IMG/VR virus record: IMGVR_UViG_3300001765_000034
Location: 20,150-84,149 of that record
Strand: one strand, 5' to 3'
DNA length: 64,000 bases
Source: a virus
Lineage: Duplodnaviria > Caudoviricetes
Shown here: positions 1 to 64,000 of the stretch, piece by piece
How the letters are laid out: every line of letters starts with the position of its first letter
Numbering within the stretch: position 1 is the first letter of the stretch
Translations under genes and position numbers: made by a program
The notes under the pieces: model-generated
What the model saw: only the letters and a program-made list of their open reading frames with translations
Told to the model about the DNA's origin: nothing
The model's database searches: none

Positions 1-109
1 TTACCAAAGACAACCATTCTTTAAACACCATTTCAATTTTCAACACTTTATATAATAAGAAAATTGAATCAATAAAGAAAAGTTTAGAAAGTATTAAATC
101 GGAAAAATA

Positions 110-904
110 ATGAAAAATATTACAGTAATTCTCCCAATATATAAATTGGGAATCAACGAAGCATTAATGTTGGATAATGCGTTGAACTCAGTGGACGGGT
201 TTCATGAAGACGTGAAAGTGACCATTGTATGTCCAACAGAACTAATGGTTAAATTAGATGAGTTTCTTTTAGAAGTTAGCCATAGTACACTGGAGATTAA
301 AAAACTCACAAATGTAGGTGAAACTGATTTCGTGTCACAACTTACATTAGGAATAGAGAATTGTGATACAGAATGGTTCTCTATCTTAGAAATTGATGAC
401 GAATATAAAAAAGTTTGGTTATCATCAATGAAAGAATATTCCGAGGCATACACAAACGCTAACATTCTTTTACCCATTGTTAAAGATGTGAACGTTGAAG
501 GTAAATTCTTGGGTTTTATGAATGAATCTGTATGGGCTTATGGATTTTCAACAGACCAAGGTGTGGTTGACAAAGAATTATTAATGGAATTTCAGAATTT
601 TCAAACTAGTGGCGGATTATATCGAACACAAGTCATTAAAGATAATGGTGGGTTTAAAAATAACATAAAACTCACTTTTTCTTATGAATTTCTTTTACGA
701 ATGGCCAATCTCGATGTTGAAATCATTACTGTTCCAAAAGTTGGGTATCAACATGTTAATTTAAGAGAGGAATCATTATTTTGGTTATATAAAAATGATG
801 AGAAATGGGCATTATCTGAAAATGAGGTGAAGTTTTGGTTAGAAACCGCGAAAAAAGAGTTTTATTTTAAAAATAAAAGAGAAATTTTATATAAAGCAGT
901 TTAA
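110..904 (+). CDS. Glycosyltransferase family 2-like protein
   Basis: N-terminal ITVILPIYK strand and DxD-like EIDDEY motif typical of the GT-A fold. Confidence 0.6.
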   Translation: MKNITVILPIYKLGINEALMLDNALNSVDGFHEDVKVTIVCPTELMVKLDEFLLEVSHSTLEIKKLTNVGETDFVSQLTLGIENCDTEWFSILEIDDEYKKVWLSSMKEYSEAYTNANILLPIVKDVNVEGKFLGFMNESVWAYGFSTDQGVVDKELLMEFQNFQTSGGLYRTQVIKDNGGFKNNIKLTFSYEFLLRMANLDVEIITVPKVGYQHVNLREESLFWLYKNDEKWALSENEVKFWLETAKKEFYFKNKREILYKAV

Positions 905-1602
905 TGCCAAGAAAAAGAACCCAAAAAATGTATTTTGGGGAGGACCAAGAACAAGCGGTAATAAGGTATCAATTGACTGAATCCGAAGAAGAACGAAACA
1001 AGATATTCAAAGAATATTTAGAAGAGCCTCTCACAATAATGGTCGAAAGTATCATTAGAAGGTACAAATTACACAGAAAAGACATGACATTTCAAGAATC
1101 ACATGTGGATACCACGTCTTTTTTGGCGACAAAAATTCATAAATTTGACCCATCAACAAATAATCGAGCATATTCGTATTTTGGTACGATTTGTAAGAAC
1201 TATTTAATGGGGGCAATCCAAAAAGACAGTAAAGAATTTAATCGAACGGTATCATATGAGGATATTTCACCATCTTTAGAAGATAATTTTGAATTTTCAT
1301 ATGAAATGGATGCTTATGAAATAGATTTCCGGGAAATTATCACAAAACTAACCATAAAACTAGAAGATTTTATGGAAACCGAGAAACTAAACGAAAATGA
1401 AGTCAAGTTAGGCTACGCTCTTCTCGATATTTTCAACAATTTTGATAAAATCTTCCAAATTGGTGAGGGGAATAAGTTCAATAAGAACCTTATTCTATTA
1501 TCTGTTAGGGATATGACCGGATTAAGTACCAAAGAAATAAGGATTGCGATGAAAAAATACAAAAAACTATACGAAGGTATTCTTGATAAGTTTATAAACT
1601 AA
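904..1602 (+). CDS. Putative phage late sigma factor (T4 gp55-like)
   Basis: Sigma region-2-like segment KFDPSTNNRAYSYFGTICKNYL resembles the gp55 AYFTQI motif; size 232 aa; possible C-terminal HTH (GLSTKEIR). Confidence 0.5.
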   Translation: MPRKRTQKMYFGEDQEQAVIRYQLTESEEERNKIFKEYLEEPLTIMVESIIRRYKLHRKDMTFQESHVDTTSFLATKIHKFDPSTNNRAYSYFGTICKNYLMGAIQKDSKEFNRTVSYEDISPSLEDNFEFSYEMDAYEIDFREIITKLTIKLEDFMETEKLNENEVKLGYALLDIFNNFDKIFQIGEGNKFNKNLILLSVRDMTGLSTKEIRIAMKKYKKLYEGILDKFIN

Positions 1603-1611
1603 AAAAAATAC

Positions 1612-1619
1612 TATTTATA
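1612..1619 (+). promoter_or_regulatory. TATTTATA putative late-promoter motif (representative copy)
   Basis: The same TATTTAT(A/T) motif precedes about 24 genes on the coding strand across the window. Confidence 0.65.
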
Positions 1620-1635
1620 GTATAAATGAATAGAT

Positions 1636-2034
1636 ATGGGAAGATACACAAGAAAAATTATCACGCTAGATACCGATTCGGCTTTAGCTTTGATGCAGGA
1701 AATCTACAATGATATTGTGGAACAGAAGAATATCGCTTCTCAAATCACCAAAAAGATGCTTGTCTTTATGAAGGAACCCGAAGATATGTCAGTAATTGGG
1801 TCTGTTATTGATAAGCAACAAAAAATCTTACAAGATTGTACTGAAAAGAAAATTTCTTTAGTAAAATTACAAGGTGCTTTGTTAAAACAAGAAGGATCAT
1901 CTGGTGGTAATGGAAAACAGAATTTTGGGAAAATGGAATTAACCGCAGAAGATAGAAAACTTCTTGAAGATATGATTAACGAGAAAGACGGTAATGATGA
2001 TGATGTTAAACCAGGCGAAAAATACGAAAAATAA
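1636..2034 (+). CDS. Hypothetical protein
   Basis: 132-aa ORF behind a TATTTATA motif, coupled to the next ORF. Confidence 0.7.
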   Translation: MGRYTRKIITLDTDSALALMQEIYNDIVEQKNIASQITKKMLVFMKEPEDMSVIGSVIDKQQKILQDCTEKKISLVKLQGALLKQEGSSGGNGKQNFGKMELTAEDRKLLEDMINEKDGNDDDVKPGEKYEK

Positions 2035-3899
2035 TGGATCAGGGTCTTGAGTCAAAACGTGAATTTAAGTCAATAGTTACCAGTATTAAGAGGATTAATG
2101 ATAATTCTAAACCTGTTATTGGAAATTCCTATGACAGTTTTAAAGATGATTTAAACGTTAAGGGTAATGCAACGAAGAAAACTATTAATGATTTTACCTC
2201 CAAAGTAAAAGGTCGAACTCAAAACACAAAAGATATTTTTGGGGATGTTTTAGAAACAGTTGACGGATTTTTGGGGACAGAAAAAGAAGGACCAAACAAC
2301 ACGTCAATCCGATCAAAAACATTACGATACGCAAAACAAGCTTCAAAGAAATCTTTAGAATCCGCCCAAGAAGTTATTACAAGTGCAATAAAAAAAGGTT
2401 ATTTTGCTGGGCAAGGAACATGTAATCCTGATGATGATTCATTATTATCAATCTCAATTTCACCAAAGGAATTTGATTTTATTAATGTACTTAAAGTAAA
2501 TCCGACGTCAACCACAGGAAAGGTTATGTATGAAACACAGCCGGATCCTGGATTAGGAATTCAATTTAATAGAGAATTATACAACGCCTTCGACTCTACA
2601 CCATACCAATTCAAAGACAATACGGGTTCTGAATTATTTACAATGACTTGGAGTTCTTCAACACAAAAATATGATCTTACTATACCGTCCGGAATTCCAA
2701 TTTCAGATTTTATTGACCGATATTATAGTTCAATTGAACAACCGAATATCGAAAGCGTAATGAAAAATGCAATGTACCTTACTTTACAGGGTGATGGGAC
2801 GGAAACCACTCTTTTTGAAGGTGGTATTGATTATTTGAATAGGTTATTAACAAAATTGTTTTCTTTGTGCGGAAATGCGGGTAATGGCGCGTCTCCATTT
2901 ATGAATACGGCTCAACAACAATTAAATGAGGATGAGTTCGATGTTCAAGATTATTTTAATTTTGATGACGTTGAAGGAATTGATTTAGATGATGAAGATG
3001 CTAGACATAGACGTGTTTTAAAATTCACCGATTGTAATAATTTTGAAGTTCCTATTAACCCAAACCATATGGAGGATTTCGCATATTTGTTGGGTCGAAA
3101 AACTATTGATGAAAATGTTAATAATACATTGAAAAAGGCGGCAATTGACGCATATGAACAATCTGGAAATTCTATCTATTTTGAAGGAATTAAAACATCG
3201 TTATCATTAGATTATGTTAAAGCAATACCAAGGGCAATGATTTCTACTTTATTAAGCCCAAAAATGTTGTTTCCGGTTTCCCTATCATATCAAATGGTTT
3301 ATGGGGAAACTTTAGATGTAAAAGATATGATGAAATCTATGGGAATATCTTTTTTTGATATTATAAAAACAATGTTTTGGACTTTCATTAAAGAATTTTG
3401 GAAACTTGTTAAAAGGGATATTTTAGAATTTGTTAAAGACACAGCTATAAGAATATTCTTGAATAGTGTAAAAAGGATAAAAAATATTGTGTTGATATTA
3501 ATTAAATTATTATTGAAGATTTTAGAGTTAAATATTCAATCTTGTGAGGAGTTGTTTAACGCTTTATTAGGTATAATTAAATCAGCGCTTAATCGTTCCG
3601 TAAATATTCCAATTCCCGGGTTGTTACTTGTTCTGTCTGAAGGACTACCAGGTTTTAGTGCTGACAGGGCATACATGGGAGCAATACAAAGAATGGAAGA
3701 TTCCGGAATAAATACGGGAGACATTTACGGATCTCCCAACACATTACCAATACATGTGAAATCAATAATTGATGCATATTCGAGTGAAATGGATACAAAT
3801 TCATATGTGAAAATTGCATTGAAACCATCAATTATTCCCGCAGGACCAGGTGGGGCGGTAATTTCACCATTAATAACCGGGGCAGGTAAACTGATGTAA
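2034..3899 (+). CDS. Hypothetical protein, probably virion/baseplate associated
   Basis: 621-aa ORF in a late operon upstream of a gp5-like gene; function not recognised. Confidence 0.6.
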   Translation: MDQGLESKREFKSIVTSIKRINDNSKPVIGNSYDSFKDDLNVKGNATKKTINDFTSKVKGRTQNTKDIFGDVLETVDGFLGTEKEGPNNTSIRSKTLRYAKQASKKSLESAQEVITSAIKKGYFAGQGTCNPDDDSLLSISISPKEFDFINVLKVNPTSTTGKVMYETQPDPGLGIQFNRELYNAFDSTPYQFKDNTGSELFTMTWSSSTQKYDLTIPSGIPISDFIDRYYSSIEQPNIESVMKNAMYLTLQGDGTETTLFEGGIDYLNRLLTKLFSLCGNAGNGASPFMNTAQQQLNEDEFDVQDYFNFDDVEGIDLDDEDARHRRVLKFTDCNNFEVPINPNHMEDFAYLLGRKTIDENVNNTLKKAAIDAYEQSGNSIYFEGIKTSLSLDYVKAIPRAMISTLLSPKMLFPVSLSYQMVYGETLDVKDMMKSMGISFFDIIKTMFWTFIKEFWKLVKRDILEFVKDTAIRIFLNSVKRIKNIVLILIKLLLKILELNIQSCEELFNALLGIIKSALNRSVNIPIPGLLLVLSEGLPGFSADRAYMGAIQRMEDSGINTGDIYGSPNTLPIHVKSIIDAYSSEMDTNSYVKIALKPSIIPAGPGGAVISPLITGAGKLM

Positions 3900-3900
3900 T

Positions 3901-4098
3901 ATGGACGTAAAACAAATTGAAGATATTGTAAAAAATGTAAAAGATAAACCAAACAAAATGTTGGTTGAAAGTCGAAGCATATTAAAATCCGAGTTTGAAA
4001 AAACAAAAGATTTAATTCTTGAATTAACAAAACACCTAGATGCTGTACAAGAATCATATGAAATAATAAACGAAGAAATCGGAAATAGGGTACTATAA
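3901..4098 (+). CDS. Small coiled-coil hypothetical protein
   Basis: 65-aa ORF tightly packed between neighbours. Confidence 0.65.
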   Translation: MDVKQIEDIVKNVKDKPNKMLVESRSILKSEFEKTKDLILELTKHLDAVQESYEIINEEIGNRVL

Positions 4099-5594
4099 TG
4101 CAAATAATTGATATTGGTATATGTGTTAATAACATTGATCCTAAAGGTCTTGGAAGAATACGATATCGCCCATATAGTTTATATGAAAGTGAAATTAAAC
4201 TTGCTTTCACTTATGAAGAGTGGGACGAGAACGATCCATTTATAGCAATTCCATTTTTACCACTTCATATTAATATAGTTCCACACGAAAAACAGTCAGT
4301 TAAACTTCTACGATATGACACAGAAAAACAGCAACAAAATGTGGAATATGTGGCTGGTCCATTTTCATCGCCTCATAATTTAGAATCCCAAACATTTTCG
4401 TCCCAACATAAAAACACAACTTATGGTGGGGAAATTGTAAAGGCCACAAAAGATATCAGAGATAAAAATGGTAACTTTAATAAACCAGCAACACCCGGTG
4501 CATTTATTAAAGATACGGATACGGGCTTCCGTGGAAAATATGGTTCTGATATAATTTTTACTGAGAACGGATTACAACTTAGAGGCGGAATGTTAAAAGC
4601 TAAAGAAGGAAGAAACAAACAAAGTATTATTGATTTCCCTCAATTAGCAAAAAAAATGGTTCGATTTACAATGAAGAAATTTTCCAAGACTCTTCAATCT
4701 GCTCAGGAAATTACTACCACAACAAAAATTGATGCCGCAAGATTAAAGTTTATTGTTGAATACGAACTTGACAATCTAACAACCCCAACTGAATTGAAAT
4801 TGTTTGTTTATAAAGTTCTACCAAATTCAGGTGAACAATTTATGACAAATGTTTTTTCTAATGAATCAATATTTAACACAAACGATGGAAATATAGTTAA
4901 GTTAATAAACACCGGAAACACAGCCACCGATGCAACATATACAGTTTCATTAGATGGAACAATAAATAGTGGATACATTGAACTTCGTGAAGCTCTTTAT
5001 TTAATTGATTCCGAAGGTCTAACTTCATTATATCATACATTTCCGAATGAAATTGTTTATCCGTTTTATTATAGGCCAACGGCGAGATTAAAACTTGATA
5101 ATAGTAATAACACGAATAAAACAATTTTCCTAAGCAGAGTTCAAGTTCGAAATCTCCAAACTGATGGTGGGTTAATTTTCTCAAGATTATCCGCCAATCC
5201 ACCTATTGTTAAAAAAGAAAAGGTTCAAAACGTTGCTCGAGAGGTTAAAAATGGAGGGGAACAATCATTATCGAATTATAGTGCGGATAAAATTTATATA
5301 ACAAGTACATCTCCAAATTCGGGTGCAAATGTGAAGAAGATTGATTTTGATGCATTGGATCCATATGAATTAACCCAAGATGATTATATAAACAAAATTG
5401 ACCCAAATACATATGGAATGGTTCGTGGAGAAAACCTATATAATTTGTTAGTGGCAATGAAAAATTTATTTGATAGTCATATTCATAATATCAATGAACC
5501 ATTAGTAAAAACAGACCCAAATTGGGTTAAGTTAAATGAATTGATAGAATCTATGAGGAATGATCTTTTAAATGATTCGCTTAGAATCAACTAA
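4098..5594 (+). CDS. Baseplate hub/spike protein, gp5/VgrG-like N-terminal OB fold
   Basis: N-terminal GICVNNIDPKGLGRIRYR motif and C-terminal FDSHIH motif resemble gp5-type spikes. Confidence 0.55.
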   Translation: MQIIDIGICVNNIDPKGLGRIRYRPYSLYESEIKLAFTYEEWDENDPFIAIPFLPLHINIVPHEKQSVKLLRYDTEKQQQNVEYVAGPFSSPHNLESQTFSSQHKNTTYGGEIVKATKDIRDKNGNFNKPATPGAFIKDTDTGFRGKYGSDIIFTENGLQLRGGMLKAKEGRNKQSIIDFPQLAKKMVRFTMKKFSKTLQSAQEITTTTKIDAARLKFIVEYELDNLTTPTELKLFVYKVLPNSGEQFMTNVFSNESIFNTNDGNIVKLINTGNTATDATYTVSLDGTINSGYIELREALYLIDSEGLTSLYHTFPNEIVYPFYYRPTARLKLDNSNNTNKTIFLSRVQVRNLQTDGGLIFSRLSANPPIVKKEKVQNVAREVKNGGEQSLSNYSADKIYITSTSPNSGANVKKIDFDALDPYELTQDDYINKIDPNTYGMVRGENLYNLLVAMKNLFDSHIHNINEPLVKTDPNWVKLNELIESMRNDLLNDSLRIN

Positions 5595-5616
5595 ATGATA
5601 TTTATTAATAAAAACT

Positions 5617-6999
5617 ATGTCATACCACCGATCATACTTCGAAAAAAATAACACCATTATAAGATATGGAAGTACAGGTTCAGAGGTTAATACGGCCAAA
5701 AATCCTAATACTGAAATATTTTACGGATCTGGGTTTTCAAAATTTATCTTTAAATTAGATTTAACTGAACTAAAAAATAAAATCTCTTCTGGCGAAAAGG
5801 TTCTTAATGAGAATACTCGTCATAATTTACGTTTAACAAACACAATATTTGGTGATGAAGATTTATTGGGTGCATTAAGAGGTACGGGAAGGCAACGTGC
5901 CGTGGCGTTCGATTTAGTATTATTCAGAATTCCCGAAAATTGGGATGAGGGTGTTGGGTATGATTATGAAGAAGCATATGATTACACCGAGGGTAATTTG
6001 ACTTTTGATATTAGACCATCAAACTGGAATATGAGAACTTCATTGAGTGGTTGGACGGAATCGGGTATCTATGCTACGTCTGGCGATACTATTACGAGAT
6101 TACATTTTGATAATGGGAACGAAAATATTGATGTTGACATAACAGATTATGTAAATGGTATAATCGTATCGGGACATACTGACCATGGATTGGGTCTTTC
6201 GTTCGATTATCCATACCAAGAGGTTGTGAGTGAAATCGATCAATCAGTTAGTTTCTTTACAAAATATACACAAACATTTTGGGAACCTCATTTAGAAACA
6301 GTTTTTGCTGATACTATTGATGATAATCGAGATAATTTCACCATTGATATAGAAAGAAATCTTTATTTGTATGTGGATTATATGGGTAATAGATATGATT
6401 TAGATAACAATCCAACGGTAGATGTTTTAGATTATAATCAACGACCGATTCCAAGTTTAACAGGACTCACAGCAACCAAAATTAGAAAAGGAGTTTATAA
6501 AGTCACTTTTGGTTTATCTGGGCAACTTTGTGATGGAAAACGATTCTATTACGATAAATGGTGTGATCTTAATATTCAGACAGTTCCTATTGATTGTGTA
6601 ACCCAAAAATTTGTTCCAAAACCTTTCGATGCTTTCTTTAGTATTGGAGGAAATGAGACGGACGCGAGTGATTATGTTATACAATTTGAGGGAGTAAAAT
6701 TAAACGAGAAAGTAAAAAGAGGATCAACCAGAAAAATAGTTGCGACTTTCCGTTCAATTTATCATCAAAAAGGCGTATTATTAGATGAAGTTTATTATAG
6801 AATTTACGTCAAAGAAGGTAGAACTCAGGTAAATGTCTTCGAATGGACTGAAATGGATAGAACCAACGAAAATTCATTCCTTTTAGACACATCATATATG
6901 ATTCCGAGAGAATACCATATTGAAATAAGAGCAAGAATTAATTCTGAAGACGTATTTTATAGAGACGAGATAAAATTCGAAATTATTTCAGAAAAATAG
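5617..6999 (+). CDS. Hypothetical virion structural protein
   Basis: 460-aa beta-rich ORF with late motif at 5599-5606; adjacent to the gp5-like gene. Confidence 0.55.
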   Translation: MSYHRSYFEKNNTIIRYGSTGSEVNTAKNPNTEIFYGSGFSKFIFKLDLTELKNKISSGEKVLNENTRHNLRLTNTIFGDEDLLGALRGTGRQRAVAFDLVLFRIPENWDEGVGYDYEEAYDYTEGNLTFDIRPSNWNMRTSLSGWTESGIYATSGDTITRLHFDNGNENIDVDITDYVNGIIVSGHTDHGLGLSFDYPYQEVVSEIDQSVSFFTKYTQTFWEPHLETVFADTIDDNRDNFTIDIERNLYLYVDYMGNRYDLDNNPTVDVLDYNQRPIPSLTGLTATKIRKGVYKVTFGLSGQLCDGKRFYYDKWCDLNIQTVPIDCVTQKFVPKPFDAFFSIGGNETDASDYVIQFEGVKLNEKVKRGSTRKIVATFRSIYHQKGVLLDEVYYRIYVKEGRTQVNVFEWTEMDRTNENSFLLDTSYMIPREYHIEIRARINSEDVFYRDEIKFEIISEK

Positions 7000-7304
7000 T
7001 GAGATATGTTTATTTAATTCGGGGTAATGATGGGAAATATAAAATTGGTATAGCTAAAAACCCAACACAAAGAATTAAGCAGTTGCAAACCGGGAATTCC
7101 GATACTCTTCAGTTGATAGAAACCTATCAAACCGAAAACGCATCCAAAATAGAGTCCGCCCTTCATCACCAATATAACTATGTAAGAAACCATGGAGAAT
7201 GGTTCGATTTATCAATATCGGATGAAGTTTCATTTAAACAAAAATGTGAACAAATTGATAAATCTATTACAATATTAAAAAGAATGGGAAATACATTTGT
7301 TTAA
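6999..7304 (+). CDS. GIY-YIG superfamily nuclease (T5orf172/MUG113-like), GTG start
   Basis: YVYLI...YKIGIAKNPTQRIKQLQTGN...IESALH...GEWF pattern. Confidence 0.75.
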   Translation: MRYVYLIRGNDGKYKIGIAKNPTQRIKQLQTGNSDTLQLIETYQTENASKIESALHHQYNYVRNHGEWFDLSISDEVSFKQKCEQIDKSITILKRMGNTFV

Positions 7305-7319
7305 TAATATTTATTTTAT

Positions 7320-7327
7320 TATATTTG
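7320..7327 (+). promoter_or_regulatory. Bacteroidota-type -7 promoter box TATATTTG
   Basis: Matches TAnnTTTG upstream of the small ORF at 7376. Confidence 0.5.
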
Positions 7328-7375
7328 TGACATGAAAAAAACACTTGACAATCTCTAGGTTAAACCTAGAGATAA

Positions 7376-7558
7376 ATGAAAGCAAAAATTCACGAAACAA
7401 CTTCGAACAGTCGGGTATACAAATATGCTCGATTAGATTCGCTTGGGTTATTAAAATGCCCACTATGCAGTCCTCATAAAGGATGCAACAGATTTACATC
7501 TCGTAAATCTTTAAGGTCTTGGAAAGACACAACAAAGAGGGGGTCACAATGGAAATAG
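7376..7558 (+). CDS. Small basic Cys-containing protein
   Basis: 60 aa with CPLC..HKGC and C-terminal RSWKDTTKRGSQWK. Confidence 0.6.
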   Translation: MKAKIHETTSNSRVYKYARLDSLGLLKCPLCSPHKGCNRFTSRKSLRSWKDTTKRGSQWK

Positions 7559-7764
7559 ACTTCCCACCAATGAACAATCGTATTTACAAGGTAAAATACG
7601 TTTGGGATAACGATCCATATTGGGATGAAGGACTACATCTTTGGCCAAGATGCCGTCCACGTTATGATAGCAATTGGAAACGCAGGAAACAATTATTTTC
7701 CTATCAGATTAGAATGTATCGGACTTGGAAATATAACAGGAATTCTCAATGGAAGTCTGAGTAG
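7549..7764 (+). CDS. Small basic Trp-rich protein, similar to upstream ORF
   Basis: ATG at 7549 overlaps the end of the previous ORF; ends RTWKYNRNSQWKSE. Confidence 0.55.
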   Translation: MEIDFPPMNNRIYKVKYVWDNDPYWDEGLHLWPRCRPRYDSNWKRRKQLFSYQIRMYRTWKYNRNSQWKSE

Positions 7765-7768
7765 TGTT

Positions 7769-8212
7769 TTATTCGTAAAAAACGACTTTAACACCACATT
7801 CAAGTAACATCTTGTGAGATATCTCTTGTGATTCTACCCATTTTTCTTTATTCTTAGTTGTACATTCTCTTTTACAATATACAACCTTTACTCCTGAATT
7901 GATTATTGCACGACCACAATCTGCACATGGTAATCCGGATGTGAGATAAATTGATGATCCGTCGATAGGTATTCCTACCCGAGCCGCATTATATATTGCG
8001 TTGCGTTCTGCGTGCTCGAAATAGAAGTACTTTATAGGTCTTTCTTGACGCTCGGGAAGATTATCATCTAAACCCCTAGGGAAAGAGTTATAACCCGTAG
8101 AAAGTATCTCCTTGTCCTTCCCAACGATAACTGCGCCTATCTGTGTTGATTGGTCTTTTGATTTGAGTTTAACTTGTTCTGCAATTCCTAAAAAATAATT
8201 ATTCCATTCCAT
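7769..8212 (-). CDS. dCMP deaminase
   Basis: HAERNAI and PCADC zinc-binding motifs, STGYNSFP. Confidence 0.9.
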   Translation of the reverse strand: MEWNNYFLGIAEQVKLKSKDQSTQIGAVIVGKDKEILSTGYNSFPRGLDDNLPERQERPIKYFYFEHAERNAIYNAARVGIPIDGSSIYLTSGLPCADCGRAIINSGVKVVYCKRECTTKNKEKWVESQEISHKMLLECGVKVVFYE

Positions 8213-8516
8213 TTTCTATAATATTAATTTTTGATATATAATAATGTCTTCCGAACGAGAAATGCGATCTTGTAGCATCCCCACTCTCTATTAATTTTCC
8301 CATTTGAACCATTAGGTCGTGATGGACGGAATCTATTCCAATTAAAAAATTATCACCCTCTTTTTCGACGGTTGTTTTCCGTACATATTTTCCTTCATCG
8401 TCTAGTTCAAGTTGACGAATCATATCAGTTTTGGTATCATTACATTCAATCATTCTTGAACAAATCAACCCCTCTAATACATCCAACCTCAGTTTTTTAT
8501 AGTCTATTTTTTCCAT
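8199..8516 (-). CDS. Hypothetical protein
   Basis: 105-aa ORF coupled to dCMP deaminase. Confidence 0.65.
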   Translation of the reverse strand: MEKIDYKKLRLDVLEGLICSRMIECNDTKTDMIRQLELDDEGKYVRKTTVEKEGDNFLIGIDSVHHDLMVQMGKLIESGDATRSHFSFGRHYYISKINIIENGME

Positions 8517-8545
8517 CTCATAAAATATACGAAAATTTAGGCAAT

Positions 8546-8575
8546 AAAAAAAGGGACACCGAAATGTCCCTTTTT
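8546..8575 (-). terminator. Intrinsic terminator after major capsid gene
   Basis: Minus strand GGGACAT-TTCG-GTGTCCC followed by T7. Confidence 0.85.
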
Positions 8576-8595
8576 AGAATATTTGAAATCCAAGA

Positions 8596-10335
8596 TTATC
8601 TCAAGGTGTTCATGTCGAAAGTTACAAGACCTTTTACGTCGATAACACCAAAGTAACGGTTGTTAACCATTTTCTTAGCGTATCTGGTCATGATACCTTT
8701 GATCGGAGTCATGTTAAAAGGATTGTACATAGTTGGGGTCAACTGAAGTGGTACGTAAGGTGCGTATACATAACCTGCGTCAAGTAACGATTTACCTTTG
8801 TGTCCAATAAGTACTTTTCCACTTGGGAAGTATGGGTCACGATATACCTGGTAACGACCAGCTAAAGTACCGATTTTTTCAATACCCATATTATACTGAT
8901 CCTGTTCAGGAGAAGCGTTTGATACGTGGAAGTATTCAAGGTCATCAAATACTGCACTTACTTCAGATGAAATCACGATCCAGTTAGCACCACCTCTAAG
9001 AGTAGTTTTGTGGATTTGTGCTGACAACTGGTTAATTTTGGTAACCAATGTTTGGTTCCAGTCTTTCTGAGTGTAACCCATAAATGCTGAACCAGCGTTT
9101 CCATATTTCCATTCGTTATAGTCCCAACGAGCTTTCCAAGCTGCACCTTTTCTAAGGTCACGAAGAATTTCCCTGTCAACCTCAGCAGCGATTTGTTCTG
9201 AAAGAAGAGCTGTTAACTCAGCTTCAGCATCGATGTTGTGGAAAGCAGAAACGTCCTGTGCCAATTCAGGTGACCAACTAGCTCTTAGTTTTCTTTCAGT
9301 AACCGATACTGTAACACTTGACAAGTCAAATGAAACTTCACCGATTTCTTCTTCGAATTCTAAGGTGTCGTAGATTCTGTATTGTAATGCGAAATTTGTT
9401 AATGCAGGAGCTGCTGAGAAAGTTGTACCACTAAATCCACCTGTTGATGAATAGTTAGTTAAATCAACCTGAATGTAGATTGAACCAGTTTGGTCACAGA
9501 TGTCATGATAACTACCACTTGTCTGTGGAGGGAAAGCTACAGTTGCTTTTGATCCGTACTCAACAATACCTTTTCCATATTTCTGAGTTACAACGTTGAA
9601 GTTTCTTGAAGCTCCAGTTGCAGGGTAGAAAACTTGTGCTGATGCTAAGAAGTCTTCAGTATCCATAATCTGACCGTTAGGTCCGATAAGTTTACCTTCT
9701 CCACTTGTTGCAAATCCGGTGAATTTAAGGATTAAACTGTTTACAGTTTGACCATTAAGGTTTGCTAATGTAACTGAAGTAATGGATCCGTTACTGAAAG
9801 TTACGATGTCAGCTGCAGTTTGTCCAGATGTTAAGAATTTACCTTTTGAATAGTCAAAAAGACCTTCACTAGGATCGTTACCATCACCATTTTCGTAAAA
9901 ACGGTCGTAAAGATTTAAACCACTATCAGGATAACCTGCTGTTGCGGCGTCAGTTGTGTTAGGATATCCATATGGTGCATAGTGTGATCCGACGTTTCTT
10001 TCCTGAATTTTAGGAATGAAGAAGAACAATTTACCAATTGGAAGGTTCATTGCCTGTACAGAAACGATGTCGTTTGCTAACAGTTTAGAGAAAACCCTAC
10101 GGATGATAGGGAATACAACAGTTTCGAATGACCCTGATGAGTCAGAAACAGCTGCTTCGTTAATTAAGAAACTCGCTTGGTTTTCATATAACTGTGCGAT
10201 GTTATCTTTTTGGTGACCGTCTAATCCTTCAAGGAATCCAAGGTCATCCCATTTTCTGATGGTATCTTCTTTAATAACGCGAAGGTGCTTAAGACCTATG
10301 TTACCTACCATACCTGATTCTAATAATGCTCCCAT
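8596..10335 (-). CDS. gp23: Major capsid protein (T4 gp23-like)
   Basis: VQAMNLPIGKLF, RKLRASWSPELAQD, AEVDREIL, YAPYVPL, GIMTRYA motifs of gp23-family capsids. Confidence 0.95.
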   Translation of the reverse strand: MGALLESGMVGNIGLKHLRVIKEDTIRKWDDLGFLEGLDGHQKDNIAQLYENQASFLINEAAVSDSSGSFETVVFPIIRRVFSKLLANDIVSVQAMNLPIGKLFFFIPKIQERNVGSHYAPYGYPNTTDAATAGYPDSGLNLYDRFYENGDGNDPSEGLFDYSKGKFLTSGQTAADIVTFSNGSITSVTLANLNGQTVNSLILKFTGFATSGEGKLIGPNGQIMDTEDFLASAQVFYPATGASRNFNVVTQKYGKGIVEYGSKATVAFPPQTSGSYHDICDQTGSIYIQVDLTNYSSTGGFSGTTFSAAPALTNFALQYRIYDTLEFEEEIGEVSFDLSSVTVSVTERKLRASWSPELAQDVSAFHNIDAEAELTALLSEQIAAEVDREILRDLRKGAAWKARWDYNEWKYGNAGSAFMGYTQKDWNQTLVTKINQLSAQIHKTTLRGGANWIVISSEVSAVFDDLEYFHVSNASPEQDQYNMGIEKIGTLAGRYQVYRDPYFPSGKVLIGHKGKSLLDAGYVYAPYVPLQLTPTMYNPFNMTPIKGIMTRYAKKMVNNRYFGVIDVKGLVTFDMNTLR

Positions 10336-10363
10336 TTTTTTAATATTTTTTTGAGTTTGTTAT

Positions 10364-11863
10364 TTATTTTATTTTGTTCATCAAATCTTTCATTCTCTTG
10401 AACTGAGGATTTTCGTAAGCCTTAGCTTCGGATAATACTTCAGTTGAAGATGATGTCTTAGTTGATGTAACCTTTTCAACCACTGATTCAGCAATCGGTT
10501 TAGTTGTTTCGAGTTCTGTTCTAATTGTATTGAAAAGTTGTTTTGATTCTGTTATTGTCGAAATTGAATCGAATCTTTTTAAAATATTCAATTTTTCTTG
10601 TTTTGTTGTTGAATGTTCTGTGAACAAACGAGTAGAGTGTGCTAAGTTAGCGTTGAATAAAGCAACTTCGTTAAGTTTGTCTTTGAAAAGTAAAAGGGCT
10701 TTTTTGTATTCACCATTTTGTTTTCTTAAAGTTTCAACTTCTTCATTTATTGTTGATCCTGCTTTGAAAACTTTTTTGGATTTAATACCAGTACGTCCTT
10801 GACCTTCTGGTGCTCCTTTGTCTCCATGAGGATTCCACTTAGTCCTTGCGGCTTCAGTAGCTTCAACTTTATTATCACCACATTCTTCACATTCTTCCAT
10901 TCCTTCTTTAGGTTCCTTCATAACTGGGTTACCAGTACCTTTAACGGGAGTACCGCTAAATTTTTCTGCTTGAGTTGTTTTGGTTCCGCCTTTACCCGGT
11001 TCTTTAGTTTCCGCAGGTTTTGTTCCTTTAACAGGAGTTCCTTCGAATTTTTCAGCCTGAGTTGTTTTGGTTCCACCTTTACCCGGTTCTTTTGTTACAG
11101 GATTACCAGTTCCAGGAACAGGAGTTCCAGGTCTTTTGGTTCCTTCTTGTTCATTTGCTTGAAGTTTTTTCACTCCTTTACCCACTTGGGCTTCGGATTT
11201 CTTTTGGAAAGGATTGTTGTCCCCAACTGTATTGGTTACATTAACGGCTTCTTTTGGCTCACTTTTTTTAGCTTTTGCTTTTTGTGTGAAAGGTTGATCT
11301 TCATCTTCCTCGTCGAGCTCGATTTCGTAAACTGTTTCATCTTCATTAAGACCTTCAGGAAGTTCTGGTTCATCCTCTGGGATTTCAGGACTTTCTTCAT
11401 CGTCGTCTAACTTAATGATATAGTCGTTACCTGCGTCTGAGAACTGAACTGTGTTTCCGTCTTTTTTTACAACAATTCCGTCTTCAGGTTTCATAGCTTT
11501 GAAAACTTTCAAAACTTCGGCTTCTGAAGCGTTAGTCATATCAAGAACGTCATCGTCAGAGTCACCATCACCACCTAAACCATCAAGGTCATTAGGAAGT
11601 TCAGCTTCAGGTTCATCCTCAAGTTCAGGTTCGTCGAGTTTCGGCTCGTCGTTTATCGAAGTGTCATCATCATCATCGGGTGCTTCCACACCGTCAACAT
11701 CTTGTGCTTCTTCTTCAGGATCTTCATCCTCTTGTTCTCTTAGCAAATCGTTTAGCTCTTGTTTCATAGTTGAAGCAAGTATGCCCTTTGCGTTCGCTTT
11801 AACAGCTTCTTCGAGTGTCTCTACTTGAAGCAATGCCTTTTCTAAAATTGATTTTTCAGCCAT
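10364..11863 (-). CDS. Prohead core/scaffolding protein (gp22-like position)
   Basis: Acidic low-complexity N-terminal half, coiled-coil C-terminus, located between protease and capsid. Confidence 0.6.
   Translation of the reverse strand: MAEKSILEKALLQVETLEEAVKANAKGILASTMKQELNDLLREQEDEDPEEEAQDVDGVEAPDDDDDTSINDEPKLDEPELEDEPEAELPNDLDGLGGDGDSDDDVLDMTNASEAEVLKVFKAMKPEDGIVVKKDGNTVQFSDAGNDYIIKLDDDEESPEIPEDEPELPEGLNEDETVYEIELDEEDEDQPFTQKAKAKKSEPKEAVNVTNTVGDNNPFQKKSEAQVGKGVKKLQANEQEGTKRPGTPVPGTGNPVTKEPGKGGTKTTQAEKFEGTPVKGTKPAETKEPGKGGTKTTQAEKFSGTPVKGTGNPVMKEPKEGMEECEECGDNKVEATEAARTKWNPHGDKGAPEGQGRTGIKSKKVFKAGSTINEEVETLRKQNGEYKKALLLFKDKLNEVALFNANLAHSTRLFTEHSTTKQEKLNILKRFDSISTITESKQLFNTIRTELETTKPIAESVVEKVTSTKTSSSTEVLSEAKAYENPQFKRMKDLMNKIK
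10921..11130 (-). repeat. 87-bp (29-aa) tandem repeat inside scaffold gene
   Basis: TTTACCCGGTTCTTT at 10991 and 11078; CCTTTAAC.GGAGT.CC at 10938 and 11025; peptide TKEPGKGGTKTTQAEKF.GTPVKGT occurs twice. Confidence 0.85.
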
Positions 11864-11943
11864 TTTTGTTTCCTTTTGTTTTTATAAATATTCCATTATT
11901 ATTAAAAGTTTATCTTTATGCACTTAAAAACATAAATTTTTTC

Positions 11944-12639
11944 TTATTTTGAAAGAAAATTATCCAAATTATACATTAATTGAGATGTTCGATTATTATT
12001 TTTGGGTTCTTCCTCTTTCACAGATTCTTCGTAATTTACTCTATCTTCTAAATCACTGAACACGTACGCGCCAGGAGTTGACGGTGACGATACTAAGTCA
12101 AAGCACACTAATTCAAAGTCTTCTTGAACAATATTGTACCCCTTGACATTTTTTAATGACCCAACACCACGAGATGAAATCCCCAATGTTGCACCATTCA
12201 TTAATAAATTTGCGGCTTGATCGCCTTTACAACTGATAATTCCAGCTTTTTTCCATCCAGGAGATGTGAAAATTTTAATTTTTCCGAGTAAGGCGTTTCC
12301 TTCCCACCACGTTTCAATAATTGAATGTGAAACTCTATCTAAATCGATAAGGGAAGATGTTGGGTGGTTGAGTTCATTCAACGCAGACCCGTTTTTAATA
12401 AGGATTTGGTATTTGTCGTTTTCCCGTCTTAAAATTGGTTCGGGATAAATTCTACCATTCTTATTTGGAGTGTCATATTTTTGTAGGACGGCGTACAGAA
12501 TAAGATCATTCATAAAATCCATATTCCGCATCTCTGCGAGGATCTGTTGATTTTTAAGATCTAAAGGGGATATGTGACCAGAATCATATTCTATCAAATA
12601 TCCCCGTACACCAAAATCGTTTTTACCTAATACCTTCAT
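11944..12639 (-). CDS. gp21: Prohead core protease (T4 gp21-like)
   Basis: NKNGRIYP, ELNHP, LGISSRGVGS, FDLVSSPSTPGA motifs. Confidence 0.92.
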   Translation of the reverse strand: MKVLGKNDFGVRGYLIEYDSGHISPLDLKNQQILAEMRNMDFMNDLILYAVLQKYDTPNKNGRIYPEPILRRENDKYQILIKNGSALNELNHPTSSLIDLDRVSHSIIETWWEGNALLGKIKIFTSPGWKKAGIISCKGDQAANLLMNGATLGISSRGVGSLKNVKGYNIVQEDFELVCFDLVSSPSTPGAYVFSDLEDRVNYEESVKEEEPKNNNRTSQLMYNLDNFLSK

Positions 12640-12673
12640 TTATAGTTTAACTATAAATATATAGGTATTAGAA

Positions 12674-13099
12674 CTATTTTTTACTTTTATTAAAATTAAA
12701 CAACTTTTTGTTATCTAAATCGAAATTTAAAATATCATCGCACAATTTTTCCATCAGATTTTTAACTTCATCTGAACGTATATCAAAAGGTTTTTCTGTA
12801 AAAAAAGTGATTTCGAGATTTAGAAAGGATTTTTTTCCAAGTTTAATACCCTTTGTCCTAATATCCAGATCGACAATGGATTCTTTTTTAAAAAACTCAG
12901 ATTGTAAATTACTTATACGTAATTTTATTTTTCTTTTGGATTTTGATATAATAGAATCAAACTCATCTTCATCATTTTCGGGTTCCAACCACGAGTTCAA
13001 TTTTAGATATATCGTTTTTAAATTTTTGTGGTCAACGGTTCCATATCCAACTTTCACATTGTTGTAATATCCCAAGGTAATAAATTTCCCTGTTTTCAT
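12674..13099 (-). CDS. Hypothetical protein
   Basis: 141-aa ORF in head module. Confidence 0.7.
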   Translation of the reverse strand: MKTGKFITLGYYNNVKVGYGTVDHKNLKTIYLKLNSWLEPENDEDEFDSIISKSKRKIKLRISNLQSEFFKKESIVDLDIRTKGIKLGKKSFLNLEITFFTEKPFDIRSDEVKNLMEKLCDDILNFDLDNKKLFNFNKSKK

Positions 13100-13167
13100 T
13101 CAAATTCATCATAATATATAATTTTTATGGTGTTATATAAAATATATGAAAAAGAATCCATAAATCC

Positions 13168-13197
13168 AAAAAAAAAACGGACTTAAAGTCCGTTTTT
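13168..13197 (-). terminator. Intrinsic terminator
   Basis: CGGACTT/AAGTCCG hairpin with A10 on the plus strand (U-run on minus). Confidence 0.75.
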
Positions 13198-13917
13198 CAA
13201 TTGTTGTAGTTTGTAGTAATTGTATTTGGTTGGTTTTAACTCCTCTGATTCCTTTTGTACAGAATTTAGTTTAGATTTTAATTCACTATTGTCTTGACAT
13301 TCGGTTATCATTTTATCGAGTTTTAATGTTACCTCTTCTTTTAACGATTTAAAATTATTTTCCAGATCGTTAAGGGACATTGTAAGTATCTCTGATAATT
13401 TTGTCTTATCTTCTTCGCTCAACATTTGATCAAAATTATTATTAAACCTATCAACTAACACAAAATTTAACAAATTTTCATTACTGGTAAATTTGTTAGT
13501 AGATTCATTAATTTCTTTTTCCTTTGTTAAGTGTTCAATTAATTTTTTTCTAGCTGAGATTTTCTTATCAATATTCTTAAAAGTGTCATCTTCTGAGAGA
13601 ATATCTAAATAATTGTAAACTTCAACTTCATTAACTTCAGCTTTCGGTAGACGTTTGGTAATAGATTTACAAAATTCCTCAACTTTTTTAGATTTATCTT
13701 TTAACAACCTCTCAAAACTTTCAACAAAAATTTCGGGATGGTCTTCAGTTTTAAGGTACATACCTTCAATTTCTTCATAAAACAGATATAGTTCTCTAAA
13801 ATCTTTATTTTCTTTAAGAATTTTTAAGATATCTTTTACTTTGTTCTTATCACCAGCTATATACGATTCAGCTAAGTTGTGTAAGATGTTAACTTTTAAT
13901 GCTCCAATTTTACTCAT
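13183..13917 (-). CDS. Hypothetical helical protein
   Basis: 244-aa ORF overlapping the portal stop. Confidence 0.7.
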   Translation of the reverse strand: MSKIGALKVNILHNLAESYIAGDKNKVKDILKILKENKDFRELYLFYEEIEGMYLKTEDHPEIFVESFERLLKDKSKKVEEFCKSITKRLPKAEVNEVEVYNYLDILSEDDTFKNIDKKISARKKLIEHLTKEKEINESTNKFTSNENLLNFVLVDRFNNNFDQMLSEEDKTKLSEILTMSLNDLENNFKSLKEEVTLKLDKMITECQDNSELKSKLNSVQKESEELKPTKYNYYKLQQLKNGL

Positions 13918-15832
13918 CGGTATGTTCTTTTGTTATTTCAGTTATTACTCTTTCTATTTCATAAATATTGTTCTGTGCCTTTTCGGTGTCAAATAAATCA
14001 TTTAAACTAATATCCTCATTTAACATAGATAAAATTTTAGATTTGTTTGATGTACTTGCGAATGTTCTTTCCTGTTCTGATAATGGAGCTGCAGGTGCTT
14101 CACCACCCAACGGTGGAGCTCCCGCTCCTTCTAATGGGGCACCTAAATCCCCGCCAGCAGGACTTGCTCCGCCTCCGCCACCACCACCGGATATTCCGCC
14201 AGCCATCTGGTCACCGCCAGCTGCTCCACCACCTTGTGCAAGAGCATCCTCAATTCTTTTTCTTTCTTCTTCAGGAATTCCGTATTTCTTATCAACATCA
14301 TCAAATACACCTGTACGTCTGATAATTTGTGCGGTTCCCATTAATTCAGCACCAATTGCACGTTCCATTCTTTGTTGTTGTAAGTCTAATATTACTTCAT
14401 TGTCACTCATACCTAAAATATTTTTCTTAGCCCATGTGTGAGATACCGGAAGAATACCCATTTGAGATTGGTCGGATGTTGCATCCTTATACATTGTAAT
14501 TTTTTCTTTCCAAGATTCAATTTTCAATAAATCAGACTGACCCGATGGATTCGTCATCATTAAGGTAAAATTGTTTAATTCATCTTCCATTCCCAAAAGA
14601 AATAGATGAACCAATGCGATTTTATTTAATTCCTGAATGATTGATTGTTGAATTCTGTTGATTGTTCTAGCAAAACGAATATCAAGTAACGCTAAACCCT
14701 TACCATTACCCAATACATCTTCGAATCCTAAGAAAGCTTTCGGAATTCTAAGGGCTGCTAACATTTTCTTTTGGATGTATTCAATATCAGCAATTTCCCC
14801 CAAATTTTGTGCTCCGGGTAACGTCTCTATTGGACTACTTTGAGAAATATCACGCATTGGTATAAAATAATCTTGGTCAACAGCCATTTGATTATATCTC
14901 ATATCAACCTGTCCATTTTTTTGGTCAACAACTTGATCTCTTTTAAATTTATTTGCTATTCTTTGTACATACGGTTCAATATCTTTATCATCCATATTTC
15001 CAACAAACACTTTGAACACCCTTCTTTCAGGGGCTCTGGATGTTCTATAAATCAACATTGCATCTTCAGCAAGAAGTAATTGTTTCCAAATACGTCTGAT
15101 TTTATCCAACATAGATGTTCCATAAGGAAGTTTTCTGTCATCGCCGAGAATTCTAAAATGGGCAATTTCCCATGCTTGGAATTCCATATCTTTATTATTC
15201 CATGTAAATCGCAGTTCTCTAGTTGGAAACTTACTACCCACCCTATCACTTTGATTTGGACTAGATTGTCTAGCTCCTTCTAACCTTTGTATTTCAATGT
15301 TAGGTAATTGTTGACACCCTATAATTCCTTTATCAGCATCAATTTTTAAATAAACAAAGTTATCACCGTACTTACACATCCCTCTAGTCCACATTTGTAA
15401 GTTGGTGTTTACGTCTAACACATTATAAAACAGGTCATCTAACATTGATTTGATTCGCTTTGAATCAGAGTGTATCGTTAAAATCTGTCCTTTTTCTGAT
15501 TTAGTTGTGGATTCTTCAGCATAGATATCGAGTGCTGCGGAAACTTCCGGGGTGAATTCCATACTTTCATAATCATAATAAGCTGATAGTCTATTTGGTT
15601 CATAGTAAACCGATTGATTATATAGTGACATATCGAGTTTCGACCATTTGTCAGCAATATATTGGGTTTGCTTAGCTTGTAGTAATGCCTTTTCGTACTC
15701 TTCTTTACTGTCTGTTTTTAATATTTCATCTTTTGAAAACTCAAACGATGGTGGTGGGGGTGATATAGTATTCCCTTGAAAACCGAAAGTTTTTGTTAAT
15801 CGTTGAAATATCGTCATTTGTTCTTTTGCCAT
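13910..15832 (-). CDS. gp20: Portal vertex protein (T4 gp20-like)
   Basis: YGTSMLDKIRRIWKQLLLAEDAMLIYRTSRAPERRVF, DYFIP, LPGAQNLGEIADIEY motifs. Confidence 0.95.
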   Translation of the reverse strand: MAKEQMTIFQRLTKTFGFQGNTISPPPPSFEFSKDEILKTDSKEEYEKALLQAKQTQYIADKWSKLDMSLYNQSVYYEPNRLSAYYDYESMEFTPEVSAALDIYAEESTTKSEKGQILTIHSDSKRIKSMLDDLFYNVLDVNTNLQMWTRGMCKYGDNFVYLKIDADKGIIGCQQLPNIEIQRLEGARQSSPNQSDRVGSKFPTRELRFTWNNKDMEFQAWEIAHFRILGDDRKLPYGTSMLDKIRRIWKQLLLAEDAMLIYRTSRAPERRVFKVFVGNMDDKDIEPYVQRIANKFKRDQVVDQKNGQVDMRYNQMAVDQDYFIPMRDISQSSPIETLPGAQNLGEIADIEYIQKKMLAALRIPKAFLGFEDVLGNGKGLALLDIRFARTINRIQQSIIQELNKIALVHLFLLGMEDELNNFTLMMTNPSGQSDLLKIESWKEKITMYKDATSDQSQMGILPVSHTWAKKNILGMSDNEVILDLQQQRMERAIGAELMGTAQIIRRTGVFDDVDKKYGIPEEERKRIEDALAQGGGAAGGDQMAGGISGGGGGGGASPAGGDLGAPLEGAGAPPLGGEAPAAPLSEQERTFASTSNKSKILSMLNEDISLNDLFDTEKAQNNIYEIERVITEITKEHTDE

Positions 15833-15882
15833 ACCTATAAATATTGTTTATAATGTAAAGATTTTTTTTTTATAATTGAAGC

Positions 15883-17685
15883 TTATTTGTTTTTATTTAT
15901 ACCTTTAAATAACCACGAATATGTCTCATATTGTTGTTTTTTAGTTATTAATTCTTGACTTCTAAATAACGGATTACCTTCAATAGGTTGCCCATCCATT
16001 GTCATAGACCCCATTGGGTCGAATGCCCTACCATAAGAATAAAATGATTTATTGGGTTCATATGTTCTCTCAGAAATCATCCAAGACTCAATCATCGCTT
16101 TATTAACAGAGTCAACCCTTTGAAGTTGTCCAAAACTAACATCTGCAATGTATAGGGCGATAGCCATACTCATAATAGCGTCGTCGTGAGTTCCTTTCAT
16201 ATGGTCAGGTCTTCCGTTAATATACACGAATGTGTTTAACTCATTCACCACCCTCTGAGACCTAACAATAAATCCATGTCGTAATTGTTCCTCGAAAGCT
16301 GCAACAATTTGGGTACGTTTATTATTAAAGTTAATTCCCGGAATTTTTTCCATCGCTTTACTATTGTACTCCCAAACATTTTGAGTATTAATTCCTTCAA
16401 TGTACATATTTTTATATCCCATCTCTTGGAATTTCCTTGCCGTAGCAATTCCCATACCACCCGTTATATCAATCCCAACAAATGCTTTATATAATACCGC
16501 CCATCGATAGGCAACGGAAGCTAAATCATCTGGCGGAATTTTTCCTACATATTCAAGAACTTGTTCTCGTTCATCAAAGTCAATTATACAAATGCCTGAA
16601 AAGTCTTCACTATCTCCTCTAGAAACATCAATCCCCATTACATAACGGTGTCCCTCAATAGGATCCTTCCAATGCCAAAGAGTACCACTCATCAGTTTTT
16701 CCGTTGGGGCTTTTATCATATTTTTGACGATATTTTCTCTTGTTTCGTAAGGAATTACACTATCGCCAGATCCTAAAAAGTCACATTCTATCTCCTGAGC
16801 AATTTTTCTTGGATCATATTTAAGTTTCTTTGACATTCCTTCAAACCATGGAGAATATGGCTTATAACCCGCATCAATCGTTTTTTGATAATCTTTCATC
16901 GGGATATTACGTAATATGAAATCTTCATTTTCGTTTTCATATAATTCACGGTTCAACATATAATGAACCATATCTCTTGTTTTAATCCAAATTAAATCTT
17001 TTGAATATCTCGGATCTTTGTACCATTGTAAATCACTAATATGGAAATTGTTAATACCTTTTATTGCTTGGTCAAATACTGTGTAATATATTGGATCAAA
17101 ACCGTTTGGTGTTGAAATAAGAATAATTTTACCACCTGTTGAAAGGGATGCCATAGAAGCTGCCCAGAAATCATCTCCAGCTTCAATATATGCGGCCTCA
17201 TCAAATATAAGAATAGTTGGTGTATAACCCCTTAAAGCATCTTTAGATGTTGCAACAGCTTTAACTTCACAACCATTATTTAATCTGAATCTACTTTCTG
17301 AGTTCTTATCCGGACTAAATCCGACATTCATCCAATCCGGCCACTGCGATAAGAATCCACGAATTTTATTTGCCATTTCAATCGCGGTGTCTCGTTTATT
17401 CGCAACGATAAGGATTTTTTCAGGACTTTCTCTTTTTGCAGTTTGTAGTACTTTTGATATCCATGCGGCGGTTACGGTTGTTACACCGGCCTGACGATAT
17501 TTTCTGGTAATATTTTCATTAAAATTTTCATAATCGCTTAACAATTGTATTTGATCAGGAAAAAGATCTAACGGAACATTACGACCCTGGGTATTATCAA
17601 ATGTTTGTAAGTATGTTCGAAGAGCATACGGTGTGTCTTTAATAATTTTAGCGTATTCTTTTAATTGTTCTATATTTGATGCCAT
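15883..17685 (-). CDS. gp17: Terminase large subunit (T4 gp17-like)
   Basis: KYRQAGVTT Walker A, LIFDEAAY Walker B, ISTPNG, GIDVSRG nuclease motif, HDDAIMS. Confidence 0.95.
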   Translation of the reverse strand: MASNIEQLKEYAKIIKDTPYALRTYLQTFDNTQGRNVPLDLFPDQIQLLSDYENFNENITRKYRQAGVTTVTAAWISKVLQTAKRESPEKILIVANKRDTAIEMANKIRGFLSQWPDWMNVGFSPDKNSESRFRLNNGCEVKAVATSKDALRGYTPTILIFDEAAYIEAGDDFWAASMASLSTGGKIILISTPNGFDPIYYTVFDQAIKGINNFHISDLQWYKDPRYSKDLIWIKTRDMVHYMLNRELYENENEDFILRNIPMKDYQKTIDAGYKPYSPWFEGMSKKLKYDPRKIAQEIECDFLGSGDSVIPYETRENIVKNMIKAPTEKLMSGTLWHWKDPIEGHRYVMGIDVSRGDSEDFSGICIIDFDEREQVLEYVGKIPPDDLASVAYRWAVLYKAFVGIDITGGMGIATARKFQEMGYKNMYIEGINTQNVWEYNSKAMEKIPGINFNNKRTQIVAAFEEQLRHGFIVRSQRVVNELNTFVYINGRPDHMKGTHDDAIMSMAIALYIADVSFGQLQRVDSVNKAMIESWMISERTYEPNKSFYSYGRAFDPMGSMTMDGQPIEGNPLFRSQELITKKQQYETYSWLFKGINKNK

Positions 17686-17697
17686 ACCTATAAATAC

Positions 17698-17723
17698 AAA
17701 AAAAGACGGAAATATCCGTCTTT
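17698..17723 (-). terminator. Intrinsic terminator
   Basis: GACGGA/TCCGTC hairpin with A7 on the plus strand. Confidence 0.7.
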
Positions 17724-17744
17724 ATGTCAGTTTGATTAGAACAA

Positions 17745-19250
17745 CTATCCTCGATTACCTTGTTTACGGTCAATCATTTGTTGAATTTTCTGTGCAAGTT
17801 CCCAATTTTCATCATCAATTGCTTTATTCATTTCATAGTTCAATTGATTAAGTCCCATGCTAGCAAGTTTCTTATCATCAACTTGTCCGCCTTGTGGGGC
17901 TTGAGCTTGAGGAATGTTACCTTCTGGTTCTTTTGATGATTTAATTCCTAAATTTTGTAGGAAATCGTTAAGTTCGTTGTCATCAGTTTCTTCTGCAGCC
18001 TCTTCAATTTCTGTGTGTAACTCAGTTACATCAGGTTCGTTTTCTTCGTTAAAAGAAGCTTTTACACCGTTCATTAAATGAGCCATCATACTTTTCCCTC
18101 TTGGGGTTCCTGAAAGAATTTCTTTTACGAAAACTAAGAAATCTTTAGCTTTTAGTTTGAAAATTGCAACTAATAAGAAATTCTGTAAATGTCTTTGATT
18201 TTCATCAAGTAAAATTTCTTCAGGGAATTGTGCTCGGATTCGATTCCATATTGATGGACCTAATCTTATATCCCATATTTCTTTTTCTAATGTATCTTCA
18301 GACATTCCAACTTCGATTCCCCCAACTTCAGGTTCTCCGTGGATGGCTAAAAGTTCCATAACGCCTTTAATGAGTTCGTGAACTAAAACAGGGAAAGTAA
18401 CTCCACGAGCAATAATTGTAGGAGGATCAGTGTTTCTATCAACTTCTTCTTTTCCTGCCATAGATTGACCTCCACCACCCATTGCCATATCTAAAGATTG
18501 GTCGGGTAACTGCCAATATAATGAATCGTTAACAGACATCATTATGCCATAATTTCTAATAAGGTCATCTGATCCTGTGATTTGTGCAATTCTGTCAGCC
18601 GCGTAATGGTACATATAATAACCTTTCATTGCTGAACCTTGAATAATACTGTTAATTAATCTTCTCTTTGCTTTTTCTAAATTAAGATGTTCAAGTTCAC
18701 CCGCAATTTCAACTTCATTGTTGAGATTCATTTCTTCGTCTCCACCTTCTGGTTGTTCTGGCTGTTCTGGTTGTTCTTCGTCTCTATTCATTCCACCCAT
18801 ATCCATTTCACCTATTCCAACAATTTTTGCATCAAACTGGAAATCTCCCTCTTGGATACCCATTTCTTTTGTAACTAGCTCGATAGCTAAGTTTTCAAGT
18901 TCTTCTCTATGTGCTCTTTCTGTTTGTATAATTCTTTGTAACGATTCACCCGCTGTTCGCATCAATGGCATTAAACCACGTTCTGCTTTTAATGATATTG
19001 GACGACCTAAATATTCTGAAACTTTTTGGATAACATCTCTGTATCTTTCGGATGCTAGAAGTTCTTGAAAATTTGATTCAGGTCCTTCAGCCTCTGGTTC
19101 AGGAAACTCTACTTTATCAAATGGTGTATTACCTTGTGATAATTTATCGGTTACATCTGGATGTGGTTCGTTCTCAGGGGGTAGATCCATTGGCATTTCT
19201 CTGAGATTTTTTTTAACTGATTCCCTTAAACTTTTATTAGTAATTTTCAT
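17745..19250 (-). CDS. Hypothetical protein with C-terminal UVR-like motif
   Basis: 501 aa; ends MNKAIDDENWELAQKIQQMID. Confidence 0.7.
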   Translation of the reverse strand: MKITNKSLRESVKKNLREMPMDLPPENEPHPDVTDKLSQGNTPFDKVEFPEPEAEGPESNFQELLASERYRDVIQKVSEYLGRPISLKAERGLMPLMRTAGESLQRIIQTERAHREELENLAIELVTKEMGIQEGDFQFDAKIVGIGEMDMGGMNRDEEQPEQPEQPEGGDEEMNLNNEVEIAGELEHLNLEKAKRRLINSIIQGSAMKGYYMYHYAADRIAQITGSDDLIRNYGIMMSVNDSLYWQLPDQSLDMAMGGGGQSMAGKEEVDRNTDPPTIIARGVTFPVLVHELIKGVMELLAIHGEPEVGGIEVGMSEDTLEKEIWDIRLGPSIWNRIRAQFPEEILLDENQRHLQNFLLVAIFKLKAKDFLVFVKEILSGTPRGKSMMAHLMNGVKASFNEENEPDVTELHTEIEEAAEETDDNELNDFLQNLGIKSSKEPEGNIPQAQAPQGGQVDDKKLASMGLNQLNYEMNKAIDDENWELAQKIQQMIDRKQGNRG

Positions 19251-19253
19251 AGA

Positions 19254-19955
19254 TTATTTTTTTTCTGCTTTTGGTGCTGGGTTTATACCTGGTCCTGGAT
19301 GTAACGGATTTCTCTTCTTTTCTCTATCAGGATTCCCCGGTCTAGTTGTTGGTTTTATAGTCGGTTCAGCTGGAGCAGGTGCTCCTGCACTATGAATTGC
19401 GTCGTAGGTTAAGAATTTAGGAAGACTTGCTTTAGTTTTAGCTTTAGGTTCAGCAACATCAGTCTCCTGTTCATTTAATTTCTTATTAATAAGACTTAAA
19501 ATTTCCGTTTTAGTTGTAAACGGATGAACATTCTTACCAACTAGGTGGTTAACCCATTCATTTAATCCAACAGTACTGAATTCACCCATTTTTGACTTAG
19601 GAGCTTTTTCACCCATCCTTCTAAGAAGTTCTTTAAGATTTTCTATCTTAGTTTTATCGGTCTCATGTTCCATTTTGAATTTAATTTTTTTAATGAAATG
19701 TGCTTTACTGTTTTCACTATCATTATCTTCTTCTTTCATTTCGCCTTCATATGTCGCAAATGGTTTCTTTTGTTGTTTCAAGACATTTTGTGTTGTAATG
19801 TCAGTACGTGAAACGTTTGTCACGGGTTGTACTGGTGATTGTTCATTAAGAACCCTATCAGCCATTAATTTCAGTTCTTTGTCACTCATTGTAGCGAGTG
19901 TCTTTACTGAGAACCCCTCTTTAATTAATTTTGATACTAATTCTTTTCTTTTCAT
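19254..19955 (-). CDS. Hypothetical protein (possible internal head protein)
   Basis: 233 aa with LNEQ motifs and a Pro-rich tail. Confidence 0.65.
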   Translation of the reverse strand: MKRKELVSKLIKEGFSVKTLATMSDKELKLMADRVLNEQSPVQPVTNVSRTDITTQNVLKQQKKPFATYEGEMKEEDNDSENSKAHFIKKIKFKMEHETDKTKIENLKELLRRMGEKAPKSKMGEFSTVGLNEWVNHLVGKNVHPFTTKTEILSLINKKLNEQETDVAEPKAKTKASLPKFLTYDAIHSAGAPAPAEPTIKPTTRPGNPDREKKRNPLHPGPGINPAPKAEKK

Positions 19956-20356
19956 TTACGTAATTTATATTGAATTTCATCATTTATTAACCTAAGCCCT
20001 TTTGTCATTAATTTCTCGGTCACACTTTCTAGGGTGTCACCATAATGGAAAGATATTCTAATTGGCCTCTCCTCCGATTCTTTATCAAATGGTTCCCATC
20101 CCAAAGCTACAATACCATCAGCCGCATCTACTACTCCAAAGTAATCAGAATTTTGAACTAAATCAAGTTCTAAATCTGAATTCTTTAATAGACCCACAAT
20201 GTCAATATTTTTAAGTTCTGGTGGTACTGATTTTCCTGATGAAGGAATTTCATACCAATCATCTTCCATTACGTCGTTTTGTTTGCTAAAAATAAACTCG
20301 TATTGTCGTTGACCTTTATAGTCTCGTCCAAGTTCGTTAATGTAAACTAAAAACAT
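19952..20356 (-). CDS. Hypothetical protein
   Basis: 134-aa ORF coupled to both neighbours. Confidence 0.7.
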   Translation of the reverse strand: MFLVYINELGRDYKGQRQYEFIFSKQNDVMEDDWYEIPSSGKSVPPELKNIDIVGLLKNSDLELDLVQNSDYFGVVDAADGIVALGWEPFDKESEERPIRISFHYGDTLESVTEKLMTKGLRLINDEIQYKLRK

Positions 20357-21588
20357 TATTCAAAATATTTTCCTAATGTTGCTTTAACACTATTATTAAC
20401 CATATTGGTTAACTCATCCAAATCAAGTTCCCTCACATCATCATTTTTGTTTGTATCACCCATTCCTTGATCTGAAGACGATAATGGAAGTTCTTCTTCT
20501 AAATCGGTCTCATCATCGGCATATTTATCTTTATCAAACACATCGTCACCAAATGAATCATTGCCGAATTCATCATTAGTATTTTCACCAGACTCATCAT
20601 CACTGTATATTGGAAAACTATCAATTTCAGATTTGTCAAATTTAACGCTATCGGTGTTAATACCTTGATCTTTCATTGCCACGTTTTTAGCTCGTTTAAC
20701 ATCATCGTTGTTTAAAAAAGAATCATCAAATCCTTTCAACGCTTCGTCTTCGTCTTCATCATCAAACTCGTCGAACTCATCTAAAGGTGTGTTTATTAAT
20801 TCGTCTAAAGACGCAACACCATCCATTTCAGATGCTTCAACAGGTTCAACACCGTCTTCCGCAGGTAATGGAGCTTCTCCGGTTGAATCCATTGCGGCTT
20901 CATCGTCTTCGAACACCGATATAATTTCTTCGAGATCATCTGGTTCCAATTTGTCTAAATCGACAGCACTTAAAACTTGTTTGATGATTTCTTTATATTC
21001 CGCGCTCTCAAGTTGGTCTTCGTATTTATTAATTTTTTGTTGTAATTTCCCTGCAAGTTTTTTAAGAACTGACATATAGTCAACCGAATCCTCAGTACCA
21101 TCGTCAGCCATTTCATCACCGCCTGCAACCGGAGGAATTTCGCCTTCAGGTTCGACTGGCGCTTCTGCTGGCATCGGTGAAACTGGTTCTTCCGTAGCAG
21201 GTGCAACGGGAGGAGCAGCAGGTTTAGATTGTTTCAAAACATATTTGGTAGCTTCTTTTAAAACCACAGTTTCAGAAACTTCTTGTTCAACAAGAAACTC
21301 CATTTTCTTAAAAGCTTCGTTATATGAAGAAAACTTATTCTTGTTTTTCATGAATAGGCCGCCTATGTAATCCAAGGAATTTTCATTAAGTCCTTTTTTT
21401 ACATAGTATCCATCTTTTTCTTTTTGGATTCCGTAAATTCCGGTTTTTCCTTCTTTAATAACTTCTATTGAACCAGTTTTTGATTCTTTTAGTGAGTTAT
21501 TGGATTGATAATATGTGAGGTCAAGGATTCGTTTTAATTTTTCATCCCCTTTTAACTTCTCACTACCTATTGGTTTTAAATCTCCCAT
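20356..21588 (-). CDS. Acidic hypothetical protein
   Basis: 410 aa, D/E-rich C-terminal half, late motif at 21621-21628. Confidence 0.7.
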   Translation of the reverse strand: MGDLKPIGSEKLKGDEKLKRILDLTYYQSNNSLKESKTGSIEVIKEGKTGIYGIQKEKDGYYVKKGLNENSLDYIGGLFMKNKNKFSSYNEAFKKMEFLVEQEVSETVVLKEATKYVLKQSKPAAPPVAPATEEPVSPMPAEAPVEPEGEIPPVAGGDEMADDGTEDSVDYMSVLKKLAGKLQQKINKYEDQLESAEYKEIIKQVLSAVDLDKLEPDDLEEIISVFEDDEAAMDSTGEAPLPAEDGVEPVEASEMDGVASLDELINTPLDEFDEFDDEDEDEALKGFDDSFLNNDDVKRAKNVAMKDQGINTDSVKFDKSEIDSFPIYSDDESGENTNDEFGNDSFGDDVFDKDKYADDETDLEEELPLSSSDQGMGDTNKNDDVRELDLDELTNMVNNSVKATLGKYFE

Positions 21589-21660
21589 TTGTATAATGTT
21601 AAATGTGTTTTATTCTTATCAATAAATACAAGTATATCCATAAAAAATTATTGAATACGA

Positions 21661-22425
21661 CTAATCTACTGATAATTTATTATCTACCGCGTCTTTTTTT
21701 AGATCTATTAGTTTTTTAATGTACCCGTTTCTTCTGAGTAATTTGAATGTGAGATTTTCATACGAATATTCACCACCCGTATCTAATCCAGTTTGACGGA
21801 ATCTTTTTAATTTTCTTTTTATGTCAGTTATATCATCTTCGACATCCTCCCCATCGGAGTTTCTTTGAATTAAAGAATCTATTAAATTTGCATATTCTTC
21901 ACCCTTTTCAAGAATACCTCTATCGTCGACATATTTTTTTTCTCTTTTAGGTTCAACGACCCATAAATCATTTAATATTGAATACACGCCACTTGCAACA
22001 TGTGGTTCTTTTACATCCTGAACATATATTTCAACCTCAAATTGTTTTATTTTAATATCGTGTAGTGAATTCCAAACATTTTTCTTCGCATCGAAAAATT
22101 GGGATAGGAGAACATTACTGTGTTCACTTTCATCATAATCAATTAAAATGTGTAAATCAACATCAGAATATTCTGACCAATTGTAGTTCGCTAGAGATCC
22201 GGTTAACACCGTGTCGTATATAAAAAAATCGACACCTAAGAAATCCATAAATTTTTCGGTGATTAATAATAATCGTTCTCGAACGTCATTATTCATTTTA
22301 TATGTCCCTTCAGTTTTTTCAAAAATATCTGAAGATAGTTCTTTTTTTGAATAAAAAGATTTAATTATCTTTTCATCCTCATCTCTATACTCGGATAATT
22401 CGTCAACTAGCGAACGTGTTTTCAT
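21661..22425 (-). CDS. Pol-beta superfamily nucleotidyltransferase
   Basis: LTGSLANYNWSEYSDVDLHI (GS...DxD) and later EIYVQD. Confidence 0.7.
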   Translation of the reverse strand: MKTRSLVDELSEYRDEDEKIIKSFYSKKELSSDIFEKTEGTYKMNNDVRERLLLITEKFMDFLGVDFFIYDTVLTGSLANYNWSEYSDVDLHILIDYDESEHSNVLLSQFFDAKKNVWNSLHDIKIKQFEVEIYVQDVKEPHVASGVYSILNDLWVVEPKREKKYVDDRGILEKGEEYANLIDSLIQRNSDGEDVEDDITDIKRKLKRFRQTGLDTGGEYSYENLTFKLLRRNGYIKKLIDLKKDAVDNKLSVD

Positions 22426-22694
22426 TTAACTTTCTTATACTTATAAACTTTAGTTATGTTCGTATTAAGGAATTTTCCTTGTGATTCGGACATTCTTAAC
22501 TTAGTAAAAATTTCCCAAGGTACCTCATAATACTCATAAATACTTCCATTTTTGAAAGTAATCGATAATGTCTTCAACTCTGTTTCATATGAAGCAAAGT
22601 TTAAATTGGATGAGTTGATTATAACACTAATCGTTGTTCCTGAAATTTGTTCTGAAATAATTCCCATATTCTTAATTTTTAGTATAATATACAA
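22422..22694 (-). CDS. KTSC domain protein
   Basis: SSNLNFASY...LSITFKNGSIYEYYEVP...ESQGKFLN pattern. Confidence 0.85.
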   Translation of the reverse strand: MYIILKIKNMGIISEQISGTTISVIINSSNLNFASYETELKTLSITFKNGSIYEYYEVPWEIFTKLRMSESQGKFLNTNITKVYKYKKVK

Positions 22695-22704
22695 AAATTA
22701 AGCG

Positions 22705-22739
22705 AAAAAAGAAACCCTTGATTTTGCATCAAGGGTTTC
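22705..22739 (-). terminator. Intrinsic terminator
   Basis: GAAACCCTTGAT/ATCAAGGGTTTC 12-bp stem with A-run on the plus strand. Confidence 0.75.
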
Positions 22740-22753
22740 AAAAATGTTATTAA

Positions 22754-23011
22754 TTATCCCGGAAAAGATGGTAATGTTTGAAGAGCGTCTTGTGGTTCTT
22801 CATAACTATTGTCTTCTTCCCTATCTTTCGGTTCGGATTTCGGTAATTCTATTAATTTGTCAACAATTTCACCTATGCTAACTCCACTATTAAGTAATTT
22901 TTTTGAAAACATTAAAAAATTTCCAAAATCTGGGCGTTCAACTTCTGTTGTAAAGTTATCTTCACCCCCAGGAGCAACAAATCCACCAACCGTTTGTTCA
23001 AGAAGCTTCAT
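22754..23011 (-). CDS. Small acidic hypothetical protein, paralog of next ORF
   Basis: Shares PDFG.F....K.LL..GV..G..VD...E with 23011-23313. Confidence 0.65.
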   Translation of the reverse strand: MKLLEQTVGGFVAPGGEDNFTTEVERPDFGNFLMFSKKLLNSGVSIGEIVDKLIELPKSEPKDREEDNSYEEPQDALQTLPSFPG

Positions 23012-23313
23012 TATGCCACCGGCATTTCTGGGTTTTCTTCACCTTCTACTTCTTCAGGTTCATTTTGGGCTTCAAGAATCTGATCAACTAAATTACCTAC
23101 GGTAACACCCTGATCGAGTAATCCTTTTGCACAATTAATAAACTCTCCAAAATCTGGTCCGTCATTAGTCATAGGTTCACTGTCATCTTGAGTAGAACCA
23201 GCCATTTGTTCTGGACTAGGACCTGTATTCATTACTTGTCCTTCTTGTTCTTTGATTACCTTTTTAATAATGTCGTTAAGCTGACCTTCCGTGATTTTTA
23301 CAATTTTTTTCAT
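23011..23313 (-). CDS. Small acidic hypothetical protein with MKKIVKITE N-terminus
   Basis: 100 aa, late motifs at 23352 and 23370. Confidence 0.7.
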   Translation of the reverse strand: MKKIVKITEGQLNDIIKKVIKEQEGQVMNTGPSPEQMAGSTQDDSEPMTNDGPDFGEFINCAKGLLDQGVTVGNLVDQILEAQNEPEEVEGEENPEMPVA

Positions 23314-23386
23314 ATTTTATTATTTATATTTCTTTATTACACATATATTGCATAAATATCTGTGATGTTTATAAATATACGAAAGG

Positions 23387-23414
23387 TAAAAAAAACTCCC
23401 GATTAACGGGAGTT
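23387..23414 (-). terminator. Intrinsic terminator after Hsp20 gene
   Basis: CTCCCG/CGGGAG hairpin with A9 on the plus strand. Confidence 0.75.
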
Positions 23415-23418
23415 CCTA

Positions 23419-23805
23419 TTATCGAATCTCAACGACAAAATCTTTAACTTTTTTCTTATCCTTCGGAATAGTTGCAAATAGTATCCCATTCTCAACAGTA
23501 ACAGTTATTCCTTTAATATCAGCATCGTCAGGTAACGAATATTCTTTAGTAAACGAATTGGTAAAATAAAATGTTTTTTCGTCACTCTCTTCTTTTTCAT
23601 GAGAAATCGTAAGTATGTTATTTTTTACTTTAACACTAACATCTTTTTTAGAAAGGCCAGGAATGGCAAGTTCAACACGATAATCATCGTCATTGTTAAT
23701 AATGTTAGTTCTTTTCATTGTTCTCTCAAGGAATCGAGGGGTTTCATAAAAAAGGTCAACAACATCCGAAAAAAACGGATCATTAAATAATTTTGAATTA
23801 CTCAT
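23419..23805 (-). CDS. Small heat-shock protein Hsp20 (alpha-crystallin domain)
   Basis: YRVELAIPGLSKKDVSV, SFTKEYSLP, ENGILFATIPK. Confidence 0.9.
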   Translation of the reverse strand: MSNSKLFNDPFFSDVVDLFYETPRFLERTMKRTNIINNDDDYRVELAIPGLSKKDVSVKVKNNILTISHEKEESDEKTFYFTNSFTKEYSLPDDADIKGITVTVENGILFATIPKDKKKVKDFVVEIR

Positions 23806-23935
23806 AGTTTAAATATTTTTAAAAGGTTTATTATTTTCTATAAAATATACAAAATTCTTGCCGTTCAATTATAATAGTCATTTTGTCTTTTTAGTCTGTC
23901 TTTTTGACACATTTGATTTATTCATTTATTTGTAT

Positions 23936-23943
23936 TATATTTG
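23936..23943 (+). promoter_or_regulatory. Bacteroidota-type -7 promoter box TATATTTG
   Basis: TAnnTTTG upstream of the 23968-26486 operon. Confidence 0.6.
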
Positions 23944-23967
23944 CACCATTAAATATAAAATAAAAAT

Positions 23968-24219
23968 ATGGAAACAATGGAAACGTTATTAAAGGGATTA
24001 GGTGTAGCAATAGGTACCATAGTACTTGTCGGCTTTGTCGCATTATTTGCTGGTTCACTTGTTTATTGGCTTTGGCCTGTGGCAATACCCGCAGCGTTCC
24101 CCGGATTAGTTGATAAGGGAATAATTGCAGGCCAAATTATGTGGTGGCCATCTGTATGCCTCACATGGTTGTGTGGAATTCTGATAAAATCCACAATAAC
24201 AAATAATAATTCTAAATAA
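23968..24219 (+). CDS. Small membrane protein
   Basis: Two hydrophobic stretches. Confidence 0.7.
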   Translation: METMETLLKGLGVAIGTIVLVGFVALFAGSLVYWLWPVAIPAAFPGLVDKGIIAGQIMWWPSVCLTWLCGILIKSTITNNNSK

Positions 24220-24228
24220 CATAGAATT

Positions 24229-24471
24229 ATGTTAATACTTTTGGAGATTATCCTTACATTTTTCGTCTGGCAGAATGGTTGGAAATGGCTTTCCCTTTTG
24301 CCAATTATGATTGGTATTGGGATTGCAATATTGGTAAGTATCTTTTTTGTGTTAACGGGTAAAGATTTGGAGGTTCTTAATAAGATATCAATTATATTTG
24401 ACCTTATAGTAATCGGAATACTTATTGTTATGACAAATAAAGAACCTAAAAGTAAACAACAACAAAACTAA
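24229..24471 (+). CDS. Small membrane protein
   Basis: Three hydrophobic stretches. Confidence 0.7.
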   Translation: MLILLEIILTFFVWQNGWKWLSLLPIMIGIGIAILVSIFFVLTGKDLEVLNKISIIFDLIVIGILIVMTNKEPKSKQQQN

Positions 24472-24482
24472 AAACTTAAATT

Positions 24483-26486
24483 ATGGGCGTAGATTTTTTT
24501 GAAGAACCAGACAGACCAACGAAAGTAAAAAAACCGGGGTCAACAACGCCAATACTTGACAATTTTTCGAGAGATTTAACTAAGTTAGCTGAAGAAGGAA
24601 AAATTGATCCTGTTGTTGGTAGGGATAAAGAAGTGAGACGGATCGCACAAATTCTTTCTCGAAAGAAAAAGAATAATGCCGTAGTAGTCGGTGATGCTGG
24701 AGTAGGTAAAACTGCTTTAATTGAAAAACTTGCACAGATAATTGTTAAAGGTGAATGTCCAACCAGCTTGATGGATAAAAGGATAGTATCACTAGATTTG
24801 ACATCATTGGTTGCCGGAACAAAATATCGTGGGCAATTCGAAGAAAGGATTAAAGGAATATTGGTAGAACTCACAGAAAATCCCCAAATTATTTTATTCA
24901 TCGATGAATTACACATGATGGTTGGGGCTGGAAATGCAAGTGGATCAATGGATGCTTCAAATATTTTTAAACCAGCTCTTGCTCGCGGTGAGTTACAATG
25001 TATTGGATCAACAACATTTGATGAATATAAAAAACACATCGAAAAAGACTCGGCATTAACTCGAAGATTTCAGAAGGTAACGTTAAAAGAACCTACACCA
25101 CAAGAAACAATTGAAATACTTCATAATCTTAGAGATTCATATGAATCCTATCATAAGGTGAAATATACTGAGAATGTGATGGAAACAATTGTTTTACTTG
25201 CAGGAAAATATATTACCGACAGGTCATTTCCGGATAAAGCAATTGATATTTTGGATGAACTTGGAGCTGAAAAAAATATTACTATTGAAATGCCAGCATC
25301 AATTGAAAATTTAAAAGAGAAAATTGAAGAGGTTAATCAAAAGAAAAGAGACGTAGTTAAAAAACAGGACTATGAAGTTGCTGCTCAATTAAGAGATGAA
25401 GAAAAGAGATTAGTTAAAAAATTAGAAATAGAAAAACATAAATGGGAAACGGATAAAGAAACAAATAAGAATCCAATATCCATTGATGATGTTTACTCAG
25501 TTGTTACAAGTATTACTGGTGTACCCATAGCAAAACTTGATAAGAATGAAACTTCAAGTCTTTTGACCCTTGAAAAACAACTAGGTGAAAAGATCATCGG
25601 TCAAGAAGAGGCAATCTCAACCATATCAAAAGCAATAAGGAGAAACCGTGTTGGTATTAAAGGTTCAAATAAACCGATCGGTTCTTTTATGTTTTTAGGA
25701 TCAACAGGTGTTGGAAAAACTTATCTTGCAAAAACAATTGCACAACTTTTATTTGGATCGTCTGATAATATTATTAGAATTGATATGAGCGAATATATGG
25801 AGAAACATAACGTTTCCCGTCTTATTGGCTCTCCTCCAGGTTATGTTGGATATGATGAAGGTGGACAGTTGACCGAAGCCGTAAAAAATAATCCGTTTTC
25901 TGTTATCCTATTCGATGAAATTGAGAAAGCTCATAAAGACGTATATAATATGTTTTTACAAATATTGGACGAAGGACGATTAACCGATTCGTTTGGAAGA
26001 AATGTAAATTTTACCAATTGTCTTATTATCATGACATCCAATATCGGAGCACAAAAAGTGTCTGACTTTGGAAGAGGATTGGGATTCACGCAATTAACTA
26101 GGAATCAAGAACAGGATAATAAAAAATCTATTATTTTAAAGGAACTTAAAAAACATTTTAATCCTGAATTCTTAAATCGTCTCGATGGACATATTATGTT
26201 TAATCCATTAGGTGACCCCGAATTAAAGAAAATTATCTCTATTGAAATTTTAAATCTTCAGAAAAGATTATTGGAAAAAGAATACATAGTTGAATTTCAT
26301 TCATCTGTGGAGGATAGAGTTTTAGGATTAAATACTGAAGAGAATTACGGAGCGAGACCTGTAAAAAGAATCATTCAAAACCTTTGTGAAGACTTCTTGA
26401 GTGACGAAATACTTAAAGGAAACATTTTACCAAAAATACCCATCACAATAAAATATGATAAAAAAGGTGAGTTATTTATAGAATAA
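24483..26486 (+). CDS. clpC: ClpC/ClpB-family AAA+ ATPase lacking the N-terminal Clp repeat domain
   Basis: Two NBDs (GDAGVGKT/FIDELH and GSTGVGKT/LFDEIEKAH), GTKYRGQFEER, LIGSPPGYVGYDEGGQLTE, UVR-type M domain KQDYEVAAQLRD. Confidence 0.9.
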   Translation: MGVDFFEEPDRPTKVKKPGSTTPILDNFSRDLTKLAEEGKIDPVVGRDKEVRRIAQILSRKKKNNAVVVGDAGVGKTALIEKLAQIIVKGECPTSLMDKRIVSLDLTSLVAGTKYRGQFEERIKGILVELTENPQIILFIDELHMMVGAGNASGSMDASNIFKPALARGELQCIGSTTFDEYKKHIEKDSALTRRFQKVTLKEPTPQETIEILHNLRDSYESYHKVKYTENVMETIVLLAGKYITDRSFPDKAIDILDELGAEKNITIEMPASIENLKEKIEEVNQKKRDVVKKQDYEVAAQLRDEEKRLVKKLEIEKHKWETDKETNKNPISIDDVYSVVTSITGVPIAKLDKNETSSLLTLEKQLGEKIIGQEEAISTISKAIRRNRVGIKGSNKPIGSFMFLGSTGVGKTYLAKTIAQLLFGSSDNIIRIDMSEYMEKHNVSRLIGSPPGYVGYDEGGQLTEAVKNNPFSVILFDEIEKAHKDVYNMFLQILDEGRLTDSFGRNVNFTNCLIIMTSNIGAQKVSDFGRGLGFTQLTRNQEQDNKKSIILKELKKHFNPEFLNRLDGHIMFNPLGDPELKKIISIEILNLQKRLLEKEYIVEFHSSVEDRVLGLNTEENYGARPVKRIIQNLCEDFLSDEILKGNILPKIPITIKYDKKGELFIE

Positions 26487-26518
26487 ATTGACTTTTTATC
26501 AATTTACCAGTATTTATA

Positions 26519-26616
26519 TTCTTGCAGGTACTCTTTGTCGATTACCTTTCGTTAAGAAAACTGATGGTTTTGAACCCATCTAGACCTAAACCCCGATGAT
26601 TGTCGGGGTTTTTTTT
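26519..26616 (+). ncRNA. Candidate small RNA between a late motif and a terminator
   Basis: TATTTATA at 26511, hairpins AGGTA/TACCT and GATGG/CCATC, terminator at 26588; core sequence recurs at 42933-42974. Confidence 0.4.
26588..26616 (+). terminator. Intrinsic terminator
   Basis: AAACCCCGA/TCGGGGTTT stem followed by a T-run. Confidence 0.85.
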
Positions 26617-26665
26617 GTTTTGACACTTTTTTTCTTTATATTTATTAAAAACTAATAAAAATAAA

Positions 26666-26986
26666 ATGAAACCTAATTTCGAAAAGACAGGGTCAAAAAT
26701 CTCTTTTACTGACCATTACGGAGATTATAAAACATTTATGGAGATATCCAGGGATCCAATTTATCGCACAATTTTAAGTGCGTTCGAAGATCTAAAAACA
26801 AAAGATTTAGCATTCGTTAATGTAACAGCAAATGTTGAGAATACGGTATTTGAATCCGAGCTTAGTTTTACAAAGTCAAATTTAGATATACTTAGCGAAG
26901 TTCTCAATCCTTATTTCGAAAATATTGAGGAGTATGAAACTTGTGCTAAGGTAATGAAACTCCTTTCGGAATTACAAAACCATTAA
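26666..26986 (+). CDS. Hypothetical protein with C-terminal UVR-like motif
   Basis: Ends FENIEEYETCAKVMKLL; late motif at 26639. Confidence 0.7.
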   Translation: MKPNFEKTGSKISFTDHYGDYKTFMEISRDPIYRTILSAFEDLKTKDLAFVNVTANVENTVFESELSFTKSNLDILSEVLNPYFENIEEYETCAKVMKLLSELQNH

Positions 26987-27321
26987 TCAGTCAAAAGTCG
27001 TTTTTTTGAGTTTTTGGCAGTAGGTTTCTTTGACCCTAAAACTGAATCATCACCTAATCCAGGTTCTGTATCGGGATCTTGTATTGGATCCGAATTTACA
27101 ACTCCCGGAGGTGTTTTCCATAACTGAACTCTTTCATATGCACGAACCCCAAGTAAACCCCCAATAAAGAATAACAATTCATAGTATTCTTTATCAGTAA
27201 AAATTACCACATAAACAACTAATAAAGAAAATATATATGAAAGAATTTTTTTAATTGAATAGTCACAATTTTCTTGAAGTAAGCACGAAGCAAAAATTCC
27301 TATTTTTTTTAAAAAGTTCAT
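26983..27321 (-). CDS. Small two-TM membrane protein (holin-like topology)
   Basis: Two hydrophobic helices and a basic tail. Confidence 0.5.
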   Translation of the reverse strand: MNFLKKIGIFASCLLQENCDYSIKKILSYIFSLLVVYVVIFTDKEYYELLFFIGGLLGVRAYERVQLWKTPPGVVNSDPIQDPDTEPGLGDDSVLGSKKPTAKNSKKRLLTD

Positions 27322-27409
27322 TTTATTGGTTTTACGTTAATTTTAAGATTTACTGTGTCTTTTTTTTGGGTATCTAGTTGAATACTATCAGTTTTATTAG
27401 AATTTATAA

Positions 27410-27802
27410 TTATTTCTCTGAAGTTTGGTATCCCGAAGAGTTTTTTTTTACATCCAAGTTAAGACCTTCCATATATTCGACAAAATCTTCTTTTGTTAAT
27501 GTTTTATCTCTGGTAAGATATTTCACATATGAATCCTCCAATGATTCAGTTGTCCCCCGAATACTTTCTAACTGTCTTTTCATTTCTACTTGTTGAAATA
27601 AAAGTAATGAATCTGTTTTTCGTTGGGATTCTTGAGATTGAATTATTGTTTTTACGCTAGACTGAAGAATTTTATTATTATCTTTCCAATTATCATATGC
27701 AACAAATACTCCCCATACAACTCCTAAAACGGACACAACAGCGAAATAATATGATGAGTATGTTTTAATGCTTTCCAATAATTTTAAAAATCCCGTTTTC
27801 AT
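27410..27802 (-). CDS. Single-TM coiled-coil protein
   Basis: N-terminal TM followed by a Gln/Ser-rich coiled coil; late motif at 27820. Confidence 0.6.
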   Translation of the reverse strand: MKTGFLKLLESIKTYSSYYFAVVSVLGVVWGVFVAYDNWKDNNKILQSSVKTIIQSQESQRKTDSLLLFQQVEMKRQLESIRGTTESLEDSYVKYLTRDKTLTKEDFVEYMEGLNLDVKKNSSGYQTSEK

Positions 27803-27833
27803 TATTTAATTTCTTTTATTATAAATACATCAA

Positions 27834-29057
27834 TTATAGCTTTATTGCTAGTATAAGCATATCGTCTACTTGGTCAAAATCACCCTGCCATGTGTTTAAT
27901 TTTTGTTCAAGTAAGTCTTTTTGATATGATAACCCCAAATGTTGAAACGACATTAACATTTCAATAAAATTTTTTTTCATTAATTTTTTATTTTTCGTTC
28001 CACCAAATTGGTCAACTACACCGTCACTGAACATATAAATTACGTCGCCAATTCGATATGGTATTTCTTGAGTTGCAAAGGTTTTTTTAATTTCTTTGTT
28101 AATTCCACCTATATTATATGGTTCGCCTTTGATTTCAACCATATCTTTATCCCTACTTCTATAAATTAATAATGGGCGGCTACATCCTGAAAAATATAAT
28201 TTCTTATGATTTTTGTCTATGGTAACGAATGCAATATCGATACCGTCTTGATACCCGCTTGAAACACCTTGTTTTAAAAATGTGGTTAGGTTTAAATCGA
28301 GTAACGATAACACATCTGTTGGATGGGTGAAATCATTTTCAGCAATTTCATTTAAGAAATTCGTACCAATCATAGATAATAATGCACCGGACACCCCATG
28401 ACCGCTACAATCTGCGGCGGTTACCATTACCTCATCGTCCTTTTTATAAAACCAATAGAAGTCACCACTTACAATGTCTTTTGGACGATATATTATAAAT
28501 GCATCCTTAAAATCTTTTAAAAGTATATCAATTTTTGGTAAAGTTACTTTTTGGATTCGTTCTGCAAACATAATACTTTGAGTCATTGATTTGTTTTTCT
28601 CGTCAATAAGACTATTTGCAGCGATTAACTCGTTGTTTAATTTTTCTAATTTTTTTGCTTCAGTAATATATTGTCGTTGAAGTTGTGCCGAATTAATAAT
28701 ATGAGGTAAATGAAGTAAATGGTCTTTTAATATGTAATCGTCCATACCTTCTTTAAGAAGTTCGATTGCAAATTCTTCCGGAATATCACCAGATGAGAGA
28801 ATAAAAATAACATTAGGATTTATACTTTTTGAATCGGCGAACGATTTAAACGAATTATAATTAGGAATAGTGTGTTCCGATATTACAACATCAGGATTAA
28901 CTCGTGTCAACGCATTTATAAAATCATGTCCAGTTTCACAATGGGTTATATGATGTGTATATCCAAAATTAACTAAAACCTCTTTAATTTTTTTCGCGTC
29001 TTCTTTAGAATTATCTAATATTATTATTTTTGTATTTGCTTTTACGTCATTAGTCAT
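27834..29057 (-). CDS. Receiver-domain plus PP2C/SpoIIE (RsbU-like) phosphatase
   Basis: REC fold N-terminus (PDVVISEH, DDYILK); PP2C motifs VSGDFYW, AADCSGHGVSGA, FSDGVVDQFGG, QVDDML; start placed at ATG 29057. Confidence 0.85.
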   Translation of the reverse strand: MTNDVKANTKIIILDNSKEDAKKIKEVLVNFGYTHHITHCETGHDFINALTRVNPDVVISEHTIPNYNSFKSFADSKSINPNVIFILSSGDIPEEFAIELLKEGMDDYILKDHLLHLPHIINSAQLQRQYITEAKKLEKLNNELIAANSLIDEKNKSMTQSIMFAERIQKVTLPKIDILLKDFKDAFIIYRPKDIVSGDFYWFYKKDDEVMVTAADCSGHGVSGALLSMIGTNFLNEIAENDFTHPTDVLSLLDLNLTTFLKQGVSSGYQDGIDIAFVTIDKNHKKLYFSGCSRPLLIYRSRDKDMVEIKGEPYNIGGINKEIKKTFATQEIPYRIGDVIYMFSDGVVDQFGGTKNKKLMKKNFIEMLMSFQHLGLSYQKDLLEQKLNTWQGDFDQVDDMLILAIKL

Positions 29058-29102
29058 ATTAATAAATACCATAATTGATGTCAAAGCAAAATTTATTTTT
29101 TT

Positions 29103-29795
29103 TTATTTTCTTCCCCCGGAACTTCTGTTCACAGTTCCGTTAGAATAGGTTCTACCTGAAGTTGACGAAGTCGGCCTACTATATGATGTTGGTCGGTTTG
29201 GGGTTGTATTACTTGATGAAACTCTGTTGGGTGTACTCGTATTTCTGTTTATGGTTGGTTGTACAACTCTTGTTGGAGTATTATACACTGGCCGAGTCGA
29301 TGTTCTTGGAGTATTATATGAAGGCGTATATGAGGATCTTGTTGGATGCACTCTAGTTGAAGCGCTAGTTTTATTCACCGACGTTGTATGTCCTCTCGGT
29401 CTCGAATAATAGGTATAATGATTATATGGGTGATGGTATTTAAAATAATATGAATTATATCCCCAATATGAATAGTAATGGGAAGGATAATATCTATATT
29501 CATAATAGAACGGGTCGTAATATGAACGGTAGTAAGACCTATAACCAAATGTCAATGCATATCGGTAATTTGGAAAATCATCCTCAATGTAATAGTTGTT
29601 TATGACAACATCTTTTTGTTTAGTTTGTGATTCAATATAAACGGTATCAGTCTTATATATCGTATCTGGTGTAATATCAAATCTTTCTGATTCTTGAGCC
29701 AATTTATATTTCTCATAGTTTGAAAGTTCGGTTTCTTGAGCAACCGAAACTAAACTGAAGAGAAATAACATGATAAAGAATAGTATTTTTTTCAT
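29103..29795 (-). CDS. Secreted Tyr-rich / Ser-Thr-Arg-rich protein
   Basis: Signal peptide ending VSVA-Q (Gln after the cleavage site, as in Bacteroidota), Tyr-rich middle, low-complexity tail. Confidence 0.7.
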   Translation of the reverse strand: MKKILFFIMLFLFSLVSVAQETELSNYEKYKLAQESERFDITPDTIYKTDTVYIESQTKQKDVVINNYYIEDDFPNYRYALTFGYRSYYRSYYDPFYYEYRYYPSHYYSYWGYNSYYFKYHHPYNHYTYYSRPRGHTTSVNKTSASTRVHPTRSSYTPSYNTPRTSTRPVYNTPTRVVQPTINRNTSTPNRVSSSNTTPNRPTSYSRPTSSTSGRTYSNGTVNRSSGGRK

Positions 29796-29895
29796 ATTGG
29801 AAACTTTTGTTTTTATTATTCGTACATTATACTATTATCGTGCCAAAGTTGTCTTATTTTAAACAAGTAAATATTTATTTAAAAATATTGATACT

Positions 29896-30402
29896 TTGAG
29901 AACACTACGAGAAGAAAGAATTAGGATTATTCAAATTATGGGTCATAACAATCGTGCCTTTGAACCAATTCTAACGGAAGCCGAAATTTCCGCCAAGAAA
30001 TTCCAAAACACCAGAAGTTTTGTTATCAATAATAATATTATGATATTCGGGACGCCAAATTCAAATGCTTGGGATGAACAAATTTATGCAATTGCATCAA
30101 CAGCAGGTAACAGTATTGAAACATTAAACGATTTTTTTGAAAAATTTGATTATAACCTTCTTATTAGTCAAAAAATTCTCCCAGTGTTTTATGAGGAGGA
30201 TGATAGATGTAATTTAGAATATTTTATGTCTTTTGATGAAACAACGATAAATGGTGAAAAAATAGTTACATGGCAAAATAATAGATATGAGATGACATTT
30301 GAAAAAGATAACGTTTCAAGATCGTCTCGCAAAGATAATCTGACAATTCGTGATAAGGCTGACCAAATATTGGATAGGCTTGAATACAGTACAGATTTTT
30401 AA
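29896..30402 (+). CDS. Hypothetical protein (TTG start)
   Basis: 168 aa, late motif at 29872. Confidence 0.6.
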   Translation: MRTLREERIRIIQIMGHNNRAFEPILTEAEISAKKFQNTRSFVINNNIMIFGTPNSNAWDEQIYAIASTAGNSIETLNDFFEKFDYNLLISQKILPVFYEEDDRCNLEYFMSFDETTINGEKIVTWQNNRYEMTFEKDNVSRSSRKDNLTIRDKADQILDRLEYSTDF

Positions 30403-30415
30403 AAACACAAACTTT

Positions 30416-31141
30416 ATGAAAAAATCGTTAACGGAAGAAGCCCAAAGGATTATGGAGATAATGGGAAAAATGAATTTAACTGAATTAAATGTACGATATA
30501 TGGACCAGTTACTCGATAAAATTAGTAAATCTGGTATGGAATCATTAAGTGATTACGAAAAAGAATCGTTACAAAAACTTTCAAGAGGTGAAGATACAAA
30601 AGAACCGGAAATCCATTCTCTCGGTAAATCTGAAAACACATTGAGGTTTACCACCACCGACCAAAATAATGGCCAACCACTTGCTAGACCAAAAGACGCT
30701 GGACAGACATTCGGTAAAGCCGCTCTTAAAAACGCTTATATACATGGTGAAGCAGCAGAACTTGCTGGATATGATTTACCTGTTTTTATCGATGGTGATT
30801 TATCACAATTAGATAAACCCGTAGAAGAACAAGAAATTAGGATGTTAACCAATAAAGGTGAATATGAGTGCGTTTCTGAGGTAGGCGAAGATGATGGTCG
30901 TCAGGTATATTATCTTGTATTAAAAAAACCAGAAGGTGACGAATCCGATTTTGATGATGAAGTGATGGGACTTAACGAAAATATGTCACAATATAATGTC
31001 TTCAACGATACTGAAATGAGTATTAATGAGGGAAACGCGTTTGTTGGAGCAGCCAAGAAAGCGAAAGAAGATGGAAAAGATAGTTTTGAATTAAATGGAA
31101 AAAAATATAAAGTAACGGTTAAGAAAACCGAACAATATTAA
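30416..31141 (+). CDS. Hypothetical protein (possible internal head protein)
   Basis: Start at ATG 30416, MKKSLTEEAQRIMEIMG N-terminus. Confidence 0.65.
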   Translation: MKKSLTEEAQRIMEIMGKMNLTELNVRYMDQLLDKISKSGMESLSDYEKESLQKLSRGEDTKEPEIHSLGKSENTLRFTTTDQNNGQPLARPKDAGQTFGKAALKNAYIHGEAAELAGYDLPVFIDGDLSQLDKPVEEQEIRMLTNKGEYECVSEVGEDDGRQVYYLVLKKPEGDESDFDDEVMGLNENMSQYNVFNDTEMSINEGNAFVGAAKKAKEDGKDSFELNGKKYKVTVKKTEQY

Positions 31142-31175
31142 AATAACATATATTTATTATATAAAAACCGATAAA

Positions 31176-31532
31176 ATGAAAAAAACGTTAGAAGAACAAA
31201 AAAAGAGAATAACTCAACTTATGAGACCTATTAACGAATTAATTCATGTTAACGATATGGATTTAGACGGTGAAAATACAAATTTTGATTCGTCTCAAGA
31301 ATTAAAACCCATTATGGATCAATTAAAAGATGCAATGAGGAAATATCAAGAACTATCAAAAAGAACACCTGTTCCAGGAACTGGAAGTCCTTATCCGACT
31401 GAAAACCTAAAGGAGTCTTTTTTGAAGTGGATGTCATTTATGTGGGAAAGAGTTAAAGAAGGTAACGATTCCGTTGAAGGACAGCTCAAGAATTACCCTA
31501 TTAAACCTAATGATCCAACAGAAATGAATTAA
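31176..31532 (+). CDS. Hypothetical protein (possible internal head protein)
   Basis: MKKTLEEQKKRITQLM N-terminus, late motif at 31151. Confidence 0.65.
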   Translation: MKKTLEEQKKRITQLMRPINELIHVNDMDLDGENTNFDSSQELKPIMDQLKDAMRKYQELSKRTPVPGTGSPYPTENLKESFLKWMSFMWERVKEGNDSVEGQLKNYPIKPNDPTEMN

Positions 31533-31579
31533 TTTAGTTCTCAATAAAATAAAAATAATTAAACATTTTTTAAAAAACA

Positions 31580-31611
31580 TTTGGCAAATCCAAAAAAATG
31601 ATTTACATTTG
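31580..31611 (+). promoter_or_regulatory. Bacteroidota sigma-A-type promoter of tRNA array 1
   Basis: TTTG at 31580-31583 and TACATTTG at 31604-31611, 20-nt spacing. Confidence 0.75.
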
Positions 31612-31662
31612 TACCATAATTGAGAAAAAACAAAATTTGAACATATTTAATATAAAGAAACA

Positions 31663-31761
31663 ATGAGAAATTTACTCGACATATTATTGGTGGCTGCAGC
31701 GGTTGAAGTCCTATTATGGGCTGATGAGGATGCACGAAAAAATGTCGGGTGTAAAATATAA
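31663..31761 (+). CDS. Leader peptide of tRNA array 1, MRNLLDILLVAAAVEVLLWADEDARKNVGCKI
   Basis: 32-codon ORF with an A-rich upstream region, overlapping attenuator segments 1 and 2. Confidence 0.7.
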   Translation: MRNLLDILLVAAAVEVLLWADEDARKNVGCKI

Positions 31762-31819
31762 CTATTTACATACATGTTCTACTTAAAGAACCCGACATCT
31801 ACCAAGAGTCGGGTTTTTT
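31671..31819 (+). promoter_or_regulatory. Four-segment transcription attenuator upstream of tRNA array 1
   Basis: 1 ACTCGACAT 31674-82; 2 ATGTCGGGT 31742-50; 3 AACCCGACAT 31789-98; 4 GTCGGGTT 31808-15 plus T-run; 1:2, 2:3 and 3:4 are all complementary. Confidence 0.75.
31789..31819 (+). terminator. Attenuator terminator (3:4)
   Basis: AACCCGAC/GTCGGGTT stem with inner TCT/AGA pairs, followed by a T-run. Confidence 0.85.
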
Positions 31820-31836
31820 GTTTTTAGGTATGTATT

Positions 31837-31848
31837 GTTCTTTGACAT
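31837..31848 (+). promoter_or_regulatory. boxA-like antitermination element
   Basis: GTTCTTTGACAT, identical copy at 34589, resembles rrn boxA (GCTCTTTAACA). Confidence 0.55.
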
Positions 31849-31859
31849 GATGGAAATTT

Positions 31860-31933
31860 AGTGCGTTAGTTCAGTTGGCTAGAATGCCGCCCTGTCACGG
31901 CGGAGGTCACGGGTTCGAGCCCCGTACGCACTG
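31860..31933 (+). tRNA. tRNA-Asp(GUC)
   Basis: AGTGCGT/ACGCACT acceptor, CCGCC-CTGTCAC-GGCGG anticodon arm, TTCGAGC T-loop; no encoded CCA. Confidence 0.95.
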
Positions 31934-32045
31934 CAATCTCAACCGAAAGTAAGTAGGTTACTGGTGAAGCGGGGGTGAGGACCCTAAGCTGATGGGTTCG
32001 AAGCCCACCAGCGCATGAAAAGCAAAAAACAGTTTGGGGATTATC

Positions 32046-32116
32046 GAGGCCGTCGTATAATGGCTAGTAGTACCGCCCTGTCACGGCGGAGGAGGGGTTC
32101 GAATCCCACGGTCTCG
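32046..32116 (+). tRNA. tRNA-Asp(GUC), second copy
   Basis: GAGGCCG/CGGTCTC acceptor, same anticodon arm, short variable loop. Confidence 0.85.
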
Positions 32117-32118
32117 GC

Positions 32119-32288
32119 TATTCTTTAGTGTAATTGAGTTAGGATTGAAAGGAGTCATGACCTGGAGATTACTATACGAAGAAACATCAATCCTGTAATC
32201 ACGGCCGGGGTTATTAGGGGAGATGATTTTTAGTGAGAGCATACCGGGCATGCGGCTCGGAGGTGAGGTTAGAGACCTTAAAGAATAA
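32119..32288 (+). ncRNA. tRNA-like element with about 100 nt inserted in the D-loop
   Basis: TATTCTT/AAGAATA acceptor, GTGT/GCAT D-stem, CCGGG-CATGCGG-CTCGG arm, TGAGG-TTAGAGA-CCTTA T-like arm. Confidence 0.4.
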
Positions 32289-32328
32289 AAAATACTGTGT
32301 TAGGTAAATGGTAATAAATGTTAAAACA

Positions 32329-32439
32329 ATGAAGAAGAAAGAAACGTCTGGAAATTCTAGACAAAAAGTAGATTTCAAAGTAATTCCAAAAGAAGAACTT
32401 GAAAAAAATCGAAGTAAGGCATATGATTACTTGATTTAA
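32329..32439 (+). CDS. Small basic ORF within tRNA array (36 aa)
   Basis: MKKKETSGNSRQKVDFKVIPKEELEKNRSKAYDYLI with an A-rich upstream region. Confidence 0.4.
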   Translation: MKKKETSGNSRQKVDFKVIPKEELEKNRSKAYDYLI

Positions 32440-32454
32440 GTATGGTATTTAAAC

Positions 32455-32528
32455 GCTGCGTTAGGCAAATTGGTTAAGCCGTCAGACCTTCAATCTGAAG
32501 ATTAGGGGTTCGACCCCCCTACGCAGTA
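32455..32528 (+). tRNA. tRNA-Glu(UUC), C33 variant
   Basis: GCTGCGT/ACGCAGT acceptor, TCAGA-CCTTCAA-TCTGA arm. Confidence 0.88.
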
Positions 32529-32620
32529 CGAGGTTCAGTGTGAAATAGAAAGGTTTCTGAGGTTTGTTCATACTGAGGTTCAGTATAACCTTGATTATAG
32601 GTCAAAAAAAATCTCGCCAC

Positions 32621-32692
32621 GCTCGGTTCGTCTAACGGTCAGGACAAATGGTTTTCATCCATTAAATAGGAGTTCGATTCTCCTACCGAGTA
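32621..32692 (+). tRNA. tRNA-Glu(UUC)
   Basis: GCTCGGT/ACCGAGT acceptor, AATGG-TTTTCAT-CCATT arm. Confidence 0.93.
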
Positions 32693-32735
32693 CTTTAATT
32701 TTTTGTATTCTCTTAGTATTTATTTTAAACATTAT

Positions 32736-32820
32736 GCTCCTTTAGCTCAGCGGTCAAGAGCACCTGTTTTACAAGCAGGAGGCGAATAGTATCACGGTGG
32801 TTCGAATCCATCAAGGAGTA
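32736..32820 (+). tRNA. tRNA-Val(UAC) with long variable region
   Basis: GCTCCTT/AAGGAGT acceptor, CCTGT-TTTACAA-GCAGG arm, 16-nt variable region. Confidence 0.88.
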
Positions 32821-32939
32821 CATACGGTTAGGACCGTTATAGCTACGGCTATTAGGGGTGGGATGTTCGCTGCTGACCACCCCTTTATTTTAATTATCCC
32901 ACAAATTTTATAGATAGATGAACAAAGAGATTAAATAAT

Positions 32940-33023
32940 CTCGAAGTGGCGGAATTGGTAGACGCGCTAGCCTAAGGAGCTAGTTCCCGAAAGGGAGTGT
33001 GGGTTCGAGTCCCACCTTCGAGA
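32940..33023 (+). tRNA. tRNA-Leu(AAG)
   Basis: CTCGAAG/CTTCGAG acceptor, CTAGC-CTAAGGA-GCTAG arm, TCCC-GAAA-GGGA variable arm. Confidence 0.92.
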
Positions 33024-33164
33024 CAAAAGGTTCATGACGGAACTAAGCAGATGTTGACCGCGTAACCTGTGCCGAGTGTTCTTGGATGTGAAGGAGTAAT
33101 ACCTTCAGACTCATTATGTGGATCTGCAAAAGCGTAATGGTTGAACTACTAAAAAGGCACAAAT

Positions 33165-33248
33165 GCAGACGTGGCGGAATTGGTAGACGCGCCAGACTTA
33201 GGATCTGGTGCCCGGAAGGGCGTGTGGGTTCGAGTCCCACCTTCTGTA
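33165..33248 (+). tRNA. tRNA-Leu(UAG)
   Basis: CCAGA-CTTAGGA-TCTGG arm, class II variable arm. Confidence 0.93.
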
Positions 33249-33303
33249 CGTTTAGACCGTTTAGAATTTTTATTAGTACTGAAGTAGCGTAGAAAATTCA
33301 CTT

Positions 33304-33375
33304 GGGGAATTCGTATAGTGGCTATTATAATTGCCTTGCACGCAATGGACGGGGTTTCGATTACCCCATTCTCCA
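33304..33375 (+). tRNA. tRNA-Ala(UGC)
   Basis: GGGGAAT/ATTCTCC acceptor with G3:U70, ATTGC-CTTGCAC-GCAAT arm. Confidence 0.92.
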
Positions 33376-33403
33376 CTTTGACGGTTCGGAAAGACGAACA
33401 AAC

Positions 33404-33478
33404 GCGGGTGTAGCTCAGCTGGCTAGAGCGTCTGATTTGCAATCAGAAGGTCGTGGGTTCGAAGCCCACTACTCTGCA
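33404..33478 (+). tRNA. tRNA-Ala(UGC), second copy with bulged acceptor
   Basis: TCTGA-TTTGCAA-TCAGA arm, G3:U pair, one extra nucleotide in the 3' acceptor strand. Confidence 0.8.
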
Positions 33479-33594
33479 CAGGAGGGGTAGATTTATCAGG
33501 AGTCCTATTGATACGGATGAATACCCAGCATGGTGTGGTTACTATTTAAAATGAAACCGTCAGCAAAACTACATACGATGAAAAAGTAACAAAT

Positions 33595-33674
33595 GGCTCT
33601 GTGGATTATGTAAACTGGCACAGCTAACGGGCTTAAACCCCGATCTTTTGTGGGTTCGAGTCCCACCAGGGCTA
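33595..33674 (+). tRNA. Atypical tRNA with UAA (Leu) anticodon
   Basis: GGCTCTG/CAGGGCT acceptor, CGGG-CTTAAAC-CCCG arm, normal T arm; 7-nt connector before the D stem; no long variable arm. Confidence 0.7.
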
Positions 33675-33680
33675 CAATTA

Positions 33681-33814
33681 TATTTCGTGGTGGAATTGGT
33701 ATACACACCTGACTGAATCCCAAAAATGGATTACCTATATGCGGGCTGGATCGGGCGTTTAAGTAGTAAGGTATTCTACGAAAGAAATTGCGGGTTCGAG
33801 TCCCGTCGAAATGT
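33681..33814 (+). tRNA. Class II tRNA body with about 50 nt inserted in the anticodon loop (intron-like or pseudo-tRNA)
   Basis: TATTTCG/CGAAATG acceptor, GTG-GAATTGGTATA-CAC D arm, GCGGG-TTCGAGT-CCCGT T arm; anticodon arm interrupted. Confidence 0.55.
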
Positions 33815-33822
33815 AATTATTC

Positions 33823-33902
33823 GGCTCTGTGGATTATGTAAACTGGCACAGCTAACCGGCTCAAACCCGGATCTTTTGTGGGTTCGATTCCCACCAGGGC
33901 TA
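33823..33902 (+). tRNA. Atypical tRNA with CAA (Leu) anticodon, twin of 33595-33674
   Basis: Same body apart from one T-loop base, CCGG-CTCAAAC-CCGG arm. Confidence 0.7.
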
Positions 33903-33944
33903 CTATATTTTTGATTTTTTCCATATTTATAATAAACTGAAAGT

Positions 33945-34121
33945 ATGTGGCAATATAAACGTATTGGATATCAATTTCATTTATTAAGAGACATGGAAGC
34001 TCAACTAAATAAAGATGGTGAGGATGGTTGGGAAATCATCTATTATACCGAAACAAAACCTGTAAAATTATCTGATTATTATGTCTCAGATATACTTTAC
34101 AAAAAATACGTCAATTGCTGA
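33945..34121 (+). CDS. DUF4177-like small protein
   Basis: MWQYK...LNKDGEDGWEII pattern; late motif at 33924; 3' end overlaps tRNA-Trp. Confidence 0.6.
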   Translation: MWQYKRIGYQFHLLRDMEAQLNKDGEDGWEIIYYTETKPVKLSDYYVSDILYKKYVNC

Positions 34122-34190
34122 GTGGTTAAAAGCGTTGGTCTCCAAAACCAATCTCGAAAGAGTTCGTGGGTTCGAATCCTACTTGGCGTG
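34108..34190 (+). tRNA. tRNA-Trp(CCA) with long variable arm
   Basis: ACGTCAA/TTGGCGT acceptor, G73, TTGGT-CTCCAAA-ACCAA arm, CTC-GAAA-GAG variable hairpin. Confidence 0.88.
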
Positions 34191-34307
34191 CAAAAATTTC
34201 CATCTAGTCTGTATTAACATTAACTATTAGAAATGAGGAGATTACATTAAGTTAATAATTAACTTAAATAAAAAATCTTTAATTTAATAAGAAAGTTTAA
34301 CTTTTAC

Positions 34308-34338
34308 TTGGTATTTATAATTTTATTACATATATTTG
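34308..34338 (+). promoter_or_regulatory. Promoter region of tRNA array 2 (host-type -7 box plus late motif)
   Basis: TTG at 34308-10, TATTTATA at 34312-19, TATATTTG at 34331-38. Confidence 0.7.
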
Positions 34339-34360
34339 TACAGAATTAATATTTGAAACA

Positions 34361-34441
34361 ATGAGAACTTTATTACATCAGCGCCCCCAAGGACAACCAC
34401 CAGTGGTTGAACGGGAGACTTGTGTTCTAAATTTTTCGTAA
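34361..34441 (+). CDS. Leader peptide of tRNA array 2, MRTLLHQRPQGQPPVVERETCVLNFS
   Basis: 26-codon ORF whose start context GAAACAATGAGAA is identical to leader 1. Confidence 0.7.
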   Translation: MRTLLHQRPQGQPPVVERETCVLNFS

Positions 34442-34500
34442 TTCGAGAGTTTTTAGATTAGACAAAAGAAACCCCGTTCAGTAATGAATGGGGTTTTTTT
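34383..34500 (+). promoter_or_regulatory. Transcription attenuator upstream of tRNA array 2
   Basis: 1:2 hairpin CAACCA/TGGTTG (34394-99/34404-09); 2:3 TGAACGGG/CCCGTTCA (34408-15/34473-80); 3:4 terminator. Confidence 0.72.
34469..34500 (+). terminator. Attenuator terminator (3:4)
   Basis: AAACCCCGTTCA-GTAA-TGAATGGGGTTT followed by a T-run. Confidence 0.85.
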
Positions 34501-34508
34501 ATTTAAAA

Positions 34509-34583
34509 CTGGGTGTATTGCAGATGGTTATACTACCGTGCCCTGGAAGCACGGGTCCGCAGGTTCGAATCCTGCCACCCAGA
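34509..34583 (+). tRNA. tRNA-Pro(UGG), C33/A37 variant
   Basis: CTGGGTG/CACCCAG acceptor, A73, CGTGC-CCTGGAA-GCACG arm. Confidence 0.88.
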
Positions 34584-34588
34584 CGATT

Positions 34589-34600
34589 GTTCTTTGACAT
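34589..34600 (+). promoter_or_regulatory. boxA-like antitermination element
   Basis: GTTCTTTGACAT, identical to 31837-31848. Confidence 0.55.
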
Positions 34601-34605
34601 TTAAT

Positions 34606-34692
34606 GCACCTGTATCCCCCTAGTCTTCGAAACTTTCGAAACTAGAGAGCGGTAATTGGATGAGAATATGGGTTCGAATCCCTTCAGGTGTA
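34606..34692 (+). ncRNA. tRNA-like element with rearranged arms and a UCG anticodon-like loop
   Basis: GCACCTG/CAGGTGT acceptor, TTCGAAT T-loop; CTAGT-CTTCGAA-ACT(AG) directly after the acceptor, 9-nt duplication TTCGAAACT, GGTAATTGG afterwards. Confidence 0.5.
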
Positions 34693-34698
34693 CAATTC

Positions 34699-34770
34699 GC
34701 ACCCGTAGTTCAATGGATAGAACACTAGACTACGGATCTTGAGATTGAGGTTCGAGTCCTCCCGGGTGTA
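34699..34770 (+). tRNA. tRNA-Arg(ACG)
   Basis: GCACCCG/CGGGTGT acceptor, CTAGA-CTACGGA-TCTTG arm. Confidence 0.9.
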
Positions 34771-34828
34771 CAATTATCGGTTAAATAACCTATAAATATA
34801 ATTTATCGGTTGTGGAGACGATAAATTT

Positions 34829-34913
34829 CGGGATGTGGTGTAGTTGGTAGCATACGTGTTTTGGGAACATGGGGGAACGCAAGTCATCGCAGGTTCGAGT
34901 CCTGCCATCCCGA
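34829..34913 (+). tRNA. tRNA-Pro(UGG) with long variable region
   Basis: CGGGATG/CATCCCG acceptor, CGTGT-TTTGGGA-ACATG arm with G37. Confidence 0.9.
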
Positions 34914-34916
34914 CTA

Positions 34917-35054
34917 AAGTTAATCGTCCGTCATATGAAGATTTAATAACAGAAATAAATATTTTTGGATACTCAGCAACTGGCAGAAAATATGGAGTAA
35001 GTGACGTGTCAATAAAAAAATGGAAAGAAAAATATGAAAAAGATTTAATAAATG
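34917..35054 (+). pseudogene. Remnant HTH domain of an HNH-type homing endonuclease
   Basis: Reading frame KVNRPSYEDLITEINIFGYSATGRKYGVSDVSIKKWK without its own start or nuclease domain, between tRNA-Pro and tRNA-His. Confidence 0.5.
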
Positions 35055-35140
35055 GTGTATGTAGCCGGTAATTGGTGTCCGACCAGCCTGTGAAGCTGGA
35101 ATCTGAAAAGACCATGTGGGTTCAAGTCCCATCATTCACC
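35054..35140 (+). tRNA. tRNA-His(GUG) with long variable arm
   Basis: G-1:C73 identity pair, CCAGC-CTGTGAA-GCTGG arm, TCT-GAAA-AGA variable hairpin. Confidence 0.88.
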
Positions 35141-35182
35141 CAAAAGCGTGATATTTTGATTTATCACTTTATTACGCGATAT

Positions 35183-35255
35183 TGTCTCGTAGTGTAATTG
35201 GTAACATGTCTGGCTCTGGACCAGAAGACTGGGGAATCGTACTCCTCCGAGACAA
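35183..35255 (+). tRNA. tRNA-Gln(CUG), atypical T-loop ATCGTAC
   Basis: TGTCTCG/CGAGACA acceptor, TCTGG-CTCTGGA-CCAGA arm. Confidence 0.85.
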
Positions 35256-35264
35256 CAACTATAT

Positions 35265-35338
35265 TGCCCTGTGGTGTAATTGGTTAACATACGGCACTTT
35301 GGATGCTGTGACTCAAGGTTCGAACCCTTGCGGGGCAA
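35265..35338 (+). tRNA. tRNA-Gln(UUG)
   Basis: TGCCCTG/CGGGGCA acceptor, CGGCA-CTTTGGA-TGCTG arm. Confidence 0.93.
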
Positions 35339-35344
35339 CAATAT

Positions 35345-35430
35345 TCTCCTCTGGCAGAATGGACAAATGCGCCAGACTTTGACTCTGGTACCCATATTCG
35401 GGTTTGTAGGTTCGAGTCCTACGGGGAGGA
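35345..35430 (+). tRNA. Class II-type tRNA with UUG (Gln) anticodon
   Basis: TCTCCTC/GGGGAGG acceptor, CCAGA-CTTTGAC-TCTGG arm, ACCC-ATATTC-GGGT variable arm. Confidence 0.8.
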
Positions 35431-35472
35431 CAAATTTGGAAATGTCAAATATTATACTTATCTTTGTCAAAT

Positions 35473-35556
35473 GCCGAGATGATGGAATTGGCAGACATGC
35501 AGCACTTAAAATGCTGTGGGCATTTGCTCGTGTGGGTTCGAGTCCCATTCTCGGTA
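35473..35556 (+). tRNA. tRNA-Leu(UAA), canonical
   Basis: GCCGAGA/TCTCGGT acceptor, CAGCA-CTTAAAA-TGCTG arm, class II variable arm. Confidence 0.95.
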
Positions 35557-35575
35557 CAATAATAAATGATTAGAT

Positions 35576-36313
35576 ATGTACATCATTTCAAAAACGAAAG
35601 ATTATTACGATGGGGTTGTCGGTACAGTGGGTATCGATAAGTCAATTGTATATGATCGCAACACCGTAATTAACGAAAATAGGGAGACATTTATAGATCC
35701 ATTTTCGGCGAGAAAGGGTTGGCATAAAAGGAATATTACTCCATTTCATAACATATGTTCTCACTCAATTAAAAAGGGGTCGAGATATGAAGATGGCTCG
35801 CCATTCATTGTTGGGTTTTGTGGAAAATTATACATAGGGTGGAAATTTTATAAAGAGGATTTTGATAGTTTTTATGGCACGAAATTCGAAACTTTCATCA
35901 CTTATGATTTAGAATTCATCAAAAATGAGATAACACATAAGAGTTGGTATGGTAATTTAATTGATGACATCAATTACATTTTAACATATAATCCATTGGA
36001 AATCTTTAGAAAACTAAAAACCCCGATATTTATATACGATAGTGATTATGACAGAAAGTTCATTAAAAGATACCACCGTAATGATGTTCTCATTACAAAC
36101 CCCATACTAAAAGATTATGAGTTTTATAAAGTAATGGATAGCTTTACTGCTTTCCAAGAAATTCAAATGTTTATGGGTGGAGTATTAGGTATCGGAGAAA
36201 AAGAAATCGTTGAAGTTGAGGACAAATATAAAATCTCCCAACATGGATTCAACGAATTTAGTTTTCGTAGAGACAAAGCAAATGGAAAAAAAAGACCACA
36301 ATCCCAAAGATAA
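35576..36313 (+). CDS. Hypothetical phage protein
   Basis: 245-aa ORF directly after tRNA array 2. Confidence 0.75.
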   Translation: MYIISKTKDYYDGVVGTVGIDKSIVYDRNTVINENRETFIDPFSARKGWHKRNITPFHNICSHSIKKGSRYEDGSPFIVGFCGKLYIGWKFYKEDFDSFYGTKFETFITYDLEFIKNEITHKSWYGNLIDDINYILTYNPLEIFRKLKTPIFIYDSDYDRKFIKRYHRNDVLITNPILKDYEFYKVMDSFTAFQEIQMFMGGVLGIGEKEIVEVEDKYKISQHGFNEFSFRRDKANGKKRPQSQR

Positions 36314-36482
36314 TAAACCCCAAATAGGTTTAATGGAGTATGTTCGATTGCAACAAAATGTGACCGAAGATATTGATATGCTTAAGGCATTATCGCGACC
36401 ATGGATACCACCCAACACAGATAAAATTTACTGTGGATCAGACCTTGCAGACCAACTACAAGGTCTTTTGAATTTAAAATAA
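36282..36482 (+). CDS. Small hypothetical protein
   Basis: Start placed at ATG 36282 (MEKKDH), 66 aa. Confidence 0.5.
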   Translation: MEKKDHNPKDNKPQIGLMEYVRLQQNVTEDIDMLKALSRPWIPPNTDKIYCGSDLADQLQGLLNLK

Positions 36483-36516
36483 TAGGTGATTTTCTTGGAA
36501 AATAAGAAAATATTGT

Positions 36517-36524
36517 TACCTTTG
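36517..36524 (+). promoter_or_regulatory. Bacteroidota-type -7 box TACCTTTG
   Basis: Upstream of 36545. Confidence 0.6.
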
Positions 36525-36544
36525 CATTTAATAAATTTTAAACC

Positions 36545-37330
36545 ATGAAACAATTATCAAAAAATCAAATTAAAATGAGCGTTGAAGTAATAAAAATTCT
36601 TGATAAAATGTGGTCATCGATTCACATGAAGAGGGTTACTTTAATTTCCTTTTTATTTTTATTTAATATAAGTGTAATTACCCCCGGATCTGTAAGTATT
36701 AGTGATTCTCCTATAATTCAAGATAGGACAGAGTCAAAAGAAAAATTGTATATTGAGGCCGTTAAATTAAAAATGGAAAATAGCTTAATATTGGAAGTTG
36801 AACGTTATTTTAACGAAGTTGCTCCTGAAACAAAATTATCCGCAAATTGTATTGTTGAAAAATGTTTGGAATACAATACTGATATTATTTTTGTACTAGC
36901 TCAAGGGTTACTTGAATCTCATTTTGGAACAAAAGGTAAGGCTGTAAACAGTAATTCGGTTTGGAATGTAGGGACATATGATAATGGACAAGTTCTATAT
37001 ACATATAAAACTCCGAATGAGTCGATAGAACCCTATCTTAAATTAATAAATGAGAGATATCTAATAAACATAACATCTAAGGGTGACACCATTTACAAAG
37101 ATGTATCCCATTTGACATCTGATAAAGGATATGTTAACGATAGTGGAGATAGATTTGCTTCCGCACGGGGATATGAAAATGCTATGAGAAAGCTTATGAT
37201 ATCTATTGATGCAAAAACATCAATTAAGTTATATCAGGGAATTTTAATGCTACCCGACGAAACATTCTTATCTTATTTTAATCCCAACCAAATAGAACCG
37301 AATTCAGAAAACTATTTAGCGTATAGATAA
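36545..37330 (+). CDS. Membrane-anchored lysozyme-like (glucosaminidase-type) cell-wall hydrolase
   Basis: N-terminal TM, LAQGLLESHFG catalytic-Glu motif, NSVWNVG. Confidence 0.6.
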   Translation: MKQLSKNQIKMSVEVIKILDKMWSSIHMKRVTLISFLFLFNISVITPGSVSISDSPIIQDRTESKEKLYIEAVKLKMENSLILEVERYFNEVAPETKLSANCIVEKCLEYNTDIIFVLAQGLLESHFGTKGKAVNSNSVWNVGTYDNGQVLYTYKTPNESIEPYLKLINERYLINITSKGDTIYKDVSHLTSDKGYVNDSGDRFASARGYENAMRKLMISIDAKTSIKLYQGILMLPDETFLSYFNPNQIEPNSENYLAYR

Positions 37331-37402
37331 AACTCGTTTTTCATACTATTTATATGTATCCCTTTCGTAAATAGAAAGGATAAAATATCATATTTATAAG
37401 TT

Positions 37403-38911
37403 ATGACATATAGTACTCATATCAACGTTACCGAAGAGGAAAGAAAAAAAATACTTAACGAACATAGTTTGACGTTAAATCCTCAAATTATTAGAGAAAA
37501 TATCCAATCTTTCAGGTTCACCAGTGATATGAAGTATGTTGTTTTTGAAAACAATTTTTATTCATGTGAAACTGGTGAGTTAATGCCTTTGACCGAAAAA
37601 TGGTCAGTAAGTGACATTTTACATACAGTTGGAGATGTGGCATCTTTGGGGATGGACTTTATCGTTCCCGGGTCTGGAGCTATTGTTGATGCAGTTAATG
37701 GTACAAGTTATTTTATAGAAGCTATTTTTACTAAAGACGCAACCACAAGGAAAAAATTATTTATTATGGGGGCTATTACTTTGGCTTTTGTAATAATTCC
37801 TGGTCCGTTACAAGCGGTAGCAATACCAATGAAACGTTTCGTGAAATATGGAGCGAAAAAAGCGATGAATAAAACAGTACTTGCTGGTCTTGAAATAATT
37901 TACAAAAATTTAAGTAAAATATTATCGTCTATTCCAAGAATGATTCAGAGGGCAGTTGCCACACCTTTAGGTAAAAAAGTCCTTGGTAAATATAGTAAGA
38001 CAATAACGACTCAAATGGATACCATTATAACTGGGATCAAATCTTCGTTTGATGATTTAATTACTAACGCAAGGAAAGCAGTTCCTGAAGGCCCACAATC
38101 AGCAGCATTTAGGAAAAAAGAAGCCGATAAAATCTATAACAAAAAAGTAGTTAGTAAAACTGGTGGAATTGTAGGAAAAACAGCTCGTAGAGGTGGTAGA
38201 ATATTACGTTTATTTGGTATCAAAAAATTAGATAACATTCTAAGAGCTGGCGTACCAGAAGGTCGTTTAACCGGAAAGGCGTTGAGAAATTTAGGAATGG
38301 GTGTTGGAGGAAAATATAAGTACGTTGTACCAAAAAGTAATAGGGTTATTAATATACAAATTCTTAAAACTACTCCTGATGGGGTAATTTGTAGAAATCT
38401 TACCGATGGATCACAATTTTCGGCAACTAACGGTAATTTTATTTTTAACGCAGTTGCCGCACCGTGGGTAAGAAGAGGTAAGGGTAAATTTGTTCCATTC
38501 TTTATAAAAAGATTAACAGATGTAATAACACCTGAAGGTCAATTTGACGAACAAGCACTCGCTGAATTACCAGATCTTGATCCGTCCGAAACATCATTAG
38601 AATCATTAAACTATATAAGAAGTGATGTTGGAGCAGAATATCAAGGACATATTGGTAAATACACAGTAAACCCCGTTGTTCAGGCAGTTCAAAAAGGATT
38701 AGTATTATTAGGATATAGTTTACCATCCGGGGAGGACGGAAAATTTGGACCTGAAACTAAAAAGGCGGTCGAACAATTTCAAACAGATGCAAGTCTTGAA
38801 TCTTTTGATGGGGCAATTGATAGGTTAACGGCTCGTAAATTAGCTCTTGAATTAAGAGCAAGGGGAATCCCAAATTCGGAAGATCTACAAAATGAACTTA
38901 ATAACATATAA
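37403..38911 (+). CDS. Late protein with C-terminal peptidoglycan-binding domain
   Basis: VQAVQKGLVLLGY...DGKFGPETKKAVEQFQ (PG_binding_1-like); hydrophobic hairpin region near the N-terminus; late motif at 37391. Confidence 0.7.
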   Translation: MTYSTHINVTEEERKKILNEHSLTLNPQIIRENIQSFRFTSDMKYVVFENNFYSCETGELMPLTEKWSVSDILHTVGDVASLGMDFIVPGSGAIVDAVNGTSYFIEAIFTKDATTRKKLFIMGAITLAFVIIPGPLQAVAIPMKRFVKYGAKKAMNKTVLAGLEIIYKNLSKILSSIPRMIQRAVATPLGKKVLGKYSKTITTQMDTIITGIKSSFDDLITNARKAVPEGPQSAAFRKKEADKIYNKKVVSKTGGIVGKTARRGGRILRLFGIKKLDNILRAGVPEGRLTGKALRNLGMGVGGKYKYVVPKSNRVINIQILKTTPDGVICRNLTDGSQFSATNGNFIFNAVAAPWVRRGKGKFVPFFIKRLTDVITPEGQFDEQALAELPDLDPSETSLESLNYIRSDVGAEYQGHIGKYTVNPVVQAVQKGLVLLGYSLPSGEDGKFGPETKKAVEQFQTDASLESFDGAIDRLTARKLALELRARGIPNSEDLQNELNNI

Positions 38912-38912
38912 C

Positions 38913-38945
38913 AAAAAAGGTCGGAAATATCCGACCTTTCTTTTT
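38913..38945. terminator. Bidirectional intrinsic terminator
   Basis: AAAGGTCGGA/TCCGACCTTT between convergent genes. Confidence 0.8.
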
Positions 38946-39675
38946 ATTCCTCAAATGTGGGTTTCATCCACAATTTAGTCTTAGTAAAAATATAATCCCT
39001 TAAATACGGGAAAACATTTAATCTGTTCCAAGTCTCCAAGGTGTCATGTTTAAAACACTTATATAATTCTTCTCTTATACGTTCACCTGAGACCACACCC
39101 ATTTTTTTCTCATAATCATAGTGATAAATTACATACCACATTTCTTTCGGAATGGTAAATCCTTTTGTTATGGAAAACCTAATAGCTCTTAAAATCCTCA
39201 ACGGATCATCATCAAAGGTAATTGTGCAATCCAATGGCGTTCTTAAAATACCATTTTTTAAATCGTTTAACCCATTGAAGAAATCAACAATTTCACCGTC
39301 GTCACCTCTTGCTAAAGCGTTAAGGGTAAAGTCACGTCTTTCCAGATCGTCATATAACGTCCCTGGCTTAACTATTGGCGTTCGAGTGTTCGGTATATAC
39401 CCAATTTCTTTTCGAGCCATTACAAAGTCTGCAACACCGACGTATTTGTGTCCTTCAGGAAATCTTGCCCTGATGGTATAACAATCAGGTGTAATTAAGA
39501 AGATTTCAAAATTTTGTTCTTTAAGGTATTTGATTAATACCCCGAACATTTCTGAAGCTTCAGAATAATTACGTAACAATAACTCGTTTGGAACGGCAAC
39601 ATAATCAACATCCTTAGATTTTAATCCGAGAATTTCATCCCTAATCTTCCCTCCTACTTCATAAAATGTAAACAT
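38944..39675 (-). CDS. cca: tRNA nucleotidyltransferase (CCA-adding enzyme, class II head/neck)
   Basis: VGGKIRD, DVDYV, DLERRDFTLNALA, DDPLRILRAIRF, ERIREEL motifs; no HD domain. Confidence 0.85.
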   Translation of the reverse strand: MFTFYEVGGKIRDEILGLKSKDVDYVAVPNELLLRNYSEASEMFGVLIKYLKEQNFEIFLITPDCYTIRARFPEGHKYVGVADFVMARKEIGYIPNTRTPIVKPGTLYDDLERRDFTLNALARGDDGEIVDFFNGLNDLKNGILRTPLDCTITFDDDPLRILRAIRFSITKGFTIPKEMWYVIYHYDYEKKMGVVSGERIREELYKCFKHDTLETWNRLNVFPYLRDYIFTKTKLWMKPTFEE

Positions 39676-39747
39676 ATATTAGACTTTTGTTAATAATACA
39701 CAAAGATAATTGTTTTTCTCGAAAAAAAAAACTATATTTGTAATATT

Positions 39748-40464
39748 ATGAAAATAGTTTTTATATCAGACACACACGGATTACATAATTCGATGTTACA
39801 TCCATTGCCAGAAGGGGATGTCCTCATTCACGCAGGCGACTTAACAAATATTGGAAGTAGACCAAATTTAGAACAATTCATTCATTGGTTTATGAATATC
39901 AAAGGGTTTGACTCAAAAATTTTTATTGCAGGAAACCACGATTGGTGTTTTGAAAGAAAACCCGATTGGTTAAGTCAATACATCAATGATGAAAATTTAT
40001 CACAATCAGATTGTGTATATCTTGAAGATTCTTCATTCACAATTGAGAGTCCTGAATTTTCACGGCCAATAAAATTTTATGGATCTCCGTGGCAACCAGA
40101 TTTTATGAATTGGGCATTTAATGTTCCAAGAAGCGAATTGCACACATATTGGGAAAAAATTCCTGAAGATACCGATGTTTTAATTACTCACGGTCCTCCA
40201 GAAGGTATTCTTGATATAAATATGGAAGGTGAACCCTGTGGATGTTCATCTCTTACATATCACGCGGAAAGAGTTAAACCGTTAATTCACGTCTTCGGGC
40301 ACATACACGAGCAACACGGATATAAAATACATAACGGAACCACATATATCAACGCAACAACGTGTACCCGAAGGTATATACCATCAAATAAACCAATTGT
40401 AGCCTCGTTAAAAGAACTCGACGGGGATTTTATTGTAAACATACAAGACCCATGGAATTATTAA
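39748..40464 (+). CDS. Calcineurin-like metallophosphoesterase
   Basis: ISDTHG, HAGDL, AGNHD, ITHGPP, FGHIHE motifs; TATATTTG box at 39733. Confidence 0.9.
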   Translation: MKIVFISDTHGLHNSMLHPLPEGDVLIHAGDLTNIGSRPNLEQFIHWFMNIKGFDSKIFIAGNHDWCFERKPDWLSQYINDENLSQSDCVYLEDSSFTIESPEFSRPIKFYGSPWQPDFMNWAFNVPRSELHTYWEKIPEDTDVLITHGPPEGILDINMEGEPCGCSSLTYHAERVKPLIHVFGHIHEQHGYKIHNGTTYINATTCTRRYIPSNKPIVASLKELDGDFIVNIQDPWNY

Positions 40465-41987
40465 CAGTAGTAATATCAACAAGACAAATTGATGAGAAAC
40501 ATATAAACACGGTAAAAAAAGCCTTTTCTCATCCGAAAACTGAATTTCTCATTTACGAAAATGACAATAAAATGTCATTATCTGAGGTATATAATAAAGG
40601 ATTGAAAGAGGCAACTAATAATTATATCGTCTTTATGCACGATGATCTCATTATCAACTCAACTAATATGTCAAACAAAATCAATAAATTGTTTGAAAAT
40701 TTTCCTGAGTATGGTATCATTGGTGTTGCAGGAACTACTGATTTAGTTAATGGAACTTGGTGGGATATCCGGAAATCTATGCACGGAAAAATGTCTCATA
40801 CACAAAATGGAAAAATATGGACTAACAAATACTCATCAGAGTCACTGATTGATACATTAAAAGATGTTGTGACTTGTGATGGAGTATTCTTCATTGTTGA
40901 TAAACGAAAAATTAAACACAATTTTGATGAAGATTTTAAAGGTTTCCACTTTTATGATATTCCATTCTTTATTAAAAATTATATCGAAGGGGTGAAGATT
41001 GGAGTTACTACCAGATTCGATTTGTTACATAAGTCTGTTGGACAAACAAACGAACAATGGGAAGAAAATAAAAAACAGTTCGAAGAAAAATTTAAAGACG
41101 TTCTTCCTCTTAAAATGACAAGTAATAAAAGTCTTTTTGAAAAGATAAATTATACCAAAGATAATATAGGTGTTGGAATGGTAACGTATAAAGCTGAAGA
41201 TAGGATTAAACAGTCCGCAGCAACGATTCCCGGATGGGTTAAACATTTTGTTATCGTTAATGACGGTACACCATATGACCCATCATCATATCCTGAACAC
41301 GCCCACATAATCCAACATGAAACAAATAAATCGGTTGGACAGGCTAAAACGTCTGCCATCAATTATCTTATGGAACAAGGGTGTGATCATATCTTTATTA
41401 TAGAAGATGACATCTTAATTCAGGATGAATCCGTATTCGACAAATATATTCAAACATCTCTTAACACCGGGGTAAAACACTTAAATTACGCGTTACAGGG
41501 TCCAGCCAATAAAAAGGGATCCCAAGGATTTAATAATTTAGAAGATAGGGCAAAACAAGAACATCTTACCGAACCGAATCCAAGACAAATTGTTAAATAT
41601 CCAAACGGGCATGAGATAGCAATGTATCCAAATTCAGTCGGAGCATTTTCATATTATCAACGAGAGGTTCTTGAAAAGATTGGTGGTTTTGATGTTGTTT
41701 ATAAAAATGCTTGGGAACATGTTGACCATACTATGGATGCGTTTAAAAACGGATTCACAACTCCTTATTGGTGGTTCGCTGACATCAATGAATCTTGGAA
41801 ATATATAAAGGACATTGATGGTTGTATAGAAAACTCAACAATTGGACATACACCAGAATGGCAAGAAAATTACCAAAAGGGTTATTTACATTTTAAAAAG
41901 AAATACGGATGGGGTCCAACTGAAGTTCCGGATACGTCGCCAGAACACATTCAGAAGATTTTAACCCATCTTTTCCAAAATAAATAA
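40452..41987 (+). CDS. Two-domain glycosyltransferase (GT2-like)
   Basis: FMHDDL and FHFYD in the N-terminal domain; VIVNDGT and IIEDDIL in the C-terminal domain. Confidence 0.75.
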   Translation: MELLTVVISTRQIDEKHINTVKKAFSHPKTEFLIYENDNKMSLSEVYNKGLKEATNNYIVFMHDDLIINSTNMSNKINKLFENFPEYGIIGVAGTTDLVNGTWWDIRKSMHGKMSHTQNGKIWTNKYSSESLIDTLKDVVTCDGVFFIVDKRKIKHNFDEDFKGFHFYDIPFFIKNYIEGVKIGVTTRFDLLHKSVGQTNEQWEENKKQFEEKFKDVLPLKMTSNKSLFEKINYTKDNIGVGMVTYKAEDRIKQSAATIPGWVKHFVIVNDGTPYDPSSYPEHAHIIQHETNKSVGQAKTSAINYLMEQGCDHIFIIEDDILIQDESVFDKYIQTSLNTGVKHLNYALQGPANKKGSQGFNNLEDRAKQEHLTEPNPRQIVKYPNGHEIAMYPNSVGAFSYYQREVLEKIGGFDVVYKNAWEHVDHTMDAFKNGFTTPYWWFADINESWKYIKDIDGCIENSTIGHTPEWQENYQKGYLHFKKKYGWGPTEVPDTSPEHIQKILTHLFQNK

Positions 41988-42020
41988 TATTTATTATTTG
42001 GTAATGTAAAATATTTACTT

Positions 42021-42044
42021 TACATTTGTACTGTTCTTTGAAAA
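42021..42044 (+). promoter_or_regulatory. Host-type -7 box and boxA-like element upstream of tmRNA
   Basis: TACATTTG 42021-28; GTTCTTTGAAAA 42033-44. Confidence 0.6.
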
Positions 42045-42047
42045 TAC

Positions 42048-42449
42048 GGGGGTGAATTGACTTGATTTCAAGTATCAAGGATAAATTGCAAGTAGTCAGA
42101 TGTCATCTATGACTTTAATACACGGTGGTAACTTTTAGACGGCAACGTTTACAAAAACATGGAAATTGCAGGTTTACTTGCAACTTCTAACGTTTCAGTA
42201 GCTTAGGCGAACAAACGAGAGGGTCGGGGCACATGTACCTGGTAACAGAAGTGCTTAAGGTGTAATACAACCATAAAAGTGTTAAGAGTCTCGTTTGGGG
42301 TGCTACTTTATTATAAGTGAACCCTCCACAGTTTTTGGTAACGGTGGCAAAATAGGAACCGAATATTTGTCCGTTATGAATAACGGAATAAACTTGTAGT
42401 AATTTATTGTTGAACAGGAAAGACCGCGAAGCGATATCGCGCACCTCCA
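42048..42449 (+). ncRNA. ssrA: tmRNA with predicted tag (A)GNVYKNMEIAGLLATSNVSVA
   Basis: GGGGGTG/CACCTCC acceptor with G3:U70, 3' T-like arm CGCGA-AGCGATA-TCGCG, internal tag ORF 42141-42206 ending GCT TAG, length about 400 nt. Confidence 0.85.
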
Positions 42450-42451
42450 CA

Positions 42452-42856
42452 AATACTATCGTTCTTTACCATATAGGAGATTAAAAAATGACAGTAGATT
42501 TACTATCACTTATTTTAGGTATGGGTCTGGTGTTAGTTATTGCTTTTGCAATAGGTGGCGTCGTGGCTCTAGTTAAGGTAATGAGATTAGAACGTAACTC
42601 AAATAACATCGATATTGGAACTCAACAGCAACTCGATGATATTAGGAAAACTGTTGGTACAGAAATTGGTGAGATAGATCACAAAATCCAAAATCTTTAT
42701 AGAGATATGGATTCTCGATTCGATAAATTTTATAGTAAGATTATTCAGGAAACTAATCCAAAACAGAGGATACTGAATATGATAAATTCCGGTACTTCGT
42801 CGGATTCGACGGAAAATAGCCATAAAGAATAAATAAACTTAAAGAACGATAGTATT
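42452..42856. repeat. 17-bp perfect inverted repeat flanking ORF 42488-42832
   Basis: AATACTATCGTTCTTTA 42452-68 and TAAAGAACGATAGTATT 42840-56. Confidence 0.85.
42488..42832 (+). CDS. Single-TM coiled-coil hypothetical protein
   Basis: N-terminal hydrophobic helix, coiled-coil C-terminus. Confidence 0.7.
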   Translation: MTVDLLSLILGMGLVLVIAFAIGGVVALVKVMRLERNSNNIDIGTQQQLDDIRKTVGTEIGEIDHKIQNLYRDMDSRFDKFYSKIIQETNPKQRILNMINSGTSSDSTENSHKE

Positions 42857-42860
42857 AAAC

Positions 42861-42892
42861 AAAAAAGGTACTTTAGTAAAGTACCTTTTTTT
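42861..42892. terminator. Bidirectional intrinsic terminator
   Basis: AAAAAAGGTACTTT/AAAGTACCTTTTTT. Confidence 0.8.
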
Positions 42893-42916
42893 ATGCTTTA
42901 AAAGTTGGTATAACGA

Positions 42917-43017
42917 ACAAAGAGGCCGAAGCCTCTTTGTCGAGATAGAAACACCTCCTTTTCGTTTGAAAACTTTATCGTGGTATGGGGACCAATCCAT
43001 ACCCTCTTAGATAAATA
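42917..43017. ncRNA. Candidate structured RNA/DNA element sharing a core with 26531-26562
   Basis: ACAAAGAGGC/GCCTCTTTGT hairpin (cUUCGg loop on minus), GGTATGG/CCATACC hairpin, CTCTTTGTCGA...CCTTTTCGTTTGAAAACT core. Confidence 0.4.
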
Positions 43018-43032
43018 TCGCGAAGGTTAGTT

Positions 43033-44070
43033 TTATTTGATTCTTCCGAATTTTCTGTCAAGTCTTTCTTGTTTATTTTTTCTCCACTGATCTTTATTAT
43101 TTAAAGATTCATTTACGAACCCCTGAGCCATTTTGTAACCACCAGGTTTAATTTCCGGTTTCTTAAACATATCCTCTTTAACTTTAGGATCTGATTCGTT
43201 TTGTTGACCGGGTCTTGGTATTGTATTGGCTTTAGGTGCCGATGTGGGAGACATTGATCCTATTTTACTTGTATCAATATTTGCTGTTATCGGCTTTGGT
43301 GAATCAATATTTGCTACTGGGTTTGGAGTCTCAACATCATTTTTTGCTGGGGTTAATTTAGCTATAATTGCAGGTACATCTGTATCTGAAAATTGTTTAC
43401 TAAATTCAGGAGCCACTTGTGACAATTTTGCTTGTGTCTTTTTACCAAACATACCATCAGCTTTTAATCCAGCTGCTTGTTGTATCTTAGCAATTGAATC
43501 TGATTTACAACCGAATTTATTAATTCCACCTTGACACGGTACGTATGATGCTGTTTTTGCTACAGGGTCTTTTGTTGGTTCGTTTGTTGGTTGAGCTCCG
43601 CCACCACCAAGAAGACTTAGTAATTCTTTTTGTTTTGTTATACCTTTATAATTTACTTTTTCACCTTTTTTTGTGATATCGGCAACCAAATCGGTACCAT
43701 ATAATCTTTTATATTCACCCTTTACAACTTCAACAGCATCTTCACCATTGATTTTTCTTCCGCTAAGAGTTTTAATCTGATTAAGACTATTGGTCATTTC
43801 ACCCCCATTAGATCTGAGTAAACGTCCTTCCATATTTTTATGGAGATTTTTAACGGCTCTTGCTATTTCTCCGGGTCTAACATCTACTTTATTTTTTTGA
43901 CGATATCTATCAATAAGTTTTTTACCACCATAAGCTGCAGCCGCTGCTGGAGCTAAAAGTTGTTCTTGAATTTTTTCTTTATTTTCGGTTGCTGTTAACG
44001 ATTTGTCATAATACATTAATCCTTTGATTTTTTTTAATGACTCGTTTAACATTTCTTTGTTCTCTTCCAT
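43033..44070 (-). CDS. Late protein with peptidoglycan-binding-like segment
   Basis: IAKIQQAAGLKADGMFGKKT; late motif at 44083. Confidence 0.6.
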   Translation of the reverse strand: MEENKEMLNESLKKIKGLMYYDKSLTATENKEKIQEQLLAPAAAAAYGGKKLIDRYRQKNKVDVRPGEIARAVKNLHKNMEGRLLRSNGGEMTNSLNQIKTLSGRKINGEDAVEVVKGEYKRLYGTDLVADITKKGEKVNYKGITKQKELLSLLGGGGAQPTNEPTKDPVAKTASYVPCQGGINKFGCKSDSIAKIQQAAGLKADGMFGKKTQAKLSQVAPEFSKQFSDTDVPAIIAKLTPAKNDVETPNPVANIDSPKPITANIDTSKIGSMSPTSAPKANTIPRPGQQNESDPKVKEDMFKKPEIKPGGYKMAQGFVNESLNNKDQWRKNKQERLDRKFGRIK

Positions 44071-44092
44071 GATTTTGTTTTTTATAAATACA

Positions 44093-44359
44093 TTATTTTA
44101 AAGGATTTGCATGCCCTCTGGTTAATTTGCTTCCGACTACATCCGACCATTTTGATTTTGTGTCTACTTGGTTAGCTGGGCCTCTTGTAAGTTTACTCTC
44201 CCATTTTCCAGTTTCCGGGTACGATGGGTAGTCACTTGCTTTCTGGCTAGTTCCAACATCGGTACTACTTGATGTTGACGTATCATCCTGTTCACTAACC
44301 TCAGCGGTTTGTTTAATAATTAAATTTGCTAACTGTTTTTCGGATATCATATATCTCAT
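44093..44359 (-). CDS. Small late protein with internal repeat
   Basis: Start placed at ATG 44359; SKLTRGPAN and SKLTRGHAN repeats. Confidence 0.6.
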   Translation of the reverse strand: MRYMISEKQLANLIIKQTAEVSEQDDTSTSSSTDVGTSQKASDYPSYPETGKWESKLTRGPANQVDTKSKWSDVVGSKLTRGHANPLK

Positions 44360-44449
44360 CTCAATAAATATTGAAAAAAACATTAAATTGCATTGCCAAT
44401 CCAAATATTCTTTCTATATTTGTAGTGTCTAATTATAAAAACAAAAAAA

Positions 44450-45010
44450 ATGAAAAAATTAATTTATCTTTTACTGTTAGTTCCCTTCCTTTTTGGATGT
44501 GAAATTTATGAAGACGAAACCTATCCACAATTATCTGGACAATGGATATTGATGAATGTTGAACTCTCTAACGGTGGTAGTGTACCTGACGGCTCGTATC
44601 ATATTTTAAATGATACGGTTGTGGTTCAAGATTACACTCCTGTTGAAATTGATGGAGAAATAATTCATTTTAGTCAGTCGTATAACGACCCCAACACTAG
44701 GTGGTATGATAAATTTATTATCGATAAAACAGTTTGGGAATTTGAAAATAACATTGTCGGGATTCCGACGACCGTTAATGGACAAAGAGGTTATTATGAG
44801 TATTCATATTATGGTGTGAATAAAGATTTAATTTCGGGTGAATTTAGTGGAATAACAATCGATGATGGACATCGACATATTCAAATTGTTTCATGTGGGT
44901 TAGAAACAATTAAATTGTTATATCCGAGAGTTTGGACTATGTTTAGGATGAATACAAGTGTTGATTTCTTCTTTCAAGAAAGTATGGTTTTGACATTTAG
45001 AAGATTATAA
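44450..45010 (+). CDS. Bacteroidota-type lipoprotein
   Basis: MKKLIYLLLLVPFLFG-C lipobox followed by acidic EIYEDE; TATATTTG box at 44415. Confidence 0.75.
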   Translation: MKKLIYLLLLVPFLFGCEIYEDETYPQLSGQWILMNVELSNGGSVPDGSYHILNDTVVVQDYTPVEIDGEIIHFSQSYNDPNTRWYDKFIIDKTVWEFENNIVGIPTTVNGQRGYYEYSYYGVNKDLISGEFSGITIDDGHRHIQIVSCGLETIKLLYPRVWTMFRMNTSVDFFFQESMVLTFRRL

Positions 45011-45370
45011 TTAGTCATCATAAATTGTTGAGTCAATCTTAGCATACATTTTAATAAACTGTCCAGCTTTTGCATTTGCTTCATCTTCAATGGGACCACC
45101 TATATCGGGTGGTTTCACTTTTAATTTACCATCCTCCCATTGTTTATGATGGGTCAATTCATGAGCAATACTCCTCATAATATCAACAGTAAGTCTCGGT
45201 CCTCCAAATATTTTGACGATTTTATTCTCTTTGGAATAATCGTAATTTGCCGTGGTTTTCAATCCATCCCTTTTATCCAATATAGCAATAGTAGGAGGAT
45301 TTTTTATTTTCAATTCCTTTACAACGAATTTGGTAAACCCCGTCAATTTTTTCTTTTTAGAGTCTTCCAT
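45011..45370 (-). CDS. HExxH zinc-metallopeptidase-like protein
   Basis: SIAHELTHHKQ plus downstream EDEANAKAG. Confidence 0.55.
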   Translation of the reverse strand: MEDSKKKKLTGFTKFVVKELKIKNPPTIAILDKRDGLKTTANYDYSKENKIVKIFGGPRLTVDIMRSIAHELTHHKQWEDGKLKVKPPDIGGPIEDEANAKAGQFIKMYAKIDSTIYDD

Positions 45371-46147
45371 CTATGCTAAATTTGTTTGAACTTTTAATGG
45401 ATCAACCGATGTTCCATTAACTACGATCTCATAATGTAAATGTGGACCAGTAGAAACACCTTGATATGGATCATTTTCACCTCCGCCAGTATAACCAATG
45501 ATTTGTCCTTTTTTTACTTTATCACCTTTTTTAACCTTCCAACTTCTTAAATGACAATATTTGGTATCCATTTCTTTACTGTGATTTAACCGAACATGTC
45601 CACCACAACCATTTGGGCTAGTATCTTCAGCGCGAACCACCACGCCATCCAATGGGGCGTATATAGGACTTCCTGAACGAGCATCAAAGTCAACCGCTCT
45701 ATGAAATTTAGTAGCTTTAGGTTCACCTTTAATATTTCTATTTCCAAAAAGACTGGAAATTTTAACTTTACGACCCAATGGGTGTAACATTTCTCCGGGT
45801 TTTATGGAGAGTTCTAAGTTTTTAAAAACATCACCAGCACCTGTGGCCGCTGTCGGGTTTTTAATTGACGACATAAATTTAGAAAGATTAGGAGCTGTTT
45901 TTTCTATATCAATATCATTAAATCTTGCAGCTATCTCAGGAGACAATTCAGTTGGAGATTCCCCACCTGTTTGTTGTTTTATAGCCCAGTTTGCAACATC
46001 AGGTCCTACATCTGTAACAATGTTTGCAGCCTTTTCAGCCCCCCACTGACTGAGTGAGTTTAATTTCTCGCCAGCATAATTTTTGACTCCAGATTTCCAA
46101 TCTTCAAATAAAAATTGGGCTTGTGATTCAGTGATGATTAGTTTCAT
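45371..46147 (-). CDS. M23 family peptidase
   Basis: FHRAVD, YAPLDGVV, YCHL, STGPHLHYE motifs; start placed at ATG 46147. Confidence 0.9.
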   Translation of the reverse strand: MKLIITESQAQFLFEDWKSGVKNYAGEKLNSLSQWGAEKAANIVTDVGPDVANWAIKQQTGGESPTELSPEIAARFNDIDIEKTAPNLSKFMSSIKNPTAATGAGDVFKNLELSIKPGEMLHPLGRKVKISSLFGNRNIKGEPKATKFHRAVDFDARSGSPIYAPLDGVVVRAEDTSPNGCGGHVRLNHSKEMDTKYCHLRSWKVKKGDKVKKGQIIGYTGGGENDPYQGVSTGPHLHYEIVVNGTSVDPLKVQTNLA

Positions 46148-46195
46148 ATACCTATAAATATATCTTATATTAGGTTTTAGATATTTATATAGCAA

Positions 46196-46492
46196 ATGTC
46201 AATCAATTTTTTACTTCAGGCCACGCGTATTATTCATATTGGTAATTATGATGATACTGAAACTCGAATGATCTATGATTATTTAAGAAACCTTGACTAT
46301 GACACTTTAAATGATTATTTTATAACAAATTCAGTTTTGAACTACAATAATGATTTGGAGTTATACGTCGAGGTCATCGATAAAATGATAAAGATTTTAG
46401 AGAATGAGGAGGAGTATGAAAAATGCCAAGTTTTATTTAATAAAAAAGAAGTGTCATTAGACATAATGAAAAATGTAAAAGAAAAAGTATGA
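46196..46492 (+). CDS. Hypothetical protein with UVR-like motif
   Basis: LENEEEYEKCQVL; late motif at 46182. Confidence 0.65.
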   Translation: MSINFLLQATRIIHIGNYDDTETRMIYDYLRNLDYDTLNDYFITNSVLNYNNDLELYVEVIDKMIKILENEEEYEKCQVLFNKKEVSLDIMKNVKEKV

Positions 46493-46626
46493 GACCATTT
46501 AACATGTCAGACGAGGAAAAAGAAGCTCTCCTTAAACAACATAAAGCAGCGGTAAAAGATGCTAACGATAAAAGAGAAACATTAAAAACCGGGATAACTG
46601 TTCCCGAAAAGAATAAAAAGAAATAA
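46489..46626 (+). CDS. Small basic protein (45 aa)
   Basis: ATGA overlap with the previous stop; MRPFNMSDEEKEALLKQHK. Confidence 0.55.
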   Translation: MRPFNMSDEEKEALLKQHKAAVKDANDKRETLKTGITVPEKNKKK

Positions 46627-46627
46627 A

Positions 46628-48331
46628 TTAGTTTTCTCTTCTTTCTTCAGGCTTATACCACAATATTCTATCATGCCATATTGGTGAAGCAAGTAATACA
46701 GCAGAATGTATTTTTCCTTCTTTAGTTATTTGATGTACGTGTGAACTCCATGTTTGTTCATATGGATGATCCCATTTAGTGTCGATAAAGATTTTCTTAT
46801 TTCCTTCTTTTGACACAATCATTGGCCAATTACAATAATTAACTTCTCCTGAGATATAAGCAACCCCATCCTGAATTTTTATGTAATCATATTTGGCTGG
46901 GGGAGAGTTAGGATCCAAACCATTTACGGGTAGCTTATCGTAATCTGGCCAGTCCCGGGTACGGATGTGTTGAGGAACATTATACCATGGAAGAGCCTTA
47001 TCGTTATCAAAATAGACTTCGGTAAATGATACTTTTAAGAAATCAAATTTTTCTTTCATTATAATTTTATGAAGAATATCATATAAATTAGGAATATATT
47101 TTCGAAAACCATTTCTACAAAATTGTCCTTCCAATTCGTTAGAATTAATAGTCATATCATCCTCAAAGAAAAACATATAATCGGCATCAGATTCGTGGAA
47201 ATGTTCTGCAGCCTTCTGTCGTCCCCCACATATGCCAGTATTTTTATTCATCAGAATATATTCCATATTATATTCTCCTGCAATCTTTTCATTTTCTGTT
47301 TTGGCAATTTCATCGGTTGAATTATCAATTAGTACCAAGTGAGGTTTCTCTAACCATTCTGGAACTTTTTTCATCGATTCTATTGTATGTAATAATTGTT
47401 TAGGAAAATTAAAGGTTAAAATATATAGGTTTGTTTTAATCTTCGCCAGATCTCTATGGGTGATTGATAGAATTTTCTTTTTTACTGGTATCGGCTCAAT
47501 GGGAACATCCTCATTCAATAGAGACTCAATGAATTTTACAACAAATCCGTTCTCATCTAAAGCATATCTGTCATAAATGTGGGGCTCTTTATATGACATA
47601 ATTGTAAATATACTTTCTTCAGTACCCATATAACCATCATTTAAGGTTCGTTGGAGGGTGGAGTAATAGGTAGAGTTCGCTTGATTAATAATCTCCTTTT
47701 TACCACCAAATAAACCACCTCTGCAAACGTATTTAACTTCATCACCAGCATATTTTTTCATTCCAAGGTAGTCAAACCCATGAATCTCACTTTGAGTTTC
47801 ATATGGGTAAGATAAAAACAAAAAACTATTTAAGTGTGGCACTATCCTATCAAATGCACGTTTCTCCGTAAGAAGATTAGCGTTAACCGTGTTAGTGATG
47901 CCAGCATCTAGCCAAACAAAATATTCTGTATTAAACGGATTCCAAATTGTTGCATCGTTAACTAAAAACATTTTGGATTGTACAACTACATTATAATATT
48001 CTAAAGTTGCTTGAGGACTGTTTTTTAACCATCCGTGTTCACCCGTTATATTATGCCAACTTGGATTAGTACGAATTTCTTGGGTTTTTTCAAAGAAAGG
48101 GGAATATAATGTTTTTAAATAATCTAAATCGGCAATTTTCACATATGTGTTTTCTTTATCTCTTTTTTCCCATACCACATATTCATACTCTTTAGGAATG
48201 TATATGAACATATTAACCGGAATATCTAAAAACCTTTTAAAGTTTTCAATGTAATGTTCTTTAAAATCTCTGCCTGGTCGATTAAGATCCCATAATCCAG
48301 TTACAATTGTTAAATCTTTACTTACTTTCAT
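46628..48331 (-). CDS. HtrL/WlaTC-like protein fused to a GT-A domain
   Basis: TIVTGLWDL, VWLDAG, GGLFGG, GTEESIFT; C-terminal FFEDDM. Confidence 0.65.
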   Translation of the reverse strand: MKVSKDLTIVTGLWDLNRPGRDFKEHYIENFKRFLDIPVNMFIYIPKEYEYVVWEKRDKENTYVKIADLDYLKTLYSPFFEKTQEIRTNPSWHNITGEHGWLKNSPQATLEYYNVVVQSKMFLVNDATIWNPFNTEYFVWLDAGITNTVNANLLTEKRAFDRIVPHLNSFLFLSYPYETQSEIHGFDYLGMKKYAGDEVKYVCRGGLFGGKKEIINQANSTYYSTLQRTLNDGYMGTEESIFTIMSYKEPHIYDRYALDENGFVVKFIESLLNEDVPIEPIPVKKKILSITHRDLAKIKTNLYILTFNFPKQLLHTIESMKKVPEWLEKPHLVLIDNSTDEIAKTENEKIAGEYNMEYILMNKNTGICGGRQKAAEHFHESDADYMFFFEDDMTINSNELEGQFCRNGFRKYIPNLYDILHKIIMKEKFDFLKVSFTEVYFDNDKALPWYNVPQHIRTRDWPDYDKLPVNGLDPNSPPAKYDYIKIQDGVAYISGEVNYCNWPMIVSKEGNKKIFIDTKWDHPYEQTWSSHVHQITKEGKIHSAVLLASPIWHDRILWYKPEERREN

Positions 48332-48332
48332 A

Positions 48333-48953
48333 TTATTTTTTTCTTTTACATACCCATACGACTTTCTTAAATTCGTCCGACATAAAGGGTTCTAAATTAT
48401 GTTTTACAACTGAATTTTCAATATCACTATCTTGGATTTCCATCCAATTCCATATTTTATTATGAATATATTGATTAAAGTATTCTTCATTTGGAGAGTA
48501 ATCATGTGCCATAATAATATCTCCCGATTTTAGATGTTCCGATAATATTACAAATTCATTCTTTTTACTCCCACCATCACACATCACAATTGTACGTCCA
48601 GGACGTTGAATATATTCAACTATCTCATCCCTGTTTTCATTATTTAATTCAAAATAGGAGTGAGTGAAAACATTTTTAATTATCAATTCAATGTTTCCAC
48701 CATTTTTAATTCTATCTTCAAGCCAATATCTATTTGTTTCAATAACATCATATGAACGTAATGTTGTGATGGGAAGGTTAACCTTATCTAAAATATCTCT
48801 TATTAACAAAGTTAAACCCCCGTAAGATGTTCCTATTTCTAAGATTTGAGATGGCGAAGTTTCTAAAAATAATTGAGTCAGAGTTTCACTGATGTTTTCA
48901 TGTTGCATTGTTGTGGTTCCGTCATATGTGAACCATCCTGATATATTTTTCAT
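48333..48953 (-). CDS. Class I SAM-dependent methyltransferase-like (CmcI-like)
   Basis: ILEIGTSYGG, CDGG, IMAHD. Confidence 0.7.
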   Translation of the reverse strand: MKNISGWFTYDGTTTMQHENISETLTQLFLETSPSQILEIGTSYGGLTLLIRDILDKVNLPITTLRSYDVIETNRYWLEDRIKNGGNIELIIKNVFTHSYFELNNENRDEIVEYIQRPGRTIVMCDGGSKKNEFVILSEHLKSGDIIMAHDYSPNEEYFNQYIHNKIWNWMEIQDSDIENSVVKHNLEPFMSDEFKKVVWVCKRKK

Positions 48954-49681
48954 ATTTTGTTAATTAAATTTAAGTTGAATGATGAGTTATCGTGAATTAA
49001 ATACGGATAAGTACCAAATTTAGTTTTTATATGCCCATCAACATTAGAATAATATGTCTCATCCAAATATGCCGTTGAAAAGAAATATTTACATTCTTTA
49101 TCGGCATTAAGTCTGTTAATTGCCAGATTGTAATATTGCCACACACCCTGATCGTCATTGAAGTTAATGGACGATGATAAGCATAAATCGCTTAATTTTT
49201 CTAGATACTCATAGAAAACCTCAGTCTTACTTATAATAGCCCCAGAATTTATATATTCAAATTCCTTTTCTTCCAATGGTTCATTCACCCAAACTCGGAC
49301 GTGCTCAATGATAGGCCAACATTTCTTTTCTGTTGATATAATAAGATCATCACCAGTACGAACAAACTCATCCATCATTTCGATGAAACTTCTGGTGAAT
49401 TTCGTATCCATAAAATCAATATGTGCAACATAATTATATTTACCCAAAATATTATCTTTGATAAAATCTTTAAGACGGAATATCTTTCCATATACCAAAT
49501 CTTTTCTACCCGATTCCCCAACAGATAAGTGGTCAACATGCCACGGGTCGAAATCGTTGGAAAAATTCACATATAAATCCTCAATTTCTCCATCATAATT
49601 GAACTTTCTTTTTACATATTCCATTGTTGGATATGGACACCCCATACAGTAATAAGTAGATACTAGCGCGTATTTTTTCAT
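48950..49681 (-). CDS. PLOD-type glycosyltransferase-like protein
   Basis: ISTEKKCWP, YINSGAI, DDQGVW, HDN motifs. Confidence 0.6.
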   Translation of the reverse strand: MKKYALVSTYYCMGCPYPTMEYVKRKFNYDGEIEDLYVNFSNDFDPWHVDHLSVGESGRKDLVYGKIFRLKDFIKDNILGKYNYVAHIDFMDTKFTRSFIEMMDEFVRTGDDLIISTEKKCWPIIEHVRVWVNEPLEEKEFEYINSGAIISKTEVFYEYLEKLSDLCLSSSINFNDDQGVWQYYNLAINRLNADKECKYFFSTAYLDETYYSNVDGHIKTKFGTYPYLIHDNSSFNLNLINKI

Positions 49682-49705
49682 ATTTATATTTTTTAAAAAT
49701 GTTTT

Positions 49706-50425
49706 TCAATCTCTTTCATTCAGATTAAATTTATAAATAAATCTATGGCTCCCCCAATCCCAACCATTATCGTGGACAAACATTGGAAATTGGTAATCCA
49801 CATAGTCCTTATAATATCTGTCAAATGAAGAGAAAAACAATTTGTTTTCCTTATCTATAATAATTTCTGGAGTTAATCTACTCATATAATGAAATGTAAA
49901 CACTCCCTGATCCCCGCCAAACGACTTTAAATTTTTTAACATTACTTCACCTATTACGGTTTTATAAAATTTAACCGCCGTGTCCTTCTTAATCAAAAAT
50001 AAGCCCGCGTTTAGAAAATGTTTTTTATTGTAGTGTTCTTTGTCATAATCTATCCCACCCCAATCACTATAACTGGATGGATAACGATTAGCTTCTGATG
50101 AGAATAATATCGGCACGGTCGGGGTTATCGTGTTAATATCACCCATACAAACCACATCAAACGCATCTGAAAAAATATAATATTCACATTCAATTTCATT
50201 TAATCTATCTTTCATTAGATGGATTTTATATAAAAGGAATTCATATTGATATCCAAATCTATTTTTAAAATTCTCCTCTTCTTTTTTATAATTGTTTCGG
50301 TTATAATGAAAATGGATAAAGTTTTTTTCGTCGTTATGTTTAATAAATGATTTGTAAAGAAACGTATCTTTAATCTTCTCAACATTGTCGTCGTATGCCC
50401 AAGTAACTGTAACTAATTTTATCAT
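49706..50425 (-). CDS. PLOD-type glycosyltransferase-like protein (paralog)
   Basis: FSDAFDV, FSSEAN, FLNAGLF, GDQGVF, HDNG; start placed at ATG 50425. Confidence 0.6.
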   Translation of the reverse strand: MIKLVTVTWAYDDNVEKIKDTFLYKSFIKHNDEKNFIHFHYNRNNYKKEEENFKNRFGYQYEFLLYKIHLMKDRLNEIECEYYIFSDAFDVVCMGDINTITPTVPILFSSEANRYPSSYSDWGGIDYDKEHYNKKHFLNAGLFLIKKDTAVKFYKTVIGEVMLKNLKSFGGDQGVFTFHYMSRLTPEIIIDKENKLFFSSFDRYYKDYVDYQFPMFVHDNGWDWGSHRFIYKFNLNERD

Positions 50426-51123
50426 TTTTGCAGGTGGTTTAAAGGGATCCAATTTTCTAATGTGGTTTCAAATCCCCATAAATTGGAAAAAGAATTATAT
50501 TGTGTTGTAAAGGATTCTTCATAACATAATGCAATGTATTCGGTTGGGAAGTCATTTAACGGTTGTTCGGATTGATAAAAATTAAATGAATTAGGGTTTG
50601 CCGCCATCTCATAACCATAGGCAAATAAACATAACATTTCGTCTGGATTCAGATTGTTCCAATTGTCAACAAAATTTGTTAAAACACCTTCAGCCATTTT
50701 CCTTTTAATGATATATGACTGTGCATATGAGGGTGAGGACGATTGGTAACATTTACCTTTATATGATAGCGGTGGTTTCCTGTTTATACCTCCGAGCCAG
50801 AATAAATCCCACTCAACATCATATATTTCCTTAAAAATTTCAGATGTATTTACTTTAATTATTGGTAAAAAAAGACAATCATCTTCTAAAATTAATAATG
50901 TTTCAGCATCCGTATCAAGAAATTTTCGATAAATATCAAATGTTGTGTTTATTAGATTTAATTGCGGACAATTAGTTTCACATCTAGCAGAATATCTTTC
51001 AATCCCGGTAATGTTGAACTCTTTCAACCCTTTAAGTAATTTTTCATTTCTATCAGTTCGACTATCAAGGTTTATATAAAACCCAATATCGGCCATTTTT
51101 ACATCCTCAATTTTTACCATCAT
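50422..51123 (-). CDS. Glycosyltransferase family 25-like
   Basis: FYINLDSRTDR, LILEDD. Confidence 0.7.
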   Translation of the reverse strand: MMVKIEDVKMADIGFYINLDSRTDRNEKLLKGLKEFNITGIERYSARCETNCPQLNLINTTFDIYRKFLDTDAETLLILEDDCLFLPIIKVNTSEIFKEIYDVEWDLFWLGGINRKPPLSYKGKCYQSSSPSYAQSYIIKRKMAEGVLTNFVDNWNNLNPDEMLCLFAYGYEMAANPNSFNFYQSEQPLNDFPTEYIALCYEESFTTQYNSFSNLWGFETTLENWIPLNHLQK

Positions 51124-52381
51124 TTATATTAAATTCAACCCTCTCAGCCCAGCCCCGTGTCGGGCTATAACCCCAACAAACCAATCTGGACGGATTTTTA
51201 TCTGTAAGAAACATTTTTTCATAATGAATTGGTGTACCCTTTTCCATAAATACCTTTAATCTAAAATCGTTTATCGATTCTGTCTCAATTCCAATACCGT
51301 TTTCATCATCAAAAGCAACTAATATACTATCGTAATCATCGCCAGGTAATTGGTTCCTCTCTATATTAACTAGGTGATAAAATGAAAACATAAACGAATT
51401 TTCCCATTCTTCATCATTTTCAATTAGTGGGTTTGGTGGGAATTTATGGTCTGTTGTCCATTTTTGAAATGATCTCTTCTTAAAATGTATTCCAGCGTAT
51501 TTCTCGTAATCTCTTACCGTTCTAACAGTACCAAGTTCATATCCGCTTAAATCATGTCCATTGTTCTCAACACCCAATAGTTGGCGAATTCTCGATCTAG
51601 CAATATCTTGAGTTTTCCAGAATGAAGTGTCACCTCTTTTACTCTGATCGTCCCATACTAACATTCCATCTCTTTCGGTTCTCATTGTTGCGTGCCATAT
51701 AATACATCGGTGTGGGTGAAATAAATCATACCCGTGAGTAAAAGAACGAACAGTTAGGTTTAATTCCTCTCCACTAAAAAAGATGTTTGGATCGTGTCTA
51801 ACCTCTTTTGCCCATTTGTTCGGACCGAATGCGAAATGTCCAGATAAAAATCTAGCTGGAAATGGTTTTGTGAGTTGTTTCCAATTTGGTATTCCACAAG
51901 GTCGAATAAAAATAGTTCCAAATGGATAGAAACTGGCAGCTTCAGATAACCAAGGTTCCATTACCCTTGCCTTAGGGTCGTCAAAAGGATCGTAATAGGG
52001 TAAATAACCACAAATAAGAGGATTATAACCTTCATCTTGTAGATTATGATACCAATCTATTAACGTTACATCCCATCCATCTGCAAATCTGTGGTGGGAA
52101 TCTAATTGACACACAAAATCTTCATCAGTTAAAAGTTGTTCGTTGATAATGGCTCTAGCGTATGGTAATCCCTTTGCTTCGGTGAATAACATATTATGTA
52201 TTTTAAACCTGGGGTCATCTTTGTATTCATCAAGATTATCAAATTTATCCTCCGGATTATATTGTCGACAGATTCCGAAATGAATTCTGTCCGGATGAGT
52301 TGCATTTTCCAAAGCACTTTTAATTGTCGGTATTAATTCTGGTTCCCTATACGCGGGAAGATGTACTAAAATTGTTTCCAT
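51107..52381 (-). CDS. Gnt1/Skp1-type GlcNAc transferase-like protein
   Basis: LPAYREPEL, QLDSHHRF, FLSGHFAFG, FSGEE, GYDLFHP. Confidence 0.7.
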   Translation of the reverse strand: METILVHLPAYREPELIPTIKSALENATHPDRIHFGICRQYNPEDKFDNLDEYKDDPRFKIHNMLFTEAKGLPYARAIINEQLLTDEDFVCQLDSHHRFADGWDVTLIDWYHNLQDEGYNPLICGYLPYYDPFDDPKARVMEPWLSEAASFYPFGTIFIRPCGIPNWKQLTKPFPARFLSGHFAFGPNKWAKEVRHDPNIFFSGEELNLTVRSFTHGYDLFHPHRCIIWHATMRTERDGMLVWDDQSKRGDTSFWKTQDIARSRIRQLLGVENNGHDLSGYELGTVRTVRDYEKYAGIHFKKRSFQKWTTDHKFPPNPLIENDEEWENSFMFSFYHLVNIERNQLPGDDYDSILVAFDDENGIGIETESINDFRLKVFMEKGTPIHYEKMFLTDKNPSRLVCWGYSPTRGWAERVEFNINDGKN

Positions 52382-52384
52382 ATT

Positions 52385-53638
52385 TTATAAATTTCCTGTT
52401 ATTCTTTCACACCATTCTTTTGATTTACTATGAGGCCACACAACCCAATATTTAGGTTGAATTGAAGTTTGGAATTCTCTCCATATTTTACAATACCCAT
52501 CGGGGTCTCTTAACATTGATTGAATTTCATTTATATCAGCATCTTTTCTAAACAAAGTTTCATCGTTCGGACCGTGGAACGCTACAACCCAAAAATCGTA
52601 ATCGGGTTCTTGAACTAAATCATACCCAACATCAATACAATGTTTAAACATCTGTACAAATGTTGCTTCATATTCTTCTTCGGTATCATAAATGGGGTTT
52701 GGTGGTATCTTTTTGTCTAATGTATGTTGCTGAACAGATCGTTTCTTAAATGATATTCCTGAATATCTTTCATAATCCTGAAGAGTTCTAACTGGTCCAA
52801 ATCCATAAATTCCAAAGTCAATATCTTGAGGTTCATTATCCATCCCGAATAACTTTCTGTTTCTCCTAAAAGATTCATCATTTTTTATGTACCAGTTTTT
52901 GACGTCGTCCCATTGTTTAACCTTTCCATTTCTTGTATATTCATGCCATATAATAACTTTATGTGGATGAAACAAATCATATCCCCATGTATAAGCCCTA
53001 ACAGCAAGGGAAATTTCTTCACCATGGAAATAATAATTTGGATCGTGGGGAACTTCCTTTACGAAGGATCCTGATCCAAATGTAAAATGCCCGGAATAAA
53101 ATCTTGCGGGTTCAGGTAATGTTAGTTCTTTGTATTCATCGATTGTGGCGGGTAAGAAATGAACAACCCCTTCTGGAGCAAACCTATCAAAATTCATTCT
53201 CCAAGGTACATTTACCCTACCATTAGGATCATTTGAAGGGTTGTAGGACGGAATGTATCCGGTTAATAGGGGTTTTTCATAACCCTTGTCCTTTAAGGAT
53301 TTATACATTTCAATCAATTGTTCATCCCAATCTTGAACAAATCTGTGATGGGAATCTAGTTGAAGAGTATATTCTTCATCGTCATATTGTTGTTGTAGTT
53401 TGTTTCTTGCCCAACACGGACCTTGAGCCTGTAAGTGAGGAATATCAATGATTTTAAATCTTTTATCATTTTCATATTCAGATAATGTATCCCACTCGTC
53501 TTCGTTGGCGTGTTGCCAACAAATAGAAAATACAAGATTTTCCGGGTTTTTTGATTTTTCAATACAATCTTTAAGCGTGGGTAATAGTTCTTTGTCCCGA
53601 TAGGACGCAATTTGAATAAAAATTTTCTTCTCTTTCAC
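52385..53638 (-). CDS. Gnt1/Skp1-type GlcNAc transferase-like protein (tandem paralog, GTG start)
   Basis: IASYRDKEL, GPCWARN, QLDSHHRF, FHGEEISLAVRAYTWGYDLFHP. Confidence 0.75.
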   Translation of the reverse strand: MKEKKIFIQIASYRDKELLPTLKDCIEKSKNPENLVFSICWQHANEDEWDTLSEYENDKRFKIIDIPHLQAQGPCWARNKLQQQYDDEEYTLQLDSHHRFVQDWDEQLIEMYKSLKDKGYEKPLLTGYIPSYNPSNDPNGRVNVPWRMNFDRFAPEGVVHFLPATIDEYKELTLPEPARFYSGHFTFGSGSFVKEVPHDPNYYFHGEEISLAVRAYTWGYDLFHPHKVIIWHEYTRNGKVKQWDDVKNWYIKNDESFRRNRKLFGMDNEPQDIDFGIYGFGPVRTLQDYERYSGISFKKRSVQQHTLDKKIPPNPIYDTEEEYEATFVQMFKHCIDVGYDLVQEPDYDFWVVAFHGPNDETLFRKDADINEIQSMLRDPDGYCKIWREFQTSIQPKYWVVWPHSKSKEWCERITGNL

Positions 53639-53690
53639 GGTATAAAATTTATTACAATAATATAACCAAAATAAAGAGAAAACTCAAGTA

Positions 53691-54023
53691 CTAAACTTCG
53701 GAATTTTGTGGCGTTTGGTGTGAATATAACTTTTTTTTATAATTATTAATTCCACCTTTAAGTTTGCTTATTTCAGATTGAGCCATAGATAATTGCGTTC
53801 CGATAGAAATCAATCTAGATTTGGATACTGTTTGTAATCCATCAGGTATGTTTGATTGGAGCTTTGAAAAATCTTTAATTGTTTCATTTAATGAGTTCTG
53901 TAATTCTTCAATTTTAAATTGAACCCTACTAAAGTCTTGTCTTGAAACTTTTTTCATTTGTTCGGATAAGAGTTTATTTAAAACTTCTTTTACCTTTTCT
54001 TCTGTTATAATCACTTTTTCCAT
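53691..54023 (-). CDS. Coiled-coil late protein
   Basis: MEKVIITEE..LLSEQ N-terminus; late motif 3 nt upstream of the ATG. Confidence 0.65.
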   Translation of the reverse strand: MEKVIITEEKVKEVLNKLLSEQMKKVSRQDFSRVQFKIEELQNSLNETIKDFSKLQSNIPDGLQTVSKSRLISIGTQLSMAQSEISKLKGGINNYKKKLYSHQTPQNSEV

Positions 54024-54095
54024 ATCAATAAATACTTTTTGATTTAGTTATTTTTTAATTCGAGTAATTTTTCTTATCTTTTAATAAAACATTAA

Positions 54096-55145
54096 ATGAT
54101 GAGAGATTTAAAATTTGATCTGGATGACATCGTGTTAATACCAGCCGAGGTTAGTGAAATTGAAAGTAGAAAAGAATGTAAACTTGGTACCGATTTTCTC
54201 GATTATCGTACAATGCTTCCACTTATGGCAGCACCGATGGATACTGTGGTTTGTGCCGAAAACTATATGAAATATATCCGAGAAGGAATTGTTCCATGTA
54301 TACCTAGAGGTGTTCAAGTTGAACAATATCAATCACAAGAGTTTTTCAAATCATATGGATTAAGTGAAATTGAGGAACAACTGAAAAATCCTGATATTAT
54401 TTATCTTGATTATTTTGGGGATTATAAAAATATATTAATTGATATTGCAAACGGGCACATGAAAAAATTGATTGATATCATAAAAACAATCAAAACAAGA
54501 TATCCCGACATTAATCTTATGGTTGGTAATGTTGCCAATCCCGAAACGTTTGCAAATTTGGCACTTGCCGGTGCCGATTACGTTAGATGTTCTATTGGAA
54601 CGGGAGCTGGATGTACCACAGCCTCTAATGTATCTATCAATTATCCGATGGGTTCATTAATTTCCGAGTGTCGTAAACAAAAAATTCAACTTGGTCTTTA
54701 TCATACTAAAATTGTTGCAGATGGAGGGATGAGGAATTACTCGGACATTATTAAAGCTCTCGCACTGGGTGCTGATTTTGTAATGGTTGGAAGTATCTTC
54801 AATAAATCCATTGGGTCTTCGGGGTTCAATTATCTTTACGGAATAAAACTCAGATATGATCTTGCCAAGAAATTATGGTTATGGGGGTTTCCTGTTAAAA
54901 AGAAATACCGTGGAATGAGTACTAAAGCGGTTCAAAGAAGTTGGGGAAAGTCACAATTGGTAACCGCTGAGGGAATTACAAAATATCAAAAAGTTGAATA
55001 CACATTGGAACAGTGGACGGAAAACTTTAAGGATTATTTAAGGTCAGCAATGAGTTATTCTAACGCAAAAAAATTGGACGACTTTGTAGGGTACGCCCAA
55101 TATGTGTTCATAACAGAAAGTGCAAGGAGAAGATTTGATAAGTAA
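54096..55145 (+). CDS. guaC: GMP reductase / IMPDH family oxidoreductase
   Basis: PLMAAPMDTV, IDIANGH, GNVANP, IGTGAGCTT catalytic Cys loop, IVADGG, ALALGADFVMVG, YRGM. Confidence 0.8.
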   Translation: MMRDLKFDLDDIVLIPAEVSEIESRKECKLGTDFLDYRTMLPLMAAPMDTVVCAENYMKYIREGIVPCIPRGVQVEQYQSQEFFKSYGLSEIEEQLKNPDIIYLDYFGDYKNILIDIANGHMKKLIDIIKTIKTRYPDINLMVGNVANPETFANLALAGADYVRCSIGTGAGCTTASNVSINYPMGSLISECRKQKIQLGLYHTKIVADGGMRNYSDIIKALALGADFVMVGSIFNKSIGSSGFNYLYGIKLRYDLAKKLWLWGFPVKKKYRGMSTKAVQRSWGKSQLVTAEGITKYQKVEYTLEQWTENFKDYLRSAMSYSNAKKLDDFVGYAQYVFITESARRRFDK

Positions 55146-55385
55146 TTAATCAATCCTGAAATCGGTATCTGTACCTTTCATTTCAAGATCTTTAACCATA
55201 CCATCTTTAATGTATTTTCTAATCAACGCGGAAACGGTTGTATTTTGATCGTCAGCAACCCTTTCAATTTTTTTATAATAGTTAGGAACAATTCTAAATG
55301 ATAACATTCGAACTAGTTGGTTATGTTTCGGCTGATCCGATTCTCCTGGGTGTGATGATTTTTCTTGTGATTTTTTAGTTGCCAT
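55146..55385 (-). CDS. Ribbon-helix-helix-like DNA-binding protein
   Basis: MLSFRI..YYKKIERVADDQNTTVSALIRKYI pattern; late motif at 55400. Confidence 0.6.
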   Translation of the reverse strand: MATKKSQEKSSHPGESDQPKHNQLVRMLSFRIVPNYYKKIERVADDQNTTVSALIRKYIKDGMVKDLEMKGTDTDFRID

Positions 55386-55477
55386 CTTAATTGTTTTTGT
55401 ATAAATATTTGGTATTGTGTCTTTTTTTCATTATATTTTAATAATCTTATAAAATAAACATCAAAAATAGATTAATT

Positions 55478-55852
55478 ATGTCAGAAGAAGAAAGTAAATC
55501 GTCAAAAGTAACAAAATCAGAAGCTGTTCTTGAGTGTGAGAGGATATATCCCGAAACCACCAAGGAATTTAAGAAGATCCTGAATGAACAATATGAATTG
55601 TTCTGTAAAAAACAACTAAATTATGGCCCCGAAAACATTTCTGTTGGGACTAAACTCTCCAATCCAGATGAAATTAAAGTTTCATTAACTGGAATATGGT
55701 TTAGGGTCAACGATAAAGTTCAACGATTAAAGCAACTTGTCTTATTAAGTAAGAAAGATATGGTTGGAGAATCAATTGATGATTCTTTCGTTGATATGTC
55801 CGTGTACGGAATCATAGCCCAAATTGTTAGTAGAGGGAAGTGGGGAAAGTAG
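55478..55852 (+). CDS. DUF1599 / nucleotide-modification-associated domain protein
   Basis: KQLNYG, RVNDKVQRL, DMSVYGII. Confidence 0.65.
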   Translation: MSEEESKSSKVTKSEAVLECERIYPETTKEFKKILNEQYELFCKKQLNYGPENISVGTKLSNPDEIKVSLTGIWFRVNDKVQRLKQLVLLSKKDMVGESIDDSFVDMSVYGIIAQIVSRGKWGK

Positions 55853-55866
55853 GATTATGTAGTTAG

Positions 55867-55907
55867 AAAAAAAATGGGGAATAGTTTGTACAATTCCCCA
55901 TTTTTTT
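55867..55907. terminator. Bidirectional intrinsic terminator
   Basis: AAAAATGGGGAAT/ATTCCCCATTTTT. Confidence 0.75.
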
Positions 55908-55948
55908 ATTATCTTTGTATCGATGTAACTATTTATTGAGATAACATT

Positions 55949-56386
55949 ATGGAAGACAAAGAACAAAACCGCAGAGATATGAAAGTTAACGTTAATCACC
56001 CTTCATTCATCTCATTTCTTGAGAATATATCACAGAATATTTTATCGGCAATTAAAGTTGACCATTATTTTGATTTATCGGAAGAAAAAAAACTTACGGT
56101 ATCATATACAGTATTGAATCTTTTAAAGAACAGTGCTAAAGTCAAGGCAAATTTAACTGATGAAGAATTAAAAAGCTTCATATCGGTTTTATGTAAAAAG
56201 AATGAAGACGCTGAACATTATGAGTTTGCAGCCGTATTAAATGACGTGGTCAAAAATTTCGATGCTGTTAATAAGTTAAACCAGTCCACAAAGAAAAAAT
56301 TACCACCAAAGAAAACCCCTAATGTTAAAGAGGGGGAATTGGGGATGGGTGAGGATGATGGGAAGGGTAAGGAATCTCTTCAATAA
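55949..56386 (+). CDS. Hypothetical protein with UVR-like motif
   Basis: EDAEHYEFAAVLND; TATCTTTG box at 55910. Confidence 0.65.
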   Translation: MEDKEQNRRDMKVNVNHPSFISFLENISQNILSAIKVDHYFDLSEEKKLTVSYTVLNLLKNSAKVKANLTDEELKSFISVLCKKNEDAEHYEFAAVLNDVVKNFDAVNKLNQSTKKKLPPKKTPNVKEGELGMGEDDGKGKESLQ

Positions 56387-56585
56387 TTTCAGCATCTGGA
56401 CATTCAAACACAAAAACATATTCTTCTTCATCCTGATTCTTGGTTTTCAAGACAGTATCACAATGCCATGCATTTCGTACATCAATAATACGATTTTCTT
56501 TAATTACACCTTTCGGTATTCTCCTATATACTTTATATAACTTATCATTAAAAGTTAATAATTCGGTGCGCAATATTTTGTTCAT
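56325..56585 (-). CDS. Hypothetical protein, 3' end overlapping the convergent ORF
   Basis: 86 aa, phage-like composition, Pro/His-rich tail. Confidence 0.55.
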   Translation of the reverse strand: MNKILRTELLTFNDKLYKVYRRIPKGVIKENRIIDVRNAWHCDTVLKTKNQDEEEYVFVFECPDAEIIEEIPYPSHHPHPSPIPPL

Positions 56586-56675
56586 CTCTTCATAATTTAA
56601 CTAAATATATGTAAAATTATGGACATTATAATTACAAAATACAATTAATTTTATATTTATAAGTATAATTAGAAT

Positions 56676-56957
56676 ATGAAGACATATATATTTACCGAAG
56701 ATCAGATTCAAGGAGTAGTTAATTCTCTTATATATGAGCATATATTAAAGGAACAAAACGATAACCTCAATTTATTGAAACTTAACGATATTGCTGAAAT
56801 TGTTGCAAGATTGGGAATGGATCAAAAGGTATTATTAAAAATTTTCATTGATATGTATCGAAAAGAAGGATCTGAAGGGGTAATAAGATTATTTAATTCA
56901 GCCACCGACCTTGAACTTGAAGAATTTGGTTATGGCAGTTTTCACATAAAACATTAA
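56676..56957 (+). CDS. Small late protein
   Basis: MKTYIFTEDQ..ILKEQ; late motif at 56654. Confidence 0.65.
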   Translation: MKTYIFTEDQIQGVVNSLIYEHILKEQNDNLNLLKLNDIAEIVARLGMDQKVLLKIFIDMYRKEGSEGVIRLFNSATDLELEEFGYGSFHIKH

Positions 56958-56960
56958 CAT

Positions 56961-58760
56961 ATGAAATTTAGAGATTTATTGTTGTTAGAACAACCAGAAC
57001 CGGAAGAACCATTTTTAAATGGTAATCCAGAAGATAATGATGAATTACCGGGTGAACAATTTCCTGTCGGTGATGAGGGCGATGAAAACGACGACCAAGG
57101 GGAAGACCCTGATCAACCTCAAGAGCCAGGACAACCTAAACCCCAAAAACAATTATCTTTAACCCAACAGGCAAAGAAAAAATGGTTAGAAGAAAATCCG
57201 GCGTTAAGTGATTTCCAACTTGATGATGCGGTTGGGTTCTTTAGGTTAAGAAAAGATAATCTAAGAGAATACCATCCATATGGATATGTTGATCCACAAA
57301 CTCGGGCTCATTATATTAATCTTCCGGAAGTAACTGCACTTGCAATGAGATTTCCAAGAATGGAACCCGTCTTATCACAAAATGATAAGATGAAAGATAT
57401 TATAAATTATCCATGGGAAGTTATGGAATTCTATATGGATAATGTTAGAGCAGCCAACGCCGTTATTGATGAGGAAAACCTCGTTCCGGGAACAAAACTT
57501 CCATTTGAGGAACAATTACAACTTGCAAAAGAAAAATGGAATAATCCTGAAAATAAAATTATTGATGAAGGAGGTCTTAAAGTCTATAAAATTGAAAGTA
57601 AAAATGAATCAATCATATACGGTAGCATACAGCGAATCTTAAATTTAAAAAGAAAAGAAGAGGGGAATAATATAGGGAATGTGTATTGGTGTACCACGGT
57701 CCCCCTTAATGATAAAAGTCGTTCAAATTTATGGACAAATTATCGGCCAGAACACGCTTTCTATTATGCTTGGGATTCAACTAGAGATGTAAGTGATAGA
57801 CACTATTGTACTTCTATTCAGTCCAACCAACGGGGTAACTATACTCTTGTGGATTTATATAATAAAACCATAACAGGAGTAAGATGGGATGAAGTTGTCG
57901 ATAAATATCCAGTATTAAACGGTAAAGAACGTCTATTTCCTCACTTTGGAATAACACCAAAAGAAAAGAATGATCTTACTATTGAAAAAATTTCGATGTC
58001 TCCTGGAAATAAATATTATTTCGGAACGATACCGGAATCATATCAAAACGCATATGTCGATTCGGGAAGACATGTCAATGATGTTAAAGCGTTTTTAACA
58101 ATGAGACCGAAGACACGAAAATTATATGTGGATAAAACCTCGCTGGAGGATGGTGATGTTCAAACTAGGTTCACTTGTAATGATCCAAATAATCCTTATG
58201 GAATTTTAGAAATTCTTAGACTTCAAATTAAACCTGAGAATCTTTACAAATATCTTGATAATAAAATTTTAAGAACTAATCTCGGTATCGAAGAAGGTAT
58301 TTTGGCTATTAAAAAATTAATTATCGGTACCAATTGGGATAGATGGTTATCTGATGATGAAAAACAGGTTACGTTGATTAGAAAAAGGCCAACAGGACAG
58401 AGAAATATGAGAGAAACAAAAATACCATATGGTATTATGAACGCCGAAACTGGTGATATTGTAAAACCGCCAGAATATGTTGCACAATTACCAAAACCAT
58501 ATGTTAAACCTTATCTAAATGCTGAAGGTAGAATAATGAGAGATAAACAATACATTTTCCAAAAGTTTGCTTATAAATCAGGGGACGGTAATGTTGACCA
58601 AAACGAAGGGTTTTATATGTTTTATTCTAAAACATCAATTGTTAAACCACAAGGCGGTAATGTTAACGAAAGTTATTTAAAAGCACAATATTTTGAATTA
58701 GAAGAAGGTGAACAGTACATTAATTCAAAAGTTAATACAGGTGAATTGGTTAAAATCTAA
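56961..58760 (+). CDS. Large hypothetical late protein
   Basis: 599 aa, MKFRDLLLLEQ followed by an acidic Pro-rich linker. Confidence 0.7.
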   Translation: MKFRDLLLLEQPEPEEPFLNGNPEDNDELPGEQFPVGDEGDENDDQGEDPDQPQEPGQPKPQKQLSLTQQAKKKWLEENPALSDFQLDDAVGFFRLRKDNLREYHPYGYVDPQTRAHYINLPEVTALAMRFPRMEPVLSQNDKMKDIINYPWEVMEFYMDNVRAANAVIDEENLVPGTKLPFEEQLQLAKEKWNNPENKIIDEGGLKVYKIESKNESIIYGSIQRILNLKRKEEGNNIGNVYWCTTVPLNDKSRSNLWTNYRPEHAFYYAWDSTRDVSDRHYCTSIQSNQRGNYTLVDLYNKTITGVRWDEVVDKYPVLNGKERLFPHFGITPKEKNDLTIEKISMSPGNKYYFGTIPESYQNAYVDSGRHVNDVKAFLTMRPKTRKLYVDKTSLEDGDVQTRFTCNDPNNPYGILEILRLQIKPENLYKYLDNKILRTNLGIEEGILAIKKLIIGTNWDRWLSDDEKQVTLIRKRPTGQRNMRETKIPYGIMNAETGDIVKPPEYVAQLPKPYVKPYLNAEGRIMRDKQYIFQKFAYKSGDGNVDQNEGFYMFYSKTSIVKPQGGNVNESYLKAQYFELEEGEQYINSKVNTGELVKI

Positions 58761-59231
58761 ATGAAAATGAAAAAACTTATACTAACAGAAAAACAGGCTA
58801 CAAAATTAATGGATAAAATACTTTCCGAAGAATTGTTGGATAAAAACAAATATTCTCAAGAAGTATCTTGTAACATTGATTATCATCGACTAACATATAA
58901 TGGTAATGAAATTGAATGGATTCCAAATGTAAAGTTTAACGTAACATTTGAAATTGAAATGGACGGTAGAAGTTACGGAATTAAGGGAATAAGCGTCTTC
59001 AATTTTAATGGCCCTCAAGAAATTGAATTATCTATTACATACTATCCTGAAGGATCTGAAGATCCAATGGATGATACTATTACAGTTCCAATAGACTGGT
59101 CAAATATCACCACAGAAGAAGCTAATATTGGATGGATAGGAATAGATAATGAAGTTGAACTGAAATTACAAAATAATGAGAGGGGCGAATTAATAAGCGG
59201 TGGCTTATTAATCTACGTAAAAAGTATATAA
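58761..59231 (+). CDS. Hypothetical late protein
   Basis: MKMKKLILTEKQ..ILSEE N-terminus. Confidence 0.65.
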   Translation: MKMKKLILTEKQATKLMDKILSEELLDKNKYSQEVSCNIDYHRLTYNGNEIEWIPNVKFNVTFEIEMDGRSYGIKGISVFNFNGPQEIELSITYYPEGSEDPMDDTITVPIDWSNITTEEANIGWIGIDNEVELKLQNNERGELISGGLLIYVKSI

Positions 59232-59271
59232 ACTATTTACAAAACTTTTTTTTTCATATATATTTATGTTT

Positions 59272-60255
59272 AACCTTGTGATTGAGGTTCTAGTGCCGGT
59301 AAAACGACATTTGAGTTGGAATTGATACCAACAAATAGAGGCTCAAATACATTAAAATAAAAATAAGGTATGAAAAAAGTAACAGTAGGGCGTACTGAGC
59401 CCGTCGCTTATGTAACCAAAGGTAAACATCGACTAAAACAGTACAACAATGACACCGTATATCTCAGAAACGGTGATGAATTCGAACTCGAATTATTTAA
59501 TCCCACAACAGACAAAGTAATGGCTAAAATTGAACTCAATGGGAATTCCCTTGGGGCTGGTATTGTTCTACGCCCCGGAGAAAGAGTATTCATTGAAAGA
59601 TACTTGGAAGAGGCTAGGAAGTTTATGTTTCAGACATACGAAGTTAATGGTAAGAATGAAGAGGTAAAACAAGCAATTGCAAATAATGGTAATGTTAGGG
59701 TTTTATTCTATAAAGAAATCATTAATAATTATCCTGTGACATATACCACATGGACAACAAATTGGCCGACATGGTACGGTGGAAGCACATCCGCCCCTGT
59801 ATTTGGAAATATGGGGTCAACGGGAAATATGGGGACAATAAAAAATACAGGTAGGGATTTTGATGGAGTTTCATCGGCATCGGTAATGTACACTAGCTCG
59901 GTATCTCCCCAATCCTGTATGGATAGTATGGATTTTATGGCTATGGATACGGAACAGAAGAGATCTGCACCGTCAGCCAGAAAAATGAGTAAATCTATCA
60001 CAAATATTGAAACAGGAAGGATAGATAAAGGATCGATATCAAACCAATCATTTGGTCACGACTACTCAAGTTTTAACACATATTGGACGTGGGAAACTAA
60101 ATGGAAAATCCTTCCAGAATCTCAGAAACCGTTAGTATCTGAGGATATTAAAGTTTTCTGTACCAATTGTGGTGCTAGACAAAAAAAGTCAACACATAAG
60201 TTCTGTCCAAATTGCGGAACTTCGTTTTAAATAACAATAATAAAATCACAAGGTT
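59272..60255. repeat. 12-bp inverted repeat flanking ORF 59370-60230
   Basis: AACCTTGTGATT 59272-83 and AATCACAAGGTT 60244-55. Confidence 0.75.
59370..60230 (+). CDS. Hypothetical protein with C-terminal zinc ribbon
   Basis: CTNCG...KFCPNCG; beta-rich N-terminal domain. Confidence 0.75.
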   Translation: MKKVTVGRTEPVAYVTKGKHRLKQYNNDTVYLRNGDEFELELFNPTTDKVMAKIELNGNSLGAGIVLRPGERVFIERYLEEARKFMFQTYEVNGKNEEVKQAIANNGNVRVLFYKEIINNYPVTYTTWTTNWPTWYGGSTSAPVFGNMGSTGNMGTIKNTGRDFDGVSSASVMYTSSVSPQSCMDSMDFMAMDTEQKRSAPSARKMSKSITNIETGRIDKGSISNQSFGHDYSSFNTYWTWETKWKILPESQKPLVSEDIKVFCTNCGARQKKSTHKFCPNCGTSF

Positions 60256-60256
60256 T

Positions 60257-60283
60257 AAAGGTGTCGAATTCGACACCTTTTTT
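60257..60283 (+). terminator. Intrinsic terminator
   Basis: AAAGGTGTCG-AATT-CGACACCTTT followed by a T-run. Confidence 0.85.
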
Positions 60284-60341
60284 ATTTGGCAAATCCAAAA
60301 ATAGTTTTTACCTTTACACCGTATAATAAAAATACATAAAA

Positions 60342-60539
60342 ATGAAAAAGATTGAAAACAGCTTTATCCGTATGAGAAGATTCATTATTGGTCTTATCAT
60401 TATAACCTTTGTATTCATCATAGGATGTGGCGTTGTTGGTGAAAAATCACCTAACGCATGGGATGATGCAAAGAAAAATGGATATAAAGTTCTTCCTTCA
60501 GACGAAACCAACAAAGATTCTCTAATTTATGCTAATTAG
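60342..60539 (+). CDS. Small putative lipoprotein
   Basis: Hydrophobic stretch ending FIIG-C. Confidence 0.55.
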   Translation: MKKIENSFIRMRRFIIGLIIITFVFIIGCGVVGEKSPNAWDDAKKNGYKVLPSDETNKDSLIYAN

Positions 60540-61749
60540 GGGTTTGTGGGTAAAACGCACTCTTAAACGGATTAAGTAGATATCTTCTATTTGGTGCGGT
60601 ATCAACTGGCGTAATAGTTTTCGCATTTTCAGGTGTCCAAGCTGGCCCAAATTTGTCAGTTTCTCCTACACCTTTATATTTAAAAATTCCACCAAATTCG
60701 GGTAGATTTTTATTTAAAATTTCTGCAATAATTTTAGCCCTCTCAACAGATAAACATAAATTATAATCTGATCTTGTTTTATTACCTGAGCATGGTTGAT
60801 ATTTTCCCTGAATTGCTTCATTCGGATCTCCATCTCTACTTGAATATCCATAAACTGTTGGATTTTGAGATTTTACATAATCAATAAATGGTTGACCATA
60901 CTGTTCTGCAAATCTTTTTAACAGACTAATATATTCTTGTAATGAACCATTTACAGCCTGTTCATTTTTAAATGTAACATCACTGAAATTAAAGACATCT
61001 CCAAGACCTTGGAATTGGAATCTTTCTGGCGATATAAAATTTTGTTGTTTATTTTTTTCTTGTCCTGGTGGTTGGTCAATAAGAGTAATTTGTGATACAC
61101 CACTTTCAATATCTGAAGCACTTAAAATAGCATAAAATTCACCAAATTGTTTAGGAAGTTTTAAGTGTATAGGTTGTCTTAAAAAGAACTCCCCTAGTGG
61201 ATAAGGTCGGGTTATATCAATAGCAGCTCTTTTTTGTTTTCTATCCATTCTTTCTGAATCTGGGCCAACAACTTCAAAATGGAAATATGACTGTTCACCC
61301 GTGTCTCCTGCAAATAATTCAGCTGAAATAGGCTTTCCTTCAAGTTGTGCCTTAATATTTGGGTTTTTCATTACCATTTCCTTATATTCCGGAATTTTTT
61401 CAATTTCGGGCATCAGAAGTGATATTGGTATAGTACCACCAGCAATGGATTTCCCTTTAGGTATTACCAATGCGTGGACACCACGTTTAACTCGTCTCAT
61501 AGGATATTTTTTATCCCCAAGAGTTAAACTATATTCATCTGATCCAGAAAGATCAACTGAAATATTAATATCATTAAGAATTCTTGCCAATCTTTTTTCA
61601 TCGTTAAGAATATCATTAATTTTTTGTTGAATCACAAATAATTGGTTTGTAGGATTACTTGAAGACACTTGTTCTATAAGAAGGCTAGTTGGAACATTTT
61701 CCACCCCCATTATTTTTTTGAATTGATTTTCGTTTACAATGATTTTCAT
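60532..61749 (-). CDS. Late protein with C-terminal OmpA-like domain
   Basis: VYGYSSRDG, YNLCLSVERAKII, KGVGET, NRR motifs. Confidence 0.65.
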   Translation of the reverse strand: MKIIVNENQFKKIMGVENVPTSLLIEQVSSSNPTNQLFVIQQKINDILNDEKRLARILNDINISVDLSGSDEYSLTLGDKKYPMRRVKRGVHALVIPKGKSIAGGTIPISLLMPEIEKIPEYKEMVMKNPNIKAQLEGKPISAELFAGDTGEQSYFHFEVVGPDSERMDRKQKRAAIDITRPYPLGEFFLRQPIHLKLPKQFGEFYAILSASDIESGVSQITLIDQPPGQEKNKQQNFISPERFQFQGLGDVFNFSDVTFKNEQAVNGSLQEYISLLKRFAEQYGQPFIDYVKSQNPTVYGYSSRDGDPNEAIQGKYQPCSGNKTRSDYNLCLSVERAKIIAEILNKNLPEFGGIFKYKGVGETDKFGPAWTPENAKTITPVDTAPNRRYLLNPFKSAFYPQTPN

Positions 61750-61853
61750 ATTGATAAATATTACTTTACTTATAAATATTTAGGATATGGAAAAAAATGG
61801 TATTGCAACCATATCTGCTTGATTTTTAAGAAAAGAATACATATATTTTTAAT

Positions 61854-62153
61854 ATGAAAGTTTTTAATACTGATACTAAAAAGTCTCAAGACCTGTTTGA
61901 AACTTTAATTCCGGTTTTTACTGTTTGTTGTAAAAATGATAATGTCGTTAATGGTGATAAGGGATGCGCAGTTTACATCAATGTTTCCGCTTATAACGAA
62001 GAACAGGCAAAAGAAATGGCAATGAACAATAAAGAGTTTATGTCTCACATTCATAAAAATGATTTTGATAAAAGATTTCTCAGAACGTTTAAACCAACAG
62101 GAAATTATGTTATCGGGAAAGTAGAATACCACGAGGGGGATCCAAGATTATGA
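61854..62153 (+). CDS. Hypothetical protein
   Basis: 99-aa ORF at the head of a glycosyltransferase operon. Confidence 0.6.
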   Translation: MKVFNTDTKKSQDLFETLIPVFTVCCKNDNVVNGDKGCAVYINVSAYNEEQAKEMAMNNKEFMSHIHKNDFDKRFLRTFKPTGNYVIGKVEYHEGDPRL

Positions 62154-62944
62154 TATCGATAGTTACAAGTTATTACAATAGGAAAAAATTATTTGAAGAA
62201 ACCCTAAAAACAATAAAGAAATCGGAAATTAAGGATATTGAAGTAGTAGCGGTTGATGATGGGAGTGATCCCGGACAAAGGCTGGAGGATTTAAAGCATC
62301 AATTCCCGTTTTTAAAAATTGTCCGACTTGAGAAAGAGAACAAATGGTATATCAACCCATGTGTACCTTTCAATATAGGAATTAAAGAATCAAAGGGGGA
62401 TAAAATTATATTACAAAATCCTGAATGTTTACATGTACACGATGTTTTGAAATGTGTTGAGGAAGAACTCGATGATTCAAAATACATATCGTTTTCATGT
62501 TACGCGGTTTCACCTGAACTAAATAAAAAAGTTCCATTACAAAGTCAGTACGGAACACTAGCTGACGATATAAAGATCTTTCCCCAGAAAGCCTATATTG
62601 GAGGAGATAATCCTGGGTGGTATAACCATTCAGTATATCGACCAACATATTATCATTTCTGTGCCGCATTAACAAGAAATAATATGGCGAAGTTAAATGG
62701 TTTCGACGAAAGATTAGCAATGGGAATTGGATATGATGATGATGAGATTGTTGCTAGAATAAGAATGTTGGGACTCAATTTGGTTATTAATGATAATATT
62801 TCAGTAATTCATCAATATCATTCAACATTATGGACTCATCCAAATGTATCACATTTATGCGAAATTAATCGTCGTTTATCCCATCAAATACAATTAGAAA
62901 ATAAACCTTACGCAAACATAACACCATTATGGAGTGGAATTTAA
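62150..62944 (+). CDS. Glycosyltransferase family 2
   Basis: ISIVTSYYNR, VAVDDGSD, NGFDE..GIGYDDDE. Confidence 0.85.
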   Translation: MISIVTSYYNRKKLFEETLKTIKKSEIKDIEVVAVDDGSDPGQRLEDLKHQFPFLKIVRLEKENKWYINPCVPFNIGIKESKGDKIILQNPECLHVHDVLKCVEEELDDSKYISFSCYAVSPELNKKVPLQSQYGTLADDIKIFPQKAYIGGDNPGWYNHSVYRPTYYHFCAALTRNNMAKLNGFDERLAMGIGYDDDEIVARIRMLGLNLVINDNISVIHQYHSTLWTHPNVSHLCEINRRLSHQIQLENKPYANITPLWSGI

Positions 62945-63762
62945 CACAAATACCAAAAATTTTACATGAATATTGGGGTGGAAGTAAATTATCATATCTT
63001 CGATATCTTACTGTAAAAACATTTATTGATAAAAACCCAGATTGGGAAATTAGATTTTATTATCCTACACATCCAACAATAGGTAAAACGTGGCTGACCC
63101 ATGAAAACAAATTAGCACAGCCAGAAACGGACTTCACCCAAAAATTAATGGAGTTACCAATTACAAAAACACCTATTGATTTTACAACTTTAGGTTATAG
63201 TAATGAAATGTCTGAAGTTCACAAGTCAGATATAATTAGACTACATTTATTAAGTACTGTTGGCGGATTATGGTCAGATATGGATATTTTTTATTTTAAA
63301 CCAATGTCATGGTTTTATTTAAACGATATAAGTAATAATCATATTGAAACATTTTATTGTAACCGAGACTATGGGCATTCTATTGGATTTTTAATGGCAA
63401 CTCCCGGAAATCGGTTTTTTGAAAAATTATACGAATCTTCAAAACATTCTTACAGTCCTTATCATTATCAAACATTTGGGGCTGATTTATATAATGCACA
63501 TTTTAGAAATGAGGGTAGTGTAGAGCAGATAACGCCATTTGCTATTAATATATCAATGGATGTGGTTTATTCTCATAGAGCTGGTGAGACCGAGGATCTT
63601 TTGAATCCCAATAAATCTCCCAATTTTACTCACAAATCACTTGGTATTCACTGGTTCGGTGGTGATCTTGCATGGAAAAATTTCTTAATAGACACGGATG
63701 GAGGACAGTATAATGTTCCCGATTGTATAATTGGTAATTTATTAAAAAAATATGAAATATGA
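62929..63762 (+). CDS. DxD glycosyltransferase (Gly_transf_sug/GT32-like)
   Basis: IPKILHEYW, KSDIIRLHLL..GGLWSDMD. Confidence 0.8.
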   Translation: MEWNLTQIPKILHEYWGGSKLSYLRYLTVKTFIDKNPDWEIRFYYPTHPTIGKTWLTHENKLAQPETDFTQKLMELPITKTPIDFTTLGYSNEMSEVHKSDIIRLHLLSTVGGLWSDMDIFYFKPMSWFYLNDISNNHIETFYCNRDYGHSIGFLMATPGNRFFEKLYESSKHSYSPYHYQTFGADLYNAHFRNEGSVEQITPFAINISMDVVYSHRAGETEDLLNPNKSPNFTHKSLGIHWFGGDLAWKNFLIDTDGGQYNVPDCIIGNLLKKYEI

Positions 63763-64000
63763 TAATAAAAGAAATTAGCTTTAATAATAATGTATATTCA
63801 TATGCATATAATGAAACCGATCCATCTGGATTAGGATGTGTATCGGAAATAATAAAAAATAATGAATATGGATTAGAGAGGTTTAATAACGTCACAGATA
63901 AAATATTTATAGATATTGGGGCAAACCATGGGGTTGCGACAATAATACTAGCTAAACAAAACCCATTTTCTAAAATATTTTCATTTGAACCAAATCCCGT
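63759..64000 (+). CDS. FkbM family methyltransferase (5' part, runs off the window)
   Basis: FIDIGANHG...FSFEPNP; ATGA overlap with the previous stop. Confidence 0.8.
   Translation, partial: MIIKEISFNNNVYSYAYNETDPSGLGCVSEIIKNNEYGLERFNNVTDKIFIDIGANHGVATIILAKQNPFSKIFSFEPNP

Follow-up and report, generated by a model that had tools for sequence, protein, structure and literature searches.

Codon-matched leader peptides as likely transcription attenuators of phage tRNA operons

The two tRNA operons in the window, by which we mean the whole 64,000-nt stretch of phage DNA analysed, are very likely controlled by leader-peptide (ribosome-mediated) transcription attenuators, and each tRNA set is probably made only when ribosomes run short of those tRNAs. 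The evidence of the window alone is suggestive; the related loci make the case decisive, and the comparative data strongly back the attenuator interpretation. The anatomy of the units, their conservation, the match between leader codons and downstream tRNAs, the covariation seen in the antiterminator and the leaders' coding signature are direct observations. Leader-peptide attenuation is known for amino-acid genes; an earlier reading of the DNA from sequence only knew of no described attenuator of tRNA genes, and our literature search likewise found no description of tRNA-gene attenuators of this design.

Both units have the common upstream architecture that the sequence-only reading had proposed, with its parts in the places described (Table 1). 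A segment in the 3' part of each leader ORF pairs perfectly with the 5' arm of the intrinsic terminator: AUGUCGGGU (31742-31750, region 2) is the exact 9-nt complement of ACCCGACAU in unit 1, and UGAACGGG is the exact complement of CCCGUUCA in unit 2. The start context GAAACAATGAGAA occurs exactly twice in the window, once at each leader start; with one mismatch allowed it has three matches, a number reached in 0/100 shuffles. The boxA-like sequence GTTCTTTGACAT also occurs exactly twice. Folds of leaders 1 and 2 each give a leader hairpin and a terminator hairpin followed by a U-tract (z = -3.7 and -4.9, respectively).

Some parts of that proposal needed adjustment. Bacteroidota -7 motifs are present in both promoters, but promoter 2 has a weak -33 element. 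Both terminators were recovered by folding, direct reading and a dedicated scan, but are absent from the list of a simple terminator scan. The boxA-like site lies ahead of the tRNAs in unit 1, whereas the first tRNA-Pro precedes it in unit 2. ARAGORN called 17 tRNAs between 31860 and 35557, and Rfam added the second Ala(UGC) of array 1 at 33404-33478. Among the four Leu anticodons attributed to array 1, AAG and UAG were called (ARAGORN/Rfam), while UAA and CAA occur only in non-canonical tRNA-like genes, homologous to short-variable-arm tRNAs called by ARAGORN in relatives. The proposed residue bias is clearest in leader 1, which consists to 68% of D/E/V/L/A/W residues and ranks 1st among the 303 short ORFs of the window; leader 2 ranks only 12th for its residue set. 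Codons 4-14 of leader 2 are UUA UUA CAU CAG CGC CCC CAA GGA CAA CCA CCA, and the tRNAs of array 2 read every one of them except GGA.

Table 1 Features of the two tRNA units in the window.
Feature	Position	Strand	Details
Unit 1	31580-34191	+	Promoter, leader ORF, antiterminator segment, terminator, boxA-like box, tRNAs
Promoter 1	31580-31611	+	-33 TTTG 31580-31583; -7 TACATTTG 31604-31611; spacing 20 nt; direct reading
Leader ORF 1	31663-31761	+	32 codons, MRNLLDILLVAAAVEVLLWADEDARKNVGCKI*; D/E/V/A/L/W ('GNN') class
Region 1, unit 1	31673-31682	+	UACUCGACAU, codons 4-7; pairs with region 2 (MFE fold); anti-antiterminator
Region 2, unit 1	31742-31751	+	AUGUCGGGUG; alternative partners region 1 or region 3 (antiterminator)
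Terminator 1	31784-31825	+	Region 3 ACCCGACAU 31790-31798; region 4 GUCGGGU 31808-31814; U-tract 31814-31825
boxA-like box, unit 1	31837-31848	+	GTTCTTTGACAT, 11 nt 5' of first tRNA
tRNA array 1	31860-34191	+	Asp x2, Glu x2, Val, Leu(AAG), Leu(UAG), Ala(UGC) x2, Trp
tRNA-like genes, array 1	33594-33676, 33822-33904	+	Non-canonical; UAA and CAA anticodon loops
Small ORF within array 1	33945-34121		
Unit 2	34331-35557	+	-7 promoter motif, leader ORF, antiterminator segment, terminator, tRNAs, boxA-like box
Promoter 2, -33 element	34308-34311	+	Only TTGG, weak
Promoter 2, -7 motif	34331-34338	+	TATATTTG; direct reading
Leader ORF 2	34361-34441	+	26 codons, MRTLLHQRPQGQPPVVERETCVLNFS*; P/H/Q/R ('CNN') class
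Region 1, unit 2	34380-34388	+	AGCGCCCCC, Gln-Arg-Pro codons; pairs with GGG of region 2 (MFE fold)
Region 2, unit 2	34408-34415	+	UGAACGGG, codons V16-R18
Terminator 2	34470-34500	+	Region 3 CCCGUUCA 34473-34480; region 4 UGAAUGGGG 34485-34493, one G.U; U-tract 34494-34500
tRNA array 2	34509-35557	+	Pro, Arg(ACG), Pro, His, Gln(CUG), Gln(UUG) x2, Leu(UAA)
boxA-like box, unit 2	34589-34600	+	3' of first tRNA-Pro

The comparison set comprised about 170 related loci, most of which are fragments of jumbo phages of 320-365 kb. Had homologous arrays lacked a conserved leader ORF or codon concordance, the attenuator proposal would have been in difficulty; the homologous arrays of these loci keep leader ORF, antiterminator and terminator. 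We counted 152 terminator-to-tRNA units in about 160 of the loci (63 GNN, 61 CNN, 28 KY), and leader 1 has orthologues in 45 distinct related units. The leaders fall into four classes, D/E/V/A/L/W (GNN), P/H/Q(/R) (CNN), K/Y (KY) and T/S/N/I/C/G/F/R (TSN), which together cover nearly the whole codon table. The fourth class is present in all of the 10 loci inspected for it, and CheckV rates nine of these records as 100% complete; about 80% of its leader residues belong to the named set, and it stands ahead of Thr/Ser/Asn/Ile/Cys/Gly/Phe/Arg arrays. Complete relatives have four attenuator units each. It had been predicted that tRNAs absent from the window would sit behind leaders enriched in their own residues, and this holds for Lys/Tyr (28 K/Y-rich units) and for the Thr/Ser/Asn/Ile/Cys/Gly/Phe arrays but fails for Met: tRNA-Met usually has no leader but follows a protein gene, together with Leu(UAA) and Leu(CAA), and some Leu tRNAs are likewise found in leaderless arrays. 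In 101/108 distinct related units, the promoter motif TAnnTTTG lies no more than 130 nt upstream of the leader (background 0.82 per kb). A boxA-like match lies within 120 nt past the terminator in 38/41 GNN, 12/42 CNN and 5/25 KY units; the background is 0.07 matches per kb per strand.

Leader composition follows the downstream tRNA set. Mean leader-to-array concordance was 0.448, compared with 0.226 ± 0.015 when arrays were permuted, and was reached in 0/10,000 permutations; the other two reading frames gave 0.10-0.18 in the three large classes. Measured as fold enrichment over the phage proteome, GNN leaders favour L (3.3), A (3.1), W (3.0), V (2.3) and D (2.2), with M at 2.1, C at 1.9, E at 1.05 and the rest at most 0.6. 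CNN leaders favour Q (7.1), P (4.6) and H (4.5), with V at 1.5 and the rest at most 1.2, and KY leaders favour Y (4.7) and K (3.0), with all others at most 1.3. For TSN leaders the values are C 3.3, S 3.0, R 2.2, G 2.0, T 1.9, I 1.7, N 1.7 and F 1.2, with the others at most 0.47. The match extends to synonymous codons: CGN makes up 84% of the Arg codons of CNN leader cores (CGC 68%) compared with 37% in genes, in agreement with tRNA-Arg(ACG/UCG), and leader Leu codons are also skewed to the anticodons of their own array. Within classes, a leader CGN codon accompanies an array tRNA-Arg (counts 13/1/0/19) and Val in the leader core accompanies tRNA-Val (33/2/0/4), although each pattern represents few independent events and the Fisher tests of this co-variation are inflated by kinship. 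On the tree of a neighbouring protein the Arg trait changes four times, of which only one change is forced by well-supported branches.

The alternative RNA helices are conserved, and compensatory changes were found in the 2:3 and 3:4 helices, as the attenuator proposal had led one to look for. The 2:3 helix is 96.2% paired in CNN units (alignment A3), with compensatory UA<->CG changes in six sequences and AU<->GC in two, and 92.6% paired in GNN units (alignment A2), with compensatory change at five pairs (18 cells); this support was reached by 0/500 shuffles in both classes, and slid controls were at most 62% paired. The 3:4 helix of the unit 2 type is 100% paired with three compensatory pairs, and terminator 1 was recovered with compensatory pairs in the RNAalifold consensus. 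The antiterminator of unit 2 is wholly Watson-Crick, while the terminator contains a G.U pair in the window and in 22/36 relatives. The 1:2 helix of GNN units has a 7-bp core with 88-100% pairing in the alignment, but without covariation. In the MFE structure, the partner of region 2 is formed by regulatory codons in 35/36 CNN leaders, where these are P/Q/H codons, in 34/36 GNN leaders and in 15/20 KY leaders.

From these features we infer leader translation, ribosome stalling, regulated read-through and a role for the boxA-like box. Host RNA polymerase would initiate at the Bacteroidota-type promoter and transcribe the short leader ORF, whose central codons are those decoded by the tRNAs encoded downstream. 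When these are decoded quickly, the ribosome would advance over region 2 in the last codons of the ORF, or region 2 would re-pair with region 1 after its passage; region 3 would then be free to pair with region 4, forming the terminator and leaving the tRNA genes off. If the matching charged tRNAs are scarce, a ribosome kept close to the polymerase by putative transcription-translation coupling would stall on the regulatory codons, covering region 1 and leaving region 2 free to capture region 3 once transcribed, so that no terminator forms and the polymerase enters the tRNA array. The boxA-like site probably makes the polymerase processive over kilobases of untranslated RNA, acting, we infer, in NusB/NusE-type antitermination. 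As the operon products would relieve the stall, each unit would form a negative-feedback loop on its own tRNA supply. The natural trigger may be simple supply/demand feedback or tRNA cleavage by host defences. If this mechanism is true, the four units of complete relatives regulate supply for nearly the whole codon table.

Folding of the nascent transcript with a 28-nt ribosome mask, the A site being moved along the leader, is consistent with such a switch. The antiterminator formed in 90-100% of units for every A-site position between the start and about four codons before region 2; from two codons before region 2 up to the stop, 0% of GNN and CNN units formed it. At equilibrium, the full leader retains the terminator as MFE even with the ribosome mask, and the switch can thus work only kinetically, as does the classical trp attenuator, judged by its helix energies. 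The stop codon lies 8 nt past region 2 in leader 1. It lies 26-27 nt past region 2 in leader 2 of the window and in the K/Y class, so a ribosome paused there would re-expose region 2 and termination would have to use 1:2 refolding.

The same switch might respond to amino-acid starvation (uncharged tRNA), as biosynthetic attenuators do, and not to tRNA abundance or integrity. Since stalling reports charged tRNA, the architecture fits either signal. Extra tRNA gives no relief from starvation, however, which would make the output illogical, and leader codons track array anticodons, for example CGN and not AGR with Arg(ACG/UCG), which fits sensing at the isoacceptor level; we regard a starvation signal as unlikely. 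It is very unlikely that the leaders sense translation capacity or transcription-translation coupling in general and respond to any ribosome slowdown without codon specificity: the masked folds do yield the antiterminator for any early stall, but class-specific codons and their co-variation with the tRNA repertoire would be needless.

Slimmer still are the chances that the leaders are ordinary micro-peptide genes with their own terminators, the tRNA arrays being transcribed independently or by constitutive read-through. GNN-class peptides are indeed hydrophobic and membrane-peptide-like, and the N-termini (MKNL, MRT) are conserved, yet the same RNA architecture serves four chemically unlike peptide families, each of which mirrors its own tRNA set; region 2 is conserved as RNA, co-varying with the terminator arm, and, in the window, we noted no promoter motif in the stretch leading from a terminator to its tRNAs. 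Conservation of regions 1-4 at the RNA level would also suit an RNA-only element (a riboswitch, T-box or protein-binding site) with an incidental reading frame, which we consider the least credible explanation. Against it, the leader frame is open in 92/101 units compared with 17/202 for the other frames, third codon positions are the most variable (entropy 0.95 and 1.14, compared with 0.68-0.74 at positions 1 and 2) and indels within the leader ORF are mostly multiples of three. At gathering score, Rfam found no family except tRNA in the region, with no T-box, riboswitch or leader-family similarity.

As ribosome-mediated attenuators, the phage units resemble those of amino-acid biosynthesis (trpL, hisL, leuL, thrL, pheL, ilvGMEDA) in a putatively translated leader rich in regulatory codons and a four-region RNA (1:2, 2:3, 3:4) whose intrinsic terminator precedes the genes under control. 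Regulatory codons are likewise found in region 1, region 2 is located at the end of the ORF or close to it, and a single leader samples several amino acids, a trait shared with the multivalent ilvGMEDA and thr leaders. They differ in that the targets are tRNAs and not enzymes, the sensed molecule would be the operon's own product, and a phage-encoded set of up to four leaders, with 2 to 8 amino acids each, divides the codon table; they also have a boxA-like site past the terminator and lack similarity to Rfam leader families. Aminoacyl-tRNA synthetase attenuators, such as the pheST leader pheM and the His leader that precedes hisS paralogues in bacilli (PMC2965389), similarly place a component of the translation apparatus under leader-peptide attenuation, but control a protein gene and sense one amino acid, in contrast to tRNA arrays behind multivalent leaders. 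T-box riboswitches also convert the state of a specific tRNA into a choice between terminator and antiterminator; they act by direct binding of uncharged tRNA, need no translation and regulate synthetase or amino-acid genes, whereas the phage leaders have a conserved reading frame. In sequence, GTTCTTTGACAT is similar to the boxA of rRNA operons (GCTCTTTAACAA in E. coli, GTTCTTTGAAAA in Firmicutes), which acts in Nus antitermination, and it too is at the start of a long untranslated unit. The phage box differs in lying in a tRNA operon downstream of an attenuator, with NusB/NusE binding putative, and we treat the resemblance as a lead only.

A leader and terminator before tRNA genes are also found in an independent lineage: the cultured Caulobacter phage CcrRogue has MSKSYRQFVQIQVVRNFRAGRSRMDDGGTFI* and a terminator ahead of tRNAs for Phe, Val, Ile, Ile, Val, Gln, Gln and Arg.

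The 84-kb contig of this virus (34.6% G+C) confines its tRNA genes to 31860-35557, where ARAGORN identifies 17 tRNAs and Rfam adds a second tRNA-Ala(UGC) and weak tRNA-like matches. The genes fall into two arrays. The sequence-only reading had described one upstream architecture common to both, and its elements were all located: a TAnnTTTG promoter motif, a leader open reading frame (ORF) with the start context GAAACAATGAGAA (two exact copies), a hairpin with a U-tract 3' of the ORF and, as the last part of the module, the box GTTCTTTGACAT (two exact copies). The two terminators are seen by folding and are absent from the output of a simple terminator scan. Near the end of each leader ORF lies a segment exactly complementary to the 5' arm of the terminator, which in the minimum free energy (MFE) fold pairs instead with early ORF codons, those of unit 2 being CGC-CCC. 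The units exhibit the topology of a classical attenuator, in which four RNA regions form an anti-antiterminator (1:2), an antiterminator (2:3) and a terminator (3:4). When the window's 303 short ORFs are ranked by residue set, leader 1 comes first and leader 2 twelfth; judged from the window alone, the residue match is suggestive.

Features of the two tRNA units and their surroundings (window positions)
Feature	Unit 1 or only position	Unit 2	Description
-7 promoter motif	31604-31611	34331-34338	TAnnTTTG, Bacteroidota-type
Leader ORF	31663-31761	34361-34441	Unit 1 MRNLLDILLVAAAVEVLLWADEDARKNVGCKI; unit 2 MRTLLHQRPQGQPPVVERETCVLNFS
Early codons pairing with the terminator-complementary segment	31673-31682		UACUCGACAU
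Terminator-complementary segment	31742-31750	34408-34415	Unit 1 AUGUCGGGU; unit 2 UGAACGGG
Terminator 5' arm	31790-31798	34473-34480	Unit 1 ACCCGACAU; unit 2 CCCGUUCA
tRNA array	31860-34191	34509-35557	Unit 1 Asp x2, Glu x2, Val, Leu(AAG), Leu(UAG), Ala x2, Trp; unit 2 Pro x2, Arg(ACG), His, Gln x3, Leu(UAA)
tRNA copies with long variable region	32736-32821, 34108-34191	34829-34914, 35055-35141, 35345-35431	84-87 nt
Near-identical tRNA-like genes	33594-33676, 33822-33904		Anticodon loops UAA and CAA
Further tRNA-like pieces	31935-32020, 33681-33814	34604-34694
58-codon ORF	33945-34121		MWQYKRIGYQFHLL..; overlaps start of tRNA-Trp
Putative endonuclease remnant		34915-35050	..GYSATGRKYGVSDVSIKKW..; between tRNA-Pro and tRNA-His
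245-aa protein	35576-36310		Search anchor
Minus-strand neighbours	24483-26486, 27834-29084		ClpB-like double AAA+ ATPase; receiver-PP2C fusion

INPHARED holds no close phage, and blastn of the region gave only tRNA-level matches. The 118-aa protein encoded upstream has no relatives in IMG/VR. The start context GAAACAATGAGAANTTTA has 34 matches in IMG/VR, none adjoining tRNAs; they were rejected as related units and treated as chance matches. The 245-aa protein encoded directly downstream has many relatives, although it belongs to no Pfam family, and as a search anchor it led to ~160 loci from IMG/VR and from JGI or ENA metagenomes. Many of these lie on contigs of 200-365 kb. Among the records searched, nine have a completeness rating of 100%, of which three have terminal repeats; the four complete records scanned for tRNAs contain 53-65 tRNA matches per genome. 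The tRNA partition is constant across relatives: Pro/His/Gln with or without Arg, Asp/Glu/Val/Leu/Ala/Trp, Leu(UAA)/Leu(CAA)/Met, and Lys/Tyr.

A neutral pipeline, which took an intrinsic terminator, a tRNA at most 700 nt downstream of it and then short ORFs upstream, returned 155 units. They comprise 63 units of the GNN class (D/E/V/A/L/W, as leader 1), 61 of the CNN class (P/H/Q with or without R, as leader 2), 28 of a K/Y class and 3 others. The leader ORF was picked blind to composition, by the requirement that it span the segment complementary to the terminator arm, and was obtained in 137 of the 155. Typical leaders, each ended by a stop codon, are MKNLLDILMVALEAVLLWAADEDKLRSVG (GNN), MKNLVNIQPQPQQHPQDGEWGKYA (CNN) and, abridged before the stop, MRTFGTYYYGKKSYKKQLIGIGNSMSK.. 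(K/Y).

To look for a fourth class, complete relatives were searched as whole records and the stretch 12-32 kb downstream of the anchor was retrieved. A scan with a pattern for this class (TSN; T/S/N/I/C/G/F/R) found only previously collected loci, and further members came from the whole-genome records. The corresponding array (Thr, Cys, Asn, Ile, Ser, Phe, Gly, Arg, sometimes Met) is present in all nine complete genomes and in one fragment. Its leaders, such as MKTTVSSRTISISTSISRNGNSIFCSNFGGRSRNDIGLLFS and MKTLTTNIFSSISTTTSRIGRTIFCSNFIGRNSNVSGILFS, each followed by a stop, have region 2 and the terminator as in the other classes; T/S/N/I/C/G/F/R make up on average 80% of their residues, compared with 31% in the leaders of the other classes. 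It had been predicted that tRNAs missing from the window would sit elsewhere behind leaders rich in their own residues. The K/Y and TSN classes bear this out, but tRNA-Met is usually leaderless; as a rule, it and its Leu companions are the only tRNAs without a leader.

Leaders match their own arrays. The mean leader-to-array concordance is 0.448, compared with 0.226 ± 0.015 when arrays are permuted, and none of 10,000 permutations is as high; the leader-codon to downstream-anticodon agreement proposed for the window extends to its relatives. Read in the other two frames, the same leader nucleotides give 0.10-0.18 in the three large classes. Relative to the phage proteome, all four leader classes are enriched 2- to 7-fold for residues decoded by the downstream tRNAs: Q 7.1x, P 4.6x and H 4.5x in CNN leaders; Y 4.7x and K 3.0x in K/Y leaders; L, A, W, V and D 2.2-3.3x in GNN leaders, which are also enriched for M (2.1x) and C (1.9x) but not for E (1.05x); and C, S, R, G, T, I, N and F 1.2-3.3x in TSN leaders, where all other residues stand at 0.47 or less. 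Codon choice follows the same pattern. CGN codons account for 84% of Arg codons in CNN leader cores versus 37% in genes, which fits tRNA-Arg(ACG/UCG), and GNN leaders overuse CUA and CUC, in keeping with the Leu(UAG) and Leu(AAG) tRNAs. Within the CNN class a CGN codon in the leader tracks tRNA-Arg in the array (counts 13/1/0/19), and within the GNN class Val in the leader core tracks tRNA-Val (33/2/0/4), although Fisher p-values overstate independence here because the Arg trait changes few times on the tree of the neighbouring protein. Four changes are needed on that tree, only one of them forced by well-supported branches, and an independent-pairs test on it, with too few supported contrasts, gave no significance.

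The alignments argue for an alternative RNA helix. RNAalifold on the GNN alignment gave the terminator only, and the alternative helices were specified by hand. Across the 36 sequences of the CNN alignment the 2:3 helix is 96% paired, with UA<->CG exchanges in six sequences and AU<->GC exchanges in two; none of 500 shuffles reaches the observed level, and slid controls attain at most 62%. The 3:4 terminator helix of the same sequences is 100% paired and runs into a U-tract. In the GNN alignment (35 sequences) the 2:3 helix is 93% paired, with compensatory change at five pairs and in 18 cells (0/500 shuffles). At one related locus, L131, regions 2 and 4 both change from GGG to GAG in concert with CCC to CUC in region 3. 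The antiterminator is wholly Watson-Crick; the terminator often contains a G.U pair. MFE folds of 84 of 92 leaders contain the 1:2 helix, in which region 1 falls on the regulatory codons (P-Q-Q-H; L-L-D; Y-G-K-K-S). Of the helices for which covariation was to be checked, the antiterminator thus shows compensatory changes but the 1:2 helix does not; the core of the latter is conserved and invariant, so covariation is uninformative about it either way. Between region 2 and the terminator, the GNN class also has a conserved small hairpin, GUAAUA..UAUUAC (e.g. related locus L137:8000-8045), and a conserved pyrimidine box, CUCCUUUCUU.

Equilibrium folds of the full leader with a masked ribosome footprint keep the terminator and rarely flip to the antiterminator, and the choice between the two must therefore be kinetic. 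They were replaced by folds of the nascent transcript ending at the terminator loop, again with the ribosome masked. The antiterminator forms in 90-100% of units for every A-site position between the start and ~4 codons short of region 2; from 2 codons before region 2 through the stop, it forms in 0% of GNN and CNN units. In these models, a ribosome at the leader end would block region 2 and an upstream stall would free it in the GNN class and in most CNN units. The stop codon of most GNN leaders overlaps region 2 (GUCGGGUAA). The stop lies 26-27 nt beyond region 2 in K/Y leaders and in leader 2 of the window; the nascent-transcript folds show region 2 re-exposed there, so that termination must depend on refolding of 1:2. 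As modelled, the position of its stop codon is the weakest mechanistic point of window unit 2.

The leader frame is open across the 20 codons preceding region 2 in 92 of 101 units, compared with 17 of 202 for the other frames. Third codon positions are the most variable, gaps within the leader ORF are mostly multiples of three, and the ORF starts with ATG in an A-rich context. This coding signature indirectly supports translation of the leader. Upstream, TAnnTTTG occurs in 101 of 108 distinct units; we take it to be a promoter of the Bacteroidota sigma-A type, and the likeness points to a Bacteroidota host and to transcription by the host polymerase. A boxA-like box, which may correspond to rrn boxA, lies 3' of the terminator in 38 of 41 GNN units but is less frequent in other classes; it may recruit an antitermination complex for the long untranslated array. 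Searching 31000-36500 against Rfam (E ≤ 1) yielded no leader, riboswitch or T-box family match. Only tRNA reached its gathering score, and the other matches listed, far below their own thresholds, were to Plastid-ycf2, tsr31, YrlA and the tmRNA 3' end.

Codon-matched leader-peptide attenuation of phage tRNA operons is, with high probability, the best explanation of these sequence patterns and folding models. The sequence-only reading had reached this interpretation from the window, and in the relatives it is backed by the concordance, the antiterminator covariation and the conserved leader frame. Classical leader-peptide attenuators regulate genes for amino-acid biosynthesis, transport or aminoacyl-tRNA synthetases; here, in contrast, the genes behind the proposed attenuators are tRNA arrays. 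A full-text literature search found leader-peptide attenuators of amino-acid, synthetase and resistance genes and none of tRNA genes, so that such control appears to be unpublished. The design is not unique to the window, since Caulobacter phage CcrRogue carries MSKSYRQFVQIQVVRNFRAGRSRMDDGGTFI, ended by a stop, and a terminator immediately before the tRNA genes Phe, Val, Ile, Ile, Val, Gln, Gln and Arg. In the same phage, a Pro-Lys-Leu block is preceded by a 45-aa protein annotated as 'hypothetical' and rich in L/S/T/A/K/P. An analogous unit in cultured Caulobacter phages makes the attenuator idea directly testable at the bench.

A broader proposal, which we advance tentatively and consider somewhat less probable than its contrary, is that the four leaders constitute a phage-borne system of decoding surveillance, an inducible and self-limiting counter-defence combined with a tRNA homeostat, which would have originated at least twice, in the unrelated lineages of Bacteroidota-type jumbo phages and phiCbK-like phages of Caulobacter. 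Each leader would keep real-time watch over a single partition of the codon table. Loss of host tRNAs belonging to that partition, whether cut by anticodon nucleases or degraded as the host is shut off, would switch on the replacement tRNAs, as would a phage codon demand that exceeds the host supply; recovery of the supply would switch the replacements off. The natural trigger could be tRNA loss induced by a defence, host tRNA decay or plain supply-and-demand feedback.

tRNA genes are generally thought to be controlled at initiation, by growth rate and the stringent response. Codon-specific feedback on them would, if true, add a new principle to the regulation of the translation apparatus and would help to explain why large phages carry tRNA arrays of fixed composition. 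It would also reveal which tRNAs become limiting in infection, with a bearing on the arms race with anticodon nucleases and tRNA-depleting defences. Compact and modular, the leaders could be used as sensors of how fast chosen codon sets are decoded and possibly as reporters of tRNA availability.

The tRNA region has further peculiarities. In the window and its relatives, several isoacceptors occur as a canonical copy of 73-76 nt together with a longer copy, with an extra stretch in the variable region of Val, Trp, Pro, His and Gln tRNAs, which normally lack one. Called by neither ARAGORN nor Rfam, two near-identical tRNA-like genes combine acceptor and T arms with an aberrant D region; among their homologues in relatives are 'Leu' tRNAs with a short variable arm (e.g. 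locus L039:9592), which ARAGORN does call. Of three further tRNA-like pieces, one has a ~60-nt insert (Rfam 29.5 bits) and two are T-arm-bearing fragments between called tRNAs. Array 1 also contains a 58-codon ORF. The segment between tRNA-Pro and tRNA-His appears to be what is left of an HNH-type homing endonuclease, namely its C-terminal helix-turn-helix part, and ORFs sharing its C-terminal motif lie directly upstream of tRNAs in relatives (L035:~580-1030, L035:~6300-6746 and L038:~2700-3152).

Complete jumbo relatives encode a tRNA with anticodon CUA (L195:18037, L196:16908, L197:17314, L198(rc):18524, L191:~12500 and L230(rc), where rc denotes the reverse complement), which in L191 lies within the Lys/Tyr array. 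It would be an amber suppressor and hints at TAG recoding in part of these genomes. Unlike the window's contig, many relatives have a tmRNA, located just downstream of the anchor gene (L036:11032-11400, L037:4031-4390, L038:11033-11392) and encoding tags such as AEDIMSIPTSLTRG..AELAIAA. On the minus strand, the window encodes two neighbouring proteins that are unusual regulatory cargo in a phage, a double AAA+ ATPase resembling ClpB and a response-regulator receiver domain fused to a PP2C (SpoIIE) phosphatase.

Follow-up and report, generated by a model that had tools for sequence, protein, structure and literature searches.

The phage DNA analysed here most likely carries, between positions 31580 and 31847, a working ribosome-mediated (leader-peptide) transcription attenuator that gates an array of tRNA genes (array 1), and the tRNAs of this array are probably made only when cognate codons of the leader are decoded slowly. 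This interpretation is supported by comparative and folding evidence, and it is from sequence and folding that we infer leader translation, regulated read-through, the recruitment of Nus factors and the physiological signal. The DNA is a stretch of 64,000 nt, referred to as the window in the following, and corresponds to positions 20,150-84,149 of the IMG/VR record IMGVR_UViG_3300001765_000034 (Caudoviricetes). The GC content of the window is about 33%. The record comprises about 84 kb and is estimated to be 27% complete, and therefore belongs to a large phage. A search of INPHARED returned similarity at the tRNA level only and no close cultured relative.

The initial annotation of this DNA had described a leader ORF for a 32-residue peptide in which 20 of 21 consecutive codons match downstream tRNAs, and we found the ORF and the match as described, including the six Leu codons TTA, CTC, TTA, TTG, CTA and TTA. 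Codons 4-24, which we regard as the sensor, all specify Leu, Asp, Val, Ala, Glu or Trp save for a single ATA-Ile, with the reservation that a strict codon-anticodon match of GTT/GTC and GCT presupposes extended U34 wobble. In a search of all six frames of the 64-kb window for stop-free stretches of 21 residues with at least 18 A, D, E, L, V or W, the leader ORF was the only hit; the expected share of these six residues, taken from the long ORFs of the window, is 0.33. The ATA-Ile codon is without a cognate tRNA in the array, and the same applies to Met, Asn, Thr and Lys in the sensors of relatives. Mostly one to three codons are present per tRNA, and they are distributed across six isotypes. 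According to the analysis in PMC1183508, codon runs as in the his, leu and phe leaders are more sensitive to the shortage of a single tRNA than spread-out codons. The sensor is therefore expected to be less sensitive to such a shortage (PMC1183508).

Downstream of the leader, ARAGORN and Rfam identified 18 tRNA genes at positions 31860-35557, of which the second Ala(UGC) gene of array 1 was called by Rfam only. Two further genes of array 1, each 81 nt in length (33595-33675 and 33823-33903), are non-canonical and tRNA-like, and neither ARAGORN with default settings nor Rfam made a call on them. Their anticodon loops read CTTAAAC and CTCAAAC, corresponding to the anticodons TAA and CAA, respectively, and the anticodon stem shows a compensatory change between the two genes. 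These are the genes listed as Leu(UAA)-like and Leu(CAA)-like in Table 1. A canonical Leu(UAA) gene is located at 35473 at the end of array 2. The earlier statement that four Leu anticodons follow the leader can be kept for AAG and UAG, which are canonical, and needs to be modified for UAA and CAA, which are represented in array 1 by the non-canonical tRNA-like genes. The proposed partner of the single TGG codon, a tRNA-Trp, is present in array 1 as Trp(CCA).

Table 1. Coordinates of the predicted regulatory elements and of the tRNA arrays in the window
Feature	Position	Strand	Description
Promoter of Bacteroidota sigma-A type (predicted)	31580-31611	+	-33 TTTG at 31580-83; -7 box TACATTTG at 31604-11
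Leader ORF, 32 codons	31663-31761	+	A-rich start context, no Shine-Dalgarno sequence
Sensor codons 4-24 of the leader ORF	31672-31734	+	
Segment 1, ACTCGACAT	31674-31682	+	Anti-antiterminator arm; inside the codons Leu-Leu-Asp-Ile
Segment 2, ATGTCGGGT	31742-31750	+	Pairs with segment 1 or 3; copy of the terminator 3' arm
Segment 3, ACCCGACAT	31790-31798	+	Terminator 5' arm; exact reverse complement of segment 2
Segment 4, GTCGGGTT	31808-31815	+	Terminator 3' arm; followed by T6-G-T5 to 31825
Intrinsic terminator	31790-31825	+	Segment 3, loop, segment 4 and U-tract; hairpin 31790-31816
boxA-like element, TGTTCTTTGACA	31836-31847	+	Between terminator and first tRNA; contains the 9-mer GTTCTTTGA
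tRNA array 1	31860-34191	+	Asp, Asp, Glu, Glu, Val(UAC), Leu(AAG), Leu(UAG), Ala(UGC), Ala(UGC), Leu(UAA)-like, insert-bearing tRNA-like gene, Leu(CAA)-like, DUF4177-like small ORF, Trp(CCA)
Attenuator 2 (predicted)	34331-34500	+	-7 box TATATTTG at 34331-38; leader ORF 34361-34441; terminator 34472-34493 followed by T7
Segment 2 of attenuator 2, TGAACGGG	34408-34415	+	Complementary to the terminator 5' arm CCCGTTCA at 34473-80
tRNA array 2	34509-35557	+	Pro, Arg(ACG), Pro, His, Gln x3, Leu(UAA)
Further boxA-like copies	34588-34599; 42033-42041		Inside array 2; flanked by a -7 box and the tmRNA 5' end

Between the sensor and the array, four mutually exclusive RNA segments had been proposed, with a helix 2:3 of nine perfect pairs and a stop codon 8 nt behind segment 2. 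A base-by-base check recovered all four segments, the nine Watson-Crick pairs of helix 2:3 and the position of the stop codon (31759-61), and placed the end of the U-tract at 31825. Helix 1:2 also comprises nine pairs, one of them G-U. The hairpins have predicted dG values of -22.2 for 1:2, -14.7 for 2:3 and -13.1 for 3:4, or -19.2 for the latter with its A:U extension, and the duplex of segments 2 and 3 was predicted at -15.7 kcal/mol (z = -3.3 compared to shuffled sequences). When the full-length RNA was folded at equilibrium with a ribosome mask, the terminator was the minimum-free-energy state whatever the position of the ribosome. This calculation is uninformative for a kinetic switch and was replaced by folding of nascent RNA; since the terminator wins at equilibrium for every ribosome position, the outcome has to be decided kinetically, as it is in classical attenuation. 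We used the nascent RNA ending at 31800, which includes segment 3 but does not yet extend to segment 4, together with a ribosome mask of 30 nt. With the A site at codons 2-22 helix 2:3 was predicted to form, and with the ribosome at any position from codon 24 through the stop codon it was blocked. The untranslated full-length leader folded as 1:2 plus 3:4. Folding of the nascent RNA with a ribosome footprint, which had been suggested as a check, thus reproduced the proposed logic of stall and termination: masking of segment 2 by a ribosome at the stop codon and formation of 1:2 with the terminator when the leader is not translated were both predicted as anticipated, and the release of helix 2:3 by a stall, originally assigned to codons 4-24, was obtained for codons 2-22 and not at codon 24, so that the effective sensing window is 2-22.

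About 40 related phage loci have a common order: a promoter of the Bacteroidota type is followed by a short ORF, at or near whose stop codon the terminator 3' arm is repeated, and then by the terminator and the tRNAs. Six loci, the first relatives, were found via a 245-aa protein encoded downstream of the arrays, and they showed the same tRNA groupings with a matching short-ORF leader before each group. A pattern composed of the terminator 3' arm and the motif after it gave 37 further loci, from which 24 distinct class-A leaders and several divergent ones were obtained. The shared start context GAAACAATGAGAAMTTTA was also used in a pattern scan, and the 22 loci found in this way (L004-L025) lie outside the later leader analysis. 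In addition, a scan based on structure only, which combined a hairpin and T-run at most 260 nt upstream of a tRNA with the ORF best complementing the 5' arm of the hairpin, added class-B leaders and a class for Ser, Thr, Ile, Asn and Cys.

The leaders form at least four disjoint classes. Class A leaders are located before Asp, Glu, Val, Leu, Ala and Trp tRNAs (DEVLAW), class B leaders with QPQPQHQP-like peptides before Pro, His and Gln tRNAs with or without Arg (PHQR), and class C leaders with KYYYGKKSYKK-like peptides before Lys and Tyr tRNAs (KY), and the Ser/Thr/Ile/Asn/Cys class (CINST) is the fourth. We compared 40 pairs of leader and array, with leaders chosen irrespective of composition and arrays classed by the three tRNAs at their start. 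The residue set of the own array was the most enriched one in 37 leaders (1.8-2.6 fold on the diagonal, 0.1-1.0 off it), and as leaders are homologous within classes the number of independent events is nearer to that of classes plus variants (roughly 8) than to 40. A binomial test on whole peptides is weak where the arrays of the relatives are cut by the contig end. Arg was observed in class-B leaders only ahead of an Arg tRNA, namely in the window and in L037, and in L037 Val is absent from the sensor codons as well as from the tRNAs of the array. The L053 leader with the peptide SCLEASSEALA precedes Ala, Glu, Leu, Ser and Cys tRNAs, a leader rich in Cys, Val and Leu (L052) is found ahead of Cys, Val and Leu tRNAs, and in L051 Met in the leader is accompanied by Met tRNAs in the array. 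Within the family it is the composition that is conserved rather than the sequence.

The nucleotide sequence of the relatives allowed us to examine the reading frame and the RNA segments separately. In 23 of the 24 class-A leaders the distance from the ATG to GTCGGG is 75, 78, 81, 84 or 87 nt at DNA identities of 49-99%; that these indels are all multiples of three at such identities argues for a frame that is read. The Val-Gly at segment 2 is encoded by GTC GGG in 23/24 class-A leaders, while all four Val codons are used elsewhere in these leaders. The remaining leader (L050) has GTCGGG in another frame, and this fixation even across frames indicates that segment 2 is conserved as RNA and not as peptide. 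At the segment 1 site Asp is encoded by GAC in 19 of 19 cases, compared to 54 GAT and 5 GAC elsewhere, and the preceding Leu is CTC in 13/15 compared to 11/139 elsewhere. The end of segment 2 is separated from the stop codon by 0-25 nt in nearly all relatives, and 14 leaders read GTC GGG TAA or TGA.

Helix 2:3 was moreover supported by covariation. In the extension flanking its 6-bp core, 108 of 175 cells were paired across all classes, compared to 78 +/- 5 after the partners had been permuted (a value as high was reached in 0 of 5000 permutations), and in the GTCGGG/CCCGAC group alone 47 of 96 extension cells were paired compared to 32 (2 of 10000 permutations). The core itself covaries between classes, with ATCGGG/CCCGAT versus TTCGGG/CCCGAA and GAACGGG/CCCGTTC versus GAATGGGG/CCCCATTC. 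The 2:3 duplex has z values of -3 to -6 compared to shuffled sequences in most relatives, and in about a third of them the helix is reduced to a core of 6-7 bp. Helix 1:2 shows the codon bias described above (CTC GAC) and no covariation, and it is absent in the L032/L035/L063 branch. The terminator architecture is present in all relatives. All anatomical requirements of the trp/ilv attenuators, with which the element had been compared at the outset, are present in the window, and the relatives add independent support to that reading.

A second predicted attenuator of the same design precedes array 2. Its leader is rich in His, Gln, Arg and Pro (codons 6-14 encode His-Gln-Arg-Pro-Gln-Gly-Gln-Pro-Pro) and has the same start context as leader 1, and the amino-acid compositions of the two leaders are reciprocal. 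In folding, stalls at codons 2-12 allow helix 2:3. A weak point of attenuator 2 is that a ribosome at its stop codon leaves segment 2 uncovered.

Transcription of the leader is predicted to start near 31616 from a promoter of the Bacteroidota sigma-A type. The consensus TAnnTTTG has been placed at -12 to -5 by the transcriptome of Flavobacterium psychrophilum (PMC9723704), and we found it at most 90 nt upstream of the ATG in 22/24 class-A leaders. Bacteroidota have no Shine-Dalgarno sequences, and there are indications that leader-peptide attenuation operates ahead of their operons for amino-acid biosynthesis (PMC9723704). The Flavobacteriia case resembles the phage loci in its TAnnTTTG promoters, its starts without Shine-Dalgarno sequence and the presumed host phylum, and differs in that biosynthesis operons and not tRNA genes are regulated (PMC9723704). 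Because of the TAnnTTTG promoters and the start context that lacks a Shine-Dalgarno sequence, the host of the phage is probably a member of the Bacteroidota.

Between the terminator and the first tRNA of array 1 we identified the motif TGTTCTTTGACA, which, judged by its sequence, is an element of the host-type rRNA-operon leader (boxA-like). We examined 101 Bacteroidota rRNA-operon leaders, requiring at least 350 nt of sequence ahead of the 16S gene, and 46 of them contain the exact 9-mer GTTCTTTGA 75-250 nt upstream of this gene, compared to 70 of 1442 background windows (4.9%). A reading of GTTCTTTGACAT as second promoter or processing site was dropped, as the same 9-mer is found in Bacteroidota rRNA-operon leaders. 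The motif is conserved after the terminators, though not at every attenuator of the family, and among 14 attenuators found independently of it, just 5 have a boxA-like element within 400 nt downstream. As in the boxA/Nus antitermination of rrn operons, the GTTCTTTGA 9-mer is located ahead of untranslated RNA genes, here tRNA arrays and the tmRNA. In contrast to the rrn case, the boxA-like element is positioned downstream of a leader-peptide attenuator in a phage, and the binding of Nus factors is putative. The element probably equips a polymerase that has read through the terminator for processive transcription of the untranslated array. Since boxA functions within a transcript begun at a promoter upstream of it, the leader promoter is tied to the array.

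In the mechanism that we propose, transcription by the host RNA polymerase would begin at the leader promoter and a ribosome would translate the 32-codon leader, whose codons 4-24 sample the codons of the downstream Asp, Glu, Val, Leu, Ala and Trp tRNAs. If these codons are decoded fast, the ribosome would reach the end of the ORF and cover segment 2, the 3:4 terminator would fold and transcription would stop at 31814-25. At a slowly decoded codon the stalled ribosome would hold segment 1 off segment 2, and the freed segment 2 would pair with segment 3 as soon as it emerges, which would prevent the terminator and allow the polymerase to continue. The boxA-like element in the read-through RNA would then probably recruit host Nus factors for processive transcription, and the tRNAs would be made. 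Without translation of the leader, 1:2 would form and transcription would be terminated. The net result would be a negative feedback in which tRNA synthesis is coupled to the decoding speed of cognate codons. Attenuator 2 would gate the Pro/Arg/His/Gln array in the same manner.

Other explanations of the same features have to be weighed. An unlikely one is that a genuine attenuator responds to translation stress in general or to the supply of amino acids, for instance to low charging upon starvation, to ribosome-targeting toxins or antibiotics, or to host shut-off, and that the arrays are a stress-induced regulon instead of a self-regulated product. A stalled ribosome cannot distinguish an absent from an uncharged tRNA, as has been established for the trp and his attenuators, and the multivalent sensor would respond to any of its six isotypes. 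Moreover, in cyanobacteria translation stress turns on a tRNA array, although by an unrelated route (PMC8421152). A general signal, however, would have no need of the specificity seen in the at least four disjoint classes, in which each leader fits the isotypes of its own array, and additional tRNA gives no relief from amino-acid starvation.

We consider it highly improbable that the ORF is an ordinary gene for a small peptide, such as one residing in the membrane, and has a terminator of its own, that the array is transcribed independently and that the codons match merely because the peptide forms a hydrophobic helix. The leader core LLDILLVAAAVEVLLW does resemble a transmembrane segment, but the sister leaders QPQPQHQP and KYYYGKKSYKK are not hydrophobic and yet match their own arrays. 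Likewise, a peptide gene does not account for a family that conserves composition rather than sequence and retains segment 2 as nucleotides despite a change of frame. Promoters closer to the tRNAs would be compatible with simple scans; a simple promoter and terminator scan missed the terminators of both attenuators and is uninformative. On reading the sequence between 31825 and 31860 we saw no sigma-A -7 box, and the downstream boxA-like element requires an upstream promoter. Equally improbable is an element that acts as RNA only with an untranslated ORF, be it a switch that binds a protein or a tRNA, a processing signal or a constitutive insulating terminator. Helices 1:2, 2:3 and 3:4 exist without a ribosome, and the nearest precedent for tRNA sensing, the T-box, consists of RNA only. 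Against this stand the indels in multiples of three in 23/24 leaders at 49-99% DNA identity, a stop codon that tracks segment 2, and the fact that the array is followed by the amino-acid composition and not by the nucleotide sequence of the leader. Besides, no Rfam family including the T-box was found at threshold.

As far as can be read from the DNA, the element shows every testable structural trait of leader-peptide attenuators, helix 1:2 being a putative one, and differs from them in its cargo, the tRNAs. In the attenuators of ilvGMEDA (Ile/Leu/Val), thr (Thr/Ile), trp, his, leu and pheA, a short leader carrying regulatory codons is translated, four segments form 1:2, 2:3 and 3:4 helices that exclude one another, an intrinsic terminator lies before the first structural gene, and the stop codon lets the terminating ribosome cover segment 2; the same plan is predicted for the phage element. 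In ilv and thr, one leader also senses several isotypes, and these two come nearest to the phage element together with the pheM leader of pheST. However, the enterobacterial attenuators regulate biosynthetic enzymes, whereas here the regulated products are tRNAs, the very molecules that are sensed. There is no similarity to them in sequence or covariance models, the signals found here are of the Bacteroidota type, and the phage family comprises several leader classes that are each matched to their own array. Among the Rfam leader families (Thr_leader, Leu_leader, His_leader, Trp_leader and others) the best match was Thr_leader with 21.4 bits compared to a gathering score of 55, and it covered the terminator only. 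At the gathering score the Rfam search of the whole window returned tRNAs only.

T-box riboswitches also use transcription attenuation, read the tRNA status by codon-anticodon specificity and choose between terminator and antiterminator. They differ in that they bind the uncharged tRNA directly, without ribosome or ORF, and control genes for synthetases, biosynthesis and transport. The T-box model gave no match in 31540-31860 even at E <= 10. The long tRNA arrays of cyanobacteria are comparable in that they stay silent until an impairment of translation turns them on, but they are cellular or plasmid-borne, and the paper mentions no attenuator, leader or terminator (PMC8421152). In the literature on attenuation of tRNA genes we found no published description of such a case. 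To our knowledge, all described leader-peptide attenuators regulate amino-acid biosynthesis or synthetase genes. The pheM leader of E. coli pheST is an example of leader-peptide attenuation that acts on the decoding machinery, with feedback on the supply of charged tRNA. It is comparable to the phage element in that a component of decoding is regulated, and differs in being a cellular, protein-coding synthetase operon that senses one amino acid. A Phe-rich leader at the E. coli tRNA-Phe genes was considered and rejected, as only a promoter, without an ORF of this kind, lies directly ahead of pheV in K-12.

Phage tRNA genes have been known for more than 50 years, and their regulation and purpose are still debated. 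The main candidate roles are codon compensation and the escape from tRNA-targeting defences (PMC10264068). As a tentative extension, which we regard as possible without favouring it, the attenuators could be modular, re-programmable sensors of decoding speed. Each array would then be an autonomous feedback unit of promoter, codon test strip, switchable terminator, boxA and tRNAs, whose leader is rewritten in evolution to match the tRNAs that follow. Such units might serve as a tRNA homeostat and, in addition, as a counter-defence trigger that supplies substitutes once tRNA-targeting immunity depletes or cleaves the tRNAs of the host. With regard to counter-defence, the known targets of anticodon nucleases make the Lys/Tyr and Pro/His/Gln/Arg classes suggestive (PMC10264068, PMC11464382).

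If the proposed attenuation holds true, it would constitute a direct autoregulatory loop on decoding capacity, in which a product is gauged by its own function, and would extend textbook attenuation to non-coding RNA genes. Read-through reporters could reveal what calls for phage tRNAs, be it codon mismatch, cleavage of host tRNAs or starvation, and the leader family could provide a natural set of orthogonal sensors that show how fast chosen sets of codons are decoded. For the phages themselves, it would mean that they titrate each group of tRNAs separately.

The arrays hold several tRNA genes of unusual form. Long variable arms were found on the tRNAs for Val, Trp, Pro, His and Gln, which measure 84-87 nt, while in bacteria such an arm is normally restricted to Leu, Ser and Tyr tRNAs. 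Several isotypes are present as one normal and one long-arm copy, and the same holds for the relatives.

In array 1, two non-canonical Leu-like genes share 94% identity and combine an enlarged D region with a short variable region. The anticodon loop is CTTAAAC (UAA) in one and CTCAAAC (CAA) in the other, and the stem differs by a compensatory change from CGGG/CCCG to CCGG/CCGG. Neither gene was called by the standard tRNA finders. The two copies flank an insert-bearing tRNA-like gene, which ARAGORN in intron mode reads as Ala(GGC) with a 39-nt intron. Array 2 contains a tRNA-like stretch with acceptor-like ends (CACCTG.../...CAGGTG) and the T-loop GGTTCGAATCC that was not called by any tool; it could be the missing partner for the GGA-Gly codon of leader 2, the short ORF in the proposed attenuator of this array. 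In the related phage loci L051, L061 and L063, ARAGORN places within the arrays tRNAs whose anticodon loop has 6 or 8 nt, and gives them the labels ???(ca), ???(tg) and ???(ccaa).

Features in and around the tRNA arrays and in related loci
Feature	Location	Strand	Remarks
ClpB/Hsp104-like double AAA+ ATPase	24483-26486	+	upstream of tRNA region
Response-regulator receiver + SpoIIE/PP2C phosphatase domain protein	27834-29084	-	upstream of tRNA region
tRNA-Val	32736-32821	+	long variable arm
tRNA-Leu-like	33595-33675	+	81 nt
tRNA-like	33681-33814	+	134 nt, insert ~40-60 nt; Rfam tRNA 29.5 bits
tRNA-Leu-like	33823-33903	+	81 nt
58-aa ORF	33945-34121	+	within array 1, just 5' of tRNA-Trp
tRNA-Trp	34108-34191	+	long variable arm
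tRNA-like stretch	34605-34690	+	3' of array 2 boxA-like element
tRNA-Pro	34829-34914	+	long variable arm
tRNA-His	35055-35141	+	long variable arm
tRNA-Gln	35345-35431	+	long variable arm
tmRNA	42048-42452	+	Rfam RF00023, 50.1 bits vs gathering score 47
tmRNA	L027 11032-11400		just 3' of 245-aa protein homologue
tmRNA	L028 4031-4390		just 3' of 245-aa protein homologue
tmRNA	L029 11033-11392		just 3' of 245-aa protein homologue

The 58-aa ORF matches DUF4177 weakly (E = 0.003, under the Pfam cut-off).

The tmRNA gene of the window was called neither by ARAGORN nor by a gathering-score scan of the whole window. It is preceded by a -7 box, TACATTTG, and by a boxA-like element, GTTCTTTGA (42033-41). 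Downstream of their tmRNA gene, L027, L028 and L029 have an array of Leu(UAA), Leu(CAA) and Met tRNAs. About 400 nt 5' of this array, L028 and L029 carry a small ORF rich in Leu and Met (MFYNLLLIMLLL...), which may represent an additional leader class.

Follow-up and report, generated by a model that had tools for sequence, protein, structure and literature searches.

How phage tRNA genes are regulated, and why some phages keep large arrays of them sorted by isotype, is poorly understood. The 64,000-nucleotide stretch of phage DNA analysed here (the window; bases 20150–84149 of the 84-kb IMG/VR virus record IMGVR_UViG_3300001765_000034) contains two tRNA arrays, and the second of these stands directly behind a short ORF and an intrinsic terminator, which raises the question of what decides whether RNA polymerase reaches the tRNA genes. 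In the absence of expression or reporter data, we consider it likely that the ORF and the terminator form a ribosome-mediated (leader-peptide) transcription attenuator that gates the tRNA operon, and that the phage probably withholds its Pro/Arg/His/Gln/Leu tRNAs unless the codons that these tRNAs read are being translated slowly.

The source record is rated 27% complete by CheckV. Its relatives are about 200–365 kb in size (203–365 kb), one of them having terminal repeats and a rating of 100% complete, and the record is therefore a fragment of a giant phage. The G+C content of the window is 33.7%, and only six of its 45 long ORFs show a Shine–Dalgarno-like core. From this scarcity, together with promoters carrying a TAnnTTTG box, we infer that the host expression system is of the Bacteroidota type. 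No close cultured phage was found; an INPHARED blastn search with the array region gave generic tRNA matches only.

All parts of the unit in front of array 2, which we call attenuator 2, lie on the + strand. A Bacteroidota-type promoter (34308–34338) has a −33-like TTGG/TTTG region and a −7 box, TATATTTG, at 34331–34338 that fits TAnnTTTG; in 39 of the 41 orthologs described below such a box lies no more than 70 nt upstream of the leader ATG, against 0.05 expected per sequence. The leader ORF (34361–34441, 26 codons) reads MRTLLHQRPQGQPPVVERETCVLNFS and lacks a Shine–Dalgarno sequence, as is usual in this phage. Codons 4–14 (34370–34402), TTA TTA CAT CAG CGC CCC CAA GGA CAA CCA CCA, constitute the regulatory run, in which 10 of the 11 codons are read by downstream tRNAs, GGA (Gly) being without a cognate tRNA in array 2. 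Segment 1 consists of CCC and CAACCA within the Pro and Gln codons (34385–34399) and would, in the absence of a ribosome, form the 1:2 hairpin with segment 2, CAACCA at 34394–34399 facing TGGTTG at 34404–34409. Segment 2, TTGAACGGGA (34407–34416), encodes Val-Glu-Arg-Glu and is the 5′ strand of the putative antiterminator: within it, TGAACGGG (34408–34415) is the exact complement of CCCGTTCA (34473–34480) in the terminator 5′ arm, the duplex between segment 2 and that arm having a computed energy of −13.7 kcal/mol. The arm itself (segment 3, 34472–34480) is thus common to terminator and antiterminator. The intrinsic terminator (34469–34503) comprises AAACCCCGTTCA, the loop gtaa, TGAATGGGGTTT and a T-run, and forms a 12-bp hairpin of −17.2 kcal/mol; a consensus terminator scan did not pick it up.

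The first gene of array 2, tRNA-Pro(UGG) (34509–34584), starts 8 nt past the end of the T-run at 34503. It is followed on the same strand by tRNA-Arg(ACG) (34699–34771), a second tRNA-Pro(UGG) (34829–34914), tRNA-His(GUG) (35055–35141), tRNA-Gln(CUG) (35183–35256), two copies of tRNA-Gln(UUG) (35265–35339 and 35345–35431) and tRNA-Leu(UAA) (35473–35557), all identified with ARAGORN and Rfam. The genes 3′ of the terminator are these eight tRNA genes and not biosynthetic enzymes or a synthetase, and so lie outside the classical scope of attenuation. A preliminary description of the locus had recognized the leader, codons 4–14, the pairing segments and the tRNAs, and each was recovered at the same position from the sequence and by ARAGORN. 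A further TAnnTTTG box, TATCTTTG, lies at 35459–35466, 7 nt before tRNA-Leu(UAA); judged by this motif alone, the last gene of array 2 may have its own promoter, independent of the attenuator.

Several other elements lie in and around the arrays. A boxA-like element, TGTTCTTTGACA, occupies 34588–34599 (+). The motif (T)GTTCTTTGA(C/A)A has four copies in the window, all on the + strand (23246–23258, 31836–31848, 34588–34600 and 42032–42044), two of which lie just past attenuator 1 and just past the first tRNA of array 2. Among relatives, 64 of 124 terminator candidates have TYCTTTGA on their 3′ side (no further away than 250 nt, usually at 4–23 nt), where 0.03 would be expected. Its function is inferred: the motif may load Nus factors and so keep polymerase processive on untranslated tRNA transcripts.

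An aberrant tRNA-like element is present at 34606–34692 (+), scoring 25.5 bits with the Rfam tRNA model, below the gathering score. It carries a 9-nt tandem duplication (TTCGAAACT twice, 34626–34643) that holds an Arg(UCG)-like anticodon loop; with one of the copies deleted, a CTAGT/ACTAG stem results, with the loop CTTCGAA and the anticodon UCG (Arg). A D-arm-like stretch comes after the anticodon-type stem, not before it. ARAGORN found nothing in this region at default settings, and intron or relaxed settings (34585–34700) gave no credible tRNA. Relatives carry an intact tRNA-Arg(UCG) gene, of which the element may be a degraded or rearranged version, although aligning it with those genes gave no useful information. 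Five tRNAs of isotypes that normally have short variable regions are 84–87 nt long (Val 32736–32821, Trp 34108–34191, Pro 34829–34914, His 35055–35141 and Gln 35345–35431), which suggests long variable regions or insertions. Two near-identical tRNA-like repeats (33590–33680 and 33826–33905) have a T-arm and acceptor-like ends; ARAGORN misses both, and Rfam gives only a weak call, within one long match (33681–33814). Homing-endonuclease genes or their remnants lie inside or just 5′ of tRNA arrays in the window (34915–35050) and at relatives' loci L119 (2300–2745) and L132 (850–1450). The remnant in the window is a C-terminal fragment only (...GYSATGRKYGVSDVSIKKWKEKYEK...) and is like the end of the full-length endonuclease-type ORF of L119, which lies there between attenuator and tRNAs.

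Relatives were sought with the 245-aa protein encoded just 3′ of array 2 (35576–36313) as bait. Homologs were found at six loci first and then at 160 more, on viral and metagenome contigs, and an automatic screen for strong terminators followed by tRNAs gave 150 distinct candidates. Exact-pattern scans of viral contigs with the shared start context or with a promoter 18-mer returned mostly chance AT-rich matches and were not used. Xanthomonas phage XaC1, which encodes a distant homolog of the bait, has no tRNAs near it. The unit to which attenuator 2 belongs, the Pro/His/Gln class, is kept in about 40 distinct uncultured relatives, all of them giant phages, and its 41 distinct orthologous leader–terminator units make up alignment A2.

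If the leader is an attenuator, its orthologs would be expected to retain the regulatory codons as the peptide diverges, a comparison already proposed in the preliminary description. This is what was observed. All 41 units keep the ORF and its run of Gln/Pro/His codons despite sequence divergence, and start codon, stop codon and frame are conserved. In 17 length-matched leaders the entropy at codon positions 1, 2 and 3 of the core (codons 7–16) was 0.36, 0.40 and 0.98, respectively. That variation is highest at the third position indicates that the frame is read, isotype identity being held while the codons drift.

The codons of the leader were then compared with the tRNAs of the array. Codons read by array 2 make up 15.6% of phage codons, as compared with 10 of 25 in the leader (binomial P = 0.003). 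The best 11-codon stretch, with its 10 matched codons, was equalled by none of 200,000 simulated 25-codon ORFs, and the leader had the top score of 783 ATG ORFs of 15–60 codons on both strands of the window (the runner-up scored 8); the match noticed earlier by inspection is therefore beyond chance. The TTA at codon 4 is weak evidence, since it falls within an MKNL/MRNL N-terminal motif common to the leaders of other classes. The leader of attenuator 1 behaves similarly towards its own array, with 17 of 31 codons matched (P = 0.002), while cross-matches are low (leader 1 with array 2, 5/31; leader 2 with array 1, 6/25). Attenuator 1 consists of a leader ORF at 31663–31761, MRNLLDILLVAAAVEVLLWADEDARKNVGCKI, and a terminator at 31784–31820, followed by an Asp, Asp, Glu, Glu, Val, Leu, Leu, Ala, Ala ... 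Trp array, and is kept in about 38 relatives. At its stop codon, GTCGGGT is complementary to the terminator arm ACCCGAC.

Leaders in the wider family belong to classes whose sequences are unrelated to one another, namely the Pro/His/Gln class (leaders like MKNLVNIQPQPQQHPQ..EWGNYA) and three further classes. Leaders of the Asp/Glu/Val/Leu/Ala/Trp class resemble MKNLLDILMVAL.AVLLWADAEDKL.SVG. Those of the Lys/Tyr class resemble M.TFGTYYYGKKSYKK.LIGIGN, are rich in Tyr and Lys codons, and occur at L120 (9508–9655), L222, L223, L231, L232, L249, L251 and other loci. The fourth independent class is a T/S/N/I/C/G/F/R leader, MKALLTNINLISSLTSNICGNGISTFNFRRGCIIG..., in one more distant phage (L275, 2751–2943), whose 15-tRNA array reads Thr, Thr, Cys, Ile, Arg, Gly, Leu, Phe, Ser, Ile, Asn, Ser, Arg, Tyr, Gly. 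The ORF of the Lys/Tyr class contains GAATCGGG, which can pair with CCCGATTC, the arm of the terminator; the window has no Lys/Tyr array.

Across these classes the amino acid composition of the leader follows the content of the array behind it. Leaders before Asp/Glu/Val/Leu/Ala/Trp arrays contain 11% D, 6% E, 12% V, 21% L and 10% A and no P or Q; those before Pro/His/Gln arrays contain 9% P, 5% H and 13% Q; and those before Lys/Tyr arrays contain 18% K and 14% Y. For 118 unique leaders, the mean match to the own array was 0.372, as compared with 0.188 (sd 0.013) when leaders and arrays were paired by permutation, a proteome expectation of 0.171 and a value of 0.109 in the other two reading frames. 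Each class also has a segment 2 complementary to its own terminator arm: the pairings reach −15.2, −13.3 and −12.3 kcal/mol, whereas those of shuffled leaders amount to −5 to −8. The inference, originally drawn from the two attenuators of the window, that the architecture is retained independently of sequence thus extends to separate leader classes.

Within the Pro/His/Gln class, such tracking is seen for arginine. Among unique Pro/His/Gln leaders, an Arg codon in the core and a tRNA-Arg in the array occur together in 10 cases, the codon alone in three, the tRNA alone in none and neither in 28 (Fisher 2.6e-7, without correction for relatedness). Of 18 core Arg codons, 17 are CGN and 11 of these CGC, despite a genomic preference for AGR (in phage genes AGA and AGG account for 69% of Arg codons and CGC for 1%), which indicates that the leader is spelt in the codon box that tRNA-Arg(ACG/UCG) of the array decodes. 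Arg-bearing cores take three forms, HQRPQGQPP in the clade of the window, NNGRPQQHP and TLQPRHLQHP. The three exceptions, with an Arg codon and no detectable tRNA-Arg, are L315, L333 and L259. No tRNA-Arg was recovered at L315 or L333, Rfam search included; L315 is, in the protein tree, a near-copy of L319, which has a tRNA-Arg, and the leader peptide of L333 is that of L344, which has one too. On a poorly resolved tree of the single 245-aa protein, the Arg trait requires four changes, at least two of them forced by supported branches, and an independent-pairs test of Arg codon against tRNA-Arg found only 2–4 pairs, with which significance cannot be reached. As the trait needs only 2–4 changes, the association is real but rests on few independent events.

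These codon data bear on an alternative in which the attenuator is real and, like those of hosts, senses amino acid starvation or the general rate of translation, the codon match being a by-product of the sorting of tRNAs by codon box. Leader-peptide attenuators do report charged tRNA, that is, amino acid and tRNA together, and the arrays are indeed sorted, with the CNN box in array 2 and the GNN box plus Leu and Trp in array 1. Sorting alone, however, leaves unexplained why a leader is spelt in the isotypes of its own array and why CGC appears only alongside tRNA-Arg(ACG). In addition, extra tRNA would be no cure for starvation, from which we infer that the feedback makes sense only for tRNA supply; we therefore regard starvation sensing as unlikely, without being able to discard it.

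The RNA pairings on which a switch would depend are themselves under constraint. The antiterminator that the preliminary description had proposed between TGAACGGG and CCCGTTCA is upheld by compensatory changes at two positions: 83:169 is A–U in 38 sequences and G–C in three, and 84:168 is U–A in 34 and C–G in seven, with no unpaired cell at either. Over its eight proposed pairs, 97.4% of the cells of alignment A2 are paired, a value matched by none of 500 shuffles, and sliding the partner by 1–3 columns lowered pairing to 15–62%. The arms read GAACGGG/CCCGTTC in the window, GAATGGG(G)/(C)CCCATTC in most relatives and GAGTGGG/CCCACTC in three. In the terminator, 98% of cells are paired and six pairs covary. 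One terminator pair is a G·U wobble in 22 sequences while the rival antiterminator pair is Watson–Crick in 41/41, which would help the antiterminator to compete.

The evidence for the 1:2 hairpin is weaker. The complementary sequences CAACCA and TGGTTG are present as first described, and when the leader is folded by itself, the minimum free energy structure in 41/41 orthologs pairs GGG(G) of segment 2 with CCC(C) of a Pro codon in the core, with a mean energy of −11.9 kcal/mol as compared with −8.2 kcal/mol for shuffles. However, pairing of this type also arose in 65% of shuffles, and RNAalifold on the leader alone did not find a consensus 1:2 structure, so that the hairpin is only moderately supported.

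Conservation of the unit as a whole weighs on a second alternative, namely that the terminator merely ends an upstream transcript or small mRNA, that the ORF is incidental or encodes a micropeptide with its own function, and that the tRNAs are transcribed independently. Small ORFs are common enough, as the 783 in the window attest, class-1 leaders resemble hydrophobic helices, and tRNA-Leu(UAA), the last gene of array 2, is preceded by what looks like a promoter box. Against this, the gap between terminator and first tRNA, 8 nt in the window and below 50 nt in most relatives, leaves no space for a tRNA-Pro promoter, making that gene dependent on read-through. Nor would an incidental ORF account for the conserved promoter ahead of it, or for a composition that tracks array content across four unrelated leader classes, and the C-terminal part of the supposed micropeptide is constrained at the RNA level, covarying with the terminator. 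Taken together, this leaves the second alternative only a slim chance.

We propose that the attenuator works as follows. Transcription would start at about 34345, from the Bacteroidota-type promoter, and a ribosome would translate the 26-codon leader while RNA polymerase nears the terminator. Slow decoding of the Leu/His/Gln/Arg/Pro codons 4–12 would stall the ribosome on segment 1, leaving segment 2 (34407–34416) free to pair with the terminator 5′ arm (34472–34480). With the antiterminator formed, the terminator hairpin could not form, and polymerase would read through into the Pro-Arg-Pro-His-Gln-Gln-Gln(-Leu) tRNA genes. During fast decoding the ribosome would overrun segment 2, or segment 2 would refold onto segment 1; in either case the terminator would form and the tRNA block would remain unmade. 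As the products of the operon are the tRNAs that read the sensing codons, this amounts to negative feedback on tRNA supply. The anatomy and its conservation, the constraint on coding, the covariation and the agreement between codons and array content are observed; stalling, the kinetics of the switch and the identity of the signal as tRNA abundance, not amino acid supply, are inferred.

The geometry of the proposed stall was modelled with a 30-nt ribosome footprint and constrained folds of a transcript ending just past the 5′ arm. With the A site on any of codons 4–12, all 7–8 antiterminator pairs remained; on codon 13 four remained, and on codons 14–18 none. The model thus predicts a sensing window of about codons 4/5 to 12, which falls on the matched codons. 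A caveat raised at the outset, that a ribosome stalled at codons 13–14 might itself cover segment 2, is borne out, stalls there blocking the antiterminator and those at codons 4–12 leaving it free. The equilibrium fold of the full-length transcript always shows the terminator, as in classical attenuators and as expected if the decision is kinetic. A weak point of the model is that in the ribosome-free transcript before the 3′ arm is made, the antiterminator is preferred at equilibrium; we infer that termination without a stall must need either timed ribosome occupancy or kinetic trapping in the 1:2 hairpin. The position of the stop codon is another weak point. It lies 23 nt past segment 2 in the clade of the window (the window, L300 and L308), 10 nt past it in most relatives and about 33 nt past it in the Lys/Tyr class. 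A ribosome terminating at the 10-nt distance would mask segment 2, whereas one at 23 nt would leave it unmasked; the distance in the Lys/Tyr class indicates that the distant-stop geometry is common in the family.

The same model argues against an arrest by the nascent peptide or by a Pro-Pro pair, which would report EF-P or the state of the ribosome and not tRNA supply. CCA CCA at codons 13–14 and QPQ-type motifs could be read in this way, and sensitivity to EF-P had been suggested for this leader. The Pro-Pro pair is nevertheless missing from most orthologs, a stall on it would cover segment 2 and favour termination, and the Asp/Glu... and Lys/Tyr leader classes are almost without proline. 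The EF-P suggestion is not sustained as a general feature, and we find arrest of this kind very improbable. Direct sensing of tRNA by the leader RNA without translation, through a T-box or another codon–anticodon contact, would suit an element that displays the codons of the tRNAs it regulates, but it is scarcely credible given that Rfam finds no T-box or other cis-regulatory family in 31000–36500 (E ≤ 1), that start codon, stop codon and frame are conserved, that variation is concentrated at third codon positions, and that many different codons stand in a row in place of a single specifier codon.

If leader-peptide attenuation of the tRNA operon is accepted, an answer to the opening question suggests itself: arrays would be expressed as needed, each under the control of a translated element that senses how fast codons are decoded. 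It is possible, although we hold this only tentatively and would not yet wager on it, that giant phages run isotype-sorted tRNA blocks as separately inducible modules, a translated test strip probing one codon after another whether the infected cell still decodes the set and switching replacement tRNAs on only when decoding fails. Poorly matched codon usage, the degradation of host tRNA or anticodon nucleases of the host might each act as a trigger; tRNA-Lys and tRNA-Tyr are species cleaved by such nucleases. If the modular reading is true, the unit would be a tRNA-supply homeostat and possibly an inducible counter-defence, and the design would be a general one, arising independently in Bacteroidota phages and in Caulobacter phages. 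Viral tRNAs are presented as countering tRNA-targeting defences in two reports (PMC11464382, PMC10264068). More broadly, the leaders lead to predictions as to which codons limit a phage in its host, and, as small natural elements, they could serve to report how available particular tRNAs are.

The mechanism proposed is not in itself novel, and a full-text search of the literature did not find leader-peptide attenuation of tRNA genes described. What is new, and is supported by strong comparative evidence without an experimental test, is the application of known leader-peptide attenuation to phage tRNA operons, with leaders that mirror each array. This extends attenuation to tRNA as a product, to phages and to Bacteroidota-type expression signals.

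The T-box resembles the phage unit in that tRNA status selects between terminator and antiterminator upstream of translation-related genes. Its ligand, however, is uncharged tRNA, which it contacts directly by means of a single specifier codon, and it is untranslated, whereas the phage leader is a conserved reading frame without an Rfam T-box match. Closer is the pheST attenuator with its pheM leader, in which a gene of the translation apparatus is controlled by leader-peptide attenuation with feedback via charged tRNA; there the controlled gene encodes a synthetase and the leader responds to just one amino acid, whereas the phage product is tRNAs of several isotypes. A Phe-rich leader ahead of the Escherichia coli tRNA-Phe gene pheV was considered as a precedent and rejected, there being no such ORF upstream of that gene in MG1655.

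A unit of like architecture occurs in a cultured phage, Caulobacter phage CcrColossus (L381, JX100810.1). At 8030–8210, an ORF of 39 codons, MTFSTHKPSTLKPATGAASLAHASLLTPATSKPSLSRSL, in which Thr, Ser, His, Lys, Pro, Leu and Ala are abundant, stands in front of a GC hairpin, GAAGCGGC...GCCGCTTC, and both precede tRNAs annotated Pro, Pro, Lys, Leu, Leu, His, Ala and Ser. Sequence, host phylum and promoter type are unrelated to those of the units described here, and the comparison rests on this one locus, without statistics; it is nevertheless a possible experimental system.

The nearest analogues are the classical leader-peptide attenuators of enterobacteria, trpL, hisL, leuL, pheL and those of ilvGMEDA (Ile/Leu/Val) and thr (Thr/Ile). 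In these, as in the phage unit, a promoter and a short ORF of regulatory codons are followed by an intrinsic terminator that guards the structural genes, and the 1:2, 2:3 and 3:4 pairings exclude one another, the 1:2 pairing of the phage unit being only moderately supported. The ilvGMEDA and thr leaders, being multivalent, come nearest of all, since a single leader senses several amino acids. In contrast to them, the phage element gates tRNA genes and not enzymes, and does so from Bacteroidota-type promoters; in the clade of the window and in the Lys/Tyr class its stop codon lies well downstream of segment 2; and its leader covers up to five isotypes, mirroring the array that it precedes.
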